Shown here: positions 1-64,000 of the stretch, in pieces
How the letters are laid out: every line of letters begins with the position of its first letter
Position numbering within the stretch: position 1 is the stretch's first letter
Source of the DNA: an uncultured delta proteobacterium
GTDB lineage: Bacteria > Desulfobacterota > Binatia > UBA9968
Direction of reading: 5' to 3'
Assembly (NCBI GenBank): GCA_963745035.1
Contig: CAVUVW010000013.1
Coordinates: forward strand, 1,440,001 to 1,504,000
Length of the DNA stretch: 64,000 nt
The notes under the pieces: generated by a model
Told to the model about the DNA's origin: nothing
Database searches by the model: none
What the model saw: only the letters and a program-made list of their open reading frames with translations
Program-made: the position numbers and the translations under genes

Positions 1-363
1 GCCGCCGAAGCCCGCCAGGGCCATGAAAATCAGCAGAGCAGGAAACGTCGTTGACGCGCTCAATCCGAATGTAGCAATGCCGATCAGAGCGATACAGATT
101 CCGAGCAAGACGCTGCGGCGGCGCGCCAGATCGGCGAAAAATCCCGAAGGGAAGCTCGCCACCCCGGCCAACAATGTGCGCGCCGAGGCGAGCGCGCCCG
201 CCTGCGCAAGGCTCAAACCCAAAGACGCGGTGATCAGCGGCAGGATGACCGCGATCACGGCGTTGAAAAGGTGCTCGGTCATGTGCGCCGCGGAGTTTGC
301 CGCCAATCTCCCCCAGACGGCGCTGGGCGCGGCTACCGGTTGAACATTCTCGATTTTCGACAT
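1..363 (-). CDS. MFS transporter, N-terminal part (runs off window start)
   Basis: Not in ORF track. Manual translation from ATG at 363: MSKIENVQPVAAPSAVWGRLAANSAAHMTEHLFNAVIAVILPLITASLGLSLAQAGAL...PSGFFADLARRRSVLLG, with hydrophobic helices and an MFS motif A-like segment. Confidence 0.8.
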   Translation of the reverse strand, partial: MSKIENVQPVAAPSAVWGRLAANSAAHMTEHLFNAVIAVILPLITASLGLSLAQAGALASARTLLAGVASFPSGFFADLARRRSVLLGICIALIGIATFGLSASTTFPALLIFMALAGFGG

Positions 364-543
364 TGCAAATTTAGAGGCGGTCTTTGAATCCATATGCGGA
401 TTTTACGGTCTTCGCAAGGTTGCGGGCGCAGGGAAGATCATTTTGGCAAATCCGCGCCGACGTGGCGAGAATTCGCTTGATGTGAGCCGTCATCCAAAAT
501 GAAAGATCTGCTATTGAATGCGCCGTCCGAGGAACGCCTCACG

Positions 544-567
544 AGAATAAGAGCGCACTCTTATTCT
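544..567. other. Perfect 10-bp inverted repeat (terminator or operator candidate)
   Basis: AGAATAAGAG-cgca-CTCTTATTCT between the CBS gene and the MFS gene. Confidence 0.45.
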
Positions 568-676
568 GACGATTCAATGATTTTTTGGCGCGCGGAATGG
601 CGAACGATCAAATAGCCGCGCCGTGACGTCATACTCGCCACGGCGCAGCGTTCCGATTTCCCGCCGGAGAGAGCCC

Positions 677-1156
677 CTAGCCGGCTTGTTTTCGCACCAG
701 GTCGAGAAGCTGCTGATAGGATTTTAACAAATCGGTCGAAGTAACGATGCCGCAAACCGTGCCGTCGTCCTCGACGACCGGCAGGCAGTTGATGCGTTTG
801 GAGACGAGTTTCGAGACCGCGTCGACGATCGGCGTGCTGCGCTTCACGGTGATCGGATTGCGCGTCATGATCTGGTCGAGCGATTTGGAGCGCGAGTTGG
901 GGTTTCGCGCCAGCGCCCTGAAAATGTCCCGGTCGGAAATAACGCCGACCGCTTTGCGATAACTGTCGACTATCACGCAATGGCGGAAATAGCGGTCGCT
1001 CATGAGATTGGCGACATCGTTGAAAGTGTGATGCGGGCTTAACGTGACGACTTTTGCCGTCATCACATCGGCCACTTCCGTCGGGCCGATCACCAAAGAA
1101 ATTTCGTGCGATTTCGCATTGTCGTGAAACGATTTCTGGTTCAGATTCTCCAACAT
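677..1156 (-). CDS. CBS domain pair protein
   Basis: VADVMT...VGVISDRDI...DQIMTRNPITV...LPVVEDDGTVCGIVTSTDLL. Confidence 0.9.
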   Translation of the reverse strand: MLENLNQKSFHDNAKSHEISLVIGPTEVADVMTAKVVTLSPHHTFNDVANLMSDRYFRHCVIVDSYRKAVGVISDRDIFRALARNPNSRSKSLDQIMTRNPITVKRSTPIVDAVSKLVSKRINCLPVVEDDGTVCGIVTSTDLLKSYQQLLDLVRKQAG

Positions 1157-1501
1157 GATTTTCCCCCGGAATTATAAAGATGGCGCTTTGCGTGAAATCA
1201 GGAGGAAGATAAAGCAATTCTTACACCACGGGGCTTGCGCGCGCTTGCGGGCCAACAGGTGGGCCGGAATCACACAATCTGGAAATCGCTCGCCTATTTT
1301 CTCCAAGTTGCTCCCAAAAGCGCATTGTCGCTCCTGGCCTCCCAGGACGCGCATTTTGTTCGATTTGGAAGAAAACCGTCAATTTTTGCTCGCGCCGGCA
1401 TAGCGGCGCCCACCGAAAAGGCGCGTCGCTTCCGGCGGTAGTTTGGCGCCCGGTCGTGTGTTAGTAAAACGTTTAACAACCGGAGAACGGGAGCAGAAAC
1501 A

Positions 1502-2562
1502 ATGACCCTTGTGCTCAGCAACGACGACGTCGCAAAAGCGCTCAACATCGACGATTGTCTCAAGATCATGGAGGAATCGTACCGCGAGCAGGCCGCCAGC
1601 CGGGCCGTCAACCGGCCGACTTGCCATTCCTATCTGCCGCACTCGATGGCGAATTCGACGTACAGCTTCAAGTCGGTCGACGGCGGCGTGGGCAAGTACG
1701 GCGTGCTCGCCTTGCGCATTACCTCGGACGTCGTTCAGGAACAAGAAGTTCGCGGCGCAGTGCGGCTGGAAAAGCTGCCGCTCGCGGGAAAAGGCATGTT
1801 CGTCGGCTTGGTGCAGCTTTTTAGCTCGGAAACCGGCGAGCTCTTGGCGATCATGCCTGACGGCCTCATCCAACAGACGCGCGTCGGCGTAACGAGCGCG
1901 CTCGGCATGAAAGCGATGGCGCGGAAAAATTCCGAGGTCCTCGGCCTGATCGGCTCAGGCGGCCAGGCAAAGGCGCATTATCGCTTCATGACCGCGATGA
2001 TGCCGTTCAAGAAAGTCAAAGTCTTTAGCCCCAATCCTGAGCATCGAAAAGCGTTCGTCGAAGAGATGGCCGAGGAGACCGGCGTTGCCGGTGAGCCGGT
2101 TGCGAGCGCGGAACAAGCCATCCGCGGTTGCGACGTTGTGTGCAGCGCGACCAACTCCTCGCAGCCGGTACTGAAACTCGACTGGCTCGAACCGGCATGC
2201 ACTACAATTCGATTCGGGAGTTCGAGACGGACCTCGAGGCTCTGGAAAAATGCGACGTGATCGCGATTCACACCCAATTCGGCGGCATCCAGCACTACCA
2301 GCCGCCGGGCATCGATGACGACATGCCGGGCGTGCGCCGCGAAAAGCCGCGCGATTGGTCGAAGTATCCTGAGATTTGCGATCTCATCGCCGGCAAAGCT
2401 CCCAGCCGCACCAACGACAAGCAGATCACTTTCTTTCTCAACAACGTCGGCACCGGCGTCCAGTTTGCCGCCATGGGCTACTGCGCCTACAAAGGAGCGA
2501 AGGAACAGGGGCTTGGGCGGGAAATCCCGAGCGAATGGTTCATGCAGGACATCAAGCCATGA
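1502..2562 (+). CDS. Ornithine cyclodeaminase/mu-crystallin family protein (frameshift near 2190)
   Basis: ORFs 1502..2260 and 2128..2562 join; GLIGSGGQA Rossmann motif, DVVCSATNS, ITFFLNNVGTGVQFAA. Confidence 0.85.
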
Positions 2563-2604
2563 TGATGCGACGATCGAGCCCTAGTAGTCTAAGTATCGCT
2601 GGAG

Positions 2605-3722
2605 CTAATTGCCCATCATTCTCTTCAGCCTCTCGATCACCTCCTGTGGCTGGGACATCGCTTCTTTGGTCAACGCCTCAACCTGCTCGCCCGTGGTCGG
2701 GTTCGATGTCCGATCTTTTTCTCTTGGTCTCGGCCAGAAATTCCGGATCTTTCATCGTTTTGTTGAAAGCGTCTCGAAGCGTCTTCACCATCTCCGGACG
2801 CATCTTGGGCGGCGCCAAGTAAGGCCGATGAAACTCACCCGAGGCGAGCACCGTCGTTGCCAAGCCGCCGTCCCGTCTCCGGCGTTTTGTACTTATCCAA
2901 GAGTTCATAAATCGTCGGCACATTGGCAAGCTTCTCGATCCTCGCTCTGCCGCCTTGAACCAACTCTCGTCGAAAAACCGTTCTTTCGCCAAGTATGAAA
3001 CGGCTCGCGGGAAAAATACGCCTCGGTGCTAAGAGAGCGGCATTGGATTTCGCCCCTCTCCACCGCGAGTCTATCTCGTTGCCGCCCTGATAACCGGAAA
3101 CCATGTTGAATTTCGCGCCGATGGTTTCTTCCAAAAGCTTGGGCACGAGATTGCCCATATTGCCCAAGCCCGTGGTGCCGCATTTGGGCGGCTCTTTGGC
3201 CGTGCGCACATCCTCGATGGTTTTGAACGGCGAGTCGGCGCGCATGTAGAGAACCTGCGGCGACTTGGTCGCGTTACCGATCCAGTTATATTTCGTCCAG
3301 TCGAATTTGACCTCACCCCGCCCGATCAGTTGCTCGAAATACAGTCCCGCGTTGATCGCCCCCATGGTTAAACCGTCCGGTTTGGCGACGTTGTAGATAT
3401 AATTTGCCGCGATCATATGGCCCGCGCCCGGCATATTCTGCACGAAAACATTGGGATTGCCCGGCAAATATTTGCCCATGAAAAGACGCGATGGCTGCGC
3501 GCATAAAGGTCGTAGAGATCGCCCGCCCCCGTGCCGACAATAATGGTCAGCGGTTTTGCCCTGGTAGTTGGGAGCTTGGGCACGGACTCGCTCAATCGAA
3601 AGTAAATTGAATACCGTCCAGATCAGAAAAACGACGAGGGCGAAATTCGTTTTTCTTGTCTCCCGGCGAAAGTATGAAGCACCTGAACCCACGGCAGCAA
3701 ACTGAATTCTCGATGATCCCAT
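2605..3722 (-). CDS. Tripartite tricarboxylate transporter substrate-binding protein (TctC/Bug), several frameshifts
   Basis: NVFVQNMPGAGHMIAANYIYNVAKPDGLT, SGYQGGNEID..AVERGEIQCR, PYLAPPKMRPEMVKTLRDAFNKTMKDPEF; GGAGG RBS before ATG at 3722. Confidence 0.8.
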
Positions 3723-3796
3723 CGTAACCTCCGAACCCGACAGTTTGTCGATCCAAGCCTTAAAAGTTATTCGACCTTTTGCAGACTTAAAGCTAC

Positions 3797-4912
3797 CTAC
3801 CACGTTTCCGCTCTGCCTCCCTGCACCCACCAGTTCAAACGCGGCTCGATTTTTAGCTCGTGACCTTTACCATTCTGCCGTGCGAGCTCATAACATTTTT
3901 TTGCGAGCGCGATGTCGACGATGCCCTGCCCACCCTGGTTCTTGTAAAGAATAATCTGACCGTCGTCGGTCCGGCCTTGCGCCTTACCGGCGAGCACATC
4001 GGCAATTTCCACAACTTTGTCCCAACCGATGATTCCATTCTGAACCGGCCAGTAGATATCGCCCTGCTGCGAATCGATCGCCTGCGCTTTGGAGAGCGCG
4101 ACAACGAAGTCGCAGCGCCGGAGCGTCGTGTCGTCGATCTCCCGCCGCGGCGCGGCCAGGTTGCCGCTTTTTACCAGCTCGATGTTGCTACCGATGACCG
4201 AAATAATGTACTGGCCCGCTTCGAGCCACGCCCCGTCGATCACCGGCACATTGGTGTTGGTCATGCACAGAATGATATCGACGTCTTTCGCCGCCAACTC
4301 CGGCGCATCTACCGGCCTCACCTGCACGCCTGTTTTTGCGCTGATCTTTTTAGCGAAACCTTCGCGGTGCGCCGGCGTGGGGCTAAACACTTTCGCGCTT
4401 TCGATCTTGCGCAGTTCGCACAGTCCGGCAAAAGTCGCCCAGGCCTGCTGCCCGGACCCATAGATTCCAACCCGCCGCGCATCTTGCCGTGCGAATAGGT
4501 CCAAGCCGGCCAAGCTTGTCGCGGGGGTGCGCAGGTCCGCCACGCCGGTAAAATCACGCGGGCGATGGGCCATGACACCCAGCAGAGATCCGTTATCGGT
4601 GTCGTAGATCAGTGCCAGCTCGGTTTGATCGGGATTGAACGGCGGCCGTTGCTGCGTATTCCCCGCTATCGCCTTTCGGTGGAGCGCCACCTGCGCCCCG
4701 ACGGCTCTGTAAGACGCCGAGCCGCCGGCGTAAATATTGAGAACCGTATCGAAAGTTCCTTCGGCGACGTTGCGATGAAGATTGAGCCGCTTGCGCGGTG
4801 CATTGACGCCGTCAGGCGAGACCAAATCGCGCAAGGCCTGCTCGGTGATTTTTACCGCTTCTTTGAACGGAATCAGTTGATCCACATCGTCGGAATGAAA
4901 AAACAGCGCCAC
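3797..4912 (-). CDS. Ornithine cyclodeaminase/mu-crystallin family protein
   Basis: ADLRTPATS, VGIYGSGQQA, DIILCMTN, IILYKNQGGQGIVDIA. Confidence 0.85.
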   Translation of the reverse strand: MALFFHSDDVDQLIPFKEAVKITEQALRDLVSPDGVNAPRKRLNLHRNVAEGTFDTVLNIYAGGSASYRAVGAQVALHRKAIAGNTQQRPPFNPDQTELALIYDTDNGSLLGVMAHRPRDFTGVADLRTPATSLAGLDLFARQDARRVGIYGSGQQAWATFAGLCELRKIESAKVFSPTPAHREGFAKKISAKTGVQVRPVDAPELAAKDVDIILCMTNTNVPVIDGAWLEAGQYIISVIGSNIELVKSGNLAAPRREIDDTTLRRCDFVVALSKAQAIDSQQGDIYWPVQNGIIGWDKVVEIADVLAGKAQGRTDDGQIILYKNQGGQGIVDIALAKKCYELARQNGKGHELKIEPRLNWWVQGGRAETW

Positions 4913-4966
4913 AAACTTCTCCGTCCGAGACTACTGAAAAAACTTGGGTTTTTTAGGGCTAGTCGC

Positions 4967-5962
4967 TCATCTTCCAAAATCCGTGTCCCATAATTTTCTC
5001 ATCTTCGCCCATCTGCTCCTCAGACAATTCGGTGCGCCGGAGCAAGCTACGGCCTCGTCCACATGCGTCGTATTGGAAAAACCAACGAGCACGGTTGAAA
5101 CATTTTGGTTCATCAGACCGAAGCGGATCGCGGCTTGGGTGAGATCCTTCCCCTGCACGTTCAGTGCTGTCTTAACTTTCTCCGCTCGCTGTAAATCACT
5201 TGCATAATCCGAACCTGGCGACAATGTCTGCCCGCTGCCGCCGCCGCCTTTGCTGGGATCGGCAGTGAGCGCGCCGGCGGCAAGAACGCGAATGACGAAT
5301 GCGCCCATCCCTTTTGCGGCGGCACGGTCGAGAATCCGACCGTAATCCAACGCGCTGAATGCGGCTGGCACCGCTTGGCCAGCGCTCGGATTGAGCAAGT
5401 TGTAATAGCACTGAAAACCCTGAAACTCGCCGCTCTCGACCAGCTCATGCAGCGCCTGCGGATCACCTAGGCCGCTGAAACCAAAAAAGCCGACCTTGCC
5501 GCGGTCGCGCATCGCCTTCAGGCCGTCGACGACGCCGTTCGGTCCGAGCACGTCTTTCGGTGTCAGGCTGAAACGTTTTTCGCCGCCGCGTTCAGAAGTG
5601 ACCCGAGTGTGGAGCTGGACGAAATCGACGCGCTCGCGCCCCAGCCGCTCTAAGCCGGCTTCGACGGCGCGGATTGTGGCGGCTTTGATATTATCAACAC
5701 AATCAGCTTCGAGACGAATCTTGGTCGAGATGACCGGATCGGCGCCCAACTCCTTGAGCACCCGCCCTAAGTTTTCCTCGGATTTTCCCAGGCCGTAGGC
5801 GAAAGCCGTGTCGAAAAAATTTATTCCCGCATCCAACGCGCGCCGCACCACTTTGAGTTGATCTTCGTAGGGCGCCTTGACCATCAACACGGCGTTGTTG
5901 CCGCAGCCAAAGCCGATTTCGGAAACGCGCAGCCCGGTTTGACCAATGGTTCGATATTGCAT
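4967..5962 (-). CDS. Aldo/keto reductase
   Basis: YRTIGQTGLRVSEIGFGC, FFDTAFAYGLGKSEE, ISTK, DFVQLH. Confidence 0.9.
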   Translation of the reverse strand: MQYRTIGQTGLRVSEIGFGCGNNAVLMVKAPYEDQLKVVRRALDAGINFFDTAFAYGLGKSEENLGRVLKELGADPVISTKIRLEADCVDNIKAATIRAVEAGLERLGRERVDFVQLHTRVTSERGGEKRFSLTPKDVLGPNGVVDGLKAMRDRGKVGFFGFSGLGDPQALHELVESGEFQGFQCYYNLLNPSAGQAVPAAFSALDYGRILDRAAAKGMGAFVIRVLAAGALTADPSKGGGGSGQTLSPGSDYASDLQRAEKVKTALNVQGKDLTQAAIRFGLMNQNVSTVLVGFSNTTHVDEAVACSGAPNCLRSRWAKMRKLWDTDFGR

Positions 5963-5975
5963 GATTTCCCCCGCT

Positions 5976-6668
5976 CTATATTTCCGACAGCATCGCCAGG
6001 ACCGCCTCGGTATCTGTAAGATCCGCCAAACAAACGTCCGGCTGCCAATACTGAAGCTCTTCTACCGGATATCGGCCCGTTCCGACAAGGACGCATTTCA
6101 TTTGATTGTGCCGGGCCGCTTCCAGATCCTTTGGTGTATCGCCGATCACGACGCACCGTTTGACCGGCAAGGTTCGACCAGCCAGTCCTTCCCAGCGTGC
6201 CTTCGCAATATCCGGTAAATCGGCGCGACGCCGTGAATCGCTCGCGTAAGCGCCGCGGCGCAAAAACGGAGCAAGGCCGGCGGCTTCCAATTTTATAGCT
6301 GCCGTCGCCTCAAAGTTGCCCGTCACCACGCTGGAGCTGAAATCGTCGCGCAGAGAAAGCTCGCGCAGCAACTCGGCCGCGCCCGGCAAAGCCCGGATGG
6401 TCGTGGTCCCTTGGCGCACGTGATGGTGATAACGCTCGCGCAAGTGAATCGTGAACTGTTCCCAATCTTCGTCGCGGAACGCGATCTTGGCATTCGCCTT
6501 GGCGCAGATCTCTTCCACAATCATCGGATCGGTATTACCGTCCGGCACGACAGTTCGAATATCGCCGTCGAAACCGAATGTCTTAAGAATTGCTTCGTTA
6601 AACGGCAAATAGCCGTTTTGCGTGCGCGTGAGCGTGCCGTCGATGTCGAACAGAATCAGCCGATGCAT
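5976..6668 (-). CDS. HAD-superfamily hydrolase/phosphatase
   Basis: FDIDGTL motif I, VVTGN, VIGDTPKD motif IV. Confidence 0.9.
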   Translation of the reverse strand: MHRLILFDIDGTLTRTQNGYLPFNEAILKTFGFDGDIRTVVPDGNTDPMIVEEICAKANAKIAFRDEDWEQFTIHLRERYHHHVRQGTTTIRALPGAAELLRELSLRDDFSSSVVTGNFEATAAIKLEAAGLAPFLRRGAYASDSRRRADLPDIAKARWEGLAGRTLPVKRCVVIGDTPKDLEAARHNQMKCVLVGTGRYPVEELQYWQPDVCLADLTDTEAVLAMLSEI

Positions 6669-6730
6669 GAGCAGGGAAATAGTCGCACAATCTCAATCTG
6701 CTGGGCAAATTCAATCGTGCTTTTCCCGCG

Positions 6731-6759
6731 TTGACATGTCCGGTTATTCCGGATAAGAG
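6731..6759 (+). promoter_or_regulatory. Putative sigma70 promoter for the riboswitch leader
   Basis: TTGACA (6731-6736), 17-nt spacer, TAAGAG, placed just upstream of the aptamer. Confidence 0.45.
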
Positions 6760-6771
6760 AAATACGTAAGT

Positions 6772-6848
6772 TTTGCGCGACTGGCGAACGTGGAATTGAC
6801 CACGAGGGAGTGCAAAGCCTTAAGACGGCCGAACGCCTGGGTCTCTTA
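6772..6848 (+). ncRNA. ZMP/ZTP (pfl) riboswitch aptamer
   Basis: P1 TTTGCGC/GTGCAAA; conserved GACTGGCGAA; P2 CGTGG/CCACG; GGGAG; P3 loop CGCCTGGG able to pseudoknot with GGCG. Matches the pfl motif consensus as I recall it. Confidence 0.9.
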
Positions 6849-6871
6849 ACCAGAGAGGTCCAGGCTTTTTT
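6835..6871 (+). terminator. Intrinsic terminator of the riboswitch expression platform
   Basis: GCCTGGGTCTCT...AGAGGTCCAGGC followed by TTTTTT; the 5' arm is the aptamer P3/pseudoknot strand. Confidence 0.85.
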
Positions 6872-6968
6872 GTGGACATTGCGCCGTTGATATAGTCATT
6901 ACGCCGCATTCTCCACTCTGTCCTGCCTCGCTTGGCCTTCGTTGCCGGTTGTCAGAGGAAATTTCGTC

Positions 6969-8112
6969 ATGATCAAGCACTATCTGCTCTCCCCCGGCCC
7001 GACGCCGATTCCCAACGAAGTTGCTCTGGCGATGGCGGAGACGATGATCCACCATCGCACGCCGCAGTTTAATCGCGTTTTCGACGAAGCGCGGGAAAAG
7101 CTCAAAAAACTCTTCGGCACAAAAAACGATGTGCTCATACTGGCTTCCTCGGGCACGGGCGCGATGGAAGCCGCGGTCGCCAACCTTTTTTCGCCGGGCG
7201 ACAAAGTCCTCGTCGTCAACGGCGGAAAATTCGGCGAGCGCTGGCTCAACATTTCCAACGCCTATGGTCTAAGTCCCATCGATCTCAGAGTACCCTGGGG
7301 CCAGGCGGTGAAGGTCGCTGAAGTCGAAAAGGCGCTCAAGGCTAATCCGGACATCCAGGGCGTGATGATTCAAGCGAGCGAAACGTCCACCACGGTTCTT
7401 CATCCGGTGAGGGAAATCGCCAAACTCACCAAAAACGGCCCGCTCTTCTTGGTTGACGGCGTTACCGCCGTGGGCGTCGTGCCGTTGTTGTTGGATGATT
7501 GGGGCATCGACGCGCTGGTCACCGGCTCGCAGAAAGCCCTCATGCTGCCGCCCGGTTTGGGCTTCGTCGCGCTGAGCGACCGCGCCTGGGAAAAAACCAA
7601 AAAAGCCAAGCTGCCGCGGTTTTATTTCGATCTCAATCTCGAGCGCAAGAATCAGCAGAAGGGCTCCGGCGCGTTTACGCCCGCGGTGTCTTTGATCTTC
7701 GGCGTGCGCGCTTCGCTCAATATGATCGAGCGCGAGGGCGTCGAAAACGTCTACGCGCGCCATGCGCGGCTCTGCCGCGCCACTCGAGCAGCGGCAACGG
7801 CATTGGGACTAAAATTGCTGGCGCCCGACAGCCCGAGCCCTGCCGCCACCGGCGTCTATCTGCCCGACCGGCATCGACGCGGATCAGGTGCTCGATTATC
7901 TGCGCGACAAGATGAACGTCACCTTGGCCGAAGGCCAGGATCAGCTCAAAGGCAAAGTGATCCGCATTGCCCATATCGGCTATATGGGCGCGTTCGACGT
8001 GATCACCGCGGTCGCCGCATTGGAAATGGCGCTCAGAAAATTCGGCGCCGAAATTCCGCTCGGCAAAGGCGTCGCCGCGGCGCAGGAAGTTTTGCTGGAG
8101 GCGTTGGTGTAA
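6969..8112 (+). CDS. Class V PLP aminotransferase (alanine-glyoxylate/serine-pyruvate family, probable SerC function); frameshift near 7870
   Basis: LLSPGPTP, SSGTGAMEAA, LVDGVT, TGSQKALMLPPG (PLP lysine); C-terminus IRIAHIG in ORF 7888..8112; directly upstream of serA. Confidence 0.85.
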
Positions 8113-8117
8113 AGGCC

Positions 8118-8193
8118 GAGGATAGAGAATGGAGGATGGAGAATAGAAGATCGCGCGTGATTTGCTATCCTCCATCCTCAATCCTCGATCTTC
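8118..8193. repeat. Inverted heptamer arrays (GAGGATG-like x5 / CATCCTC-like x4)
   Basis: gaggata gagaatg gaggatg gagaata gaagatc ... tatcctc catcctc aatcctc gatcttc. Confidence 0.8.
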
Positions 8194-8221
8194 GACCCGT
8201 TAGTAAACTGTGGACCGTAAA

Positions 8222-9805
8222 ATGAAGATCCTAGTCACCGACTCGCTTGCGCCCGAAGGCCTGGAGGTGTTCAAGAACGCCGAAGGCTTCGAGGTCGACG
8301 TCAAAATCGGCCTCAAGGCCGACGAGCTCAAAAAAATCTGCGGCGACTACGACGGCTGGGTCATTCGCAGCGGCACGAAGATCACCGCCGAGTTGATCGA
8401 TGCGGCGAAAAATCTAAAAGTCATCGGCCGCGCCGGCGTGGGCTACGAAAACATCGACGCCGACGCCGCGACCAAGCGCGGCATCGTCGTCATGAATACC
8501 CCCGGCGGCAACAACGTCACCACCGGCGAGCATACGATTGCTCTCATCATGGCGCTTGCCCGGCACATTCCCCAGGCCGTTGCATCGCTCAAGGGCGGCA
8601 AATGGGACCGCAATAAATTTGTCGGCGTGGAACTCTGCAACAAGACCATCGGGATCATCGGACTTGGCAACGTCGGGCGCATCGTCGCCGAAAGGGCGGC
8701 CGGCTTGAAAATGAAGGTTCTCGGTTACGATCCGTTCATCGCCTCGGAAAATATCGCGCGCATGGGCGTGGAGCCCGGCACTCTCGAAGAAATTTTCACC
8801 AAGTCCGATTTCATCACGGTGCACGTGCCGTTGACCTCGGAAACCCAGGGCCTGATCAATAAGGCTGCCTTCAAGAAAATGAAGGCCAGCGTGCGCATCA
8901 TCAATTGCGCCCGCGGCGGCATCGTAGACGAGCAAGACTTAGCCGACGCCATCAAAGCCGGCAAAGTCGCGGGCGCGGCGCTCGATGTTTACGTTGACGA
9001 GCCGCCACCGGCCGATCATCCGCTGCTGAAGCTCGATCAAGTCATCACCACGCCGCATCTCGGCGCCTCCACCGACGAAGCGCAGCTCAACGTCGCCATC
9101 GCGGTGGCCGAGCAGATGGTCGACTTTCTTGCCCGGGGCGTGGTGCGCTACGCCGTCAACGTTCCCTCGGTCAGTCCCGAGCTTCTGGCCGTGCTTCGTC
9201 CGTACTTGACCCTCAGCGAAAAACTCGGCAGCCTCCACACCCAGATGGGCGGCTCGCTGCCCGATGAAGTGCAGGTCGAGTACCGCGGTGACGTGACCCA
9301 ATTCAACGTCGCGCCGCTCACGGTCGCAGTTTTGAAGGGCCTCTTATCGCCGGTGCTCGAATCGGCCGTCAATTACGTCAACGCGCCGATGATGGCCAAA
9401 GAGCGCGGCATCAAAATCGTCGAATCGAAGGGCGAAGAAGCCGGCGATTTTGCCAGCTCGATCATCCTCAAGGGCAAGAACGGCAAAGAGCAACTGGAGA
9501 TCGAAGGCGCGATGTTCGGCGCCAAGCACCCGCGCATCGTGCGGGTCAATAATTTTTACCTCGAAGCCGTACCGGAAGGCTATATTCTGATCCTGCAGAA
9601 TAACGATGTTCCCGGCGTGGTCGGCGCCGTTGGAACGATCCTCGGCAATAACGGCATCAACATCGCAGGCATGGAGCTCGGCCGCAGCCAAAAAGGCGGC
9701 AACGCGATCTCGTTCACGCACGTCGATGAAGTGCTCAGCAAAAAGGCCCTCGACGAGCTCCGCGCCCTGCCGCAAATCGTCTCCGCAACCTTGGTGAAAT
9801 TGTGA
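8222..9805 (+). CDS. serA: D-3-phosphoglycerate dehydrogenase (type I, ASB plus ACT domains)
   Basis: RAGVGYENID, GIIGLGNVG, INCARGGIVDE, TPHLGASTDEAQ, C-terminal NDVPGVVG ACT domain. Confidence 0.97.
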   Translation: MKILVTDSLAPEGLEVFKNAEGFEVDVKIGLKADELKKICGDYDGWVIRSGTKITAELIDAAKNLKVIGRAGVGYENIDADAATKRGIVVMNTPGGNNVTTGEHTIALIMALARHIPQAVASLKGGKWDRNKFVGVELCNKTIGIIGLGNVGRIVAERAAGLKMKVLGYDPFIASENIARMGVEPGTLEEIFTKSDFITVHVPLTSETQGLINKAAFKKMKASVRIINCARGGIVDEQDLADAIKAGKVAGAALDVYVDEPPPADHPLLKLDQVITTPHLGASTDEAQLNVAIAVAEQMVDFLARGVVRYAVNVPSVSPELLAVLRPYLTLSEKLGSLHTQMGGSLPDEVQVEYRGDVTQFNVAPLTVAVLKGLLSPVLESAVNYVNAPMMAKERGIKIVESKGEEAGDFASSIILKGKNGKEQLEIEGAMFGAKHPRIVRVNNFYLEAVPEGYILILQNNDVPGVVGAVGTILGNNGINIAGMELGRSQKGGNAISFTHVDEVLSKKALDELRALPQIVSATLVKL

Positions 9806-9815
9806 AAAGAGAAGA

Positions 9816-9903
9816 AGGCAACAGGCAACAGGCAGCAGGCAACAGGTTGCGACGCGTCCTGCCTGTCCTACTACTCACGCCTCACGGCTCACGCCTCACG
9901 CCT
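9816..9903. repeat. Heptamer arrays (AGGCAAC-like x4 and CTCACGC-like x4)
   Basis: aggcaac aggcaac aggcagc aggcaac ... ctcacgc ctcacgg ctcacgc ctcacgc. Confidence 0.85.
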
Positions 9904-9905
9904 AA

Positions 9906-11279
<1,374 letters not shown>

Positions 11280-11282
11280 TTT

Positions 11283-11426
11283 CTAGCGCAATTTGAAAAT
11301 ATCCAGATACTGCTTCACGGTCGCGTCGAAGTCTTGATAGTCTTCCGGGTTTTCGATCACGTACTTGAAGCCGCGGAAAAGCCGCGGCGGATCGGGATCG
11401 ACGTCTTTTCGCACCGGGATGCGCTG
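11283..11426 (-). pseudogene. C-terminal remnant, possibly of an extracellular solute-binding protein
   Basis: Manual translation QRIPVRKDVDPDPPRLFRGFKYVIENPEDYQDFDATVKQYLDIFKLR-stop with coding-like codons; no ATG upstream before an in-frame stop. Confidence 0.45.
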
Positions 11427-11512
11427 GGCGCCGTCAAAGTATGCGCTTGAATACGTTCCAAAGGGGTGATTATCATGACCCGGGTGGCGAACTTGAAGTA
11501 TCGGAGGTGATT

Positions 11513-11821
11513 ATGGACGGGGAACCAACCAACAAAGAAAGATTGGTCAACGATCTGAAAACGCTCGTCGGCGACGCCGAAGAGCTGTTGAAGGCGACGG
11601 CAAACCAAGCGGGTGAGAGAATCTCGGTAGCGCGCCAGAAAATCGAGCAGAGTCTCGTGGAAGGAAAAAAAGCTCTCGCCGATGCCGAGGCCACGCTTTT
11701 CAAGAAATCCAAGGAGTGCGCGGAAATCGCCGACGACTATGTCAGGGAGAATCCCTGGGGCGCGGTCGGCATCGCCGCCGCGGTCGGCCTGGCCGTCGGT
11801 CTCTTGATTCGCGGCAGGTAA
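11513..11821 (+). CDS. DUF883/ElaB/YqjD family membrane-anchored protein
   Basis: LVNDLKTLVGDAEELLKAT...DDYVRENPWGAVGIAAAVGLAVGLLI; GGAGG RBS. Confidence 0.9.
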   Translation: MDGEPTNKERLVNDLKTLVGDAEELLKATANQAGERISVARQKIEQSLVEGKKALADAEATLFKKSKECAEIADDYVRENPWGAVGIAAAVGLAVGLLIRGR

Positions 11822-11834
11822 ATAGTCACGGTTG

Positions 11835-12248
11835 ATGAACGGTTTGGAAAACGACCAGAGCGAAAACGGCGCGCCGCGATTTACGCAGCCGTTCAAAGAA
11901 CTGCTGGCCGTTTTGTCCTCCGCGTTGCATACGCGCCTCGATTTGTTCGTCGTTGAGCTCCATGAAGAACTCGAACGGACAAAACAAACCCTGGCGCTCT
12001 TTCTGCTGTTACTCTGCGCCGCCAGTGTGGGTTTTGTCCTCCTGAATGTCTTTCTCGTCGCGCTGTTCTGGCAAAACGGCTGGATCGCCGCAATCGGTAT
12101 ACTGGCACTTGTTTATTTCAGCGTAGCCGCGTTCGCCGCGATCAAGCTCCGCGGCGCAACCCTTAGACCCGACGGTCTCTTCCCTGCGACCTTGACCGAG
12201 CTCGCCAAGGACCGCGACTGCTTGAGAACCGAAGCCCGTGAACAGTAA
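11835..12248 (+). CDS. YqjE/phage holin 3-6 family membrane protein
   Basis: LHTRLDLFVVELHEE, two TM helices, FPATLTELAKDR; position after DUF883. Confidence 0.8.
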   Translation: MNGLENDQSENGAPRFTQPFKELLAVLSSALHTRLDLFVVELHEELERTKQTLALFLLLLCAASVGFVLLNVFLVALFWQNGWIAAIGILALVYFSVAAFAAIKLRGATLRPDGLFPATLTELAKDRDCLRTEAREQ

Positions 12249-12543
12249 GCGTTTCGAAGATCTCGCCCGACGCAAGCAAGCGCTCATCGCGCGAGCAGCG
12301 TACGAGCGCGCCGAGCTTGGCATTGCCTACGAAAACCTGTGCTCGTCTCTCAATATCAACCAAGTTTTGTTTGGCATCGGCCACACTTTAAAGGCTCACC
12401 CGCTAATCACTGCCGGGATTTCGAGCGTTCTCGTGAGCGGGATGGCGGGAAAACTGCTCCGCGGCGCCGGCCAAGCCGTGGCGCTTTCACGATTGGCGCT
12501 GCCGCTTTGGTCCTGGTTGAAAAGCCGGCGGGGATCTTCTTAG
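12238..12543 (+). CDS. YqjK-like protein
   Basis: LARRKQALIARAAYERAEL; third gene of a yqjDEK-like triplet. Confidence 0.7.
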   Translation: MNSKRFEDLARRKQALIARAAYERAELGIAYENLCSSLNINQVLFGIGHTLKAHPLITAGISSVLVSGMAGKLLRGAGQAVALSRLALPLWSWLKSRRGSS

Positions 12544-12546
12544 ACG

Positions 12547-12583
12547 TTGAACATTTTTGAACGGCTTGAACGGTTTGAACGGC
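12547..12583. repeat. TTGAACnnn 9-mer tandem array x4
   Basis: TTGAAC at 12547, 12557, 12566 and 12575, between convergent genes. Confidence 0.8.
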
Positions 12584-12596
12584 ATCTATTCAGAAA

Positions 12597-14273
12597 TCAT
12601 TCCGTCCGCGCCCTTTCGACTTTTCTCGGGTCCGCCGCGCCGTCCATCCGCCTGCCCTCCCAAGTAATGGCCTGCACCACTCCGAGGGAAGTCTGCTCTC
12701 TCAGCATATGACCGCGCTGTTGTAGCGCCGTCTTCGCCTCCGCCGTGATTCCCGGCTCGACATTCAACCGGTCCGGCAGCCATTGATGATGGACGCGCGG
12801 CGACGAAACCGCCGGTGCGACGGGCATGCCGAAATCGAGAATATTCAAAATGGATTGCAAGGTCGCCGTAATAATACGCGGCCCGCCTGCCGCGCCGATC
12901 ACCACCTCCGGGCGGTTTCCTCGCAAAATAATGGTCGGCGACATGCTGCTGAGCGGCCGCTTCCCGGGCTTGAGCGAATTCGCCTCGTTGCCGAAAAGCC
13001 CGTAGACATTCCCCGTTTCAGGATGGATCGCGAAGTCGTCCATCTCGTTGTTGAGCACGATGCCGGCGCGGCGCACAAGGAGCTTGGAACCGAAGCGCGT
13101 GTTGACCGATTGGGTGCAGGCCACGGCATTGCCAAAGCGGTCGATCACGCTGAAATGAGTCGTGCCGCCTTTTTCGGCGTTGAAATTGTGGTAACCGTAG
13201 TACGCCGGCGGCTGGGTTTTGTCCATCACGATGCGCTTGCGAATCCATGCGGCATAATTTTTTCCGGTCAACTTGCCAACCGGCACGTGAACAAAATCAG
13301 GATCGCCAAGAAACTGGGCGCGGTCGGCAAAGGCGTGCTTCATCGCTTCGCTCAGGAGATGCAGATACGCAGGCGAGTTGTGCTGCAAATCTTCAAGCTT
13401 GTAAGCTTCGAGAGTGTTGAGCATTTGGAGAATCGCCACGCCGCCCGAGCTCGGCGGCGGCATGGCGATCACCTTGCGGTCTCGATACGTGCCGATCAGC
13501 GGCTCGCGCCATACGGGCCGGTAATTTTTAAGATCGTCGAGGGTCATCACCCCGCCGGCTTTTTTGATTGTTGCGACGATTGTTTGACCGATCCAGCCAC
13601 GGTAGAAAACCGCCGCGCCCTCCTTGGCGATCGCCGTGAGCGTTTCCGCCAACTCCGACTGCCGGATCAAATCGCCATCTTTGGGCATCTCGCCGTTGGG
13701 CATGTAGATCCGGCCGAGGTCCGGAAACTTTTTCATGTTCTCGCGATGGCGCTCGATGGCGACGCGTAATGCCGGATCGAGAGGAAATCCCCCATCGGCG
13801 AGTTTGATCGCCGGCGCGGCCAACGTGGACAGCGGCAAGCTACCGAAGCGCCTGCGCGCTTCGATCAGGCCAGCGGCTTCTCCGGGCACCGCGACGGCGA
13901 GCGCGCCCGTGAGGCTGGCGGACGGCACCGCCTGGCCGTCTTTCATGTAGAGCTCGCGCCGCGCAGCCGCCGGCGCGGTTTCGCGGAAATCGAGCGCAAA
14001 AGCTTTTTTCTCCTTGGCAATATAGATCACCATAAAACCGCCGCCGCCGAGACCCGAGGATGCTTGATCGACGACGGAAAGCGCTAAGGCGGTGGCAACT
14101 GCGGCATCCACTGCGTTGCCGCCGCGCTTGAGAATTTCCATCCCGGCGGCGCTCGCAAGCTCGCTGTCCGCGACGACCAAGCCCGCCTGTGACTGGATCG
14201 TGCGCCCGCCGGCGTCGCTCTGAAGAAATGTGAGAACTAAAAGGAACGAGAGAAGTATTCGAAGTCGCATCAT
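12597..14273 (-). CDS. ggt: Gamma-glutamyltransferase (signal peptide)
   Basis: GGNAVDAAVA, SSGLGGGGF, DFRETAP, GTTHFSVID (Thr nucleophile), LNNEMDDF, PGKRPLSSMSP. Confidence 0.96.
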   Translation of the reverse strand: MMRLRILLSFLLVLTFLQSDAGGRTIQSQAGLVVADSELASAAGMEILKRGGNAVDAAVATALALSVVDQASSGLGGGGFMVIYIAKEKKAFALDFRETAPAAARRELYMKDGQAVPSASLTGALAVAVPGEAAGLIEARRRFGSLPLSTLAAPAIKLADGGFPLDPALRVAIERHRENMKKFPDLGRIYMPNGEMPKDGDLIRQSELAETLTAIAKEGAAVFYRGWIGQTIVATIKKAGGVMTLDDLKNYRPVWREPLIGTYRDRKVIAMPPPSSGGVAILQMLNTLEAYKLEDLQHNSPAYLHLLSEAMKHAFADRAQFLGDPDFVHVPVGKLTGKNYAAWIRKRIVMDKTQPPAYYGYHNFNAEKGGTTHFSVIDRFGNAVACTQSVNTRFGSKLLVRRAGIVLNNEMDDFAIHPETGNVYGLFGNEANSLKPGKRPLSSMSPTIILRGNRPEVVIGAAGGPRIITATLQSILNILDFGMPVAPAVSSPRVHHQWLPDRLNVEPGITAEAKTALQQRGHMLREQTSLGVVQAITWEGRRMDGAADPRKVERARTE

Positions 14274-14447
14274 CGGCGGTAGGCAGTCCGTTTTGGTTTA
14301 ATGCTTTGCACCCGGATTTGCAACTTGAGTTGAGCGGCGCACGACCTATCGACCTGCAAAGGCAACCAGCGTCATTTCTCTTGCGCTTGCCGAACGGTTA
14401 TTTCATATTGTCGTCTACTCTCTCCGTGTGCCGGCCGACAGTTTATC

Positions 14448-17400
14448 ATGCAAACGATTTTAGGACCCTTTCATCCCGATCTGGAAAACGCTTTCGTCGA
14501 CGAAATCTTAAAATACAAGAACGCCGACTTGCTTTGCCCGCTCTTGGTGATTACACCCTCCGACTTGCTGCGCCGGCGCCTGAAAATTCTCTTGAGCCGG
14601 GAGCGGCGTCTGTCGCTGCTCAACGTTCAGCTCTTGACCTTCTACCAGCTCGCCCTCAAGCTCCAGGAAGAAAACAGCCGCGCGCCGCTCAAGCTCCGGA
14701 GCGATCTTTTTCTCGAAGAAGCGCTGCGCCAAATCATTCGGCAGCGCCAACCCGGCGCCGAGCCTTTCGCCGGCATCGAGGAGCGCGCCGGCGGCTGCGC
14801 CGCGCTGTGGCAAACCCTGCGCGATCTGCGCGACGGACTGGTCGATGCCAACGTCGCGCTCGAAGCCCTCACCGAAGGCCATTTCAGCCGGCGCGCCAGC
14901 GAGCGTACGTCGGAGTTGTTGGTCTTGCTGCGCGCGTTCCAACAGTTTTGCCGCCGACAAAACATCGCCGATCAATCCGATCTCAACCGCCGTGCCATCG
15001 AGCAAGCCCCGGCGTCGAGTTTTTTGAAGCAGTTCAGCCGGGTTTTTTATTACGGCTTTTACGACCTGACGCAGATCCAGTTGGATTTTTTTCACACCGT
15101 CGCGCGCCACTATCCCGCTACCTTGTTTTTTCCTCTCCTGACCGCCCAGCCAAAACACGACGCCTGGAGCTTCGCGGAACGCTTCTACGAGCGCTACATC
15201 CAGGGGCACAACAGCGAAGCGGCGCAAGCGCCGGCGCCGAAAACTGCCCTGCCCGCGGCGGCGCGCCTCTTCGACGAGGTCAAAGCCCGCAACTACTCGG
15301 ACTTTCCAAAGCACTGGCAATGTCGGATCACGAGCGCGTTTGGCGCCAAAGATGAAGTCGCCGTGGCGGCCAAGGAAATTCTCCGGCTCACCGAGGCCGG
15401 CGAAATACCTTTTCATGAGATCGGCGTCGTTGCCCGGAGTCTCGATTCCTACGGGCCGGCCATCCAAGACATTTTTCATCAGCACCGCATCCCGCTTGCC
15501 GGTGCTCTCGAGGAACCGCTGACGCAAGCGCCGCTGACGAAAGCGGTCATCTTGCTCTTGAATCTGCCGGCCAAAGACTTTCTGCGCAGCCAGGTGATCG
15601 ATCTGCTCTCTTCGCCCTATTTTCGATTTCAAAATATCGCTGAAAATCGGTCTTTGATCCGTCCCGATCTCTGGGATCTCGCCACCCGCGAGCTCGCCAT
15701 TTGCAAGGGCGTGGCCGAGTGGCGCCGGCTGCGCCGCTACAGCCGTCGTGACTTGGAGCTGCGGCGAATATCCGATGATGATGAGCCGCGCAAAATCCGT
15801 GTTCTTTCGGCGCAGATGATCTCGCTCGCGAATATTGTCGATATGCTGATCGCCGACCTGCTGCGCTTGCCGGAGCAAGCTTCATGGCAGGAATACGCGG
15901 CGGCCTGGAAGGTCTTGCTGGAGAAATATCTTGGCATTGCCGATGTCGAAACGTCGGCGCCGGGCATGAATTCGGAGCCCCACAAAACGATTCTCGATAT
16001 CCTGGACCAGCTCACCGGTCTCGATAGCGTCGATAACCGCGTCGCGCTCGGCGATTTTGCCCACACTTTTCAGCACTGGCTCGAACGCTCCAGCGTCGCC
16101 GCAGATCGGCGCAACATCGACGGCGTCATGGTGCTCAATGCCGCCGCGGCGCGTGGGCTGCCGTTCCGCGCGCTCTTTGTGCTCGGCATGAACGAAGGCG
16201 TTTTTCCGCGCACGATTCGCGAAGACGCCTTCCTGCGCGATCGCGACCGGGAAGTGCTCGAGCGCGATCTCGGCTACAAGGTGAGCCCGAAACTCACCGC
16301 CTTCGACGAAGAGAAATTGCTGTTCACCCTGCTCGCCGGTGCTGCGCGCGAGCGGCTCTATTGCTCGTTTCAAAGAGCGGACGAGAGCGGCAGAGCGCTG
16401 GCACCGTCCTGGTACATCGGCGAGCTCAAGCGCGCCCTCGACGATAGTGGCGGCCGATACGAAACGGTAGATATCCCGCGCAGCATCACTGAGAAAGCCG
16501 CCACCGCGCCATTCGACCGGCAAGATTTATTACTGCCGCAAGAACTGGCGATTCGCCTGACGCTCGAAGGACGCGATCCCACCGCGCTGGTCGAAGCCGC
16601 GGCTTTACTGCCGGCGCTTTACAAACAAGGACGCCAAGCCGCCGCCGCAATCGACCAAAGCGGCGACCGTCTCCTTGCGTACGACGGCGCGCTCGCCGGC
16701 TTCGACGATTACTGGAAACACTTTTCCGAGCGCGGCTTGTCACCGACCGCGCTCGAAACCTACGCCCGCTGCCCGTTTCAATTTTTCGCGCGCCACGTGC
16801 TCGGCTTGGCCCCGCTGGATCGTCCCGAAGAGGTTCTCGGACCGAGCCCCGCGGAGTTCGGCGAGTTGGGACATAAAATCTTGAACTCGTTTTACCATGC
16901 TCTGATCGACGGCGGCTACTTCGCGGGTAAAACGGCAAAAGTGGATGTGGAGTCCACGTTGCAGGGCGTTGCAGCCCAGGCCTTCGCCGACTATGAAGAA
17001 AATCATCCGATCGGTTACCCGCTCGCCTGGGAAAGCCTCAAAGAGAGTATCCTCCAACTACTGCGTCAAGTGATCGCCCAGGATGTGGCCGAGCTTGCGA
17101 ACTCCGGGTTTGCTCCCGTGAGTTTGGAAACTTCTGTGACTGCCCGTCTGCCGGCCGACTGGCCGGAGCCGCTGAAAAGCTTGGCGATCCGCGGCCGCAT
17201 GGATCGCATCGACCGTAAAGACGACGCTCTGCGGGTGATCGATTATAAGTTCAAGTTTGGCGCAAGCCCGGCGACCCAAGACAAGAACCTTGTGCGCGCC
17301 GCGCTGCGCGGCGAGCGCTTGCAGCCGCCGTTCTACTACTTGCTCGCGCAACGCTGGGCCGAGGAGCAACTCCTCAATCCATTACCGGCCGTCATCGAAG

Positions 17401-17714
17401 CGGATTTTTACTTCATCGCGCAGCGCTGGTCCGGCGGTCCGCTGGCCTCGGCAACCTACGACAGCAAAGGACTCGCCGGCAAAGCCGGCGCCGAAACCAA
17501 GCAAACCATCGCCTATCTCGCGGACGGCGTGCGCCGGGGGCGCTTCTTTATCAATCGCGGCGAGTACTGCGGCCATTGCGACGCGGCGCCGATCTGCCGG
17601 AAAAACCACCCGCCAAGCCTGTGGCGCGTTGACAGCGACCCGGTGACCGAGCCTCATCGCGCCTTGCGCAAAAAAGATCATGAAGACGATGACGACGAGC
17701 CAGACTCCGAATAA
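14448..17714 (+). CDS. addB: AddB/RexB-like helicase-nuclease subunit with PD-(D/E)xK nuclease and Fe-S cysteines
   Basis: Degenerate UvrD-like N-terminus; LSPTALETYARCPF, RGRMDRID, VIDYK, LQPPFY, CGHCDAAPIC. Confidence 0.85.
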   Translation: MQTILGPFHPDLENAFVDEILKYKNADLLCPLLVITPSDLLRRRLKILLSRERRLSLLNVQLLTFYQLALKLQEENSRAPLKLRSDLFLEEALRQIIRQRQPGAEPFAGIEERAGGCAALWQTLRDLRDGLVDANVALEALTEGHFSRRASERTSELLVLLRAFQQFCRRQNIADQSDLNRRAIEQAPASSFLKQFSRVFYYGFYDLTQIQLDFFHTVARHYPATLFFPLLTAQPKHDAWSFAERFYERYIQGHNSEAAQAPAPKTALPAAARLFDEVKARNYSDFPKHWQCRITSAFGAKDEVAVAAKEILRLTEAGEIPFHEIGVVARSLDSYGPAIQDIFHQHRIPLAGALEEPLTQAPLTKAVILLLNLPAKDFLRSQVIDLLSSPYFRFQNIAENRSLIRPDLWDLATRELAICKGVAEWRRLRRYSRRDLELRRISDDDEPRKIRVLSAQMISLANIVDMLIADLLRLPEQASWQEYAAAWKVLLEKYLGIADVETSAPGMNSEPHKTILDILDQLTGLDSVDNRVALGDFAHTFQHWLERSSVAADRRNIDGVMVLNAAAARGLPFRALFVLGMNEGVFPRTIREDAFLRDRDREVLERDLGYKVSPKLTAFDEEKLLFTLLAGAARERLYCSFQRADESGRALAPSWYIGELKRALDDSGGRYETVDIPRSITEKAATAPFDRQDLLLPQELAIRLTLEGRDPTALVEAAALLPALYKQGRQAAAAIDQSGDRLLAYDGALAGFDDYWKHFSERGLSPTALETYARCPFQFFARHVLGLAPLDRPEEVLGPSPAEFGELGHKILNSFYHALIDGGYFAGKTAKVDVESTLQGVAAQAFADYEENHPIGYPLAWESLKESILQLLRQVIAQDVAELANSGFAPVSLETSVTARLPADWPEPLKSLAIRGRMDRIDRKDDALRVIDYKFKFGASPATQDKNLVRAALRGERLQPPFYYLLAQRWAEEQLLNPLPAVIEADFYFIAQRWSGGPLASATYDSKGLAGKAGAETKQTIAYLADGVRRGRFFINRGEYCGHCDAAPICRKNHPPSLWRVDSDPVTEPHRALRKKDHEDDDDEPDSE

Positions 17715-20700
17715 GCTTGGCGATGCCGGCGATCGCCAAATCGCCGTCGCCACCTTCGACCGCAATCTCGTGGTTACAGCGGGTGCAGGCACCGGCAAGA
17801 CCACGCTGTTGATCGATCGTTTGATTCACTTGCTGCTGCGCAATCCCGAGCCGCTGAAGATTACCGAGATCGTCGCCCTGACCTTCACCAACAAAGCCGC
17901 CGATGAAATGAAGCTCAGGCTGCGCCAACGCCTGCAGGCTTTCCTCGATATCCGGCTCGACCGCGAGCCCGCCGGCGATGCCGAGGAGAAAATCAAACTC
18001 GAGGTGGAGGCGCTGATCACGCTCTATCAACTTTCCAAAGACGAATTGGACGGCCGCATCCATGACGCGCTCCGAAACGTGGAACGGAGCGATATCGGCA
18101 CGATCCACAGCTTCGCCGCCAGCCTGCTCCGCCTTTACCCGCTCGAAGCGGGCGTCGATCCGCAGTTTCACGAGGACGACGGCGCGGCCTTCGATCGGCT
18201 TTTCGATGATCATTGGGATCTCTGGATGGATCAGGAACTTTCTTTGCGCAGCCCGCACGCAGAGGACTGGCAGAAAATTCTCCCGCGCTGCCGCCTCGAT
18301 CACATCAAAGCTCTGGCTAAATCGATTGCGGCGGAACACATCGATCTTGGCAGCAATCCCAATGGATCGAACGGCGTCCCCGCCATCCTGCGCGAGTGGC
18401 TGGCCAAGCTCGATGCCAAAGCCGCCGCGCTCATCGAGCGCCATCCCGAGGACCGGCTAAACGAGAAACTCATCCGCGCCGCCCGTAATGTGATCGGCGA
18501 GTTTGGAAAACCCGGGCAGCAACTCAATCCAGCGGCGCAAGAATGCGTTTTCTTATCCGAGAAGGCGATCAGTCGAAGTACCCAAGGCTGGTCGCACGAA
18601 GACGCCACTCTGGCTCAAGAGCTCGTTCGCGCCGCCAGGGGGCTTGTTCGTGTCGACGACGAACTCACTGCCATGCTCCGGCGCTTGCTGCTCCCCTACG
18701 CCGACGATTTTCGCGAGCGCTTCATCCGCGAAGGTCATTTATCTTTTGACGGCCTGCTCGTGCGCGCACGCGATCTCGTACGCGACCAGGCGCGCGTGCG
18801 CGCCGACCTCAAGCGGCGCTACCGCGCGATTCTGATCGACGAGTTTCAGGATACAGATCCGATCCAGTATGAGATTCTCCTCTACCTGGCCGAACAAGCC
18901 GGCCAGGCGGCGAAGGATTGGCGCCGGGTAAAAGTCGCTCCTGGAAAACTCTTTGTGGTCGGCGACCCGAAGCAATCGATCTACGCTTTTCGCCGCGCCG
19001 ACATCGAAGCCTACCTCGAAGTCGTCGAAAAGATCATCAAGGCGCAGAACGGCCTCGAATGCCGGCTCACCACCAACTTTCGCAGCAATGCGGCGATCCT
19101 CGACGGGGTGAACGGCGCGTTTGAAAATCTCATCCAAGCGCAACACGGTATGCAGCCGCCCTATATCGCCATCCATCCCGCGCCCGGTCGAGCCGCCGCG
19201 CCGAGCGACTTTCCCAACCTGGTGGTGCGAAAGATCATTGCGGAGAAGGAGATCAATGCCGAAACCGCGCGCCGTCTTGAAGGCGAGAGCCTGGCGCGCT
19301 GGCTCAGGGAGCAGATCTTAGGCAAGCTCACGATTCTGAACGCGCGCGGCGAAGCGGTGTACGCTCAAGCGAAAGATGTGGCCATTCTGCTGCGCAAGCT
19401 TACCGACATCCACGATTATCTGGAGCCCCTGCGACGGCAGGGAATTCGTTACGTCGTCGAAGGCGAACGGCACTTTTATGCAGCCAAGGAAATCATCGAT
19501 GCTGTCAATTTGCTGCGCGCGGTGGAAAATCCCCACGACCGTCTGGCCCTGGTCGGCGTGCTGCGCTCGCCGCTCGGCGCCCTCACCGACCAGCAAATTT
19601 ATGAGCTGCACCGGCAAAACCTGCTCGATTATCGCGCTGGAGAAAAATTCAGCGGCGGCGATTTCCCCGCGACCCTCGTCCAGCTTTACGATGCGCTCGC
19701 CCGCTTGCACGAAGAGACCCGCACGTTACCCATCGGCGCCGCGGTCGCCCATGTCTTCGCCACCTTGCCGGTGGAGTTGCTGGCGGCTTGCTATTTTCAC
19801 GGCGAGCAGGCGGTGGCCAATCTGCAAAAGCTCGCACGACAGGCCGAGCTCCTCGGCCGTGAAGGATTGACCACCCTCAAAGAAGCGATTCGCCAACTCG
19901 AAAAGCGTGTGCTCGACGTCAAGGATGAAGGCGAGAGCGTGCTCGCCGAAGAGAACCTCGACGCCGTGCGCATCATGAGCATACACAAAGCCAAAGGCCT
20001 GGAGTTTCCGATCGTCATTTTGGCCGGCTGCCAGAGCGGCATCGAAGGCGCGCGCAACGCCGATGCCGAAGCGATGTTCGATTGGTCGACAGGCCTCACG
20101 GGTCTGCGCATCGGGACGATTACGGATCTCGCCGGGCTTTACATCGCGGAGAAATCCCGGCTCCGAAGCGCCGAGGAACAAAAGCGCCTGCTCTACGTCG
20201 CGATGACGAGGGCGAGAGAAAATCTGATCATCTCCTGCGCGCCGGGCAGCCGGCGCGCAAACGGCAGTTTCCTCTCCATGCTCGACGGCACGCTCGACGA
20301 TCGCATCAGCGCCGCCGAATCATCGCAGATCATTTCCCTCGGCCGCGGCACCATAGCCGTCGAAGTCGTGAGCGAGAACTTGACCGCGCCGCGCGGCGCT
20401 CGAGCCAAAACCGCCGGCGCGAAGCAAAAACACGATTGGCAGCCGTTTATCGACACCTGGGCGCGCCGCGCCGCGGCCTATGAGAAAGCGCGGCAATCGG
20501 CGCCGTTTCTCACGCCGACCCAACTCAAACGGCAAGAAGAAGCATTGACCGAAGCCGGCGACCAGATGATCAAGGAACCCTACCGCCAAAGCCCGGCGCT
20601 CGTCGTCGGCGATCTGGCGCACCGGTTTCTACAAAGCTGGGACTTTGGCGCCGATCGAAAAGCTTTCGAGCGCCCGCTTCTTGATTTGATCACGCCAGGC

Positions 20701-21109
20701 GCTGCCGGCGGAATTCGCCGCATCCCGCCGGGAAATTGAAGCAGACCTTCAAGATATTTTTCGCGCTTTCTTTCGCTCGAAGACGTACACCGACATCGCG
20801 CAGTCGGAGATCCTCGGCCGCGAAGTGCCGCTTGTCATGCCCTGGAACGGCCAGGTCATGGAAGGCGTAATCGATCTGATCTACCAGCGAAACGGCTTGC
20901 TTTATCTCGCCGACTATAAGACTGATCGAATCGAAAAAAAGCGTTTGAGCGAAACCGCCGCTCGTTATCACCGACAAGCGGAGATCTATTCACAAGCCGC
21001 GCGCCAGAGTCTTGGACGAGAGCCGGCCGGCTTCAAGATTATTTTTCTCCGTCTCGGCGAAAGCGTTGAGATCGGCGCAGGAAAAAATCAGCAATTGGCG
21101 CTGCTTTGA
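17680..21109 (+). CDS. addA: AddA/RexA UvrD-type helicase-nuclease (frameshifts near 20690-20780)
   Basis: AGAGTGKT, LTFTNKAA, IDEFQDT, VGDPKQSIYAFR, MSIHKAKGLEF, LLYVAMTRA; nuclease EGVIDLI...ADYKT in 20825..21109. Confidence 0.9.
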
Positions 21110-21117
21110 GGAGTATC

Positions 21118-21723
21118 ATGCGAATCTGTTTTTTTGATATCGAAACCGTTCCCACCGACCGCTCTCTACAAGAAAACGGCTTGCTCGAGCCGCAAATCCA
21201 GCTCAACGAAGCTGATCTCATCAAAAAACTCAGCCTCTCCGCCGCCACGGCGAAGATTCTTTGCATCGGTTACGCCATCGAGCCGCCGGTGGATTCTGAA
21301 GTCCAAGTGTTGGAGGGCGAAGAAACCGAGATTATCAAAAGCTTTTGGCAACTGGCCGCCGACTGCGAGCTCTTCGTCGGCCACAATATTTTGGATTTCG
21401 ACTTGCGCTTCATCTACCAGCGCTCGGTCATTCATCAGATCAAGCCCTCGCGCGACCTCCCGTTTGCGCGTTTTCGCAACGCGCCGATCTTCGACACCAT
21501 GCAGGAATGGAGCAAGTGGGGTCGCGAGCACGCGAGTCTCGATCTGCTGTCGAAAACTTTCGGTCTACCCTCGCCGAAAGAGAGCCTCGACGGCTCAAAG
21601 GTCTATCCCTATTACCGTACGGGAAAATTCGCCGAGATCGCCAACTACTGCAAGTGCGACGTCGATTCGGTGCGTCAAGTTTATCGCTGGCTTACGTTTA
21701 CGAAAATGCCGGGGCCGGCTTAG
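21118..21723 (+). CDS. DEDDy 3'-5' exonuclease (PolB exonuclease-like, RNase H fold)
   Basis: FFDIET (ExoI), GHNILDFD (ExoII), YCKCDV (ExoIII). Confidence 0.85.
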   Translation: MRICFFDIETVPTDRSLQENGLLEPQIQLNEADLIKKLSLSAATAKILCIGYAIEPPVDSEVQVLEGEETEIIKSFWQLAADCELFVGHNILDFDLRFIYQRSVIHQIKPSRDLPFARFRNAPIFDTMQEWSKWGREHASLDLLSKTFGLPSPKESLDGSKVYPYYRTGKFAEIANYCKCDVDSVRQVYRWLTFTKMPGPA

Positions 21724-21881
21724 AAATACTTTCACGCGAGACATTTGTCTCCTCGCTCGATCTCACGTTTGACTCCCCGTTCGCCAATCTATAATAATTG
21801 ATGCAATCCGCTGGGCTTGAGCATTACGGCGTCACGCCGCATCGTAGATTCCAAAAAGATCGAGGAGGACAAGGAGACATT

Positions 21882-23078
21882 ATGGATCATCCTGCTGAGC
21901 AAAATTTCAAGGAACCGACAGACAAAAAGACCCGGGCCGGCTATGGAAAATTCCTTCGCCCCAACACGCCCTATGACAACTTCATGGAGGCCCAGGGCAT
22001 TCCGATTTATCGCGACATCGGTGTGCGCCGGGTGCAGGATCTGCCACGCAAACCGTGGAAGCGCATGGGCGGCAGCGGCACGTTCATCCAGTTGCTTGGC
22101 ACCGAAGGCCTCTGGGGTTCCTACGTCGTCGAAGTTCCCGGCGCCGGCGCGCTCAATCCCGAAAAGCATCTCTACGAAGAGCAGTATCTCGTCGTCGACG
22201 GCCGCGGTACGACCGAGGTTTGGGTTGACGGCAATCCCAAGAAGGTCACATTCGAGTGGCAGAAAGGTTCGATCTTCGCCATTCCGATGAATGCTACCCA
22301 TCGCATCGTCAATGCGACGTCCAGCCCGGCGCTCTTGCTCGCCGGGACGACGGCGCCCAACGTGATGAACAACTTTGACCACGAAGAATTTATCTTCAAT
22401 TGCCCTTATCATTTCAAAAATCGTTTCGATCCCAGCGACGACTACTACAAGTACAAAGAAGAAGTGACGCCGGATCCGCTTCGCGGTCTCGCCATGCGCC
22501 AGACGAATATTATTCCCGACGTCATGTCCTGCGAGTTGCCCATGGATAACCGCCGCTCGCCGGGTTATCGCCGCATCGAACCGCACATGGCGGGACAGCA
22601 ATTCTACATGTGGATCGGCCAGCACGAGACAGGCCGTTACTCGAAGGCGCACGCGCACGGTTCCGCTGCGGTGCTGATTTGCTTGAGCGGCAAAGGCTAC
22701 ACCTACACCTGGCCGTCAGAATTGGGTACTCACCCTTGGGAAAAAGGCACGACGGAACAAATCAGACGCCAGGACTACGAACCGGTGGGGATGGTCAGCG
22801 CGGCACCGATGAGCGGCAACTGGTTCCACGCTCATTTCGGAGCGAGCAAAGAACCGTTGCGTCTCACCGCCTGGTTCGGACCCAATGCGCCGGGACGCGA
22901 TCGGGGCAAGCCTGGTGAAAAGGGCATCGACTACGGCGCCATCGACATGAAAGACGGCGGCACAGCGATCCCGTACAACGAAGAAGATCCGTACCTGCGC
23001 AAAGAGTTCGAGGAGACGCTGGCAGCCGTCGGCGCGCAATCGCGCATGGAGCCGGAGCTCTACAAGCACTCCTACTAA
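21882..23078 (+). CDS. Bicupin protein of unknown function
   Basis: Two cupin motif sets: EKHLYEEQYLVVDGRG...IPMNATHRIVN and KAHAHGSAAVLICLSGKG...NWFHAHFG; AGGAG RBS. Confidence 0.8.
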   Translation: MDHPAEQNFKEPTDKKTRAGYGKFLRPNTPYDNFMEAQGIPIYRDIGVRRVQDLPRKPWKRMGGSGTFIQLLGTEGLWGSYVVEVPGAGALNPEKHLYEEQYLVVDGRGTTEVWVDGNPKKVTFEWQKGSIFAIPMNATHRIVNATSSPALLLAGTTAPNVMNNFDHEEFIFNCPYHFKNRFDPSDDYYKYKEEVTPDPLRGLAMRQTNIIPDVMSCELPMDNRRSPGYRRIEPHMAGQQFYMWIGQHETGRYSKAHAHGSAAVLICLSGKGYTYTWPSELGTHPWEKGTTEQIRRQDYEPVGMVSAAPMSGNWFHAHFGASKEPLRLTAWFGPNAPGRDRGKPGEKGIDYGAIDMKDGGTAIPYNEEDPYLRKEFEETLAAVGAQSRMEPELYKHSY

Positions 23079-23104
23079 GAACACTGTCCAGCGTCTCGCG
23101 TCTC

Positions 23105-23132
23105 GTAGGGGCGACCGGTCGGTCGCCCCTAC
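23105..23132. repeat. GTAG-type REP-like palindrome
   Basis: GTAGGGGCGACC-ggtc-GGTCGCCCCTAC; related copy at 52759. Confidence 0.7.
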
Positions 23133-23176
23133 CTGTTACATGAGACGAAAACTCGAATCCCCATCAAAGGACTTTC

Positions 23177-24661
23177 ATGGCCACCGCACCGCGAGGCTCG
23201 TTTTCCAACGCCAACCGCCACATGCAGGAGGAGGAAAATCTTCAGCTCACCAGCGTGGGCGTCGATATCGGTTCCTCGACTTCGCATCTGGTTTTCTCCC
23301 GATTGGAGTTGACCCTGGAAGGTTCGCGCTATCGCGTCACCAAGCGCGATGTGCTGAACGAATCGGAAATTCTTCTGACCCCTTATGTCGACGACACTCG
23401 GATCGATGTTGAGGCATTGGAAAGCTTTATCAACGAGCAATACAAAAAGGCCAAGATCAAGCGCGAGGATGTCGACACCGGCGCGCTGATTCTCACCGGA
23501 GTCGCCGTTAGACGGCGCAACGCGCGCGCGATTGCGGAACTGTTTGCGGAAGAAGCCGGCAAGTTCGTCGCCGTGAGCGCAGGCGATGGCTTGGAGGCGA
23601 CGATGGCCGCGCATGGCTCGGGAGCGGTGGCGCATTCGGCAAAGATGGGCGGGGTTGTGCTGAATATCGATATCGGCGGCGGCACCAGTAAGTTCGCGAT
23701 CTGCAACAACGGCAAGGTTCAGGAGGTCTCCGCCATCGACATCGGCGCCCGCCTCCTCGCTTTCGATAAAAACGGCTCAGTCGTGCGCATCGAAGAAGCC
23801 GGCCGCAAGCACAGCGCTTGGGCGGGATTTTCAGTCGCCCTCGGCGACAAAATCCCTGAGGGGGACTTGCGCGCTATGGCTTCGGGAATGGTGGATAAGC
23901 TGTTTACCATCCTGAAACCGGATTCCATCACCGAAGACATCAAAGATCTCCTGCGTCTGCCGCCGCTCACCTATCAAGGCGAGATCGACTGCGTGATGTT
24001 TTCCGGCGGCGTGTCAGAATTCATCTACAATCGAGTCAAGACGAGCTTCGATGATCTCGGCCCTTTGATCGCCGAGGAAGCGCACAAGCGTGCCGGCGAT
24101 CTGGGTTTGCTCGTGATGGAGCCCAACGCCCGCATTCGCGCCACCGTCATCGGCGCTTCGCAGTACACGGTGCAAGTAAGCGGCAATACGATTTTCATCG
24201 CACCGGACGACGCCGTGCCGGTGCGAAACGTGGCGGTGGTCGCTCCGGAGTTTCCGCTAAACCAGGATGAGTTTACCAAAGACGCCGTGCGCGACGCGCT
24301 GCTCAACGCACTGCGGCGCTTAGATCTGCTGCACGGCAGGCAGCCCGTGGCCGTGGCTTTTCATTGGGACGGCTCGGCGACGTTTCACCGCTTGCAGGCT
24401 TTCTGTAGCGGCGTTGCGGAAGGCCTTAAAGACATTTTCGCCAAGGGTCATCCGCTTGTGCTCGTCAACGATGGAGACATCGGCGGCATTGTCGGACTGC
24501 ACTTCCAGGAGGAGCTGCAGATGCAAACGCCGATCATCTCTACCGACGGCATCGCGCTCAGCGACTTCGACTATATCGACATCGGCGCGCTGATTCCGTC
24601 GTCCGGCGCCGTGCCGGTGGTCATCAAATCGCTGATCTTCCCCGCCTCGCCACAGCAGTAA
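23177..24661 (+). CDS. eutA: EutA-family reactivating factor homolog (ASKHA-type ATPase)
   Basis: SVGVDIGSSTSHLVFSRL, TGALILTG...RNAR, AGDGLEATMAAHGSGA, LNIDIGGGTS, IRATVIGA, VPVVIKSLIFP resemble EutA motifs along the full length. Confidence 0.85.
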   Translation: MATAPRGSFSNANRHMQEEENLQLTSVGVDIGSSTSHLVFSRLELTLEGSRYRVTKRDVLNESEILLTPYVDDTRIDVEALESFINEQYKKAKIKREDVDTGALILTGVAVRRRNARAIAELFAEEAGKFVAVSAGDGLEATMAAHGSGAVAHSAKMGGVVLNIDIGGGTSKFAICNNGKVQEVSAIDIGARLLAFDKNGSVVRIEEAGRKHSAWAGFSVALGDKIPEGDLRAMASGMVDKLFTILKPDSITEDIKDLLRLPPLTYQGEIDCVMFSGGVSEFIYNRVKTSFDDLGPLIAEEAHKRAGDLGLLVMEPNARIRATVIGASQYTVQVSGNTIFIAPDDAVPVRNVAVVAPEFPLNQDEFTKDAVRDALLNALRRLDLLHGRQPVAVAFHWDGSATFHRLQAFCSGVAEGLKDIFAKGHPLVLVNDGDIGGIVGLHFQEELQMQTPIISTDGIALSDFDYIDIGALIPSSGAVPVVIKSLIFPASPQQ

Positions 24662-25081
24662 ATCCTAGCGCTGAGTCGCCGCAGTCGGCGGAGTTTCTGC
24701 CACGGCAAAAAAACCGGTGTGACCGTCACAATCCAACACCATAATATTTTCCGTCACGGCAATCCTCCGCGTTTTCTTAAGCAAGGAATTCTTATCAATT
24801 ATTGCGCGAAAATAGCTCGCTTGTGATGCCAAACACCCCGGCAAGGGGATTGCGCGGCGGGGGAAGGCACTGGCAATTTTGCGCATCTGGCTCTCCGGCG
24901 CATTCATTTCCTCGAATGACCACCGCACGACAAGCGTTGACAAAAAAGACTGCCGGATGTTTGCCTTTGTCGCGCAAATCCAAAAAATGTTTAAAAACTT
25001 CGCGAAAGCACCTGCGTTATTCTTGACATTCGCGGTCGTTACGCCTAAAAAGTCGCCCATATTCAGCGGGACAAAAAAACC

Positions 25082-25918
25082 ATGTCCAAATACCGCGCTC
25101 GTCATTGCCCCAAATGCAACTACTTTATCGGCTTTTCGGTCATCAAATCGGTGATAGGAAACCGTGAGGCGCCGGTGGCCAACTTCTGTCTGAATTGCAA
25201 CTACAGGCTGCCCGTGCGTAGTATTATCGACGGCGTTCGCAAGCCGGCCGCTCCCGTGCGCCGAGCCGGATTACGTTTGGTTCACAACACTTCGAGAGCG
25301 TCTCCTCTCGGATCCGAGAGCGAGAGCGGCGGTAACGACATGGAAACGAAAATTAGCCCGTTGGATTATGCGCGACATTTGCGCGCGATCGGTCAAGATC
25401 TCGAGATCCTTCACTTCAGCCAGTTCAATCTCGAGTTTACCGGCGACGCGTACCTTGTGTGGGTAAAACCCGGCGAGAGCTCGGAGCGCAGCCTGCCGCT
25501 GTTGCGCATCGGCAAGAGCCGGCTGCAGAAACTCTGGCGCAACCGGATTCCGCCGAGGACGATTGCTCAGGAAGAAACATTTTCTCTGTCCGCTTCTCAA
25601 ACCGGCAGACGGCTCAGATACTCTGTACAAGAGTTGGATCGCATCGAAAGAGAGCAGCGCGCGCGGCGACGACGAAAAAGCGTCAGTGCGGACGGTCATT
25701 CCTTATCGCAGTTGCTGCGCACTCTCGGGGACCTGCTGGGCCAGAGAAGCGAGCGCCTTTTGGGCATTGCTTGGCAGGACCTTTCCATCGGCGTCGTCCT
25801 CGAAACGCCGCAGGGGCGAAAAGAAATCGAGGTCTTTCGACCCGACAACTTGTATGATCTCTGGGTGCGTATGTACTTAAAACGGGATAACCGAGCTTTC
25901 TTCGATACGCCCCGTTAA
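25082..25918 (+). CDS. Hypothetical protein: N-terminal zinc ribbon plus domain with internal repeat
   Basis: CPKC...CLNC; YARHLRAIGQDLE versus LSQLLRTLGDLLG; possible second start at ATG 25340. Confidence 0.6.
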   Translation: MSKYRARHCPKCNYFIGFSVIKSVIGNREAPVANFCLNCNYRLPVRSIIDGVRKPAAPVRRAGLRLVHNTSRASPLGSESESGGNDMETKISPLDYARHLRAIGQDLEILHFSQFNLEFTGDAYLVWVKPGESSERSLPLLRIGKSRLQKLWRNRIPPRTIAQEETFSLSASQTGRRLRYSVQELDRIEREQRARRRRKSVSADGHSLSQLLRTLGDLLGQRSERLLGIAWQDLSIGVVLETPQGRKEIEVFRPDNLYDLWVRMYLKRDNRAFFDTPR

Positions 25919-25928
25919 TCCGATTCGT

Positions 25929-27839
25929 TCACCGCGCCGCCAACCGCGGCGCGGCCGAAAGGCTTTCCGTTTGCGTGGGCAACAGCAGTTGTTCGTGGGG
26001 CGCGCAACTCTGTTTGAGTGGCGCGGGAATTCTCACTGTGAAAGTCGAACCTCTGCCGGCGCTGCTCTCGACGCGAATCTCGCCGCCCAGCAGTTCGATA
26101 TATTTTTTGACGATGTAAAGTCCCAGTCCGACGCCGCTCCGCGAAGCGCCTCGGCTCGACTCCTCGCCGCGGCGAAATCGCTGGAAGATTGTCGGGATTT
26201 GTTCCTGGGAAATTCCCGCGCCGGTGTCCGACACCTTGAACTCCAGGGTCTTTTTCGACAGCCAATAGCGCGCCGAGATCGTAACCGTTCCCCGTTCCGT
26301 GAATTTGATCGCGTTGTCGATCAAATTCTCGAGGATATGCCGGAGCTTTAGCCGGTCGCCCTGCACGCTCGGAAAATCCGACGGGTAATCCCACACCAGC
26401 CTCATGTCGGCGCCCAGCGGCGAATCGTACGATGCCCGCAGCTCGGACAAAAATTCCCAGACGTTGAGCTCGTGCAACTCCAGATGAAGGGGCTCGGTTT
26501 CGATGTTGCTCACCTGCAGCACCGTGTTGATCAGCCCGTGCAGATCCTTCGACTGCCTGGCGACGCTCTCCATCGCCTTTTCCTGAAGCGGCGTCATGGC
26601 GCCTAGCAATCCCTCCAAAAACATCCCGGCATAGCCGGTGATGACGTTCAGAGGAGTCTTGAGCTGGGTGGAGACGGCGCGCAAAAACTCGTCTTTGACA
26701 TTGTGCGCACCGCGCAGCTCCTCGGCTTGTCGCTGGCTTTGCTGGTAAAGCTCGGCGTGATGAATAGCGATCGCCGCTTGTCCGGCCAAAGTGGAGAGAA
26801 AATCAATCTCTTCTTCCTTGAACTCGTGTTCTTCGCGCGCGAGAAAAACCAGATAGCCAAGGGTGTCATTGTTCGCGACCAAGGGCACGCTGATGAAAGA
26901 CGAGAGTCCTTCGATCTCGAAAAATCTCGCGTTCTCAATAACCGGGTCCCGAAAGGCGTTGGCGACCGTAAGCACGCGCCCCTCACTCGCTACGCGATCC
27001 ATAAACTCCAGCGCGTCTCCCGCGCCGATGAGTTGCCTCTCCTGGAACCCGCGCGCCGCGGCGGTCTCGATGGTACCTGTTCCCCGCGTCTTGAGCCGCA
27101 CCAACGCCGCGGCGTACGGCAAATAAACGAGCGCGGTCGTCAACAATGAATCGAGCAGCTTGGCCGAATCAATCGTCGACGTAATCGCGACGTTGATCTG
27201 GTGGAGCACTTCCAGCCGCTCGCGCTGGCGGCGAATCTCCTCGGCTGTCCGCTGCTGCTGTCTGGCCTGTTCGTCCTTTTCCCGCGCCTTGCGCCGGATT
27301 CGCTCCACTTGCGCGAAATAGCCGTAAAACAGCGAAATCACGAACGGGAAGGGAAGACGCAGATAGATCGCCGGATCAATTTCTCCGCCGCGATAAAAAA
27401 CAAGGTATGCGTAAACGAGCGGCGCCAGGAATGTTACCGCCAACAAGCCGCGCGTATCGTTGCAGATGCAACTTATAATCAGGGTGAAAAGGCACGCCGC
27501 ATAGAAATCGGGGCTTGCGGTTCCGCTGGTGCTCAGAACTGCGACCAGGACGATCGTATCAAAGACCAGCAACGGGCCGTAAAAATAAGGCGAGTCGAAA
27601 AGATCGTCCGCCAGAAAATAGAGCGTCGAGTGACTCAGCAGATACAGGATCAAAATTGCCTGCACCTGAGTCGGTGTCAGCCAGATGCTCGGCGCATAAT
27701 AAAGCAAATAGGACGAAAGAATGACCAGCGGCCAGCGCAGTCGAATAACAGTGTCTTTGCTGGCGGCGTTAAATAGCCGGTCGACGCCCCATGCCGAGCG
27801 CGGCAAGCGACCGGGCTGAGTGAGCGGGGAAAGAATCAT
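25929..27839 (-). CDS. Membrane GAF-domain sensor histidine kinase-like protein (H-box His absent)
   Basis: About 5 TM helices, GAF (FLSTLAGQAAIAI), VSTQLKTPL, NLIDNAIKFT, DTGAGI, GVGLGLYIV; start uncertain. Confidence 0.85.
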   Translation of the reverse strand: MILSPLTQPGRLPRSAWGVDRLFNAASKDTVIRLRWPLVILSSYLLYYAPSIWLTPTQVQAILILYLLSHSTLYFLADDLFDSPYFYGPLLVFDTIVLVAVLSTSGTASPDFYAACLFTLIISCICNDTRGLLAVTFLAPLVYAYLVFYRGGEIDPAIYLRLPFPFVISLFYGYFAQVERIRRKAREKDEQARQQQRTAEEIRRQRERLEVLHQINVAITSTIDSAKLLDSLLTTALVYLPYAAALVRLKTRGTGTIETAAARGFQERQLIGAGDALEFMDRVASEGRVLTVANAFRDPVIENARFFEIEGLSSFISVPLVANNDTLGYLVFLAREEHEFKEEEIDFLSTLAGQAAIAIHHAELYQQSQRQAEELRGAHNVKDEFLRAVSTQLKTPLNVITGYAGMFLEGLLGAMTPLQEKAMESVARQSKDLHGLINTVLQVSNIETEPLHLELHELNVWEFLSELRASYDSPLGADMRLVWDYPSDFPSVQGDRLKLRHILENLIDNAIKFTERGTVTISARYWLSKKTLEFKVSDTGAGISQEQIPTIFQRFRRGEESSRGASRSGVGLGLYIVKKYIELLGGEIRVESSAGRGSTFTVRIPAPLKQSCAPHEQLLLPTQTESLSAAPRLAAR

Positions 27840-27887
27840 CGAAATTGATCCGATTGGCAGAAACAAAGTCGACTTTTCTGCGAGTTG

Positions 27888-27903
27888 TGCATATTGCATG
27901 CCA
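27888..27903 (-). promoter_or_regulatory. Possible sigma54 -24/-12 promoter
   Basis: Minus strand TGGCATGCAATATGCA gives GG-N10-GC spacing upstream of the kinase ATG. Confidence 0.4.
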
Positions 27904-28090
27904 CCGATAGGCATGCCGAGCCACTCCGATTGTCCGCTCGTTTTATTAAGGATTTTGACAGGTTAAAAGCCGAGCGGAGAAACTCAACGAGCGTTTCAGC
28001 GGCTGCGCTGGAACAATTTTGTAGCCGGTCCCGCTGAAAGCGTTGCACTGGACACAAAAGAAGTAAAAACTCGCGCCGGCCCGGCGGGCC

Positions 28091-28570
28091 TCAAGTCGCG
28101 GCGGCTTTGAGTTTCTCTTGCGCGGCGCGAACGGCGCGGAGAATGTCCGCATAACCGGCGCAGCGGCAGAGATTACCCGCGAGATACTCGCGGACTTCAT
28201 CGTCCGAAGGGCGGGGATTCTCGTCGAGCAGTGCTTTGACCGCCAAGACGAAGCCCGGCGTACAATAAGCGCACTGGAGCGCCCGCTCGGCCACGAACGC
28301 CTGCTGAATCGGATGGAGCGACTGTCCATCGCCAAGGCCTTCAAGAGTGGTGATCTCGTGGCCGCCCGCGCGGGCCGCGAGCAAAAAGCACGAGCTCACC
28401 GGATGCCCGTCCAGGAGTACCGTGCAGCTGCCGCACGCGCCGACCCCGCAGCTTTCGCGCACGCTCCAGAGCTTGAGCCCATCGCGCAAAACTTCGAGCA
28501 GCGTATCGGCATCGTCGATACCTAATTTTTCATCGCAGCCGTTTACCCTAAGCGTAATTTCGCGCTTCAT
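28091..28570 (-). CDS. CoxS/XdhC-type (2Fe-2S) small subunit of a molybdenum hydroxylase
   Basis: SCGVGACGSCTV, QCAYCTPG, GNLCRCAGY. Confidence 0.92.
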   Translation of the reverse strand: MKREITLRVNGCDEKLGIDDADTLLEVLRDGLKLWSVRESCGVGACGSCTVLLDGHPVSSCFLLAARAGGHEITTLEGLGDGQSLHPIQQAFVAERALQCAYCTPGFVLAVKALLDENPRPSDDEVREYLAGNLCRCAGYADILRAVRAAQEKLKAAAT

Positions 28571-28599
28571 TTCGTCGGTTCTTTAACTAGGGCGGCACT

Positions 28600-29463
28600 T
28601 CAGGCCGTGCCATTGTGTAACTGATCAAGCGCTTTCTGCACGAATAGTCGCGCCATGCGCCGTTTGTACCATTCCGAACCACGCAAGTCCGAGAACGGGG
28701 AAATTTGCTGATCGAGCAAGTCAAGGACTCGTTCAGTTACTCCCTGGTCGAGGATTTGATCCTTGGCGAATTCCAGACCGCCGATCGATACCGGTGTTGC
28801 CGCCACACCGCCGAGCGCGACGCGCAATTCTTTGCACCGCCCGCTTTCTCTTGCAAGAAATCCGGCCACTCCCAAGCACGGCCAATCGTTTGCGGATAGC
28901 GCGGTGTAGCGCAGGTAAACCGCCCGGCTATTCTCCTGCGTGAAAGGAATTTTCACGTCGACCAAGATCTCTCCCGGCGCCAAAGCGGTCTCGTACATTC
29001 CCCGAAAAAAATTCCTTATGGGAATAGTTCGGGCGCCCTGGGGACCGAAGACGTTGATCTCAGCGTTGAGCACGAGCAACGCCGGCGGTGGATCGAGGCG
29101 GTAGTCGGCATGCGCAAGATTGCCGCCCACCGATGCGGTCTGGCGCACCCGCACGTTGCCGATGTGACCGAAGGCTTGGGCCAGTGCGGGGAATGACTGG
29201 CGAATCAATGGCGAAGTCTCGACCATGCGATGACTGGCGAGCGCGCCGATGCGCACGCCGTCAGTCTCGTTGTCGATGCCGGCCAAGCCAGGGATCGATT
29301 GAAGATCGACCAGGTAGCGATAATGCAGCGCGCGCTGCTTCATCAAAATAACCAGCGTCGTGCCGCCGGCGATCACGCGGCTTTCGTCGCCATGCTTCTG
29401 CAAAAGTTCGACGGCTTCGTGCAGCGAGCGCGGCTGGAGCAGATCAAAAGAACGAATCGTCAT
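28600..29463 (-). CDS. CoxM/XdhB-type FAD-binding medium subunit
   Basis: IAGGTTL, IGNVRVRQTASVGGNLAHA, SDLRGSEWYKR. Confidence 0.92.
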   Translation of the reverse strand: MTIRSFDLLQPRSLHEAVELLQKHGDESRVIAGGTTLVILMKQRALHYRYLVDLQSIPGLAGIDNETDGVRIGALASHRMVETSPLIRQSFPALAQAFGHIGNVRVRQTASVGGNLAHADYRLDPPPALLVLNAEINVFGPQGARTIPIRNFFRGMYETALAPGEILVDVKIPFTQENSRAVYLRYTALSANDWPCLGVAGFLARESGRCKELRVALGGVAATPVSIGGLEFAKDQILDQGVTERVLDLLDQQISPFSDLRGSEWYKRRMARLFVQKALDQLHNGTA

Positions 29464-29628
29464 CGAGTTGCCTTCGGTCGTCGATGTTTTTATCCTCCCC
29501 CAGCGTCATAATCAAGCAGTGCAGAGCGACAAACTTTCTGAAATGTAAAGCAATCCATTCGCTGCCTGGTCCTGGTTGACAGTCGCCGGCAACTTTGACA
29601 TGAATCCGATCACGAGGAGGACACGACC

Positions 29629-30441
29629 ATGTTTGCAAGCATACGACACATCGCTGTGATGACCGAGAATTGGGATCGCGAGGCGAAGTTTTACCAGACG
29701 ATCTTCGGCATGAGAAAAATCACCAATGGCATGACCGACGAGACCGGCGAATACAATAAGAACCGCGGCCATCTGAGCGACGGCGTGATTGGCTTGGCGC
29801 TGTTGCAGCGTCAGCCGGGCTTCCGTGCGGGCTTCGATCATTTTGGCTTTGCCGTCGAGAGTGTCGATGTCGTGCGCGAGCGGGTCAAGCAATCTTATCC
29901 GGACATTTATATTTCCGAGAGCCCGGGCCACGTCCCGTTTGCCGGCCTGCGCGGCCACGACCCCGACGGCAACCAGTACGATTTATCGCAAAAGGGCATG
30001 GCCAATGTGCGCGAAGGGTACGTCGAGTTTGGCTGGGAACAGCCACGCTGGATCAATCACATTTGCATGCGCAGCGGTCGTCCGGCGTATATCGCCGAGT
30101 TTTACCAAAAAGTTTTCGATCTCCAACCGGTAGAGGGCTTGTCCGGCGACAATAGTTACTACCTCACCGACGGCAAAGTAGGCTTGGCGATCCGGCCATG
30201 GAGCATGGCTACTCACCGGGGCCTTTATGCCGGTCTGGAGCATTTTGGTTTCAAAGTCGACAGCCTCGATCAAACCAATAAGGACCTGGAAGCCCTCGCC
30301 AAAGACGCGCCAACTTCCGCGCCGCGAAAGGTCGCCATCGGCCGCGAAGGTGAACGGCACAAGCAAAATCTCGAAGGCTGCAAGCTGTGCAAGCAGAGCC
30401 TGTCCGATCCGGACGGTGTGCTACTGGATCTAACCGACTAG
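29629..30441 (+). CDS. Two-domain VOC (glyoxalase/extradiol dioxygenase fold) protein
   Basis: IRHIAV, FDHFGFAV, HDPDGNQYDL, INHICMR, LEHFGFKV, DPDGVLLDL. Confidence 0.85.
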   Translation: MFASIRHIAVMTENWDREAKFYQTIFGMRKITNGMTDETGEYNKNRGHLSDGVIGLALLQRQPGFRAGFDHFGFAVESVDVVRERVKQSYPDIYISESPGHVPFAGLRGHDPDGNQYDLSQKGMANVREGYVEFGWEQPRWINHICMRSGRPAYIAEFYQKVFDLQPVEGLSGDNSYYLTDGKVGLAIRPWSMATHRGLYAGLEHFGFKVDSLDQTNKDLEALAKDAPTSAPRKVAIGREGERHKQNLEGCKLCKQSLSDPDGVLLDLTD

Positions 30442-30476
30442 ATTTTTCGCCACGACACGGCCTCGGCGGAGGGATT

Positions 30477-30825
30477 ATGGAATTTGCCAATATCAACGAC
30501 ACCATGCGCACGGCGCAAAACGAAAGCAAACGCTTCGTGCCGCTTTTCGGCAGCGAAACGTTTCGCTCATGGATACTCTATTTTCAGCCGGGCGATCACA
30601 CGGATATGCATTACCATTTGTCGCCCGAGACATTTCTCGTGCTTGCAGGGAAGGGCATCGGTCAAGGGATTAAAAGGCGAAGAGCGCATCATCGAGAAAA
30701 ATGAAATTGTCTTCTTCGGCGCCAAAGACTACTACCAGATCACCAACGTCGGCACGGAACCGCTCGTGCTTGTCGGCAACCGGTCCGAAGCTTTCGGCGG
30801 CGCCCACGTTACCGCAAAGGAGTAA
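30477..30825 (+). CDS. Cupin domain protein (frameshift near 30655)
   Basis: FQPGDHTDMHYHLSPETFLVL.G...YYQITNVGTEPL. Confidence 0.8.
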
Positions 30826-30877
30826 TCCTCGGCAACTTTTCGCTCATGTGCCACACTACCTAGCCGCCCTAAATCGA

Positions 30878-31846
30878 ATGATGCGGCTGATATTCCACCT
30901 ATTCGTCGTTTCGCTTTCTCTCCTCATCTCGTCATCGCCGGCGGCGAAAGCCGCCGATGACGTCAAAATCGCCTCAACGGGTCCCGGCGTCAGCACTCTC
31001 CCGCTCGAGATCGCTTCGCGAAAAGGATTTTTTCGCGACGAGGGCCTAGATGTTCTGACCATCACGATGCGAACGAATATTGCGGTCAATGCGCTTCTTA
31101 CCCGCAATGTCGAGTATGCGACTCCGAGCACGTCGGTGATCAAGGCAGCTACCGCCGGCCTGCCGGTCAAGTTGCTCGCCGTCTTGCTCGGTCGGCCCGA
31201 CTATTTTTTGACAGTAAAGAAAGAGGTCAAGTCGGTCAAAGACTTGAAGGGCAAGCGGGTCGCGATCGGCAGCTTCGGCGCTGCGGCTGATTTGGCCCTG
31301 CGCGCAGTCGCCAAACAGGATGGTCTGGACCCGGATCGCGATCTCATTCGATTGCAGATGGGCGGGGCCGCTTCCCGGTATGCCTCTCTCATCGCCGGCA
31401 GCGTGGACGCAACGATTCTGACATTACCCTACAACCTGCAAGCGGAAAGAGCCGGTTACAAAGATCTCCTCTGGTTCGGCGAGCACATGGAGTTGCCGCT
31501 TTCCGGTCTCGCCGCGCGCGACGAGACGATTCAGAAAAACTCGAAGCAGGTTGCGGCGATGATTAGAGCCATTTTGCGTGCCATGACCTTCGCAAGCGCA
31601 AACCGCGAGGAAACCACGCAGATGATCGCGAACTGGCTCAAGGTCGACCAAGAAGTCGCCGCCAGAAGCTACGAGCTCGGCAAACCGAGTTGGTCCGCCG
31701 GCGGCGTCGTCTCCGACGGTGCCGTGAAGGTATTGATTGATCAATCCCTGTTGGAGCTGAAGAGCAAGGACGCCGTCCCGCTCGACAAAGTCCGCGATTG
31801 GACCTTCGCCGCACAAGCGCGGCGCGAATTGGGAAAGACACGATAA
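30878..31846 (+). CDS. ABC substrate-binding protein, NMT1/SsuA/THI5-like
   Basis: Signal peptide, KGFFRDEGLDV, DLKGKRVAIGSFG, GSVDAT. Confidence 0.88.
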   Translation: MMRLIFHLFVVSLSLLISSSPAAKAADDVKIASTGPGVSTLPLEIASRKGFFRDEGLDVLTITMRTNIAVNALLTRNVEYATPSTSVIKAATAGLPVKLLAVLLGRPDYFLTVKKEVKSVKDLKGKRVAIGSFGAAADLALRAVAKQDGLDPDRDLIRLQMGGAASRYASLIAGSVDATILTLPYNLQAERAGYKDLLWFGEHMELPLSGLAARDETIQKNSKQVAAMIRAILRAMTFASANREETTQMIANWLKVDQEVAARSYELGKPSWSAGGVVSDGAVKVLIDQSLLELKSKDAVPLDKVRDWTFAAQARRELGKTR

Positions 31847-31864
31847 GAGTATGAACGGCGACCC

Positions 31865-32987
31865 ATGAGCGCTTCCGTTAAAGAGATTGTTGACGCATAT
31901 GCCGCAGGCCCCTTAGCCGAGGCCTCCACGCCGCCCTCATCCTGGTACACCGAACCTGCCATTTTGGATCTCGAACAGCGCGCGGTATTTCCGCGCTCGT
32001 GGCAGTTTGCTGCTCGCACGGAGCAGGTGACCGAGTCCGGGCGCTACGTCACCGGCGACATCGCCGGCGAGCCGGTGCTGATTGTCCGCGGCAGGGACAA
32101 TATATTGCGCGCTTTCTTCAATGTCTGCCGTCATCATGCTGCTGCGATCCTCACACAAGCTGAAGGAACGGCTAGACAATCTTCGCTGTCCCTATCATGG
32201 TTGGACCTACGATCTCGAAGGCAATCTCGTATTGGCGCCCGAATTTGGCGGCGTCACGAATTTCGACCGAGCCGCCCACGGCCTGGCTCCGATGCAGAGT
32301 CGGTGTCTGGAAAAGTTGGGTGTTCGCGAAGCCGCACGCCGGCGATCCGTCTCTCGAAGATTTTCTTGGCAAAGATCTCCTTGAACGTTTTGAGCCCTTG
32401 AACCTTGAGCAATTAAGATGGTTCGAGCGCCGGTCCTATTTTCTGAACTGCAATTGGAAAGTGTTCGTCGACAACTATCTCGACGGCGGTTATCACGTGC
32501 CGCACATCCACGGCGGCTTGAACAGCGTGCTCGATTACAGCAATTACACGATCGAAACCGGCGAGCGCTTTTGCCTGCAATCGAGTCCCGTCGCAACCGA
32601 TAACGGAGAGGCGAAAACCGCGGCGGTACGAACCGGAACACGAGCCTATTATTACTGGATCTATCCGAACTTCATGATCAACATCTACGACGGCGTGATG
32701 GACACCAATCTCGTTATTCCGCGCGGCGTCGACAAAACCGAAGTCATTTTCGATTACTATTTCGCCGATGTCTCGCAACGAGGCACGGGAAAAGAATCTC
32801 GCCAGTATCTCGGTAAGCGAGCAGATCCAGAGCCGAAGACGTCGCCATTTGCGAGTCGGTCCAGCGCGGACTCAACTCGCGCGCATATTCAACCGGACGC
32901 CTTTCGGTTCGCCGCGAGGCCGGCGAGCATCTTTTCCACAGGCTTTTGCACGCCGATCTACAAAGAGGTCTTCAGTCGTTGCCGTAA
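31865..32987 (+). CDS. Rieske non-heme iron oxygenase alpha subunit (choline monooxygenase/CntA-like), frameshifted
   Basis: NVCRHH, RCPYHGWTY, NWKVFVDNYLDGGYHVPHIH, found across frames. Confidence 0.85.
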
Positions 32988-33007
32988 TATCGTCTTCAGG
33001 GGTGAAC

Positions 33008-33554
33008 ATGCAAAACAAATATCAAGAGCAATTCGGCTACCCGATTCCTCGCACGGCCGGAAAAGTCCGACCATTTATGGCCGAGTGGATTCAGGAGTTC
33101 ATTCGGCACTCGCCATTCTGTGTCATGGCAACGAGCAGTAGCGAGGGCGATTGCGACGCTTCACCCAAAGGCGGGCACGCCCGGCTTCGTGAAAGTCTTA
33201 AACGACAAGCAATTGTTCATTCCCGACGTCGCCGGCAATAAGCTCTTCCACGGCTACAGCAACATCGAGAGCAATCCGAAAGTCGGCTTGATTTTTCTTA
33301 TTCCCGGCCACAACCAAACCGTGCGGGTGAATGGCAGGGCCAAAGTGATCGGCAACGCCAAGCTAGCCGATGTAAAACTGGAAGTGCACAATCCCGACGA
33401 AAAAGCGGAAGTCCTGCAAGGATTGCTGCTCGATGTCGAGGAATCCTACAGCCACTGCCCGAGAGCGCTCAAGTTCTCCAAACTCTGGGACGTGGAAGAA
33501 ATTTCAAAAAATATCGCACAGCCGCCGCTGCCGCCCAAAGAGCCGGGAATCTAA
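33008..33554 (+). CDS. Pyridoxamine 5'-phosphate oxidase-like FMN-binding protein (frameshift near 33175)
   Basis: FIRHSPFCVMAT, CDASPKGG, IPDVAGNKL, NPKVGLIFLIPG, YSHCPRAL. Confidence 0.85.
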
Positions 33555-33586
33555 AAGCCTGCGATCGCAATTGACGGAATCGCGCT

Positions 33587-35326
33587 CTAAATTCGTTCCT
33601 GAATCCCGTAGCGCGAGCTGATTTTCTGCGCGATCGAGACCAGCACGATCAGCAAGCTGAACATCACCACGCCGAACGCGCTCAGCAGCGGGAACGAGCC
33701 GTTCGACCACAGATCGAAGATAATCACCGACGCCGTGCGATTGTTCGAGCGCGCGAGCATGAGCGAGATCGTCAGTTCCCGGTAGGCGTGCACCATCACC
33801 CAAAACCAACCGGCCATGAGACCCGGCCGAAGCAATGGCAGATAAATGTGATAGAAATTTCTCCACCACCCTCCGCCCGCCACTGCCGCAGCTTCCTCCA
33901 GCTCGGTGTGAATCTGCACCATCGAGGTCGAAACAAAACGCAGCGCAAACGGCAGGTATCGCGTCAGATAAGCCAAGCCAATGATGCTCAGGGTTCCGAT
34001 GACGGGCAGAGGCACAAGCAGATAAAGCCACATGAACGCCGAGCCGAGCACCACGCTCGGCAGCGCGATCGGCGCAAAGCCGAGGAAGTCGAGAATTTTC
34101 CGGCCGCCGACATGCGTCTTATGGACGAAGTAGCTGATCGCGGCGACGAGCAGCATGATGACCGACGCCGTGCTTATGCCGAGCAAGGTGCTGTTCCACA
34201 GAGGCTTTAAGGCATAGCCGCCGTCCGCGAGCAGATTGGCATAGTTCGACAGAGTCATGACGGACAGCACTTCCATGCTCGGCGGTTGAAAGCGCGGCAG
34301 CACCGACGCATAGAGCATGGTTAGAAAAGGCAGCCCGGTGATGAGAAACACGAGCAACAAACTCAGCGCACAGGTAAGGTATTTCCATCTTCCAAGATCG
34401 ATCCGGCGCGGCCGATAGTCCTTGCCGGTGATGGTCTGGTAACGCTCGCCGTGACGCACCAGGCGGAAGTAAACGTAAAGCAGCACCATGGCGAGGAGCA
34501 GCAGGATCATCGAGTAGGTGCTCGACAGTCCCCAGTCCGTCGGCATGCGCGACGTATTGAAGTAAACCTCCGTCGTGTAGACCGCGACCCGGGCGCGGCC
34601 GCCGAGCAAGAGCGGCACCTCGAAACTTTCAACGGTTTGAATAAACAGCAGCAAAGCCGAGGCGGCGGCCGCTGGCAGGAGCAGCGGCAAGGTCACGCGG
34701 CGAAACGTCGGCCAAGTACCTGCCCCGGCGATCGATGACGCTTCTTCCAGCCGCGGGTCGATGGATTTCATCGCGGCGGACATAAGCAGGTAGGCCAGAG
34801 GCGTCATTTCGAGGGCCTGCACCCACACCATCCCCCAGAACGAATAGATGTTAAAAAATCTCGGAACGCCCGTGAGCGATTGACGAGATGATTCAGGACA
34901 CCGATGCTGGGGCTCGCCATCAGAATCCAGGAGATCGTGATCATGACACCCGGGATGATGATTCGGCCCAGGGTGATCGTTCCGATGATCCGCCCTGCCG
35001 GCGTATTCGTCCGCTCGACGGTCCAGGCGAGAAAAGTTCCCCAGACGAACGAACAGAGCGTGGTCGCCGCGGCGAAATAAAATGTGTTGAGGGTCGACTC
35101 CCAAAACGCTCTGTATGCCGTAGGCCCTGGCGTAATTCGAAAGCGTGAAGCTCAGATCCAAAAACCCCGGCGCGCCGGGCCGGATTGTTTTAAGGCTGGT
35201 CCAAACGATGAGTACGAGAGGAACTACGACCTGGTAGACCAGGATCAGAACCAAAGCGATGAGAACGACGTTGGCGCCGGTCAGCAGCGGCGGCCGGACG
35301 CTCCAACGGAGCGTGTTTGTCGTCAT
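33587..35326 (-). CDS. FbpB-type iron/thiamine ABC transporter permease (two EAA loops)
   Basis: IDPRLEEASSIAGA and IHTELEEAAAVAG; compensating frameshifts in the N-terminal part. Confidence 0.88.
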   Translation of the reverse strand: MTTNTLRWSVRPPLLTGANVVLIALVLILVYQVVVPLVLIVWTSLKTIRPGAPGFLDLSFTLSNYARAYGIQSVLGVDPQHILFRRGDHALFVRLGNFSRLDRRADEYAGRADHRNDHPGPNHHPGCHDHDLLDSDGEPQHRCPESSRQSLTGVPRFFNIYSFWGMVWVQALEMTPLAYLLMSAAMKSIDPRLEEASSIAGAGTWPTFRRVTLPLLLPAAAASALLLFIQTVESFEVPLLLGGRARVAVYTTEVYFNTSRMPTDWGLSSTYSMILLLLAMVLLYVYFRLVRHGERYQTITGKDYRPRRIDLGRWKYLTCALSLLLVFLITGLPFLTMLYASVLPRFQPPSMEVLSVMTLSNYANLLADGGYALKPLWNSTLLGISTASVIMLLVAAISYFVHKTHVGGRKILDFLGFAPIALPSVVLGSAFMWLYLLVPLPVIGTLSIIGLAYLTRYLPFALRFVSTSMVQIHTELEEAAAVAGGGWWRNFYHIYLPLLRPGLMAGWFWVMVHAYRELTISLMLARSNNRTASVIIFDLWSNGSFPLLSAFGVVMFSLLIVLVSIAQKISSRYGIQERI

Positions 35327-35344
35327 GAGCGGAGACGCCGCGCG

Positions 35345-36424
35345 TTACTTCCCCCGGCCGATGTACTGGCCCCAGGCGTCGTGCAGCCGCTTGGTGATAT
35401 CGTCGCTCACGATGTTGTAAGTTACGAGCTTCACGTCATCCGGGAGAAACGGGTGCTTCGTGGCCAGCGGCCCACGCAAGATCCATTGATCAGATTTTGG
35501 CTGTCCTGGGAGAGCGTCCAGTCGACGAACAGCGCCGAAGCGTAGGGATTGCGCGTGTTCTTGTTGATGATCATGCCACCCGCGAAGGAGAGTATCGGCG
35601 CCGTCAGCACCATCGCGAAAGGGCGCCTTGGGGTCCTTTTTCTTGGCTTCCATGCCGGTGTAAAAATAATTGTCGCCTTGCAGCGCGTGGTCGCCGGTGA
35701 GCATGAGTTCCATGCGTTGTGTGTGACCGGTTTGAATGATCGGTTGATTCTGTCCGATGCATTTCAACCACTCTTTGGTTTTCTCTTCGCCCATCATGAC
35801 GTAGAGGCCTGCTAGGAATCGTGTCTCCGACGGATCGAACGAAATCTGGCCTTTGAATTCCGGCTTACAGAGATCGAACCAGGTCTTGGGGGCGCGGTCG
35901 GGCTTGATCAGGTTCGTATTGTAAGAGATGCCGTGCTCGGCCCAATACCACGGCACCCAACGATTCTCCTTGTCGATGAAACCGTGATACTGCTTCAAGA
36001 TTTTTTTGGTCGCCGGCGTGGGATATTTCGCGACCAGGTTTTGCTTCAAGATAACCGCCATGTCCGGCACGCCCAAAGTAAGAATGTCCGTCAGGTGCCG
36101 CCCGGCGGTCTCCTCGGCGATGAAGCGTTCCGCCGCATCCTGCGAGCCCAGATCGCCCATGTCGAGCTTGATAAACGGATAGCGCTTTTCGAAAAGCCTC
36201 ACGTGATCCCGCGCATTCTTGCCGCGCCAGGTGTGAACGAAATTGAGCTTGCCTTCCTTGCGCGCGCCCTCTTCGATGCGTTTTTCGCGCTGATCATCAG
36301 GCAGCTTAGCCATAGTGGAGTAGAGCTGCTCCGGCGAAGCCTCGGCGGCAAAGCTCGAAGTCGCGGACAACATCGGCAACAATCCGATGATGACGAATGC
36401 AAAAGCTCCAACAAACGTGAACAT
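35345..36424 (-). CDS. Extracellular solute-binding protein (FbpA-like)
   Basis: GARKEGKL, GISYNTNLI, APKTWFDL, NPYASALFVDW (alternate frame); GGAGG RBS. Confidence 0.85.
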   Translation of the reverse strand: MFTFVGAFAFVIIGLLPMLSATSSFAAEASPEQLYSTMAKLPDDQREKRIEEGARKEGKLNFVHTWRGKNARDHVRLFEKRYPFIKLDMGDLGSQDAAERFIAEETAGRHLTDILTLGVPDMAVILKQNLVAKYPTPATKKILKQYHGFIDKENRWVPWYWAEHGISYNTNLIKPDRAPKTWFDLCKPEFKGQISFDPSETRFLAGLYVMMGEEKTKEWLKCIGQNQPIIQTGHTQRMELMLTGDHALQGDNYFYTGMEAKKKDPKAPFRDGADGADTLLRGWHDHQQEHAQSLRFGAVRRLDALPGQPKSDQWILRGPLATKHPFLPDDVKLVTYNIVSDDITKRLHDAWGQYIGRGK

Positions 36425-36614
36425 TGCGATTACCTCCGTGCGAATGGATGCCGTCGTCTTCCTATATTCCAGTTGTGCGCGTGGTTTCAAGCAGTGTTTT
36501 GCCAACCCGTCCGGATCAAGGTAGAATTCCTCTGCAATTGTCAGAATGTTATTCTGAGGCGCAGCCGAAGACTCTGCTTTTCGTAAGCCAGTCTTGATAT
36601 CGAAGGATTTCGCG

Positions 36615-37573
36615 ATGCCACCAAAAATTTACATCGACGGCCAGGCGGGAACGACGGCGCTACGTGTTCGCGACTGGCTGGCGGGCCGGAAAGATCTCGA
36701 GGTCGTAACTCTTCCTGAAGAGCTGCGCAAAGATCCCGCCGCGCGCAAAAAAGCGCTTCAGGATGCCGCGATCGTACTTCTTTGCCTGCCGGACGACGCA
36801 TCACGCGAAGCCGCGGAGTGGCTGGCCGACTTCCCCGTCAGAATTCTCGATGCCAGCACCGCGCATCGCGTCACAGAAGGTTGGACCTATGGCCTGCCGG
36901 AGCTACTTGCCGGGCAGCGGGAGCAGATCGCTAAATCCCAACGCGTGGCGAATCCCGGCTGCTATGCCTCGGCCGTCGATTTTGCTCGTGCGGCCGCTTG
37001 GTCGACGCCGGTTTACTTTCTACGGACACGCCGCTCGCCATTCACGCGCTCTCCGGTTACTCGGGCGGTGGCCGTTCCATGATCGAGCGCTGGGAAGATC
37101 CCAAGGGTGGTTTGCCTAAGCTTCCTCACGAAGCGCCTTACAGCATCGGCAAGCTGCACAAACATATCCCGGAAATCATGCGCCATGGCGCGCTCAGCGT
37201 GGAACCACAGTTTCTACCCAACGTCGGCCCCTTTCGCTGCGGCATGCGCGTCGAGATCATGGTTCCGGCCAAGTTGCGGCTAAAATCGGGCAGCGGCAAA
37301 GCCATGTGGGAGATATTGTCGGCGCGCTACGAAAAGGAAATGTTCGTCCGAGTCGAAGAGCTAACGGACGCGGGCGAATCAGACGAATTCAGCTTCGATC
37401 CGCAGGCTCATAATAATACCAACGTAATATCGCTGCGCGTACTGCCCCATCAGTCCGGCCACATCCTGCTGATGGCCCGGCTCGATAACCTCGGCAAAGG
37501 CGCTGCCGGCGTAGCGATTCAGAACTTGAATCTCATGCTTGGCGTCCCGGAAGACACCGGCTTGCCGCGATGA
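36615..37573 (+). CDS. argC: N-acetyl-gamma-glutamyl-phosphate reductase (type 2), frameshift near 36980
   Basis: IYIDGQAGTTAL, LDASTAHR, VANPGCY, SGYSGGG, LDNLGKGAAG. Confidence 0.93.
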
Positions 37574-37592
37574 AGCGGCGAACGCCGAAAAG

Positions 37593-38453
37593 CTAATTTT
37601 TGCGTTCCGACTTTCTCGCGTTCGGCACGATTCGTACAAAAGCCGGCGTCACGGGCACCAGCGCACGAATCCCCTTAGCGAGCCACAGAAGCTTTTTCTG
37701 TTTTCGTTCGTTCCACTCCAGTCCATACCCGTCGCGAAGGCTTTCAGGAAGCAGGCCCGCGGTCACCAGGCGAAAAACGGGACCCGCCGGTTTTAAGATC
37801 CACGGAGCCGGATAGAGCACATCGGCCGCGAGATTCCTGGCTGTGGGACCGGGTACGATTCCACCATCTGTCAAAGCCTCGTTCATGTAACTGTCGAAGG
37901 CTTCCACGGACGATGGAATATTTGGCTCATGGACGCCGAACAAAGCCGCGAGCCTTTTCGAGTCATCGTAGTACTCGGCGCGTTCCACCGCCTTGAGCGG
38001 CGCAACGAAAAGGTCGTACGCGACCATCGCCGAATCGATCAAGGTCGCGTGCACCCACAATAGCAAGTCTTGATCCGACGCGTCGTAGGCCGCGCCGCCA
38101 TGCGACGCCTCATCTACGGGCACATGGCCGCGAACCCGCTTGTGGACCATTTCCACTTGCCGCAGTGCTTCGCGCGCTTGTGATTCTTCATCAAACACGA
38201 TCGACCACATCCGGCTCATCGTGCGGTAAAGCCGGCCCAACGGATCTTCCTGGAAGCGGCTGTGCGCCGCCACACCGGCGGCTACCTTCGGATGAGCGAG
38301 CTGCATGAGCAGCGCGCGGCCGCCGGCGAGCAGCAAAGCCATTTCTCGATTGACCGTCCAAATCTTGCTCGTCCGAGCAAAGAAGCGTTTACTTTCTTGC
38401 GCTACGATTGCGTTGGAATTATCGTGGGCGAGATAATCGTAAGTTTCCATCAC
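37593..38453 (-). CDS. Oxygenase MpaB/DUF2236 family protein
   Basis: GGRALLMQLAHPKVAAGV, DPLGRLYRT, YDASDQDLLLWVHATL. Confidence 0.88.
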   Translation of the reverse strand: MMETYDYLAHDNSNAIVAQESKRFFARTSKIWTVNREMALLLAGGRALLMQLAHPKVAAGVAAHSRFQEDPLGRLYRTMSRMWSIVFDEESQAREALRQVEMVHKRVRGHVPVDEASHGGAAYDASDQDLLLWVHATLIDSAMVAYDLFVAPLKAVERAEYYDDSKRLAALFGVHEPNIPSSVEAFDSYMNEALTDGGIVPGPTARNLAADVLYPAPWILKPAGPVFRLVTAGLLPESLRDGYGLEWNERKQKKLLWLAKGIRALVPVTPAFVRIVPNARKSERKN

Positions 38454-38500
38454 TGATCAGCATCCGGATCTAGCAAGTTGCTAAAAACCCCTCTCGGAGT

Positions 38501-38574
38501 CCTTCGACGCGGCTCAGGACGAACGGACTTTGAAAGTCGTTGATGACTTCCGTTCATGCTGAGGTTCTCGAAGC
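38501..38574. repeat. REP-like imperfect palindrome
   Basis: CCTTCGAC...CTCAGGACGAACGG...CCGTTCATGCTGAG...TCGAAG. Confidence 0.6.
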
Positions 38575-38597
38575 ATTCCGAACTCTTTTCACCAATG

Positions 38598-39836
38598 CTA
38601 AGCAACGCTATCGCCTGACAGCACAACCTCCGCGACCCTTTCGTTGCGTCGATCCACCGCGGGCAAAATCCACCAGGCGAATCCGCCCAGCACTAACAAT
38701 CCGCCGCCGCAAATGAGATAGAGCATGTCGATGCCGCTCCGGTCGATGAACCATCCCGCTGAGAGGTTCGACGCCATGCCGGCGACGCCGCTGCCCACCA
38801 TCGAAAGTACTCCCTGCGCCGTAGAGCGCAGTTTCTCCGGTGCGACTGCATCGAGGTAAAGTGGGCTCCCCAAGTTGAGCCCGACAACCGTGACGCCGTG
38901 CAATGCCTGAACGACGAACAAGATCGTCGGATCGGTGACGAGAGCGCAAAGCGACCAGCGCACGCCGCCGATCAACACGCCCAACGCTACGAGCCCGCGC
39001 GCGCCGAGCCGCTTCAAGCCGCTTCCGGTCAGCCACACGAGAGGTATCTCGACGATCAGCATAAGGATCCACATGTCGCGAATCGTGCCCAAGTCGCCGC
39101 CGCGCGAGCGCACGAAGAGCGGAAAGAGCCACATCGGACCATGCATCAAGAAATGGGCGAGCAAAGAAAATACGAGGAATCGCGCGAAGGCTCGGTTGCC
39201 GATCAGCCCGCGCCAATCACCCCGCGCGGCGCGCAGGCCGACAACACCCTTCCTCGGCAGAAAAAACGCGACAAACGCGGCTATCAGAACGAGAGCGGCG
39301 GTGATCGGAAACATCAAGCCGAGCCCAGGCTGCGAAACGCCGACTGCCGCCGCGCGGTATTCAAGCGGAGCGGGAAAATTTTGCAAAATCCAAGGGAACA
39401 CAAGAATAATGATAAAATAGCCCACGGTTCCCCAGACGCGCACCCTCCCGAATGCGTGCCGGCCCTCATCGCGCAGAATCGCCATGCTCACCGACATCAT
39501 CATCGGGAAAATTGGTGTGCCAACCAGTGCGAGAATGGAGGTTGCAAGCACGATCGGCCAGAATCCTGCCGCCATGCCCAGCATGAGATAGCCGAACGCA
39601 GTGCCAACGGTGAGAAAAGCCAAAGTGCGCGTGCGCGCGCCGGTTCGATCGGCAATCTGCCCCCAGACCGGCTGAGCGAACATGCCGACCAGCGGTGATA
39701 TCGCCAGGACCAATCCGACTTGCGTCCCGGAAAGTCCGGCATTTTCTCTTAGATAGAGGCTGAAATACGGAAAGAAAATCCCCAGCGAACCGAAGTACAC
39801 GAACCAAAACGAGGTGAGCGGAATAGAATGCCACAT
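38598..39836 (-). CDS. MFS transporter (HcaT/nucleoside:H+ symporter-like)
   Basis: About 12 TM helices, WGQIADRTG, FGRVRVWGTVG, RSTAQG. Confidence 0.88.
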   Translation of the reverse strand: MWHSIPLTSFWFVYFGSLGIFFPYFSLYLRENAGLSGTQVGLVLAISPLVGMFAQPVWGQIADRTGARTRTLAFLTVGTAFGYLMLGMAAGFWPIVLATSILALVGTPIFPMMMSVSMAILRDEGRHAFGRVRVWGTVGYFIIILVFPWILQNFPAPLEYRAAAVGVSQPGLGLMFPITAALVLIAAFVAFFLPRKGVVGLRAARGDWRGLIGNRAFARFLVFSLLAHFLMHGPMWLFPLFVRSRGGDLGTIRDMWILMLIVEIPLVWLTGSGLKRLGARGLVALGVLIGGVRWSLCALVTDPTILFVVQALHGVTVVGLNLGSPLYLDAVAPEKLRSTAQGVLSMVGSGVAGMASNLSAGWFIDRSGIDMLYLICGGGLLVLGGFAWWILPAVDRRNERVAEVVLSGDSVA

Positions 39837-39876
39837 TGCGCGATGATAGCATTCATCATCGCCGTCTTCGACGGCG

Positions 39877-39974
39877 GTTCCATCCGTTTCAATTGTTCCA
39901 GAGTTCCAAGGCGTTCACGACGAGGAATTCGATTACGATTGGAACGTTTGAAACGGCTGGAACGATTGGAACGC
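39877..39974. repeat. Inverted 9-mer arrays (GTTCCA / TGGAAC)
   Basis: gttccatcc gtttcaatt gttccaga gttccaag ... ttggaacgt ttgaaacgg ctggaacga ttggaacg. Confidence 0.75.
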
Positions 39975-39993
39975 GAGCGAAGCGAGAGCCCCT

Positions 39994-40527
39994 GTGAACT
40001 GCGCCGCCAGCCGCACCGTCCATACTATCGGCCATTCGACGCGATCGATCGAGAACTTCATCGACCTGCTCCGAGCGCATGCGATCGAACTGCTGATCGA
40101 CGTGCGCCGCTGGCCGGCCTCCAAGCGAAATCCGCAGTTCGGCCGAGAGGCTCTCGCGGCATCGCTCAACGAAACCGGTGTTGAGTACCTGTGGCGCGGT
40201 GACCTCGGCGGCTTTCGCAAGCCCAAGCCGGATTCGGTCAATACCGCTTGGCAGGTCGGCGCCTTCCGCGCCTATGCAGATTTCATGTTGACGCCGGAAT
40301 TCGCAAACATCGTATTTGAAGTCGAAAAGCTAGCAGGCACGAAACGCGCCGCCTTCATGTGTGCCGAAGCCGTGCCTTGGCAGTGCCACCGTCAGCTGTT
40401 GGCCGACGCCTTTCTTGTGCGCGGTTGGAACGTGCGCCACATCATGGACGACGGCTGCCGCGAGCATCGGCTGCCGCCGTTTGCGCGGCCAGACGGTGAG
40501 CGGATTGTTTACAGCGGACTGATTTAA
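39994..40527 (+). CDS. DUF488 family protein
   Basis: HTIGHSTR, LIDVRRWPAS, MCAEAVPWQCHR. Confidence 0.9.
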   Translation: MNCAASRTVHTIGHSTRSIENFIDLLRAHAIELLIDVRRWPASKRNPQFGREALAASLNETGVEYLWRGDLGGFRKPKPDSVNTAWQVGAFRAYADFMLTPEFANIVFEVEKLAGTKRAAFMCAEAVPWQCHRQLLADAFLVRGWNVRHIMDDGCREHRLPPFARPDGERIVYSGLI

Positions 40528-40598
40528 GCGCAAGAATGAACTACCCGCGCAGCAAGCTGCGCGGTTTCGAAGGCTCGTCATACAAACGATTCCGATTC

Positions 40599-40676
40599 CG
40601 TCACCCCCGAATGTTTTAGTCGGGGGTCCAGATCCGGATTAGCCTGGATTCCCGCTTAAAACATGCGGGAATGACG
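40599..40676. repeat. CGTC-type REP doublet between convergent genes
   Basis: CGTCACCCCCGA...TCGGGGGTCCAG...CTGGATTCCCGC...GCGGGAATGACG. Confidence 0.7.
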
Positions 40677-40742
40677 AACTTCTGATGGGTCGTTGCGAAA
40701 ACGCAGCAGCCCGGAATGAATCCCCCACCGATTTAACGCGGT

Positions 40743-41511
40743 CTATCTGTACATGCCCGTGGGATCGAGTTCGTCACGAATCAGGCGCAGATCTTCCGCG
40801 GAAGGCGCGCTGACTTCGTCGATCTTGGCGGCGAGTCGGAGCGGCCAACCGACCTCGGCTTGCACATCGCTCACCGTCACGCCGGGATAGAGGGCGCTTA
40901 GCTGCATTTCGCGCTGGGGATTGTCGAAGCTCAAAATCGCTTTGTCGGTGATCATGAGTTCCGGACCGCCGCCGGGAAGGCCGAGCCGGGCGCGGCTATC
41001 GCCGCCCGTGAGGTGGCCCGGGCTGGTGACAAAATCAAGCTTTTCGACGAAGGCCCTGCGCTTTAGCCGCATGATCATGAACGTGCGCTGAGCGTTGGTG
41101 GCGATTTCGCAGGCGCCGCCGCTGCCCGGAAGACGCGTTTTGGGTTTGGCGTAGTCGCCGATCACGGTGGAATTGAGATTGCCATGCCGATCGACCTGAG
41201 CGCCGCCGAGAAGCGCGATCTCGACCAGGCCGCGCTGCAAATACAAACCGAACAGATCCGCCATCGAAACTACCGAGGTGGCGCCGCTGACCAGAGGTCG
41301 GATCGCCGATGGAGAGCGGCAAACGCTCCGGCCGCGCGCCGTAAACGCCCGATTCGTAGATCAGCTCCATGTCCGGCGCGACGGTACGTTGGGCAAGATT
41401 ACACGCGATGTTCGGCAGGCCGACGCCGACAAACACGGTGCGCGCTCCACTCAACGCGTGCGCCGCAGTGACGATCATCATTTCCGAGGGCGTGTAGGCG
41501 ACCTCGCTCAT
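40743..41511 (-). CDS. pcaJ: CoA-transferase beta subunit (GctB-type, probable 3-oxoadipate CoA-transferase), frameshifted
   Basis: VFVGVGLP, LIYESG (catalytic Glu), LGGAQVDRHGNLNST, RLPGSGGA; located in the pca cluster. Confidence 0.75.
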
Positions 41512-42441
41512 CGATACCTCCCGTAATCCACCGACGGCGCTAAGCAAAGGCTCCGGTTTGAGTTGGTCGAAACGCGCCTGGCCGACTTTGCGCACGTACG
41601 CAGCGTGATTTTCCAAACCGTACACCCATTCGGCGAGCCACGCTTCCACCGCCGCCTGATCCTGCGACAACTTGTCCCAGTCCAGATAGGATTCATTGTC
41701 TCGGTCATAGTAGCCTTGGACATACGACGGGTGCGCGCCGTAAGGTTCATGCACCACCGCATCGACGATCAGGCCGGGTATCAACGTGCGGTTGGGATCG
41801 GCGCGGATCACCGATTCATCGACCAACTCCTCGACCGCCACGATCACGTTCTTTGAGGCGAACGCCACTTCCTTTTGCATGCCGAGAAGTCCCCACAACT
41901 GCGTGTTCCCTTGTCGATCGGCGCGCTGCGCGTGGATGATCGCGACATCGGGACTGAGTGGCGGCACCACGGCGATCTTGCCGGTGCCGTAAGGATCGTC
42001 GATAACTTTGATTAGCGGATTGGCTTCGAGCATGTCCGAACCGACGTAGCTGCGCAGCGCAAAGAACGGCGCGCGCGCTGCGCCCGCGGCATAGCGTCCG
42101 ACCAGCCCATAGTGGGAATACTCCTCCAGCTCCAAGGCTTGGGGAATCGCTTTTTCCACGGCGCGGCGAATACAGTAGAGCGATCCGACTCCGGGATTGC
42201 CCATGTAACTGAAGATCAATTTTTTCGCCGTGCCCGCCGCGATCATCTGATCGTAGATCAGATCGGGAGTCATGCGGATCAAGGTCAGGTCGCGGCGCTT
42301 CTGGCGAATGATCTCATGGCCGGCGGCAAAGGAAATGAACCCGGTGAAGCCTTCGATGGCCAAGGAGCAGCCGTCTTTAACGTATTCGGAGACAGCTTCC
42401 CGCATCGTTACAAGCTTGTCGTTCTTGGTTGTTTCATTCAT
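41508..42441 (-). CDS. pcaI: CoA-transferase alpha subunit (GctA-type)
   Basis: EGFTGFISFAAGHEIIRQ, RMTPDLIYDQ, GNPGVGSL, HAQRADRQGN, GAHPSY; ATGA overlap with the beta subunit. Confidence 0.75.
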
Positions 42442-42458
42442 GGCTGCGGCAAACTCTT

Positions 42459-43813
42459 TCAGGTTATGATTCGCCTCGCGTTTTTTAGAACGGCATCGAT
42501 CATCTGAGCGCTTTGCCCGAGATAATTTTCCGGCTGAGCCAGCTTGCTCCAGTCTATCGTGCCGTCGGCGACGTGTCCTTTCGCTCAATCGCTGGACGGA
42601 TTTCGATCAACGGCCTATTCTCGGTCGTAGCGGCGGCACACGCTTGCTTGACCAATTCTTCGGCCTTCGGCCGCGGCATGACGCCGGCCAGCGCAAAGAC
42701 CGCGGACTCGGCTAGAATGACATCGTTGGCCTTCGCTATGTTGGCGCGCATCGCCGCCGCGTCCACTTGCAGATTCTGCGCAAGGTAGAGCGCGTGCTTG
42801 AGCGCGCCGCCGGTGAGCAGAATCATTTGCGGCAGAGTCAGCCACTCCACCTGCCAGCCGTGCGTGGCGCGCTCGTGTTCCTGAATCTGCGCTTGGTGCA
42901 TGGCCGACAAAAGCGCCGCATTGGTCCGCGCCGCGGCGAGGATCAATTCGCTCGTGATTGGATTGGATTTCTGCGGCATCGTGCTGCTGCCGCCGCGCCC
43001 CGTCTCTGCCGATTCGCCGGCTTCACCGACTTCGGTTTGCGCCAGGAGAATGATGTCCTGCGCCATCTTGCCGAGGCTTCCGGTGACCAGGCTCAACCAG
43101 CCGGCAAACTCGGCGATGCTGTCGCGCTGCGCATGCCAGGGCATCACGGGAACATTCAATTTGAGCTCCTTCGCGAGTTCATGAGCCACGCGCAAGCCCT
43201 TGTCGCCCAGGGCCGCCAAAGTGCCGGCAGCGCCGCCGAACTGAAGGACCAGCAGGCGTGGCGAGATCTCCACGAGCCGTTCGGCGTGTCTAACCAGCGG
43301 CGCGATCCAACTCGCAACCTTCAAGCCGAACGTGATAGGGAGAGCCTGCTGCCCGTGCGTTCGTCCTGCGAGCACAGTATCCCGATGACGGTCGGCCAGA
43401 TCGCTCAAATGCCGCGCGATCTCGCCGAGCCGCGATCGCAGAACTTTTATCGCTGAGCGCACCTGCAAAACGCAGGCTGTGTCCATGATGTCCTGCGTCG
43501 TCGCGCCCCAATGAATATAGGGTGCCGCCTCGGCGCCAACCTGTTTCCGCAGCTCTTGGACCAGAGCGATGATCGGAAAGCCGGAACGCACGGTGCCGTG
43601 CGTCAATGCCGCTAGCTCGACTTTGTCTGCGTCGACTTTAGCGATCTGCTCCGCCGCTTTGGTTGGGATGACGCCCACACGCGCTTCTGCGCGTGCCAAC
43701 GCGACCTCGACTTCGACCAGAGCGCGGACCAGTGCCGCATCGCTCAGCAAAGCGGCTATTTCTTCGTCAGTGAACAGCGGCTTGAAGATCGCTGAATCGA
43801 GAGGCGTTGCCAT
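42459..43813 (-). CDS. pcaB: 3-carboxy-cis,cis-muconate cycloisomerase (C-terminal frameshifts)
   Basis: IHWGATTQD, GRTHGQQA, QFGGAAGTL, GGSSTMPQKSNP; true C-terminus PENYLGQS in another frame. Confidence 0.9.
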
Positions 43814-43925
43814 CTGAATTGTGAGCTATGAAAGCAAACCCTTCGCGGAGCTTAACCTGAGCACAGCCGAAGGATTCAGGATGACAGAGTTTGCCATGCT
43901 GAACACCGCGAAGCATCCGCTTTTC

Positions 43926-43958
43926 ATCACTCCATTACTCCAACGCTCCAACGCTCCA
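43926..43958. repeat. Octamer array (nnnCTCCA x4)
   Basis: atcactcc attactcc aacgctcc aacgctcc between pcaG and pcaB. Confidence 0.75.
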
Positions 43959-43969
43959 GTCCTAAGAGC

Positions 43970-44539
43970 TTACATATCAAAGAAAACCGTCTCGTCTTCT
44001 CCCTGGAGCCGGATATCAAAACTGTAAACCGTTTTGTCGTGGTCCATTCCGGGCACCGCAATCAAAGTCTGACGGCGTTTCTTGTTCTTGATTGAACTCA
44101 AAACCGGATCATTCTCGTTGGCGGCCTCATCACCGAAGTATATGCGCGTATACGCGTGCAGGAGCATGCCGCGCGCAAAGACGACCACGTTGATGTGCGG
44201 CGCCTGCACAGTCCCATCAGGGCCAGGCACTGGACCGGGCTTGATAGTTTCGAAGCTGTAAACGCAATTGTCGTCGGTGCCCGACCTTCCCCACCCGATG
44301 AACGTCACGTCGAGCGGTTTCTCCTGCTTATCGTCAGGATGATTGTAGCGCCCATAACTATTGGCTTGCCAAATCTCCACCATCGTATCCGGAATAGGCT
44401 TGCCGTCGCCGTCGAACACGCGTCCCTCGATGCGGATACGTTGGCCCTCCGTAGCATCGTTCACCAGGACATTCATGGTCTTGCTCGTAAGCCCGATGGA
44501 ATAGAACGGCCCGACTGTCTGAGAAGGAGTCTGCTTCAT
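43970..44539 (-). CDS. pcaG: Protocatechuate 3,4-dioxygenase alpha subunit
   Basis: QTPSQTVGPF, EIWQAN, QAPHINV, FDIRLQGEDETVFFD. Confidence 0.95.
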   Translation of the reverse strand: MKQTPSQTVGPFYSIGLTSKTMNVLVNDATEGQRIRIEGRVFDGDGKPIPDTMVEIWQANSYGRYNHPDDKQEKPLDVTFIGWGRSGTDDNCVYSFETIKPGPVPGPDGTVQAPHINVVVFARGMLLHAYTRIYFGDEAANENDPVLSSIKNKKRRQTLIAVPGMDHDKTVYSFDIRLQGEDETVFFDM

Positions 44540-45249
44540 GCCCGCTGGTCCTCGAACGGCGTCGCCTGGCGTCCGCGCAGCACGATGTCGAAGCGATAAC
44601 CCAATGCGAATTCAGGTTCGGTGACGTCCTGCGCATAGGACGCAATCAATCTTTGCCGCCCGCTTTTGCTCGGAATCGAGTTCAGGATCGGGTCCAGCGG
44701 GATCAACGGATCGCCCGGAAAGAAAAACTGGGTCACCAGACGCGTGACAAAGCTTGGACCGAACAAAGAGAGATGAATGTGCGCCGGCCGCCACGCGTTG
44801 GCATGGTTGAGCCAGGGATAAGCCCCGGGCTTGATCGTCAGAAAGCGGTACTCACCCTGTTCGTTGGTCACGCAGCGGCCGGCGCCGATGAAATTCGGGT
44901 CGAGCGGCGCATTGTGCTGGTCCACCGGATGTCGGTAGCGACCCGCCGCGTTGGCTTGCCATATCTCAATGACGCTGTTCGGCACGGGCCGCTCATCTTC
45001 ATCCATCACTCGGCCCACGACGATGATGCGTTCCCCGAGCGCCTCCTTGCCGGCATCGTCGCGCGAAAGATCGTTCTCACCCGGTTCCAGCTTCACATCG
45101 GCAAATAGCGGACCGGTGATCTCAGAGAGCGTCTGTTTGATAGGCACGAGCCTCTTGAGCGGCCCGCGCTTCACGGACGAGCCATAAGCCGCGAAAACAT
45201 ACGGAGGATGAGATTTCCGATCCAGCGATTTGTATTGTGGTATTTGCAT
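44536..45249 (-). CDS. pcaH: Protocatechuate 3,4-dioxygenase beta subunit
   Basis: SEITGP, WQANAAGRYRH, KPGAYPW, WRPAHIH iron ligands. Confidence 0.95.
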   Translation of the reverse strand: MQIPQYKSLDRKSHPPYVFAAYGSSVKRGPLKRLVPIKQTLSEITGPLFADVKLEPGENDLSRDDAGKEALGERIIVVGRVMDEDERPVPNSVIEIWQANAAGRYRHPVDQHNAPLDPNFIGAGRCVTNEQGEYRFLTIKPGAYPWLNHANAWRPAHIHLSLFGPSFVTRLVTQFFFPGDPLIPLDPILNSIPSKSGRQRLIASYAQDVTEPEFALGYRFDIVLRGRQATPFEDQRA

Positions 45250-45282
45250 GTCTCTCTCAATGCGTTTCGGTCTAGCCGCGTC

Positions 45283-45670
45283 TCACTTACTTTCCGTCTC
45301 CATTTCCTTGTACGTACGCTTGGCGACCGCAAACGCCGAATTGCCGGCCGGCGCACCGGCATAGACGGCGACCTGGAGCAGCACTTCTTTCACCTCGTCA
45401 CGGCTGACGCCCGTGTTGCGCGTAGCGCGAATATGGAGCGCAAGCTCTTCGTGCTTTCCCAAAGCTGCCAGCATAGCGATCGTGAGCATGCTGCGGGTCT
45501 TCTTATCGAGCCCCGGCCGACCCCATACCGCCGCCCATGCATGCTCGGTCACGTAGCGCTGCCAGTCGGCGTCAAAGTCCGTCTTGTTCGCTTCGGCGCG
45601 CGCGACATAGTCGGCGCCCAGAACGCTCTTGCGCGCCGGCCATGCCTCTATCGAATAGATCGTCGGACAA
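45283..45670 (-). CDS. pcaC: 4-carboxymuconolactone decarboxylase (frameshift near 45638)
   Basis: TTG start after GGAGG; MSDDLFDRGM..RKSVLGADYV, TEHAWAAVWGRPGL, EVLLQVAVYAGAPA. Confidence 0.9.
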
Positions 45671-45913
45671 TTTACACCTCCAGAACGAGTTCACTCCAAG
45701 CGCCTAATTCACGTGAACGGAACATGCTTCAAGATCCAAAATTCTGGTCTGTCTTGAAACTATCCGAGCCCCAGAGCGAAAGTCAACTTACGTGTGACAC
45801 TTGCGAGACGTTAGGTCTTTGACTTGTGCGCACGGCGCAGCAGTAGTATTCAACACAGGAAGCGTTGGAAGAATCTTTGATTTAGCGTCTGAGTTTATGA
45901 AGTCCCCGACGGT

Positions 45914-45946
45914 TTGAACGTTTTGAACGACTTGAACGGTTTGAAC
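45914..45946. repeat. TTGAACnnn 9-mer tandem array x4
   Basis: TTGAAC at 45914, 45923, 45932 and 45941, just before the next RBS. Confidence 0.85.
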
Positions 45947-45965
45947 CTTCATGAAGGAGGAAATC

Positions 45966-46580
45966 ATGTCTGAACCATTAGTCCTCGAAGTATTCTCCGA
46001 CTTCGTTTGACCCTGGTGCTACCTCGTCACCGGGCGTGTCGAGAAACTCAGAAAAGATTACGGTCTGAAGATCAAGTTCACTCAGTTCCCGCTCCATCCG
46101 GAGACTCCGGAAGAAGGCAGCGTGCGCGGGCCTGAAATTATCGCGCGCAATCAGCGCATGAAAGCCAACATGGAGCGCGAAGGTTTGCCGTTCAATGCCG
46201 AGCGCAACATGTCTTACAATAGCCGGCTGGCGCAAGAACTTTCCAAATTTGCCGAAGAAAATGGCAAAGGCGACGAGATTCACGACGCGCTCTTTCGCGC
46301 CTATTTCGTCGATGTGAAGAATATCGGCAAAGTGGAGCCGCTCGTGGAGATCGCTCAAAGCCTGGGCTTGCCGGCCGATGAAACCACCGACGCGTTGCTC
46401 AGCCGCAAGTACAAGCCGCAAGTCGACGAGGACTGGCGCCGCTGCGCCGCCTATGGCGTTAATGCCGTGCCGACTTTTCTCGCCGGAAAGTACTTGATGG
46501 TCGGCGCTCAGCCGTACGAGGAATTGCAGCGATTGATCGAGCACGTCTTGAAAGCGCCCGCTGACTCACATCCTGAGTAG
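45966..46580 (+). CDS. DsbA/FrnE-family thiol oxidoreductase, selenoprotein (UPWC)
   Basis: AAGGAGG RBS then ATG 45966; MSEPLVLEVFSDFV-TGA-PWCYL...FPLHP in frame with ORF 46122..46580 (NSRLAQEL, GVNAVPTF, GAQPYE); 204 aa. Confidence 0.88.
46023..46043 (+). promoter_or_regulatory. Putative bacterial SECIS hairpin
   Basis: CTCG-T-CAC-(CGGGC)-GTG-T-CGAG starting 13 nt after the TGA, with a G-rich apical loop. Confidence 0.6.
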
Positions 46581-46707
46581 AAGATCAGCGGCCGAGTCCG
46601 ATCGAAAGGCTCGATCACACGAAGATTCGTGATCAACGGCGCGGTGATATTGGCATCACCACGGCCGAGGAGTCTTAGATTTCGCAATTCTGCACTCCGA
46701 TATCCTG

Positions 46708-47703
46708 ATGAGACGTCTCATTTTTGTATCACTTTTCTTATTATTTTCATTGAGCTCGCTCTATTATATCTCCGCGCAACCGCGTCACCTCCATAGCAGC
46801 GCCGGTGTCGGGGGTCCGCAGATGGTCCTGTGGGCAGGGAAGGACTTTGGTACATTTCGCAAATATCAGTTGGACTTCGAAAGCGTTCTGATCCTGGGAG
46901 GAGCGCGTGGAATGCAGGCGCTGCTCGGCGGAAGCATTCATTCCGCAAATATGGCGGCCATGGTGCCCATCCGCACGAGCTCTCGGCGGTGGAGACGTGG
47001 TCATCGTCGGCGGGTTTCTGAACAAGAATTTGTTGAAGTTTATCGCGCAAAAGACGATCACTAAGCCGGCGGACCTTCGCGGAAAAAAGATCGGCATCGC
47101 CAATTTCGGCGGATCGAACGAATTCGGCGTTCTGCTCGCACTTCGAGAATGGGGCATTCCGCGCGAGGCGGTAAATATCATTCCCGCCGGCGGCAGCGCT
47201 TCGCGGCTGATAGCCATGGAAGCGCGGGGCCTGGATGCCACCGTCATTTCTTATGACCATGCTATCATAGCCGCGCAAAAGGGCATGACGATTTTAGGGG
47301 ATCTGGCCGAGATCGTGCCGGAATTTCCCGATAGGCTGATCGTTACACGCCGCTCGTTCCTCGAGAAGGAACGCGATACAATGAAACGCTTTCTTCAAGC
47401 CCTCAGCGAGTCGATCTATCAGGTGGGCAGCCAGCGCGAAAAAATGCTCCCGGTGATCACCAGACACCTCAAATTGGATCGCAAGGTGGCGGAAGAGACC
47501 TATGATTTGTACCACAACGTATTTTCTTTACCTCCGCGGGTCGGCCGGAATGGTATTAGAGATGTCGCCGACGTCGTTCTGCAACAAATGGGGCGAGCAA
47601 AGGACGAAGTAAATTTAGGCCGTCTTATCGACGAGAGCCTGATCGATGAGTTGGAAAAAGAGGGTTTCTTTAAAAATTGCAGCGAGAATACACGCAGAGA
47701 TAG
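46708..47703 (+). CDS. ABC substrate-binding protein, NMT1/SsuA-like (frameshifted)
   Basis: Signal peptide, GMQALLGGS, DLRGKKIGIANFGG, IDESLIDELEKEGFF. Confidence 0.82.
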
Positions 47704-47782
47704 TAGTAAATTGGCACGCGATTCGACCGAGGCGTGCCATTGGTAATTCAAACAAACGAACCCGCGAAAGGAGCTTTGTGAA

Positions 47783-48664
47783 ATGATTGCGAAAATCAAA
47801 CACGTGGCGTTTATGAGCCACAACGCGCCCCGACTCTGTCGATTTTACGAGTGCTTGTTCGGCCTGACGCGGGCACGCGCAGATACCTCGCCGTCCTCCG
47901 AGGAAGAATTTGCCAAGCGTTTCGGCAATCCGCTTTTGTCGACCAAACGTGTCGCCAAACCTTACGATGCGACGGTGATAGCGGGCGATGGCAACGTTGG
48001 GGTGGCGTTCCTGCGCCGGCGGCCAGGATATCCGGCGGGCATAGATCACTTTGGCATCGAGGTGGATGATCTGGATCGCGTTTTCAGCCGCTACAAGGAA
48101 AAATATCCCGCGGTGGGAGTTGTGAAGAGACCAAGCAACCGGCCATTTGCGTCTTTCAGCTCACACGATCCCGAAGGCCATTTGTTCGACCTGAGCCAGC
48201 CCGGTTTGGACAACGTCCGCGGCGTTTGGGCCGAGTCGGATCGAGAGCAAGATCGTTATATCAAGCACCTGACGATACGCGCCATCAATCCGGGTGCTTT
48301 AGCGCGCTTCTATGTGGACGTCTTCGAACTAAAAGAAGAGGAAAAAGCGTTGGAAGACCCGAATTTCTACCTCACCGACGGCAAAGTAACATTGATCCTA
48401 ACACCGTGGAAAATCGAGGACTATCACGGCGCCGAACACCGGGGTCCTGGACTCGACCACGTCGGATTCAAGGTAGAAAACATGGAGATGTTTAGAAAAG
48501 ATTTCGATGTTTTGACCAGCGTGGATCCTGAGTGGATGACTCCGAAGGCTCCCAATCAGGCTTCTGAACACGACGTCGTGCTGCGACTGCTCTCGGCTTG
48601 TCGTTACGGCCGACATCAGCTGGCCGATCCGGACGGAAATTTCATAGACGTAACGGATCAATAA
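47783..48664 (+). CDS. Two-domain VOC protein, paralog of 29629..30441
   Basis: IKHVAF, IDHFGIEV, HDPEGHLFDL, YLTDGKV, LDHVGFKV, DPDGNFIDV. Confidence 0.85.
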   Translation: MIAKIKHVAFMSHNAPRLCRFYECLFGLTRARADTSPSSEEEFAKRFGNPLLSTKRVAKPYDATVIAGDGNVGVAFLRRRPGYPAGIDHFGIEVDDLDRVFSRYKEKYPAVGVVKRPSNRPFASFSSHDPEGHLFDLSQPGLDNVRGVWAESDREQDRYIKHLTIRAINPGALARFYVDVFELKEEEKALEDPNFYLTDGKVTLILTPWKIEDYHGAEHRGPGLDHVGFKVENMEMFRKDFDVLTSVDPEWMTPKAPNQASEHDVVLRLLSACRYGRHQLADPDGNFIDVTDQ

Positions 48665-48710
48665 ATTGTTGGCGGGAATAACGATCCGGCTCTCTTTTCG
48701 GAGGACCTGG

Positions 48711-49704
48711 ATGAGCATGGAAAGATGGATCGCTACTTTAATCGCGCTTTCAGTCACGCTGTTAAGTCCTACGGCTGAAACTGCGCTTTCTGCCGATAAA
48801 TCGGACAAACTGACGCATGTCCGCATGGGCTTGGCGGCTAGAAGCACGACTTCCATGCCGTTTTTCGTCGCCAAGGAGCGCGGCTTTTTCCGCGAGGAAG
48901 GTTTGGACGTCGAGCTGATCGTGATGCAGGCGATTCAAACCATCCAGGCGACGATGGGCAACAGCACTCAATTCGCGTCCGCCACCGGATCGGCGGTGAG
49001 CTCCGCCGTTCAGGGCGCGGATATCAGAGTGATTTTTGCCGTCACGGATCGGCCGTCGTTCGATCTCATCGTCCAGCCCAATATCACCAGCGTGCAGCAA
49101 TTGCGCGGCAAAAAGATCGGCACCGGCGGCGTCGGCTCGTTGGCGGAAATTTTGGCGCGCCGGATCTTGGTCGCTCACAACGTGCGTCCTGAAGAAGTAT
49201 CCATCCTGGCCACCGGTCCAAGCCACGTAACCTACTTGTCACTGAAAGCAAAGGTCATCGACGCCGCGCCGCTGCAAATGCCTTTGACCTTCACGGCGCA
49301 GGACGAAGGCTTTCGCAAGCTGGCGGCCGCGGGCGAATACTATCAATCGGTCCAGGGCGGTCTGGCGACGACCAAGACGATGCTGACCGAGCAACCGGAG
49401 CTGGTGACGAAAGTCGTGCGCGCCATGCTGCGCGCGACGCGCCTGATCAAATCGGACAGGAAATACGCCATAGATTTTCTCAAGGGACCCTGGGTCGATC
49501 TCGGCAAGAATGCCGGATAAGATCGCCGCGCGCGTATACGACGTCGCTGGTCCTGACTTTCTGGAGAACGGCTTGGTGAGCGAAGAGATTCAACGACAGA
49601 TGATCGCGGACGCTTCGGTGCGGGTCAAGCCCAAGCAGCCGGTGCTGCCGGAGCAAGTGTTCGACTTCAGCATCGTACGAAAAGTCGGCGAGACGTTGAA
49701 ATAG
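48711..49704 (+). CDS. ABC substrate-binding protein, NMT1/SsuA-like (frameshift near 49510)
   Basis: ERGFFREEGLDVEL, QLRGKKIG, VFDFSIVRKV. Confidence 0.85.
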
Positions 49705-49709
49705 GGCAA

Positions 49710-50582
49710 TCATCGATTCAGCAGCGCCACGGCCATCGAGACCGACCGCCAAGCCCGCCGTTCTCTGCCTCGACAATCGTTCGCGGAAGATTAGCATCGC
49801 CAGGATCGCGCTGACGGCGACCACTCCGACACTGTAAATCGGAAAGAGCTGCGAGCTTTCCCAGCCCTGCAAGAGCTAAGCACTTCGAGCAGCGCGTAGA
49901 TCGCAACGTAATTGATCCCGCCCAAGACAATTCCGGCATAGATGTGCTTCATCCGGAAATCACGCGCTGAGAACACGCGTTTTGAAACGCCGATGACGAT
50001 GCTCGACGCAAACGCAAAGATAAATCCCGACATGACGTACGCATGGTACGACGGCGCGTCCAGATAGTATGCCTGCAAGTATTTGAGAATGGAGAAGTAA
50101 CAGCCGAAGGTAATGAAGACCAGAAGCGGCATCAGCTGGAATAACCGCGCACTCGAGACGCCGGAATTCTTTTCCGGCGCCGTGCACAAGTAAAGCGCCA
50201 AGAGCGCGGCGCACAAGACCGGCGATTTTCACGAGCGTCAAGGAATCTCCATAGAGCACAAAAGCTAGAAGTGAGGGAATAGCGACCGACAACCGGCTCG
50301 CCAAGGCCGCAACGGCGACCCCCGCGCGCTGCGCCGTGTAAGCGAGCAGATAAAAATTGACGGCGAGCAAGATTCCCTGCACAGCGGCAAAGCCAATCCA
50401 TGGCTGCGTCTGCAAGGTCGGCTGGACTCGAGCGATCCTCCGCCCCAGATGTTTCCGATCAAGACACAGGTCACATAATTGACCGGGATGGCCCAGAAGA
50501 GATTCACTCCCAGCTTATCGAAGGCGCGAAAAATAACCGGGATGACGCCTGAGCCGAGAATCGCAAGAAGCAAGTAGAACAA
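49710..50582 (-). CDS. DMT/EamA-family transporter (several frameshifts)
   Basis: AIPVNYVTC, AQRAGVAVAALASRLS, LFPIYSVGVV, LIFRERLS, found across frames. Confidence 0.75.
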
Positions 50583-50630
50583 TCGGTTTCAAGAGGCTAG
50601 AACTCGCCAGCACGATCGGATCGACCGGAA

Positions 50631-50772
50631 AGATTTCTCCCAGAGTTTACCCTGAGCCTTGTCGAAGGGGTCGAAATGACAATGCGTGAGTTTGGTCTGA
50701 GTAGTGCGGAAGGAATTGAAAGTGATCATCGCGTCGCTGTCATTTCGAAAGAGCGAAACGACTGAGAAATCT
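50631..50772. repeat. TGTCATTTCGA-type REP-like inverted element
   Basis: AGATTTCTC...TCGAAATGACA ... TGTCATTTCGA...GAGAAATCT; same family at 60443. Confidence 0.7.
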
Positions 50773-50831
50773 TTCCGCGCTCCGATTCATGTGCTCAGCG
50801 CAACTGCCAGATGACACTCGGGCATCGCATG

Positions 50832-52182
50832 CTAAAAAGACAACTGATTGACCCGATCCATCAGATCGCGATTGGCTTCCTGCGCATCGGCCACCAGCTT
50901 GACCTCGTCATGCGCACGAGCTTTCGGTCGCGCATGAGCAATCTCGCCGTTGACCATCACGGTTTTGACATCGCTCGCCTTGGCGCAGTGCACAATCTGG
51001 CTGAAGATATCGTTCACCGGCTGGTTATGAACGGTATCGATATCGACGAGAATCAAATCAGCCCGCTTGCCGACCTCGATAGTGCCGCATAACGAGTCGA
51101 GTCCCAACGCTTTGGCCCCGCCCGCCGTCGCCATGCGCAGCACCGCATAAGGATCGATCACGCCCGCGTCTTGATGATGGACTTTCTGGAGCAGCGACGC
51201 CGCCTTCATCGTGTCGAAAAGATCCTGCGAATGGTTGCTCGCCGCCCCGTCGGTGCCGAGCGCGACGTTGACTCCCTGGCGCAGCATTTCCACTACCGGC
51301 GCGACGCCGTCGCCGAGCATCATGTTGCTTACGGGATTGTGCGACACCGAACGAGCCGGTTTGTTTCAGCAGCGCGATTTCATCTTTGGAGATATGGACC
51401 GAATGGGCAAAGATCGAGTTCGTCCCCGGGATGCCGAATTCATGCAGAAACTCCACCACGCCGTTCTTGCCATGCTCCCGTCGCACGCATTCCACCACCG
51501 ATTTCGACTCAGCGACGTGAGCGCTGATACCCAGAGCTTTGTCGTCGGCGAAGCGGCGGATTTCTTTGAGCAGGTCCGGCGTCGTGTTGATCGGCGGCGT
51601 ATTCGGTCCGGTCATGAACTGAAGCTGCTCGCTGCGCGCATGGTGCGCAAGAATTTCTTCGATGCGGCGAAATGCCTGCTCCGGTTTCTCTTTCGTACAG
51701 TCAGGGACGATTTCCCCCGTATCCATGATCGTGCGCGCGAAGACGGCGCGCAGGCCCGAATCCTTGATCGCTCGGATCGTCTCGAACGCACATTCCGGAG
51801 AGGGGTTGAGAAAATTGTGCTCGCACACAGTCGTCACGCCGCTGCGAATCGCTTCGACACAGCCGAGCAGGCTGCCCGCGTAGAAGTGTTCCGGCCTTAG
51901 CACGCGCGCGCAGCCATAGATCCGTTTGAGCCATGGCATCAATTCCAGATCTTCCCACACCGCGCGGAGCAGCACTTGATAGAGATGCGTGTGCGCGTTG
52001 ACGAGACCCGGCATGAGGGCGCAACCCGTTCCGTCGATGACCGCCTCTGTCTCGTCGCTTCCTGGCGGCGCGCCCGCCTCCACCGTCCTAATGGCGCCAT
52101 CTCGCACACGCGCGTAACCCATGAACGACTTGCGTTCGGTCATCGGAATAACCAATGCGTTTCTGATTAGCCAGTTCTTCAT
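50832..52182 (-). CDS. Metal-dependent amidohydrolase (MtaD/AtzA-like deaminase), frameshift near 51355
   Basis: PGLVNAHTH, SGVTT, AHVAES, FAHSVH, HNPVSNMML, LGTDGAASN, GKRADL. Confidence 0.9.
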
Positions 52183-52312
52183 TATTCCTCTATAAACACG
52201 CTGATTATCGTGAACCATTAGCCGTTCTGATCTCAATGTTCAATTGCGCGCCGCTTGACCACCGGACCCAATCGGGAATAAAGTCGAGGAAATTCTACCA
52301 GCGAGGTGACCC

Positions 52313-52723
52313 ATGCCACAGGAAGCCAAGGAATTCAGACATCAGACTCCGGAGTTCGAGGGCGTCAAAAAGACCTGGCAGGTCTGCAACAGCGACCTGA
52401 TGAAAGTGCAAGTGCAGGTAGTGAAGAATGGCGGCGAGAACAATTTGCACACGCACACCGGTGAGGACGCTTTCTGGTACGTCATCAGCGGCGCAGTCAA
52501 GTTCTACGGCGAAGGCGACAAGCTCGTCGGCGAATACAAAAAGGGCGAAGGGATTTTGGTGCCGCGCGGCTACAAGTACTGGTTCGAAAGCGCATCGGCA
52601 GAGCCGCTCGAAATCCTGCGGGTAACAGCCAAAGATCAAAACATCGATAATAAGCGGGTCGATCTCTCGCCGCAAAAAGACTGGATGGTCCAGCAGAACA
52701 CATTCGGCGCCCCTCGCCAGTAA
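52313..52723 (+). CDS. Cupin domain protein
   Basis: GGENNLHTHTGEDAFWYVISG, VPRGYKYWFES. Confidence 0.85.
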   Translation: MPQEAKEFRHQTPEFEGVKKTWQVCNSDLMKVQVQVVKNGGENNLHTHTGEDAFWYVISGAVKFYGEGDKLVGEYKKGEGILVPRGYKYWFESASAEPLEILRVTAKDQNIDNKRVDLSPQKDWMVQQNTFGAPRQ

Positions 52724-52758
52724 TCGAGCCGATCACAACCATTCGTTTCCGCCACACT

Positions 52759-52786
52759 GTAGGGGACGGTTCCGGCCGTCCCCTAC
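52759..52786. repeat. GTAG-type REP-like palindrome
   Basis: GTAGGGGACGG-ttccgg-CCGTCCCCTAC. Confidence 0.7.
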
Positions 52787-52883
52787 TTTCATAAAGCACG
52801 CCGCCGCTTTCATCTGGTAAATAGTGCTGGCGCAAAAAATCTTTTTCGACTATACCTCCGTCCATCGTCGTCAGAGGTGACTC

Positions 52884-53873
52884 ATGCGTTTCAGTCGTGC
52901 TCAGCAAATTCTCTTTTTCTGTTCTCTCATTGTCCTAATGCCCTTGCGGGTTACAGCGGCAGCCGAGCTGCTGCCGCTTCGCGCCAGTTATTCGTCCATC
53001 GGGGGCGCTTTCGCGCCGCTGTGGCTCGCGCAAGACAAAGGCCTTTTCACCAAGTACGGCTTGGCCGTGGACCTCAAGTACATCCTCTCGGCGACCGGTA
53101 CTCAGGCACTCTTTTCCGGCAGCATCGATATCGTCAATCCGGCAACCGAGATCATCGAGGCTGGTTTAGGCGGTCAGCGCGTCGCTTTTATCGTCGGAAT
53201 TTTGAATCGCGCCGTGCTTTCGGTGTACAGCAAACCGGAGTTGCGCCAATTGAGCGATCTCCGCGGCAAGGTCATGGGCGTGACTCTGCCGGGATCGACC
53301 ACTGACCTCACGGCCAAAATTCTTTTTCAGCAGGCCGGCATGGCTCCCGGCAAAGACGTTCAAGTGACTCACTTGCAGGGCATGCCGGACATCATCACCG
53401 CGCTGATTCAAGGCCGGATCGACGCCGGCGTGGTCTCCGCGCCGACGACTTTGAAGCTTCGGCAGGCGGGCTTCAAAGAGCTGGTCGATGTCGCGGCCCG
53501 CAATGTGCCGATGATTCACGCCGGCCTCGCGACCACGCGCGACTTTATCAAGAACAACCCGGACAAGGTACGCCGTTACGTGCAGGCCTACGTCGAGGGA
53601 ACCAAAATCGCGCGCACCGATCCGGAAACGGCCAAACAGGTCATCGGCAAATATACGAAGACCGAAAACAAAGAAGACTTGGACGAAACCTACAACACCT
53701 ACGCCAAGGTCTGGGAAACGGCGCCGTACGTTTCCCCAGCCGGCATGCAGACTCTGCTCAATTTTTCCGTCAACCCCGCTGGGAAAACCGCCAAGCCGGA
53801 ACAATTCATCGACAATTCGTTTGTCGCCGAGCTGGAAAAATCCGGCTTTATCGAAAAGCTCTACAAGCCGTAG
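52884..53873 (+). CDS. ABC substrate-binding protein, NMT1/SsuA-like
   Basis: KGLFTKYGL, DLRGKVMGVT, GRIDAG, FIDNSFVAELEKSGF. Confidence 0.88.
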   Translation: MRFSRAQQILFFCSLIVLMPLRVTAAAELLPLRASYSSIGGAFAPLWLAQDKGLFTKYGLAVDLKYILSATGTQALFSGSIDIVNPATEIIEAGLGGQRVAFIVGILNRAVLSVYSKPELRQLSDLRGKVMGVTLPGSTTDLTAKILFQQAGMAPGKDVQVTHLQGMPDIITALIQGRIDAGVVSAPTTLKLRQAGFKELVDVAARNVPMIHAGLATTRDFIKNNPDKVRRYVQAYVEGTKIARTDPETAKQVIGKYTKTENKEDLDETYNTYAKVWETAPYVSPAGMQTLLNFSVNPAGKTAKPEQFIDNSFVAELEKSGFIEKLYKP

Positions 53874-53945
53874 CCCGGCAAAACCCCCATCGATTAGAAA
53901 TGTTCTTCTGAGACACTTGCATCGCCGATCCAGGTAAGACCTTCC

Positions 53946-55085
53946 GTGGATTTCAGTTTCACCCCTGCGCAGCAAGCTCTCATCGAACGCGTCCACCGAT
54001 TGGTGGCCGAGCGCATCGCGCCACGTGCGGCCCGGTACGACGAAACCTTCGAAGCGCCGGTCGAGGATCTGCAGGATTTGCACCGCGAAGGCTGGCTGCT
54101 CGCCAATCTCGACAAGCGGCTCGGCGGTCTCGGTTTCGGTTTGTCCGGGGAAGACCCGCTCTCGTTTTTTCTGATCGACGAATACCTTGCCTACGGCAAT
54201 CCATCCACGGCGCACTGTTTTCAGGTGCACAACAATGCGCTCATGATGATCAACGCAATGGCTAGAGAGGATCAAGTTCGCCGTTGGATCGAGCCCACGA
54301 TAAAACACGCAGCGCTCATCCCGGGTGCCGGCGCCGAGCCGCACGGGAGTCCGCCGACCACAGCCAAACAAGTTGCCGGCGGCTATCGGGTAAGCGGCAC
54401 CAAGCACTACGCTACCAACGCGAGCCTGGCGGAATGGCTGTGGATCGGCCGCGTGGCGTCCGACGCGCATTCCAAGCCCATCATGTTCATGATGCACCGG
54501 GACACCCCGGGATTGAGAATTGACTGCGAGATCTGGCGTCCCACCGGCATGCGCGCGTGCGTGAGCCCCTGGCTGCATCTCGATGACTGTTTTGTCCCGG
54601 AAGAAAACCTGCTCGGCAAGCCGGGGCAGTTTCTCGAAGAAAACTGGATGGGTAAGATCAACTTCGCGTTCACCGCGAACTATCTCGGCTCGGCGCGGGC
54701 GATGTACGATTGGGCGCTCGATTACACGCGTGAGCGCGGCGGCGGCAAGGATGCCTACCGCCAACTCCGCCTGGGCGAACTCAAGAGCCTGCTCGATGGC
54801 GCGCGGCTGGTTCTCTACACTGCCGTTCGCATGTTCAAGACCGATCCCGCCGGCGCCATGGTCGCCGCCCACGAAGCCAAATGGCTGGCCAAGGAGACGT
54901 TGCAGAAGATGATGTGGAGCACGGCGGAGATTTGCGGCTCGACGGCGCTATTCGTCAAGCATCCGCTGGAACGCTTCTACCGCGACATGCACCTGCACAT
55001 GATGCACGGCCGCCACGACATCGCCGCGCAGATCGTCGGCGCCGCCGAATTGGGCGAGTCGTACGACGTCAATCGCACACATTAA
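53946..55085 (+). CDS. Acyl-CoA dehydrogenase-fold flavoprotein
   Basis: MDFSFTPAQ, AEP, SGTKHYATN, W.PTGMRA, LERFYRD. Confidence 0.85.
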   Translation: MDFSFTPAQQALIERVHRLVAERIAPRAARYDETFEAPVEDLQDLHREGWLLANLDKRLGGLGFGLSGEDPLSFFLIDEYLAYGNPSTAHCFQVHNNALMMINAMAREDQVRRWIEPTIKHAALIPGAGAEPHGSPPTTAKQVAGGYRVSGTKHYATNASLAEWLWIGRVASDAHSKPIMFMMHRDTPGLRIDCEIWRPTGMRACVSPWLHLDDCFVPEENLLGKPGQFLEENWMGKINFAFTANYLGSARAMYDWALDYTRERGGGKDAYRQLRLGELKSLLDGARLVLYTAVRMFKTDPAGAMVAAHEAKWLAKETLQKMMWSTAEICGSTALFVKHPLERFYRDMHLHMMHGRHDIAAQIVGAAELGESYDVNRTH

Positions 55086-55090
55086 AGAGC

Positions 55091-55181
55091 TGGAGTGATG
55101 CGAGTACTGGAATAATGGAGTGTTGCTCGATCGGAATTGGAAAAACCCATCACTCCACTACTCCAACGCTCCATTACTCCA
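55091..55181. repeat. Inverted octamer arrays (TGGAGTnn / nnACTCCA)
   Basis: tggagtga..tggaataa tggagtgt ... tcactcca ctactcca acgctcca ttactcca, between convergent genes. Confidence 0.8.
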
Positions 55182-55186
55182 AAGAA

Positions 55187-56142
55187 TTATCTGCCTGCTT
55201 CCAGTCTCCTTCAACGCCTGTCGCGCGAAGGAAAAATCTCTGACTTCGTCGAGGGGACGCTTTTTATCGCCGAGCCGTTCGATCAGCGAATTCAGCTCGG
55301 CGTCCGTCATCTGGCCGTCTTTGCTGAGCGTTTTCATCTCTGTTTCGTAGGAGTGCTCGGCGATGTCGGCCGGCTGGGGCAGCCATTTGAGCAGTATCTG
55401 TATCGATTCCGCCTTGTTCTCCAAAATAAAATGATGCGCGCGCAACAATGTTTTCATTGTGCGGCGAACCAGTTGGGCGATTTTCACGAATGAGGCGGTC
55501 AGAGGTAAACATTCCCGCGACCGGCAAGCCAACCTCTGGCGGACCGGCCAACGCTGGATAATTCATGCGTTTGAGCATCAAGTCATGCGGCGGCGCTACA
55601 CAGATCGCGTCCACCGCGCCGCTGATCAACGCCTGCATGCGCAGCGGCCCATCGCCGATCGCCACGGCCTGGATCTGATTTGGATTGAAGCCTTTGGCCT
55701 GCAACAACTCCTCAGCGTTCAATTGATCGGCGCCTTTGATCGTCGCCACGCCCAGCCGTTTGCCCTTGAGCTGCTGCACGTCTTTGATCTCGGGCCGTAC
55801 CATGACGTAGTACGGCCCTTTTTTTAGATGAACAAAGACGGTCTTCATCGGAAAACCCTGAAGGATACCGCGAAACGTGCTGACAAACGGCGTTGCAAAA
55901 GATACGTCGCCGTTGACCACGGCCGTGGCGCCGAGGCGCGGATTCATTTGGATGATCTCCACGTCGAGCGCCTCGGCTCTGAAAAGCCCTTTGGTTTGCG
56001 CAAGATAAAGCGGCATTGCGGAGCTGCTTCGGCTCGCGTAGGCGATGCGCACGCGAGTCGGCGCATCGGCACTCAGGGTCGGCTGGACCGCGCCAAGGAG
56101 AAATACAGCGAACGACAGATTGAAGAAAAATCGCAGCTTCAC
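55187..56142 (-). CDS. ABC substrate-binding protein, NMT1/SsuA-like (frameshifted)
   Basis: KGLFRAEALDVE, QLKGKRLGV, ALISGAVDA, VRDFSFARQA. Confidence 0.82.
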
Positions 56143-56154
56143 AGCATACCTCTT

Positions 56155-57117
56155 TTATTGGATGGCCAATTCCTTTTGCACTTCGCGCAGCAGAGTGTAA
56201 TCGACCAATCGTTCGGGTGGAAAATCGACGTTCTTGCCCACGGCGGTGCCGAGTGTCTCGATCATGTTTTTGAGACCTTTATCGGTTGCCAGCCCGTTTT
56301 CACTCATGGCCGGCAGCAGCGACGTGTAGACCTTATCAGCGATTGCCTCCTGGAGTTTATAATCCTTGGCGATGAAGCGCACGGTCTCGGCGCGGTTCTT
56401 GAGCGTGAACTGCAAGCCGCGCAAGGTGCCGCGAAGCAGGCGCTTGATAGTGTCGCGCTTGGTCTTGAGCGTTGCATCCGACACGGTGAACCCGCTTTGC
56501 GGAAATTCGAGAAAGTCGCCGACGTAGGCGAGCACGCGCAGCCCCATCTGTTCGGCATAGACGTTAAACGGCGGCGATAGGGTCGTTGCGTCCAATGAAC
56601 CGGCTTTCAAACCCTGTAAACGCGTCGATGTCGAGCCGGCGACGATCCGCTTCATGTCCTTTTCCGGATCGAGCTTGCCGCTTTGCGCAAATATCTTCAT
56701 CGACAGATCGGTGTCGCTGCCAAAGGAGCTGATGCCGATCGTTTTGCCTTTCAAATCGGCGGCGGATTTGATGTCGGGACGCGCGACGACGTAGAAGGTG
56801 GGCTTTTTGAACAGCCAGATGACCGTGCGCACGGGCACGTTCTGGCTGGCGATGAAGCGCGAGGCCGATCCTACACAGCCGCTTGCTTGCAGATCACCCG
56901 TGAGCAGCGCCATTACCGCGATGTCGCACTTGGTCGCGAGCAGCTTCACATCGAGCCCAAGCTCTTTGAAAAACCCCCGCTCGATGGCCAAGTCGAAGTG
57001 AAAAAAATTGAGGCTCTTGCCGGGATTGCCGATGAAAACTTCTTGCCCCGCCGCGATGCCACCACCCCCAGAGATAAGCGTGAAGAGCAGCGCGCTCATC
57101 AACCATTTCAGTTTCAT
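56155..57117 (-). CDS. ABC substrate-binding protein, NMT1/SsuA-like
   Basis: ERGFFKELGLDV, DLKGKTIGISSFGS, GSLDAT, VDYTLLREVQKEL. Confidence 0.88.
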   Translation of the reverse strand: MKLKWLMSALLFTLISGGGGIAAGQEVFIGNPGKSLNFFHFDLAIERGFFKELGLDVKLLATKCDIAVMALLTGDLQASGCVGSASRFIASQNVPVRTVIWLFKKPTFYVVARPDIKSAADLKGKTIGISSFGSDTDLSMKIFAQSGKLDPEKDMKRIVAGSTSTRLQGLKAGSLDATTLSPPFNVYAEQMGLRVLAYVGDFLEFPQSGFTVSDATLKTKRDTIKRLLRGTLRGLQFTLKNRAETVRFIAKDYKLQEAIADKVYTSLLPAMSENGLATDKGLKNMIETLGTAVGKNVDFPPERLVDYTLLREVQKELAIQ

Positions 57118-57138
57118 GTAATCATCACCGCCCCGCTC

Positions 57139-57216
57139 TGGAGTAATGGAGTACTGGAGTGGTGGAGTGATGGACTCCGGACCGATACTCCCTTACTCCA
57201 ACACTCCATCACTTCA
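57139..57216. repeat. Inverted octamer arrays (TGGAGTnn x4 / nnACTCCA-like x4)
   Basis: tggagtaa tggagtac tggagtgg tggagtga ... atactccc ttactcca acactcca tcacttca. Confidence 0.85.
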
Positions 57217-57217
57217 A

Positions 57218-58312
57218 CTATTTCATCCCATAGAACGCTCTCGCGTTGTCGTACAGGATCTTTTGCTTGAGCGGCGGTGGAATATCCTCTCTGATGTTGA
57301 TCGCATTGACGAACTGGTCCTCACGTGACGGATCGCTGTGCGGATAGTCCGAGCCGATGAGCAGATGATCGTCGCCGGTGTATTTCGCCAGGTAGGGAAT
57401 ATCCTCGTCGGCCTCACAGGCGACGAAAAGCCGGTACTCCTTGAACAACTCTGCGCTCGAAGCGAAGCGGAATTTTTCCTTCTGCAGACGGCGCACGATG
57501 TGGATCAGAAACGGCACCCAACCGGCCGCCGCTTCGATGAAACCGAAGCGCAGGGTTGGAAACTGCTCGGGAATCTTGTTCGCGATAATGTCGCGAAACG
57601 CGAGCAGCGGCATGACGCGGGTGTGGCCGAAAGTGTGATTGCGCGAGATGTCGAACATCTCCAAAATCGCCCTCACGCCGCAGCCTGTGTGAACGCAGAT
57701 CGACAAGTTATGCTTCTGCGCTTCCTCGTAGACCGGGAACAGATAGGGATTGTCTAGCGTGTATTCCCCTTCGATGCCGCGAAAGAATATCCCCACCGCA
57801 CCGTGTTGCTTGGCAAAGCGAATCTCATCGATGGCGTCTTTCATGGACTGAAAGGGCAGTACGGCAACCCATTTGATGCGCTCGGGCGCCTGGTCCGAGG
57901 CCTGGGCGAGAAAGCGATTGTAAGCGCGGCAAAGCGCAACCTCGAGTTCCCGATCTTTGGTGTTATAGACGAGAAAAAGCGTCGGGTAGACCACCTGCGC
58001 CACGGTACTGAGCTTGTCCATGTCCCGAAGCCGGCCGGGGATGTCAGTCATCTCCCGGGTTTCCGGCGTCGAGTCCTTGCGGCCTTCCTGGGCTTTCTGC
58101 GCCGACGGCGTGACCAAGGCGAAGCTTCCCCTGCCGCCGGCCTTAGGATAAATCTCGCCGTCGATCAGCCAGAACGCGTTGCGATTGCCAAACACCGTAT
58201 CTTCAGGAACCGAAAGCATGAGCGGCCGTCTCGGATGGACGGCTTTATCCATCAATGCCCACATTGCCTCGCCTTCCGAGATGTGCGTATCGGCGTCAAT
58301 AATTCCTTGCAT
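57218..58312 (-). CDS. Amidohydrolase_2 family protein (decarboxylase/hydratase-like)
   Basis: IDADTH, VVYPT, CRAYN, CVHTG, FIEAAAGW, IGSDYPHSD. Confidence 0.88.
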   Translation of the reverse strand: MQGIIDADTHISEGEAMWALMDKAVHPRRPLMLSVPEDTVFGNRNAFWLIDGEIYPKAGGRGSFALVTPSAQKAQEGRKDSTPETREMTDIPGRLRDMDKLSTVAQVVYPTLFLVYNTKDRELEVALCRAYNRFLAQASDQAPERIKWVAVLPFQSMKDAIDEIRFAKQHGAVGIFFRGIEGEYTLDNPYLFPVYEEAQKHNLSICVHTGCGVRAILEMFDISRNHTFGHTRVMPLLAFRDIIANKIPEQFPTLRFGFIEAAAGWVPFLIHIVRRLQKEKFRFASSAELFKEYRLFVACEADEDIPYLAKYTGDDHLLIGSDYPHSDPSREDQFVNAINIREDIPPPLKQKILYDNARAFYGMK

Positions 58313-58336
58313 GGTTCACCTCAGCGTTATTCGTGT

Positions 58337-59233
58337 TCAATGAAGATTGTGCTCGATGGAGAGATAAAGCAATGCTCCATAATTGTTTGCTTTATGATTA
58401 AGACCGATCGGCGCCGCAGCGCCGAGTACGACTTGTAATTTTTCCTCGTTGATCACCGCAGTGCGAAACCCCGGTGAGATGATTGGCTGGAAACTTCGCT
58501 CCGCCTTGCCGGCGTCGTTGATGCTTTCCTCGGATTCAGCGATCCATTCCAGCATCAAGTGAAACCGCGGAAATAATGCGAAAATGCTACTGGCCCCCAG
58601 CTTGTAGGAAACCAGCGAATGGCGGGGTGAGAGCGGTTCGGAACTGCCGCCAAGGCGCGCTCGCACTTTCGGCAAATACGTAATTCCTAAGTTGGCATGC
58701 ATGGCGAATCGCGAGCCAAGTTTCTTGCTAAATGGCAGGCCCCATTGATAGCCGACCACGCCGTTGCCGGTGCCGCGGTCGCGGTTGCCGGTTGGCAAAA
58801 TCAGAGTGAAGCGCGGCGCGAAGGCAGGCATCACATCGGTTTCCTCAAGTGCCTGATAGCGATAATTAAGCAAAATGTCACCGATTCCATAGATGCGGTC
58901 CGTTTCATCCCGGTGATGATGGGAACGAATGGAAAACGAAAGTTGATGGTCCTGCGAAAAAAGCGGCCACTCCTGGGTAAAATCAAAACTCCAGCCGCGC
59001 TGCCTTGAATCCGCGCTGTAGAGCGCCGTCGAGATATGCTGCACTACGCCGGGCTCCTGATTGTACGCCTCTTCTATTAAGAAACTGCTGTCCTCGACCA
59101 CGTCAATAGGCCGTTTTTCCGCGGCGAGCGCTGGAACCGCGGCGCACAACCAAAAGAATAGAAAGACTGGTCTGAAAAGCAGCAGCCGATGGTTTGCGAC
59201 CTCATTGTAAGCTCGTGGAAAACCCGACTGCAT
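58337..59233 (-). CDS. Putative outer-membrane beta-barrel transporter (MetA-pathway-like)
   Basis: Signal peptide-like segment, SFLIEEAYNQEPGVVQH, GIGDILLNYRYQ, LILPTG, amphipathic strands; start uncertain. Confidence 0.6.
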   Translation of the reverse strand: MQSGFPRAYNEVANHRLLLFRPVFLFFWLCAAVPALAAEKRPIDVVEDSSFLIEEAYNQEPGVVQHISTALYSADSRQRGWSFDFTQEWPLFSQDHQLSFSIRSHHHRDETDRIYGIGDILLNYRYQALEETDVMPAFAPRFTLILPTGNRDRGTGNGVVGYQWGLPFSKKLGSRFAMHANLGITYLPKVRARLGGSSEPLSPRHSLVSYKLGASSIFALFPRFHLMLEWIAESEESINDAGKAERSFQPIISPGFRTAVINEEKLQVVLGAAAPIGLNHKANNYGALLYLSIEHNLH

Positions 59234-59265
59234 CGCAACCCGCTCGCCGACCCCACTCGTCCGAG

Positions 59266-60321
59266 CTAATTCCACAGTGAAACCGCCATGCGCAGCTTGC
59301 CATGCTCCAGATCCGCCAGCGCTTCGTTGATCTGATCGTAGCGATAACTTTTAGTAATCAAATTCTTCAACTCGATCCGGCCGAGCTTTGCCATCTGAAA
59401 CACTTCTTCGACGTCGTTCGCCTGCCGGCTCGACACTCCGGTGATGGTGATCTCTCGCGTGACGAAGTTGCCGCTGCTGATCGTAAACGGCCCGTTCCCC
59501 AGGCCCCCTATGATCGTCGCGGTGCCGCCCGGGCGGGTCGCCTGTATGATCTGGTCCGAAGTTTTCGGATTGCCGATCGCTTCGAAGGATTTGTCGACGC
59601 CGCCGTCCGTGAGCTTGACGACCGCCTTTACCGGATCCTCGCTCGTCGCATTGATCGTGTGAGTGGCGCCGAAGTTCTTGGCGGCTTCCAACTTGTCGTC
59701 CGCAATATCGACGGCGATAATTGGATAAGCGCCGAAGCATCTCAAAAATTGAATCGTATTCAGACCGATACCGCCGCAGCCGATAACCAACGCCGAGTCG
59801 CCGGGCTCCAAGCGGCCGCGATGCTTCACCGCGTTGTAGGCTGTCGTGACGCGGCAACCCACCACACTGGCCTCCTCCATCGACATGCCCTCGGGAATTT
59901 TGAAAGCCATGTAGGCGGGCACCGACACATATTCCGCGAAGCCGCCGACGTTCCAGCGCGTTACCACCGTACCGTCCGCTCTTCTGAGCGCCGGCGGCGC
60001 CGGACGGCGCTCGCATAAATTCTCGCGCGCGCTCAAGCAGTACCGGCAGCGGCCGCACTTGTAGCGCATGCCGATGATCACCCGATCGCCGGCTTGGAAA
60101 TCCTTGCAGTGCGCCCCTACTCCCTCGACCGTGCCGGCGACCTCATGGCCGAGGATCGTCGGCGGGGTAAACCGGTTTCTGCCCTCGACGACTTTCAAGT
60201 CGGTATGACACACGCCGCACGAAGCGACCCTGATGAGCACGTCCTCGTCGCCGACCTCGGGCATCTGAAGCTCTTCGATTCTTAGCGGCTGGCGCGCTTC
60301 GTACAGTACCGCGGCTTTCAT
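59266..60321 (-). CDS. Zinc-dependent alcohol dehydrogenase (MDR family)
   Basis: GVCHTD, GHE, CGRCRYC...C, VIGCGGIG. Confidence 0.92.
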   Translation of the reverse strand: MKAAVLYEARQPLRIEELQMPEVGDEDVLIRVASCGVCHTDLKVVEGRNRFTPPTILGHEVAGTVEGVGAHCKDFQAGDRVIIGMRYKCGRCRYCLSARENLCERRPAPPALRRADGTVVTRWNVGGFAEYVSVPAYMAFKIPEGMSMEEASVVGCRVTTAYNAVKHRGRLEPGDSALVIGCGGIGLNTIQFLRCFGAYPIIAVDIADDKLEAAKNFGATHTINATSEDPVKAVVKLTDGGVDKSFEAIGNPKTSDQIIQATRPGGTATIIGGLGNGPFTISSGNFVTREITITGVSSRQANDVEEVFQMAKLGRIELKNLITKSYRYDQINEALADLEHGKLRMAVSLWN

Positions 60322-60442
60322 CGTTTTCCTTCCGCCTGGAGCGATTGTGCGAGAGTGACTTGAGGATTACTTACGTCAGCCGAATAGCGAGCGTCAAGTG
60401 ACGCCATTTAGCCTTGACCCGTCCGTCCCGCAGGGCTAAGAA

Positions 60443-60508
60443 GGATTTCTCGCTTTGCTCGAAATGACACTGTCATTCTTCTGTCATTTCGAACGGAGTG
60501 AGAAATCT
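60443..60508. repeat. TGTCATTTCGA-type REP-like inverted element
   Basis: GATTTCTC...TCGAAATGACA ... TGTCATTTCGA...GAGAAATC. Confidence 0.7.
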
Positions 60509-60528
60509 TTCCCGAATGGAGAGCGCCC

Positions 60529-61071
60529 ATGCCCAACAAACCGACTCCCCAAGAAGTCACCATTGATCCGAAAACAACCGCTTTCTTGGTCTTGGACCTC
60601 AACTGCCGCTGCGAAGACCCCAAGGAGCCTTGCTACAAGCTGATCAATCCGGTGGCTAAGTTTTTAGAGCGAGCCCGCCAGGCGAACATGTTCATCATGT
60701 ACACCGCCGCCGACCGTTATAAAGGCACGCCGGAGGGAAGAATGCCCGCCGCATTCAAGCAGCGCGACGATGAGCCGACGATTTTCCCGCCTGCGTTCGA
60801 TAAGTTTTACAGCGGCGAGATGCAGCCGATGCTGCAACAGCGCGGCATCAAGACCGTGATCGTCTGCGGAGCGTCGAGCAATCAAGCTGTCATGTACACA
60901 GCGACCGCGGCGGTCCGCCCGTTCGGCTACACTTGCGTGATTCCCGTCGATGGCCTGATCGCCCGCGGCGATTACGAGCACGACTTCACCCTGCACCAAT
61001 TCACGATCCTCCCCGGCGGCGCCGCAGAGAAATTTCGCATCACTGAGTTCGACAAGATAAAGATCAGTTGA
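60529..61071 (+). CDS. Isochorismatase/cysteine hydrolase-fold protein
   Basis: IDPKTTAFLVLD, FDKFY, RGIKTVIVCG, VIPVDG. Confidence 0.8.
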   Translation: MPNKPTPQEVTIDPKTTAFLVLDLNCRCEDPKEPCYKLINPVAKFLERARQANMFIMYTAADRYKGTPEGRMPAAFKQRDDEPTIFPPAFDKFYSGEMQPMLQQRGIKTVIVCGASSNQAVMYTATAAVRPFGYTCVIPVDGLIARGDYEHDFTLHQFTILPGGAAEKFRITEFDKIKIS

Positions 61072-61540
61072 GGGAGTCAGGCGTGTCCAGAAATCGCTCT
61101 TTGATTTCGGGCGTGGGAATCATGCATACCTCTTGTCGCCCAAACCAGCGGTAGCGATTCTGTGCGATGAATGAATAAATCGCATCTCGCACAGATCTCG
61201 GCACAAGCGAAAATACTCTCAAGAGTTTCCACGCGCCGCCGAAGCGCGCTACGACCTCGATGGCGGCATCGCTGCGCAGAAAAATACGCCCATCGGTGAT
61301 AAACACGAAGGTCTGTAGGTTCGCCGGATCCAACCCATGACGTTGAAAAATTTCTCGGCCAATTTCCGACTGAATGGCGGCAAAGCGGAATTTCGCCGCC
61401 GAGTCATGGCGAATGACGAATTGGACCGAGGCGTTGCAGAGATTGCATACACCGTCGAAGAGAATAAGATTGGGAACTTCGCTCACGTTCTCGCAGCTCT
61501 CTGTCATCGATCGGGAGGAATCATAAGCGATCGTGAGCAT
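61064..61540 (-). CDS. DCC1-like thiol-disulfide oxidoreductase (DUF393/YuxK)
   Basis: ILFDGVCNLCN, FAAIQS, RSDAA, IAQNRYRWFG; true start may be downstream. Confidence 0.88.
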   Translation of the reverse strand: MLTIAYDSSRSMTESCENVSEVPNLILFDGVCNLCNASVQFVIRHDSAAKFRFAAIQSEIGREIFQRHGLDPANLQTFVFITDGRIFLRSDAAIEVVARFGGAWKLLRVFSLVPRSVRDAIYSFIAQNRYRWFGRQEVCMIPTPEIKERFLDTPDSLN

Positions 61541-61543
61541 TCC

Positions 61544-62551
61544 TCATTTCGGATACAGCTCCTTGATAAACCCCTCCCTCGACAACTGCTCCAATGGTGC
61601 CGGATCGTAGAATTGGCGCGCGTCCATGCCTTTGGCTTTGGGATTGCGCGACGCGATGTCTTCGATGACCGCTTCCATTTCTGGATGCGTCACCGTGGGA
61701 ATATCCCGGATGTAGCCGAGAATGTAGCTTTTGAACGCGCTGGTTAAAAGCTTGGTATCCGTGGTCCGCGTATACTTACCGAGAATGCGAATCGTGGCAT
61801 CAGGATTGGCTTTCGCGTATTTGATGCCTTCCAGAGTCGCCTTGAGAAAGCGATTGACCGTCTGCGGCCGGCTGCGGATGAAAGAATCGGTCGTGACTAG
61901 GGCCGTTCCCGGGTAACGATATTTCAAGTTGGCCAGGTTCATGAATTCCCTGTAGCCAAGCTCTTTCGCTTTCTCCAAAGTCGGCGAAGAAATCAAGCCG
62001 CCTTTGATCACGCCCTGCTGCATGAACAGCAGATTTTCCGGCACGCCGCCGGTTTGGATCATCTTGATATCCTTCTCGGGATCGAGACCGAGTTCGGCTA
62101 CGGCGCGCTTGAGACCCAGATCCGTCAGCGAACCGAAGCGGCTTACCCCATAGGTCTTGCCCTTGAGATCCTGCGCCGTCGTGATGTCGGGTGTCGTTAC
62201 CAAGCTCATCGGAATCACGTTGATCGTTGTGCCGATCACGGTCAAATCGGAGCCGGACAAACGCGACAGCGCCGCCGCGGCGCCGGAACCTTGCACGATT
62301 TGGGTATCGCCGGAAATCAAAGTCGTGATCGCTTGCGCGCCGGCGACGTAGATGATGCGCACGTCGAGGCCGTGCTTTTTGTAGATGCCGGCTTCGTATG
62401 GCACCCAGGTGGTAATTGAAGTCGCGGCGATCGACGAGTAGCAAACGTTGATGCGTTCGGCCTCGGCGGCGCGCGCTTCTATCGTGCTAGATGCGAGCAC
62501 GAACACAAAAACCACGGCAAATGCGATTCCGATCATCTTCGATGTCCTCAT
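61544..62551 (-). CDS. ABC substrate-binding protein, NMT1/SsuA-like
   Basis: GIYKKHGLDV, DLKGKTYGVSRFGSLTD, EQLSREGFIKELY. Confidence 0.88.
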   Translation of the reverse strand: MRTSKMIGIAFAVVFVFVLASSTIEARAAEAERINVCYSSIAATSITTWVPYEAGIYKKHGLDVRIIYVAGAQAITTLISGDTQIVQGSGAAAALSRLSGSDLTVIGTTINVIPMSLVTTPDITTAQDLKGKTYGVSRFGSLTDLGLKRAVAELGLDPEKDIKMIQTGGVPENLLFMQQGVIKGGLISSPTLEKAKELGYREFMNLANLKYRYPGTALVTTDSFIRSRPQTVNRFLKATLEGIKYAKANPDATIRILGKYTRTTDTKLLTSAFKSYILGYIRDIPTVTHPEMEAVIEDIASRNPKAKGMDARQFYDPAPLEQLSREGFIKELYPK

Positions 62552-62760
62552 CCGTGCCTCCGCTTGCCGGCTTAGCTTGGCTTGGCGAAATCGGGCAGCG
62601 AGCTGAACTTAGGAAAGGCTGACGGGCAAGTCAAGAAAGCAAATGCGCAAAGGCATCGCGCCCAACAACATGGAACGACGGCGCTGTTATCGACTTCGCG
62701 CCCCGTTCGCTCATTCTTGCTCCAACCGGCATTCCAGGGTACTCTAACGAGAATTTTTCG

Positions 62761-64000
62761 ATGCCGATTCTCAATCTTTTGTCCGTTTCCGCGCGGCTGA
62801 TCTCGTTCGGAATTCTATTCGCCATCCTCTCACAGTCGGGTCACAACCCGGCTCAGGATTTGCGGCGCCAAGGTCTTTTCCCTGCGTATATTCAGCGCGG
62901 CGATGAGGTGGAGAAACTCTATATCGAGTATAGCAAGCGCCTCGCCGGCTATCGCGAGCGGCTCGGCGCAGCTTTGCGCCAAAGTGCCCCCGACTTGCTT
63001 GTGCTTCTTGGACCGCTCGATCGAATTGCTTCCGGCTACCAAATCCTGCCGAAAATAACTTCCGATCTGCCGCCGGAAGAGCATCCGCGAGCGAGCTCCA
63101 TCGCCTATAGTTGGCCCTGGACGAAGCGCCTGATCGATCGCGAAGTGCAGGCGATCGCCGTCACCCAAGCGGAGCTCCGCGGAATTGCAACCAAGGACTC
63201 GATGGAGCAGAGAGCTCTACTCGAGCGGCTTGCCCGGAACTATCGAGAGCAGCGTTTTCGCCACGGTAATATCGATGCGCACGTCCGCTACAACCGGTTG
63301 TGGCAAGCCGCTATCGCGGCTGACCGGTCAGGCTACGACCGCGAGACCGCGCTGCACGCGTTGATTCTGGAGCGGCAGAGAATCGACGACAGCCTGCGGC
63401 GTGTGCGCGGGACCTTTGAGAAATTGTCGCCTGAGAAATTGTCGATTTCCTTTGGCCGAACAGGCGAAGCGGTCAGGCTATCGGAGATTGCGCGCGACCT
63501 GAGAAGCCGCAATGCGCTGCTGGCGCGCCGGATCGATGAGGCGATGGGCACAGTGCAGAGTCCAAAGTTTATCCGGATGGAAAACTCCGCCGCCGAATGG
63601 ATCTTTCGCGTGCCGTTGTTTACCGACATCGAGGATCGAGAATTCGTCGCCGAGGTGAAACGGATCGTAGAATCGACATGGCGCCTCGTGGACGTAACCA
63701 GGGCCTACCGGGTCGAGCTTGACATTTCCTATCTGTCGGCGGATTTCCTCTACGCCGACGGCGGCAGGCCGGCGCGCGGCGATAAGCTCGATATTACCCG
63801 CCATCTGGCGCGGTTTCCTGCCGGCGGCGCGATTCTTACCACCGGCGGATTGACGACTCATGTACTAGATTATGCGATCGTTCTAGGCCCGAGTCCCGTA
63901 TCGCCGCGCGTGCTCGCGCACGAGTTCGGTCATATCCTCGGCTTTCGCGATCGCTATGTTCGAGGTTACAGGAATCTAGGCAGAAATGGCTTCCAGGTGG
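62761..64000 (+). CDS. Putative secreted or membrane-anchored zinc metalloprotease (runs off window end)
   Basis: Not in ORF track. Frame from ATG 62761 with hydrophobic N-terminus and VLAHEFGHILGFRD (HEXXHXXGXXD) near 63910-63951. Confidence 0.7.
   Translation, partial: MPILNLLSVSARLISFGILFAILSQSGHNPAQDLRRQGLFPAYIQRGDEVEKLYIEYSKRLAGYRERLGAALRQSAPDLLVLLGPLDRIASGYQILPKITSDLPPEEHPRASSIAYSWPWTKRLIDREVQAIAVTQAELRGIATKDSMEQRALLERLARNYREQRFRHGNIDAHVRYNRLWQAAIAADRSGYDRETALHALILERQRIDDSLRRVRGTFEKLSPEKLSISFGRTGEAVRLSEIARDLRSRNALLARRIDEAMGTVQSPKFIRMENSAAEWIFRVPLFTDIEDREFVAEVKRIVESTWRLVDVTRAYRVELDISYLSADFLYADGGRPARGDKLDITRHLARFPAGGAILTTGGLTTHVLDYAIVLGPSPVSPRVLAHEFGHILGFRDRYVRGYRNLGRNGFQV

Follow-up and report, generated by a model that had tools for sequence, protein, structure and literature searches.

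A conserved pairing of EutA-like ATPases with bicupins in bacteria without a detected EutB

EutA removes damaged cobalamin from ethanolamine ammonia-lyase, and in the diol and glycerol dehydratase reactivases DdrAB/GdrAB an ASKHA-type ATPase frees the client enzyme of dead cofactor. Other metal centres are served by the nucleotide-dependent metallochaperones UreG, HypB, CooC and COG0523, which are P-loop GTPases/ATPases, and by the ferredoxin XylT, which reactivates catechol 2,3-dioxygenase. Gentisate dioxygenases carry a catalytic three-histidine Fe(II) site in their N-terminal barrel.

The locus analysed here lies in a stretch of 64,000 nt (the window, taken at its full length) and encodes a bicupin followed by an ATPase of the EutA family. 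The first-pass annotation of the window had proposed that this EutA-like ATPase serves a different client, plausibly the bicupin, or acts as a small-molecule kinase in its pathway, and the idea of a different client was supported by the failure to find eutBC, by a non-canonical profile score and by a conserved, co-diverging pairing. The conservation of the pairing in soil and water bacteria without a detected EutB suggests that a cupin protein is served by an ATP-driven helper not described so far.

Gene arrangement and intergenic hairpin

The bicupin gene (21882..23078, + strand; 398 aa) begins with an ATG at 21882, preceded by the 5' flank GGAGGACAAGGAGA, and is followed on the same strand by the gene for the EutA-family ASKHA ATPase (23177..24661, +; 494 aa), whose product covers PF06277 over its full length. 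The spacer measures 98 nt, which bears out the co-oriented pair about 100 nt apart that had been annotated. A promoter-like site (TTGACT, 18 nt, AATAAT; 21769..21798, +) is located 84 nt upstream of the bicupin start and matches 10/12 consensus positions; since two sites of such quality were found in the 4.3 kb scanned, with 2.0 expected by chance, it is a weak lead only. In the terminator scan, neither the spacer nor the sequence immediately downstream of the pair gave a terminator-like site. Portions of the two genes (22285-22435, 23105-23247 and 23177-23366, among others) are covered by contigs from metatranscriptome libraries of four studies, in some cases with 0-1 mismatches, which does not by itself prove transcription; as no contig spans both the end of the bicupin gene and the beginning of the ATPase gene, they are uninformative on co-transcription. 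The two genes probably constitute one functional unit, an operon.

The spacer contains a REP-like palindrome of 28 nt (23105..23132, no strand assigned; GTAGGGGCGACCGGTCGGTCGCCCCTAC), with no T-run on its 3' side. Folding of the 98-nt spacer gave -39.6 kcal/mol (z -4.3), a value equalled by 0/200 shuffles. The 12-nt half-site of the palindrome is present in 11 copies in the 7.4-Mb genome, every copy within the same palindrome, and the label "REP hairpin" given to the spacer at annotation is therefore fair. A hairpin of this type between the genes may result in the production of more bicupin than ATPase, as would suit an enzyme and its helper.

The two proteins and the search for B12 client genes

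The AlphaFold2 model of the bicupin (pLDDT 93.8, pTM 0.91) and its structural matches contain two double-stranded beta-helix barrels with cupin motifs. Pfam detected the N-terminal cupin alone (Cupin_2, residues 85-153, E 4.4e-9), with Cupin_1 also matching this first barrel. The annotated description of a protein of about 400 aa with two His-containing cupin motifs was accurate, as each barrel holds a His motif: E94-x-H96-x3-E100...H140, the putative ligands, in the N-terminal barrel (22134..22340, +; residues 85-153), and H257-x-H259...H316-x-H318, a four-histidine constellation, in the C-terminal barrel (22614..22871, +; approximately residues 245-330, with model strands at 243-332). The N-terminal ligands are kept in 57-64 of 69 EutA-paired bicupins; conservation is lower among the 14 paralogues in this genome that are not paired (4/14 for E94 and 8/14 for H140). 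H316 and H318 are present in all 69 paired and all 14 unpaired proteins, and H257 and H259 in 67/69 and 65/69 paired bicupins, respectively, and in 14/14 unpaired ones.

Comparison of the model with VIA-align gave bicupin structures at Z 15.6-20.1, with the gentisate/salicylate 1,2-dioxygenases as the best rows over nearly the whole length (3bu7_B, Z 20.1, rmsd 5.8, 291 aligned; 2phd_A, Z 19.6, rmsd 4.0, 271 aligned; 2d40_A, Z 18.5), at a sequence identity of just 10-11%, and with the oxalate decarboxylase 5hi0_A (Z 18.4) within tie range. Foldseek, which was less informative, returned generic bicupins only (TM ~0.45, rmsd ~10). No match to the bicupin was found among PDB sequences, and a protein atlas search yielded unnamed cupin clusters only. 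The sole NCBIfam match, 5-aminosalicylate dioxygenase, scored 17 bits (cut-off 650). Within the genus, orthologues are 90-97% identical; the family as a whole comprises 264 clusters at 50% identity with E <1e-30. The protein is probably a metal-dependent enzyme with a gentisate/salicylate-dioxygenase-like fold that acts on an aromatic or carboxylated substrate. With its E-x-H...E...H set (E94-x-H96...E100...H140) in the N-terminal barrel and its His-x-His...His site in the C-terminal one, it differs from the layout of gentisate dioxygenases and falls outside the gentisate 1,2-dioxygenase family.

The ATPase belongs to the EutA family along its full length: PF06277 aligns from residue 23 to 488 of 494 with profile positions 2-474 of 475 (389.6 bits versus a cut-off of 27, E 2.9e-116). 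Both phosphate loops noted at annotation (VGVDIGSSTSH and NIDIGGGTSK) were recovered and are invariant in 41 relatives, as are D30, G32, D165, G167-G169, T170 and S276-G278 of the ASKHA phosphate-1, phosphate-2 and adenosine motifs. E. coli EutA (b2451, PF06277) is 33% identical over 483 residues (E 6e-65) and shares the phosphate loops and the C-terminal domain, but lacks the 22-residue N-terminal extension with a clade-conserved peptide (the alignment starts at E. coli residue 5). The window protein scores below the cut-offs of all four NCBIfam EutA equivalogs (NF007991-NF007994: 323 versus 598, 251 versus 769, 219 versus 952 and 198 versus 799 bits), which sets it apart from canonical EutA. 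In a FastTree phylogeny of 105 EutA-like sequences, E. coli EutA fell outside the others on a long branch; with this single canonical EutA included, the tree is not a full phylogeny. The possibility raised at annotation that the protein groups with canonical EutA was thus not borne out by identity, by equivalog scores or by the position of the one canonical sequence.

The ATPase model (AlphaFold2, pLDDT 85.8) has an ASKHA fold and matches Ppx/GppA, FtsA/PilM and kinases at Z 11-17.6, the top row being Ppx/GppA 3cer_A (Z 17.6, rmsd 3.9, 255 aligned; Ppx/GppA rows Z 14.6-17.6). Searches against PDB sequences gave weak Ppx/MreB matches only, with no EutA structure among the matches. The diol dehydratase reactivase 2d0o_A is a distant structural match (Z 11.0, rmsd 4.0, 242 aligned), and the closer resemblance of the Ppx/GppA phosphatases was counted against the reading favoured below. 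Tails with at least three His were found in 22/102 EutA-like proteins (N-terminal 21/102, C-terminal 8/102), none of which exceeds 46% identity to the window ATPase. The latter has no such tail, with one His in its 25 N-terminal residues and none in its C-terminal tail, and none was seen in its orthologue clade, which comprises every sequence with 49% identity to it or more.

Genes for a B12-dependent client were sought in the whole source genome (7.4 Mb in 28 contigs, 92.6% complete). EutB, EutC and BMC shell proteins gave no match in it, with the E. coli control genome matched, so that the lack of eutB, eutC and shell genes annotated for the 64 kb extends genome-wide and the suggested search for eutBC elsewhere came back empty. 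EutB was also missing from all 41 related genomes searched, 22 of them of high quality and each with at least two EutA-like matches; here, too, the E. coli control was matched. There was no match to glutamate mutase E in the source genome. The search for the diol-dehydratase large subunit gave none either, but is uninformative because the control genomes likewise gave none. The genome has seven matches to the B12-binding domain, none of which lies in the window or closer than 70 kb to an EutA-like gene. Thousands of database entries are named "ethanolamine ammonia-lyase reactivating factor EutA"; in organisms without a detected lyase gene, this name is probably wrong. What the window ATPase has in place of the eutBC and microcompartment genes, which were not found in the genome or the relatives searched, is a fixed bicupin neighbour.

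Conservation of the pairing

In 37 related genomes, an EutA-like match reaches 62% identity or more; in 36 of these, the gene immediately upstream in the same orientation encodes a bicupin (71% identity or more), 31-251 nt away (35/36 without the unpublished genome G005). In four complete genomes, a bicupin paralogue lies directly upstream in 15/20 EutA-like loci, and the identities of the paralogue pairs to the window pair drop together (bicupin/ATPase 75/65, 52/55, 41/42, 29/41 and 28/38%). Seventy-six of the best 80 loci from GTDB species genomes have at least 1300 nt of upstream sequence and stem from Binatia, Chloroflexota and Alpha-, Beta- and Gammaproteobacteria; a bicupin is located within 400 nt upstream in 52 of them, and a truncated bicupin in three of the remaining four loci with short flanks. 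Over 69 pairs, a median of 100 nt (range 9-299) separates the bicupin stop from the point where the ATPase alignment begins. Pairwise identities of the partners correlate with a Pearson r of 0.93 over 68 pairs, a value reached by 0/999 Mantel permutations and inflated by shared species history. Beyond the genus, the pair alone is conserved, the flanking genes of the window recurring in just 5-7 close loci. The neighbourhood scoring suggested at annotation (36/37, 15/20 and 52/76 loci paired) thus answers the doubt voiced there about the adjacency: the pair persists across phyla, its two genes have been duplicated together, and the partners co-diverge.

The 24/76 loci without an adjacent bicupin belong mostly to Dehalococcoidia and in some cases to Alphaproteobacteria, which was counted against the favoured reading. 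Downstream of the unpaired ATPases, genes for an aldo/keto reductase, histidine phosphatases and an amidase were found in Dehalococcoidia and, in some Alphaproteobacteria, a gene for an alpha/beta hydrolase. Genomes without the adjacency encode a bicupin of 59-60% identity elsewhere. Also counted against the favoured reading was the finding that most bicupin paralogues have no adjacent ATPase: the source genome has 16 full-length bicupin paralogue matches and three EutA-like loci, and Dehalococcoidia have 15-28 bicupin matches per genome.

Cultured carriers of the pair are Aromatoleum toluclasticum ATCC 700605 (locus L097) and Ensifer sp. IC3342 (locus L083). The neighbouring genes suggest a role in the breakdown of aromatic compounds and carboxylic acids, and this context of the aromatic-catabolism type is shared with the gentisate/salicylate 1,2-dioxygenases. 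Gene clusters of the bicupin family resemble those for the catabolism of lignin-derived aromatics, and their hosts are abundant uncultured lineages of soil and ocean (Binatia, SAR202). Roughly 240 neighbour proteins scanned with Pfam included a single NicO nickel transporter, and the recurrent neighbour clusters contained no gene of the CooC, HypB or UreG type; a link of the pair to nickel is not supported in this sample. No description of an EutA-like/bicupin pairing was found in the literature outside subscription journals; in PMC4334477, "EutA" denotes an unrelated ectoine-utilisation protein.

Proposed function and relation to described systems

In the reading that we favour, at about even confidence, the pair forms a functional unit of a bicupin enzyme and a dedicated ATPase that acts as maturation or reactivation factor of the cupin metal centre and not as a B12 reactivase, with EutA as the template for the logic of the ATPase and DdrAB/GdrAB as that for its mechanism. 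The ATPase would bind the bicupin, and ATP binding and hydrolysis would open it, after which a metal ion could be inserted or exchanged. Alternatively, the opened bicupin may release an inactivating species (oxidised metal, the wrong metal or a tightly bound product).

Modelling of the complex, as suggested in the first-pass annotation, set the pair apart from its controls, with the score lying in the weak band: 0.52 (runs 0.52, 0.53 and 0.51), compared to 0.00 for the best of three controls. The pass mark was reached by 116/157 solved complexes and 2/215 mismatched pairs; passes at or below 0.60 comprise 18 of the 157 solved complexes and both passing mismatches. Each partner has a pLDDT of 77 or higher, and 91% or more of the contacts are common to the runs. 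The prediction thus lends weak support to a bicupin-ATPase complex.

It is possible, though unlikely, that the EutA-like protein is instead a small-molecule kinase or an ATP-dependent substrate-activating enzyme in the pathway of the bicupin, so that the partners co-diverge through a shared substrate and not through contact. Many kinases have the ASKHA fold (pantothenate, N-acetylhexosamine and levoglucosan kinases at Z 11-12.7), in the 24 loci described above the ATPase has no bicupin next to it, and the histidine-phosphatase genes lie just downstream in eight loci, all from Dehalococcoidia/SAR202, as would suit a route of phosphorylation followed by dephosphorylation. However, genomes without the adjacency do keep a bicupin elsewhere, the two genes of the module have been duplicated together on many occasions and co-diverge tightly, the complex prediction is a weak pass with controls at 0.00, and the His-rich tails of the sister clades would have no obvious role in a kinase. 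To our knowledge, the only characterised member of the EutA family acts on a protein, which also counts against a kinase.

Less probable still is an arrangement in which bicupin and ATPase make up a single ATP-dependent enzyme as its subunits, for example one that performs an ATP-coupled ring transformation or an electron activation of the BcrAD/HgdC type, with the ATPase taking part in every turnover. Co-divergence and the weakly supported complex would fit it equally; in addition, Pfam BcrAD_BadFG gave a weak match (29.5 bits versus a cut-off of 31.5), and the structural rows include activators of 2-hydroxyacyl-CoA dehydratase and a benzoyl-CoA reductase subunit (4eht_A, Z 13.6; 9gai_C, Z 13.8). 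Alignments of 18 and 41 EutA-like sequences, however, contain no invariant or nearly invariant Cys column of the kind found in BcrAD/HgdC, and hence these ATPases have no bridging [4Fe-4S] cluster. Moreover, many close bicupin paralogues have no adjacent ATPase, and the strong intergenic hairpin would not suggest equimolar subunits. That the ATPase is an ordinary B12-enzyme reactivase with a client encoded elsewhere and the bicupin as a mere neighbour, as its database name and the seven B12-binding-domain matches might imply, was already disfavoured and is highly improbable in view of the 0/41 genomes with EutB (each with at least two EutA-like matches), the failure to find EutC and glutamate mutase E in the source genome, the distance of any B12-binding match from the EutA-like loci (none within 70 kb) and the conserved, co-diverging bicupin adjacency.

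If the ATPase services the bicupin as we favour, it would provide a new way to mature or repair a non-haem metal enzyme and extend the reactivase principle beyond cobalamin, for a bicupin family that is itself large and unstudied. Rather doubtful is the idea that EutA-family ATPases are for the most part no B12 reactivases and instead form a broad class that opens metalloenzymes at the expense of ATP, with a large family of bicupins of aromatic catabolism as its main, undescribed clients. Each ATPase would then set or restore the metal of the bicupin it belongs to, in identity or in redox state, and canonical EutA would be a specialised offshoot. If true, this would make them the first ASKHA-type chaperones or reactivases of a metal centre.

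The DdrAB/GdrAB reactivases differ from the proposed system in that the gene for their small beta subunit is absent at this locus and in that the client here would not be a B12 enzyme. The His-rich tails of HypB and UreE have a counterpart in EutA-like proteins of sister clades but not in the window protein, which, having no such tail, falls outside the His-rich metallochaperones; since these tails are confined to sister clades, the hint at a metallochaperone is borrowed from paralogous clades. None of UreG, HypB, CooC, COG0523 and XylT is an ASKHA ATPase, unlike the window protein; the concept that they would share with it is that of an accessory protein for the metal centre of one enzyme.

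The bicupin/EutA-like gene pair and its surroundings

The bicupin gene (21882–23078; 398 aa) starts with ATG behind a GGAGGA-type ribosome-binding site and is followed on the same strand, after a spacer of 98 nt, by the gene for the EutA-like ATPase (23177–24661; 494 aa). The spacer, whose fold energy is -39.6 kcal/mol (z -4.3 versus shuffled sequences), contains a 28-nt palindrome, GTAGGGGCGACCGGTCGGTCGCCCCTAC (23105–23132). This GC-rich element, of the form GTAGGGGCGACCGG(C/T)CGGTCGCCCCTAC, is present in 11 copies in the 7.4-Mb source genome (23105–23132 in the window and 10 other places), so that it is REP-like and nothing peculiar to the pair locus, and it resembles a REP-type element of the source lineage. 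The ORFs, the spacer and the repeated palindrome confirm the co-oriented pair with an intervening REP hairpin described in the first-pass annotation. A site scan detected neither a T-run after the palindrome nor a terminator-like site between the two genes, and a promoter-like site was placed at 21769–21798, the number of such sites equalling chance expectation. Metatranscriptome contigs from four libraries of four studies covered parts of both genes, some at 0–1 mismatches, although such contigs are not proof of transcription; none of them joined the two genes.

The pair is flanked by genes for AddB, AddA, an exonuclease, a 278-aa ORF without family match and a histidine kinase. These recur in 5–7 close loci only, and beyond the genus conservation is limited to the pair itself. 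There is a 35-nt overlap between the genes for the AddB-type and AddA-type helicase-nucleases (within 14448–21723), which are followed by a 94-aa ORF for a PD-(D/E)XK fragment (20825–21109) and the gene for a PolB-like 3'-5' exonuclease (21106–21723). Elsewhere in the window, argC (N-acetyl-gamma-glutamyl-phosphate reductase; 36594–37573) consists of two overlapping frames (36594–37082 and 36998–37573), each of which covers one half of the family model; this is a frameshift or sequencing error.

Structure and relatives of the two proteins

In the bicupin, Pfam detected the first barrel alone (Cupin_2, residues 85–153), and a PDB sequence search gave no match. The structural model, built from a 59-homologue alignment, was confident (pLDDT 93.8, pTM 0.91) and was aligned by VIA-align best with gentisate 1,2-dioxygenase (3bu7_B; Z 20.1, rmsd 5.8, 291 aligned residues), followed by salicylate 1,2-dioxygenase (2phd_A; Z 19.6), E. 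coli gentisate dioxygenase (2d40_A; Z 18.5) and, practically tied, oxalate decarboxylase (Z 18.4). The two His-containing cupin motifs noted earlier were verified as E94-x-H96-x3-E100 plus H140 in the first barrel and H257-x-H259 plus H316-x-H318 in the second. In the second barrel the four histidines hardly vary, either among 69 ATPase-paired bicupins or among 14 unpaired paralogues from the source genome, whereas conservation of the first-barrel residues is higher in the paired (57–64 of 69) than in the unpaired proteins (E94 in 4 and H140 in 8 of 14). The bicupin is a predicted metal protein whose fold resembles that of gentisate dioxygenases, although neither sequence nor site placement makes the bicupin a member of the gentisate dioxygenase family.

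The ATPase matches Pfam EutA (PF06277) end to end (E 2.9e-116), and its ASKHA nucleotide motifs are invariant among 41 aligned relatives, in agreement with its earlier description as a full-length EutA homologue with both phosphate loops intact. All four NCBIfam EutA equivalog models scored far under their cut-offs (323 versus 598, 251 versus 769, 219 versus 952 and 198 versus 799 bits). A FastTree of 105 EutA-like proteins, with E. coli EutA as root, placed the window protein in a clade of 19 Binatia sequences that is well supported and consists of paired proteins only; E. coli EutA lay outside all others on a long branch, but since it was the single canonical sequence and the method is a fast one, the tree does not establish the kinship of canonical and bicupin-linked forms. 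Sister clades carry histidine/aspartate-rich N- and C-terminal tails, e.g. HDQHSHSHEGSHGHSHDHDE, at least three histidines being present in the N-tail of 21 and the C-tail of 8 of 102 EutA-like proteins. By the same count, histidine-rich tails are absent from the window ATPase and its entire orthologue clade, which instead has, in front of the ASKHA core, an acidic N-terminal peptide that is conserved (23177–23251; consensus FSNxxR...EE(D/E)E), reading GSFSNANRHMQEEE in the window protein and GGRVFFSNxxRSLEEEDE in proteobacteria. The peptide occupies the place of the sister clades' histidine-rich tails and may serve in docking or regulation.

A third EutA-like clade, represented in the source genome at C13:1683288–1684868 (L001; C13 denotes the contig) and by loci L017, L023, L028 and L032, shows 44–46% identity to the window ATPase and histidine-rich N- and C-termini. 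It never adjoins a bicupin; DUF4175 and TPR proteins are encoded alongside in 4 of 4 complete genomes examined, and a 4Fe-4S ferredoxin-like gene lies nearby in the source genome and at L023.

Conservation, duplication and gene context

Adjacency to the bicupin proved to be conserved across genomes. Among 41 genomes of the genus and order, 37 (all but G010, G021, G022 and G033) contained an EutA-like match with 62% or more identity to the window ATPase. Comparison of match coordinates placed a bicupin match of 71% or higher identity immediately upstream in the same orientation, 31–251 nt away, in 36 of these 37 (35 of 36 without the unpublished genome G005); in the remaining one, G020, the ATPase is truncated at residue 61. 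Of 20 EutA-like loci in four complete genomes, 15 were immediately preceded by a bicupin paralogue, and across the paralogous modules both partners lose identity to the window pair in parallel; of the five unpaired loci, four form the conserved clade beside DUF4175 and TPR genes and one lies beside an Opp-type ABC transporter. A GTDB scan (one genome per species; query, an alignment of 18 EutA-like proteins) yielded 574 confirmed stretches, of which the best 80 were kept, a sample therefore biased toward the window's orthologue clade. These comprised Binatia, Dehalococcoidia/SAR202, other Chloroflexota and Alpha-, Beta- and Gammaproteobacteria, including Aromatoleum toluclasticum ATCC 700605 and Ensifer sp. 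IC3342. Within this best-80 sample, 76 loci had 1300 nt or more of upstream sequence, and in 52 of them a bicupin was found at most 400 nt upstream; in 3 of the 4 loci with less sequence it was there in truncated form, and at five further loci it lay one or two genes off or downstream. Pairwise identities of the partners were correlated (r 0.93 over 68 pairs, reached by 0 of 999 permutations), partly reflecting shared species history, and the within-genome paralogues of both partners indicate that modules were copied whole. The two genes have thus been inherited and duplicated, and have diverged, together.

The source genome contains a second module (C13:445087–447829; L003–L005), whose EutA-like gene is broken into three reading frames by frameshifts or assembly errors, with an EamA-type transporter gene and another bicupin paralogue (C13:442041–443213) downstream. 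The proteobacterial loci L068, L074, L079, L088 and L097 carry a second, histidine-rich EutA-like gene (38–40% identical) a few kb from the first. A diverged bicupin follows it about 300 nt downstream at L068 and farther downstream on the same strand at L088, so the gene order can be reversed.

The bicupin family comprises 264 clusters at 50% identity with E < 1e-30 and 957 with E < 1e-10. The source genome has 16 full-length matches (26 including fragments) and each of five Dehalococcoidia genomes 15–28; first-look candidates reach 85 per genome in Binatia (expansion seen over G025, G027, G029 and G041–G045). To our knowledge, this paralogue expansion in Binatia and Dehalococcoidia/SAR202 has not been described.

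The 24 loci without an adjacent bicupin (of the 76) are mainly from Dehalococcoidia, where an aldo/keto reductase gene, one or two genes for histidine phosphatases and an amidase gene come after that of the ATPase and an MFS transporter gene is transcribed divergently; the remainder are some Alphaproteobacteria with an alpha/beta hydrolase gene downstream. The partnership is thus not obligatory in cis. Because five of the unpaired Dehalococcoidia genomes encode a 59–60% identical bicupin elsewhere, the ATPase could act in trans, and these loci do not refute the partnership.

Recurrent neighbours at about 100 loci were Amidohydro_2 (20), amidase (15), ABC exporter (14), TctC (14), alpha/beta hydrolase (13), Rieske/LigXa-type oxygenase (10), solute-binding protein (8), histidine phosphatase (8), UbiD (7), MFS (7) and CoxS-type and molybdopterin subunits (6–7). 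A NicO transporter turned up once among the neighbours, at L085, so this sample shows no link to nickel. In two Binatia genomes the operon order is Rieske/LigXa, LigB-type dioxygenase and Amidohydro_2, with a paralogous bicupin and ATPase at the end. The window region is itself rich in aromatic catabolism genes, with pcaG, pcaH and pcaB (42554–45249; protocatechuate 3,4-dioxygenase alpha/beta and 3-carboxy-cis,cis-muconate cycloisomerase), a Rieske (ring-hydroxylating) oxygenase subunit (32197–33141) and CoxS/CoxM-like genes (28091–29463); a glyoxalase-type dioxygenase gene is also present. Taken together, the neighbouring genes suggest a candidate role in the catabolism of compounds that are aromatic or carboxylated.

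A proposed client of the EutA-like ATPase

The absence of eutB, eutC and microcompartment shell genes, first noted for the window, extends to the whole source genome (92.6% complete), which gave no match to any of them while the E. coli control genome did. EutB was found in none of 41 related genomes (22 of high quality; 0 of 40 without G005), each of which has at least two EutA-like matches. The source genome also gave no match to glutamate mutase E, nor to diol dehydratase, a search that is uninformative since the control genomes gave no match either; its seven B12-binding-domain matches all lie at least 70 kb from any EutA-like gene. No known EutA client was thus found in genomes carrying the pair.

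As far as is known, the only characterised member of the EutA family acts on a protein. Together with the copying of whole modules, the sister-clade tails and a predicted complex, this suggests that the ATPase would act on the bicupin protein. Complex prediction gave a weak pass, at 0.52 against 0.00 for the best control, with a partner pLDDT of at least 77 and at least 91% agreement in contacts. Solved complexes passed the same mark in 116 of 157 cases and mismatches in 2 of 215, and passing scores of 0.60 or less were seen in only 18 of the 157 and in both passing mismatches. The earlier proposal that the ATPase serves a different client, plausibly the bicupin, stands at the level of genomic linkage, while its mechanism is what we infer. 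The alternative that it is a kinase retains real weight because histidine phosphatase genes neighbour EutA-like loci and loci without an adjacent bicupin exist. Between the two, the predicted fold does not decide: the AlphaFold2 model (pLDDT 85.8; ASKHA core, residues 22–332, then a C-terminal alpha/beta domain) best matches Ppx/GppA phosphatases (3cer_A; Z 17.6, rmsd 3.9, 255 aligned residues), followed at Z 11–14 by FtsA/PilM, HgdC-type activators and kinases, and no EutA structure surfaced in the structure and PDB searches. A BcrAD/HgdC-type iron-sulfur activator is ruled out, since no cysteine is conserved among the 41 aligned relatives.

No description of the pairing was found in the literature outside subscription journals, and the system can be tested in cultured bacteria. 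Compared with known reactivases, the ATPase shares 33% identity with E. coli EutA across 483 residues, with an N-terminal FSNxxR...EE(D/E)E peptide that E. coli EutA lacks, and its model aligns with the diol dehydratase reactivase (2d0o_A) at Z 11.0. The bicupin-linked ATPase is a new, widespread, non-B12 variant of the EutA kind of reactivase, and its target would be the bicupin.
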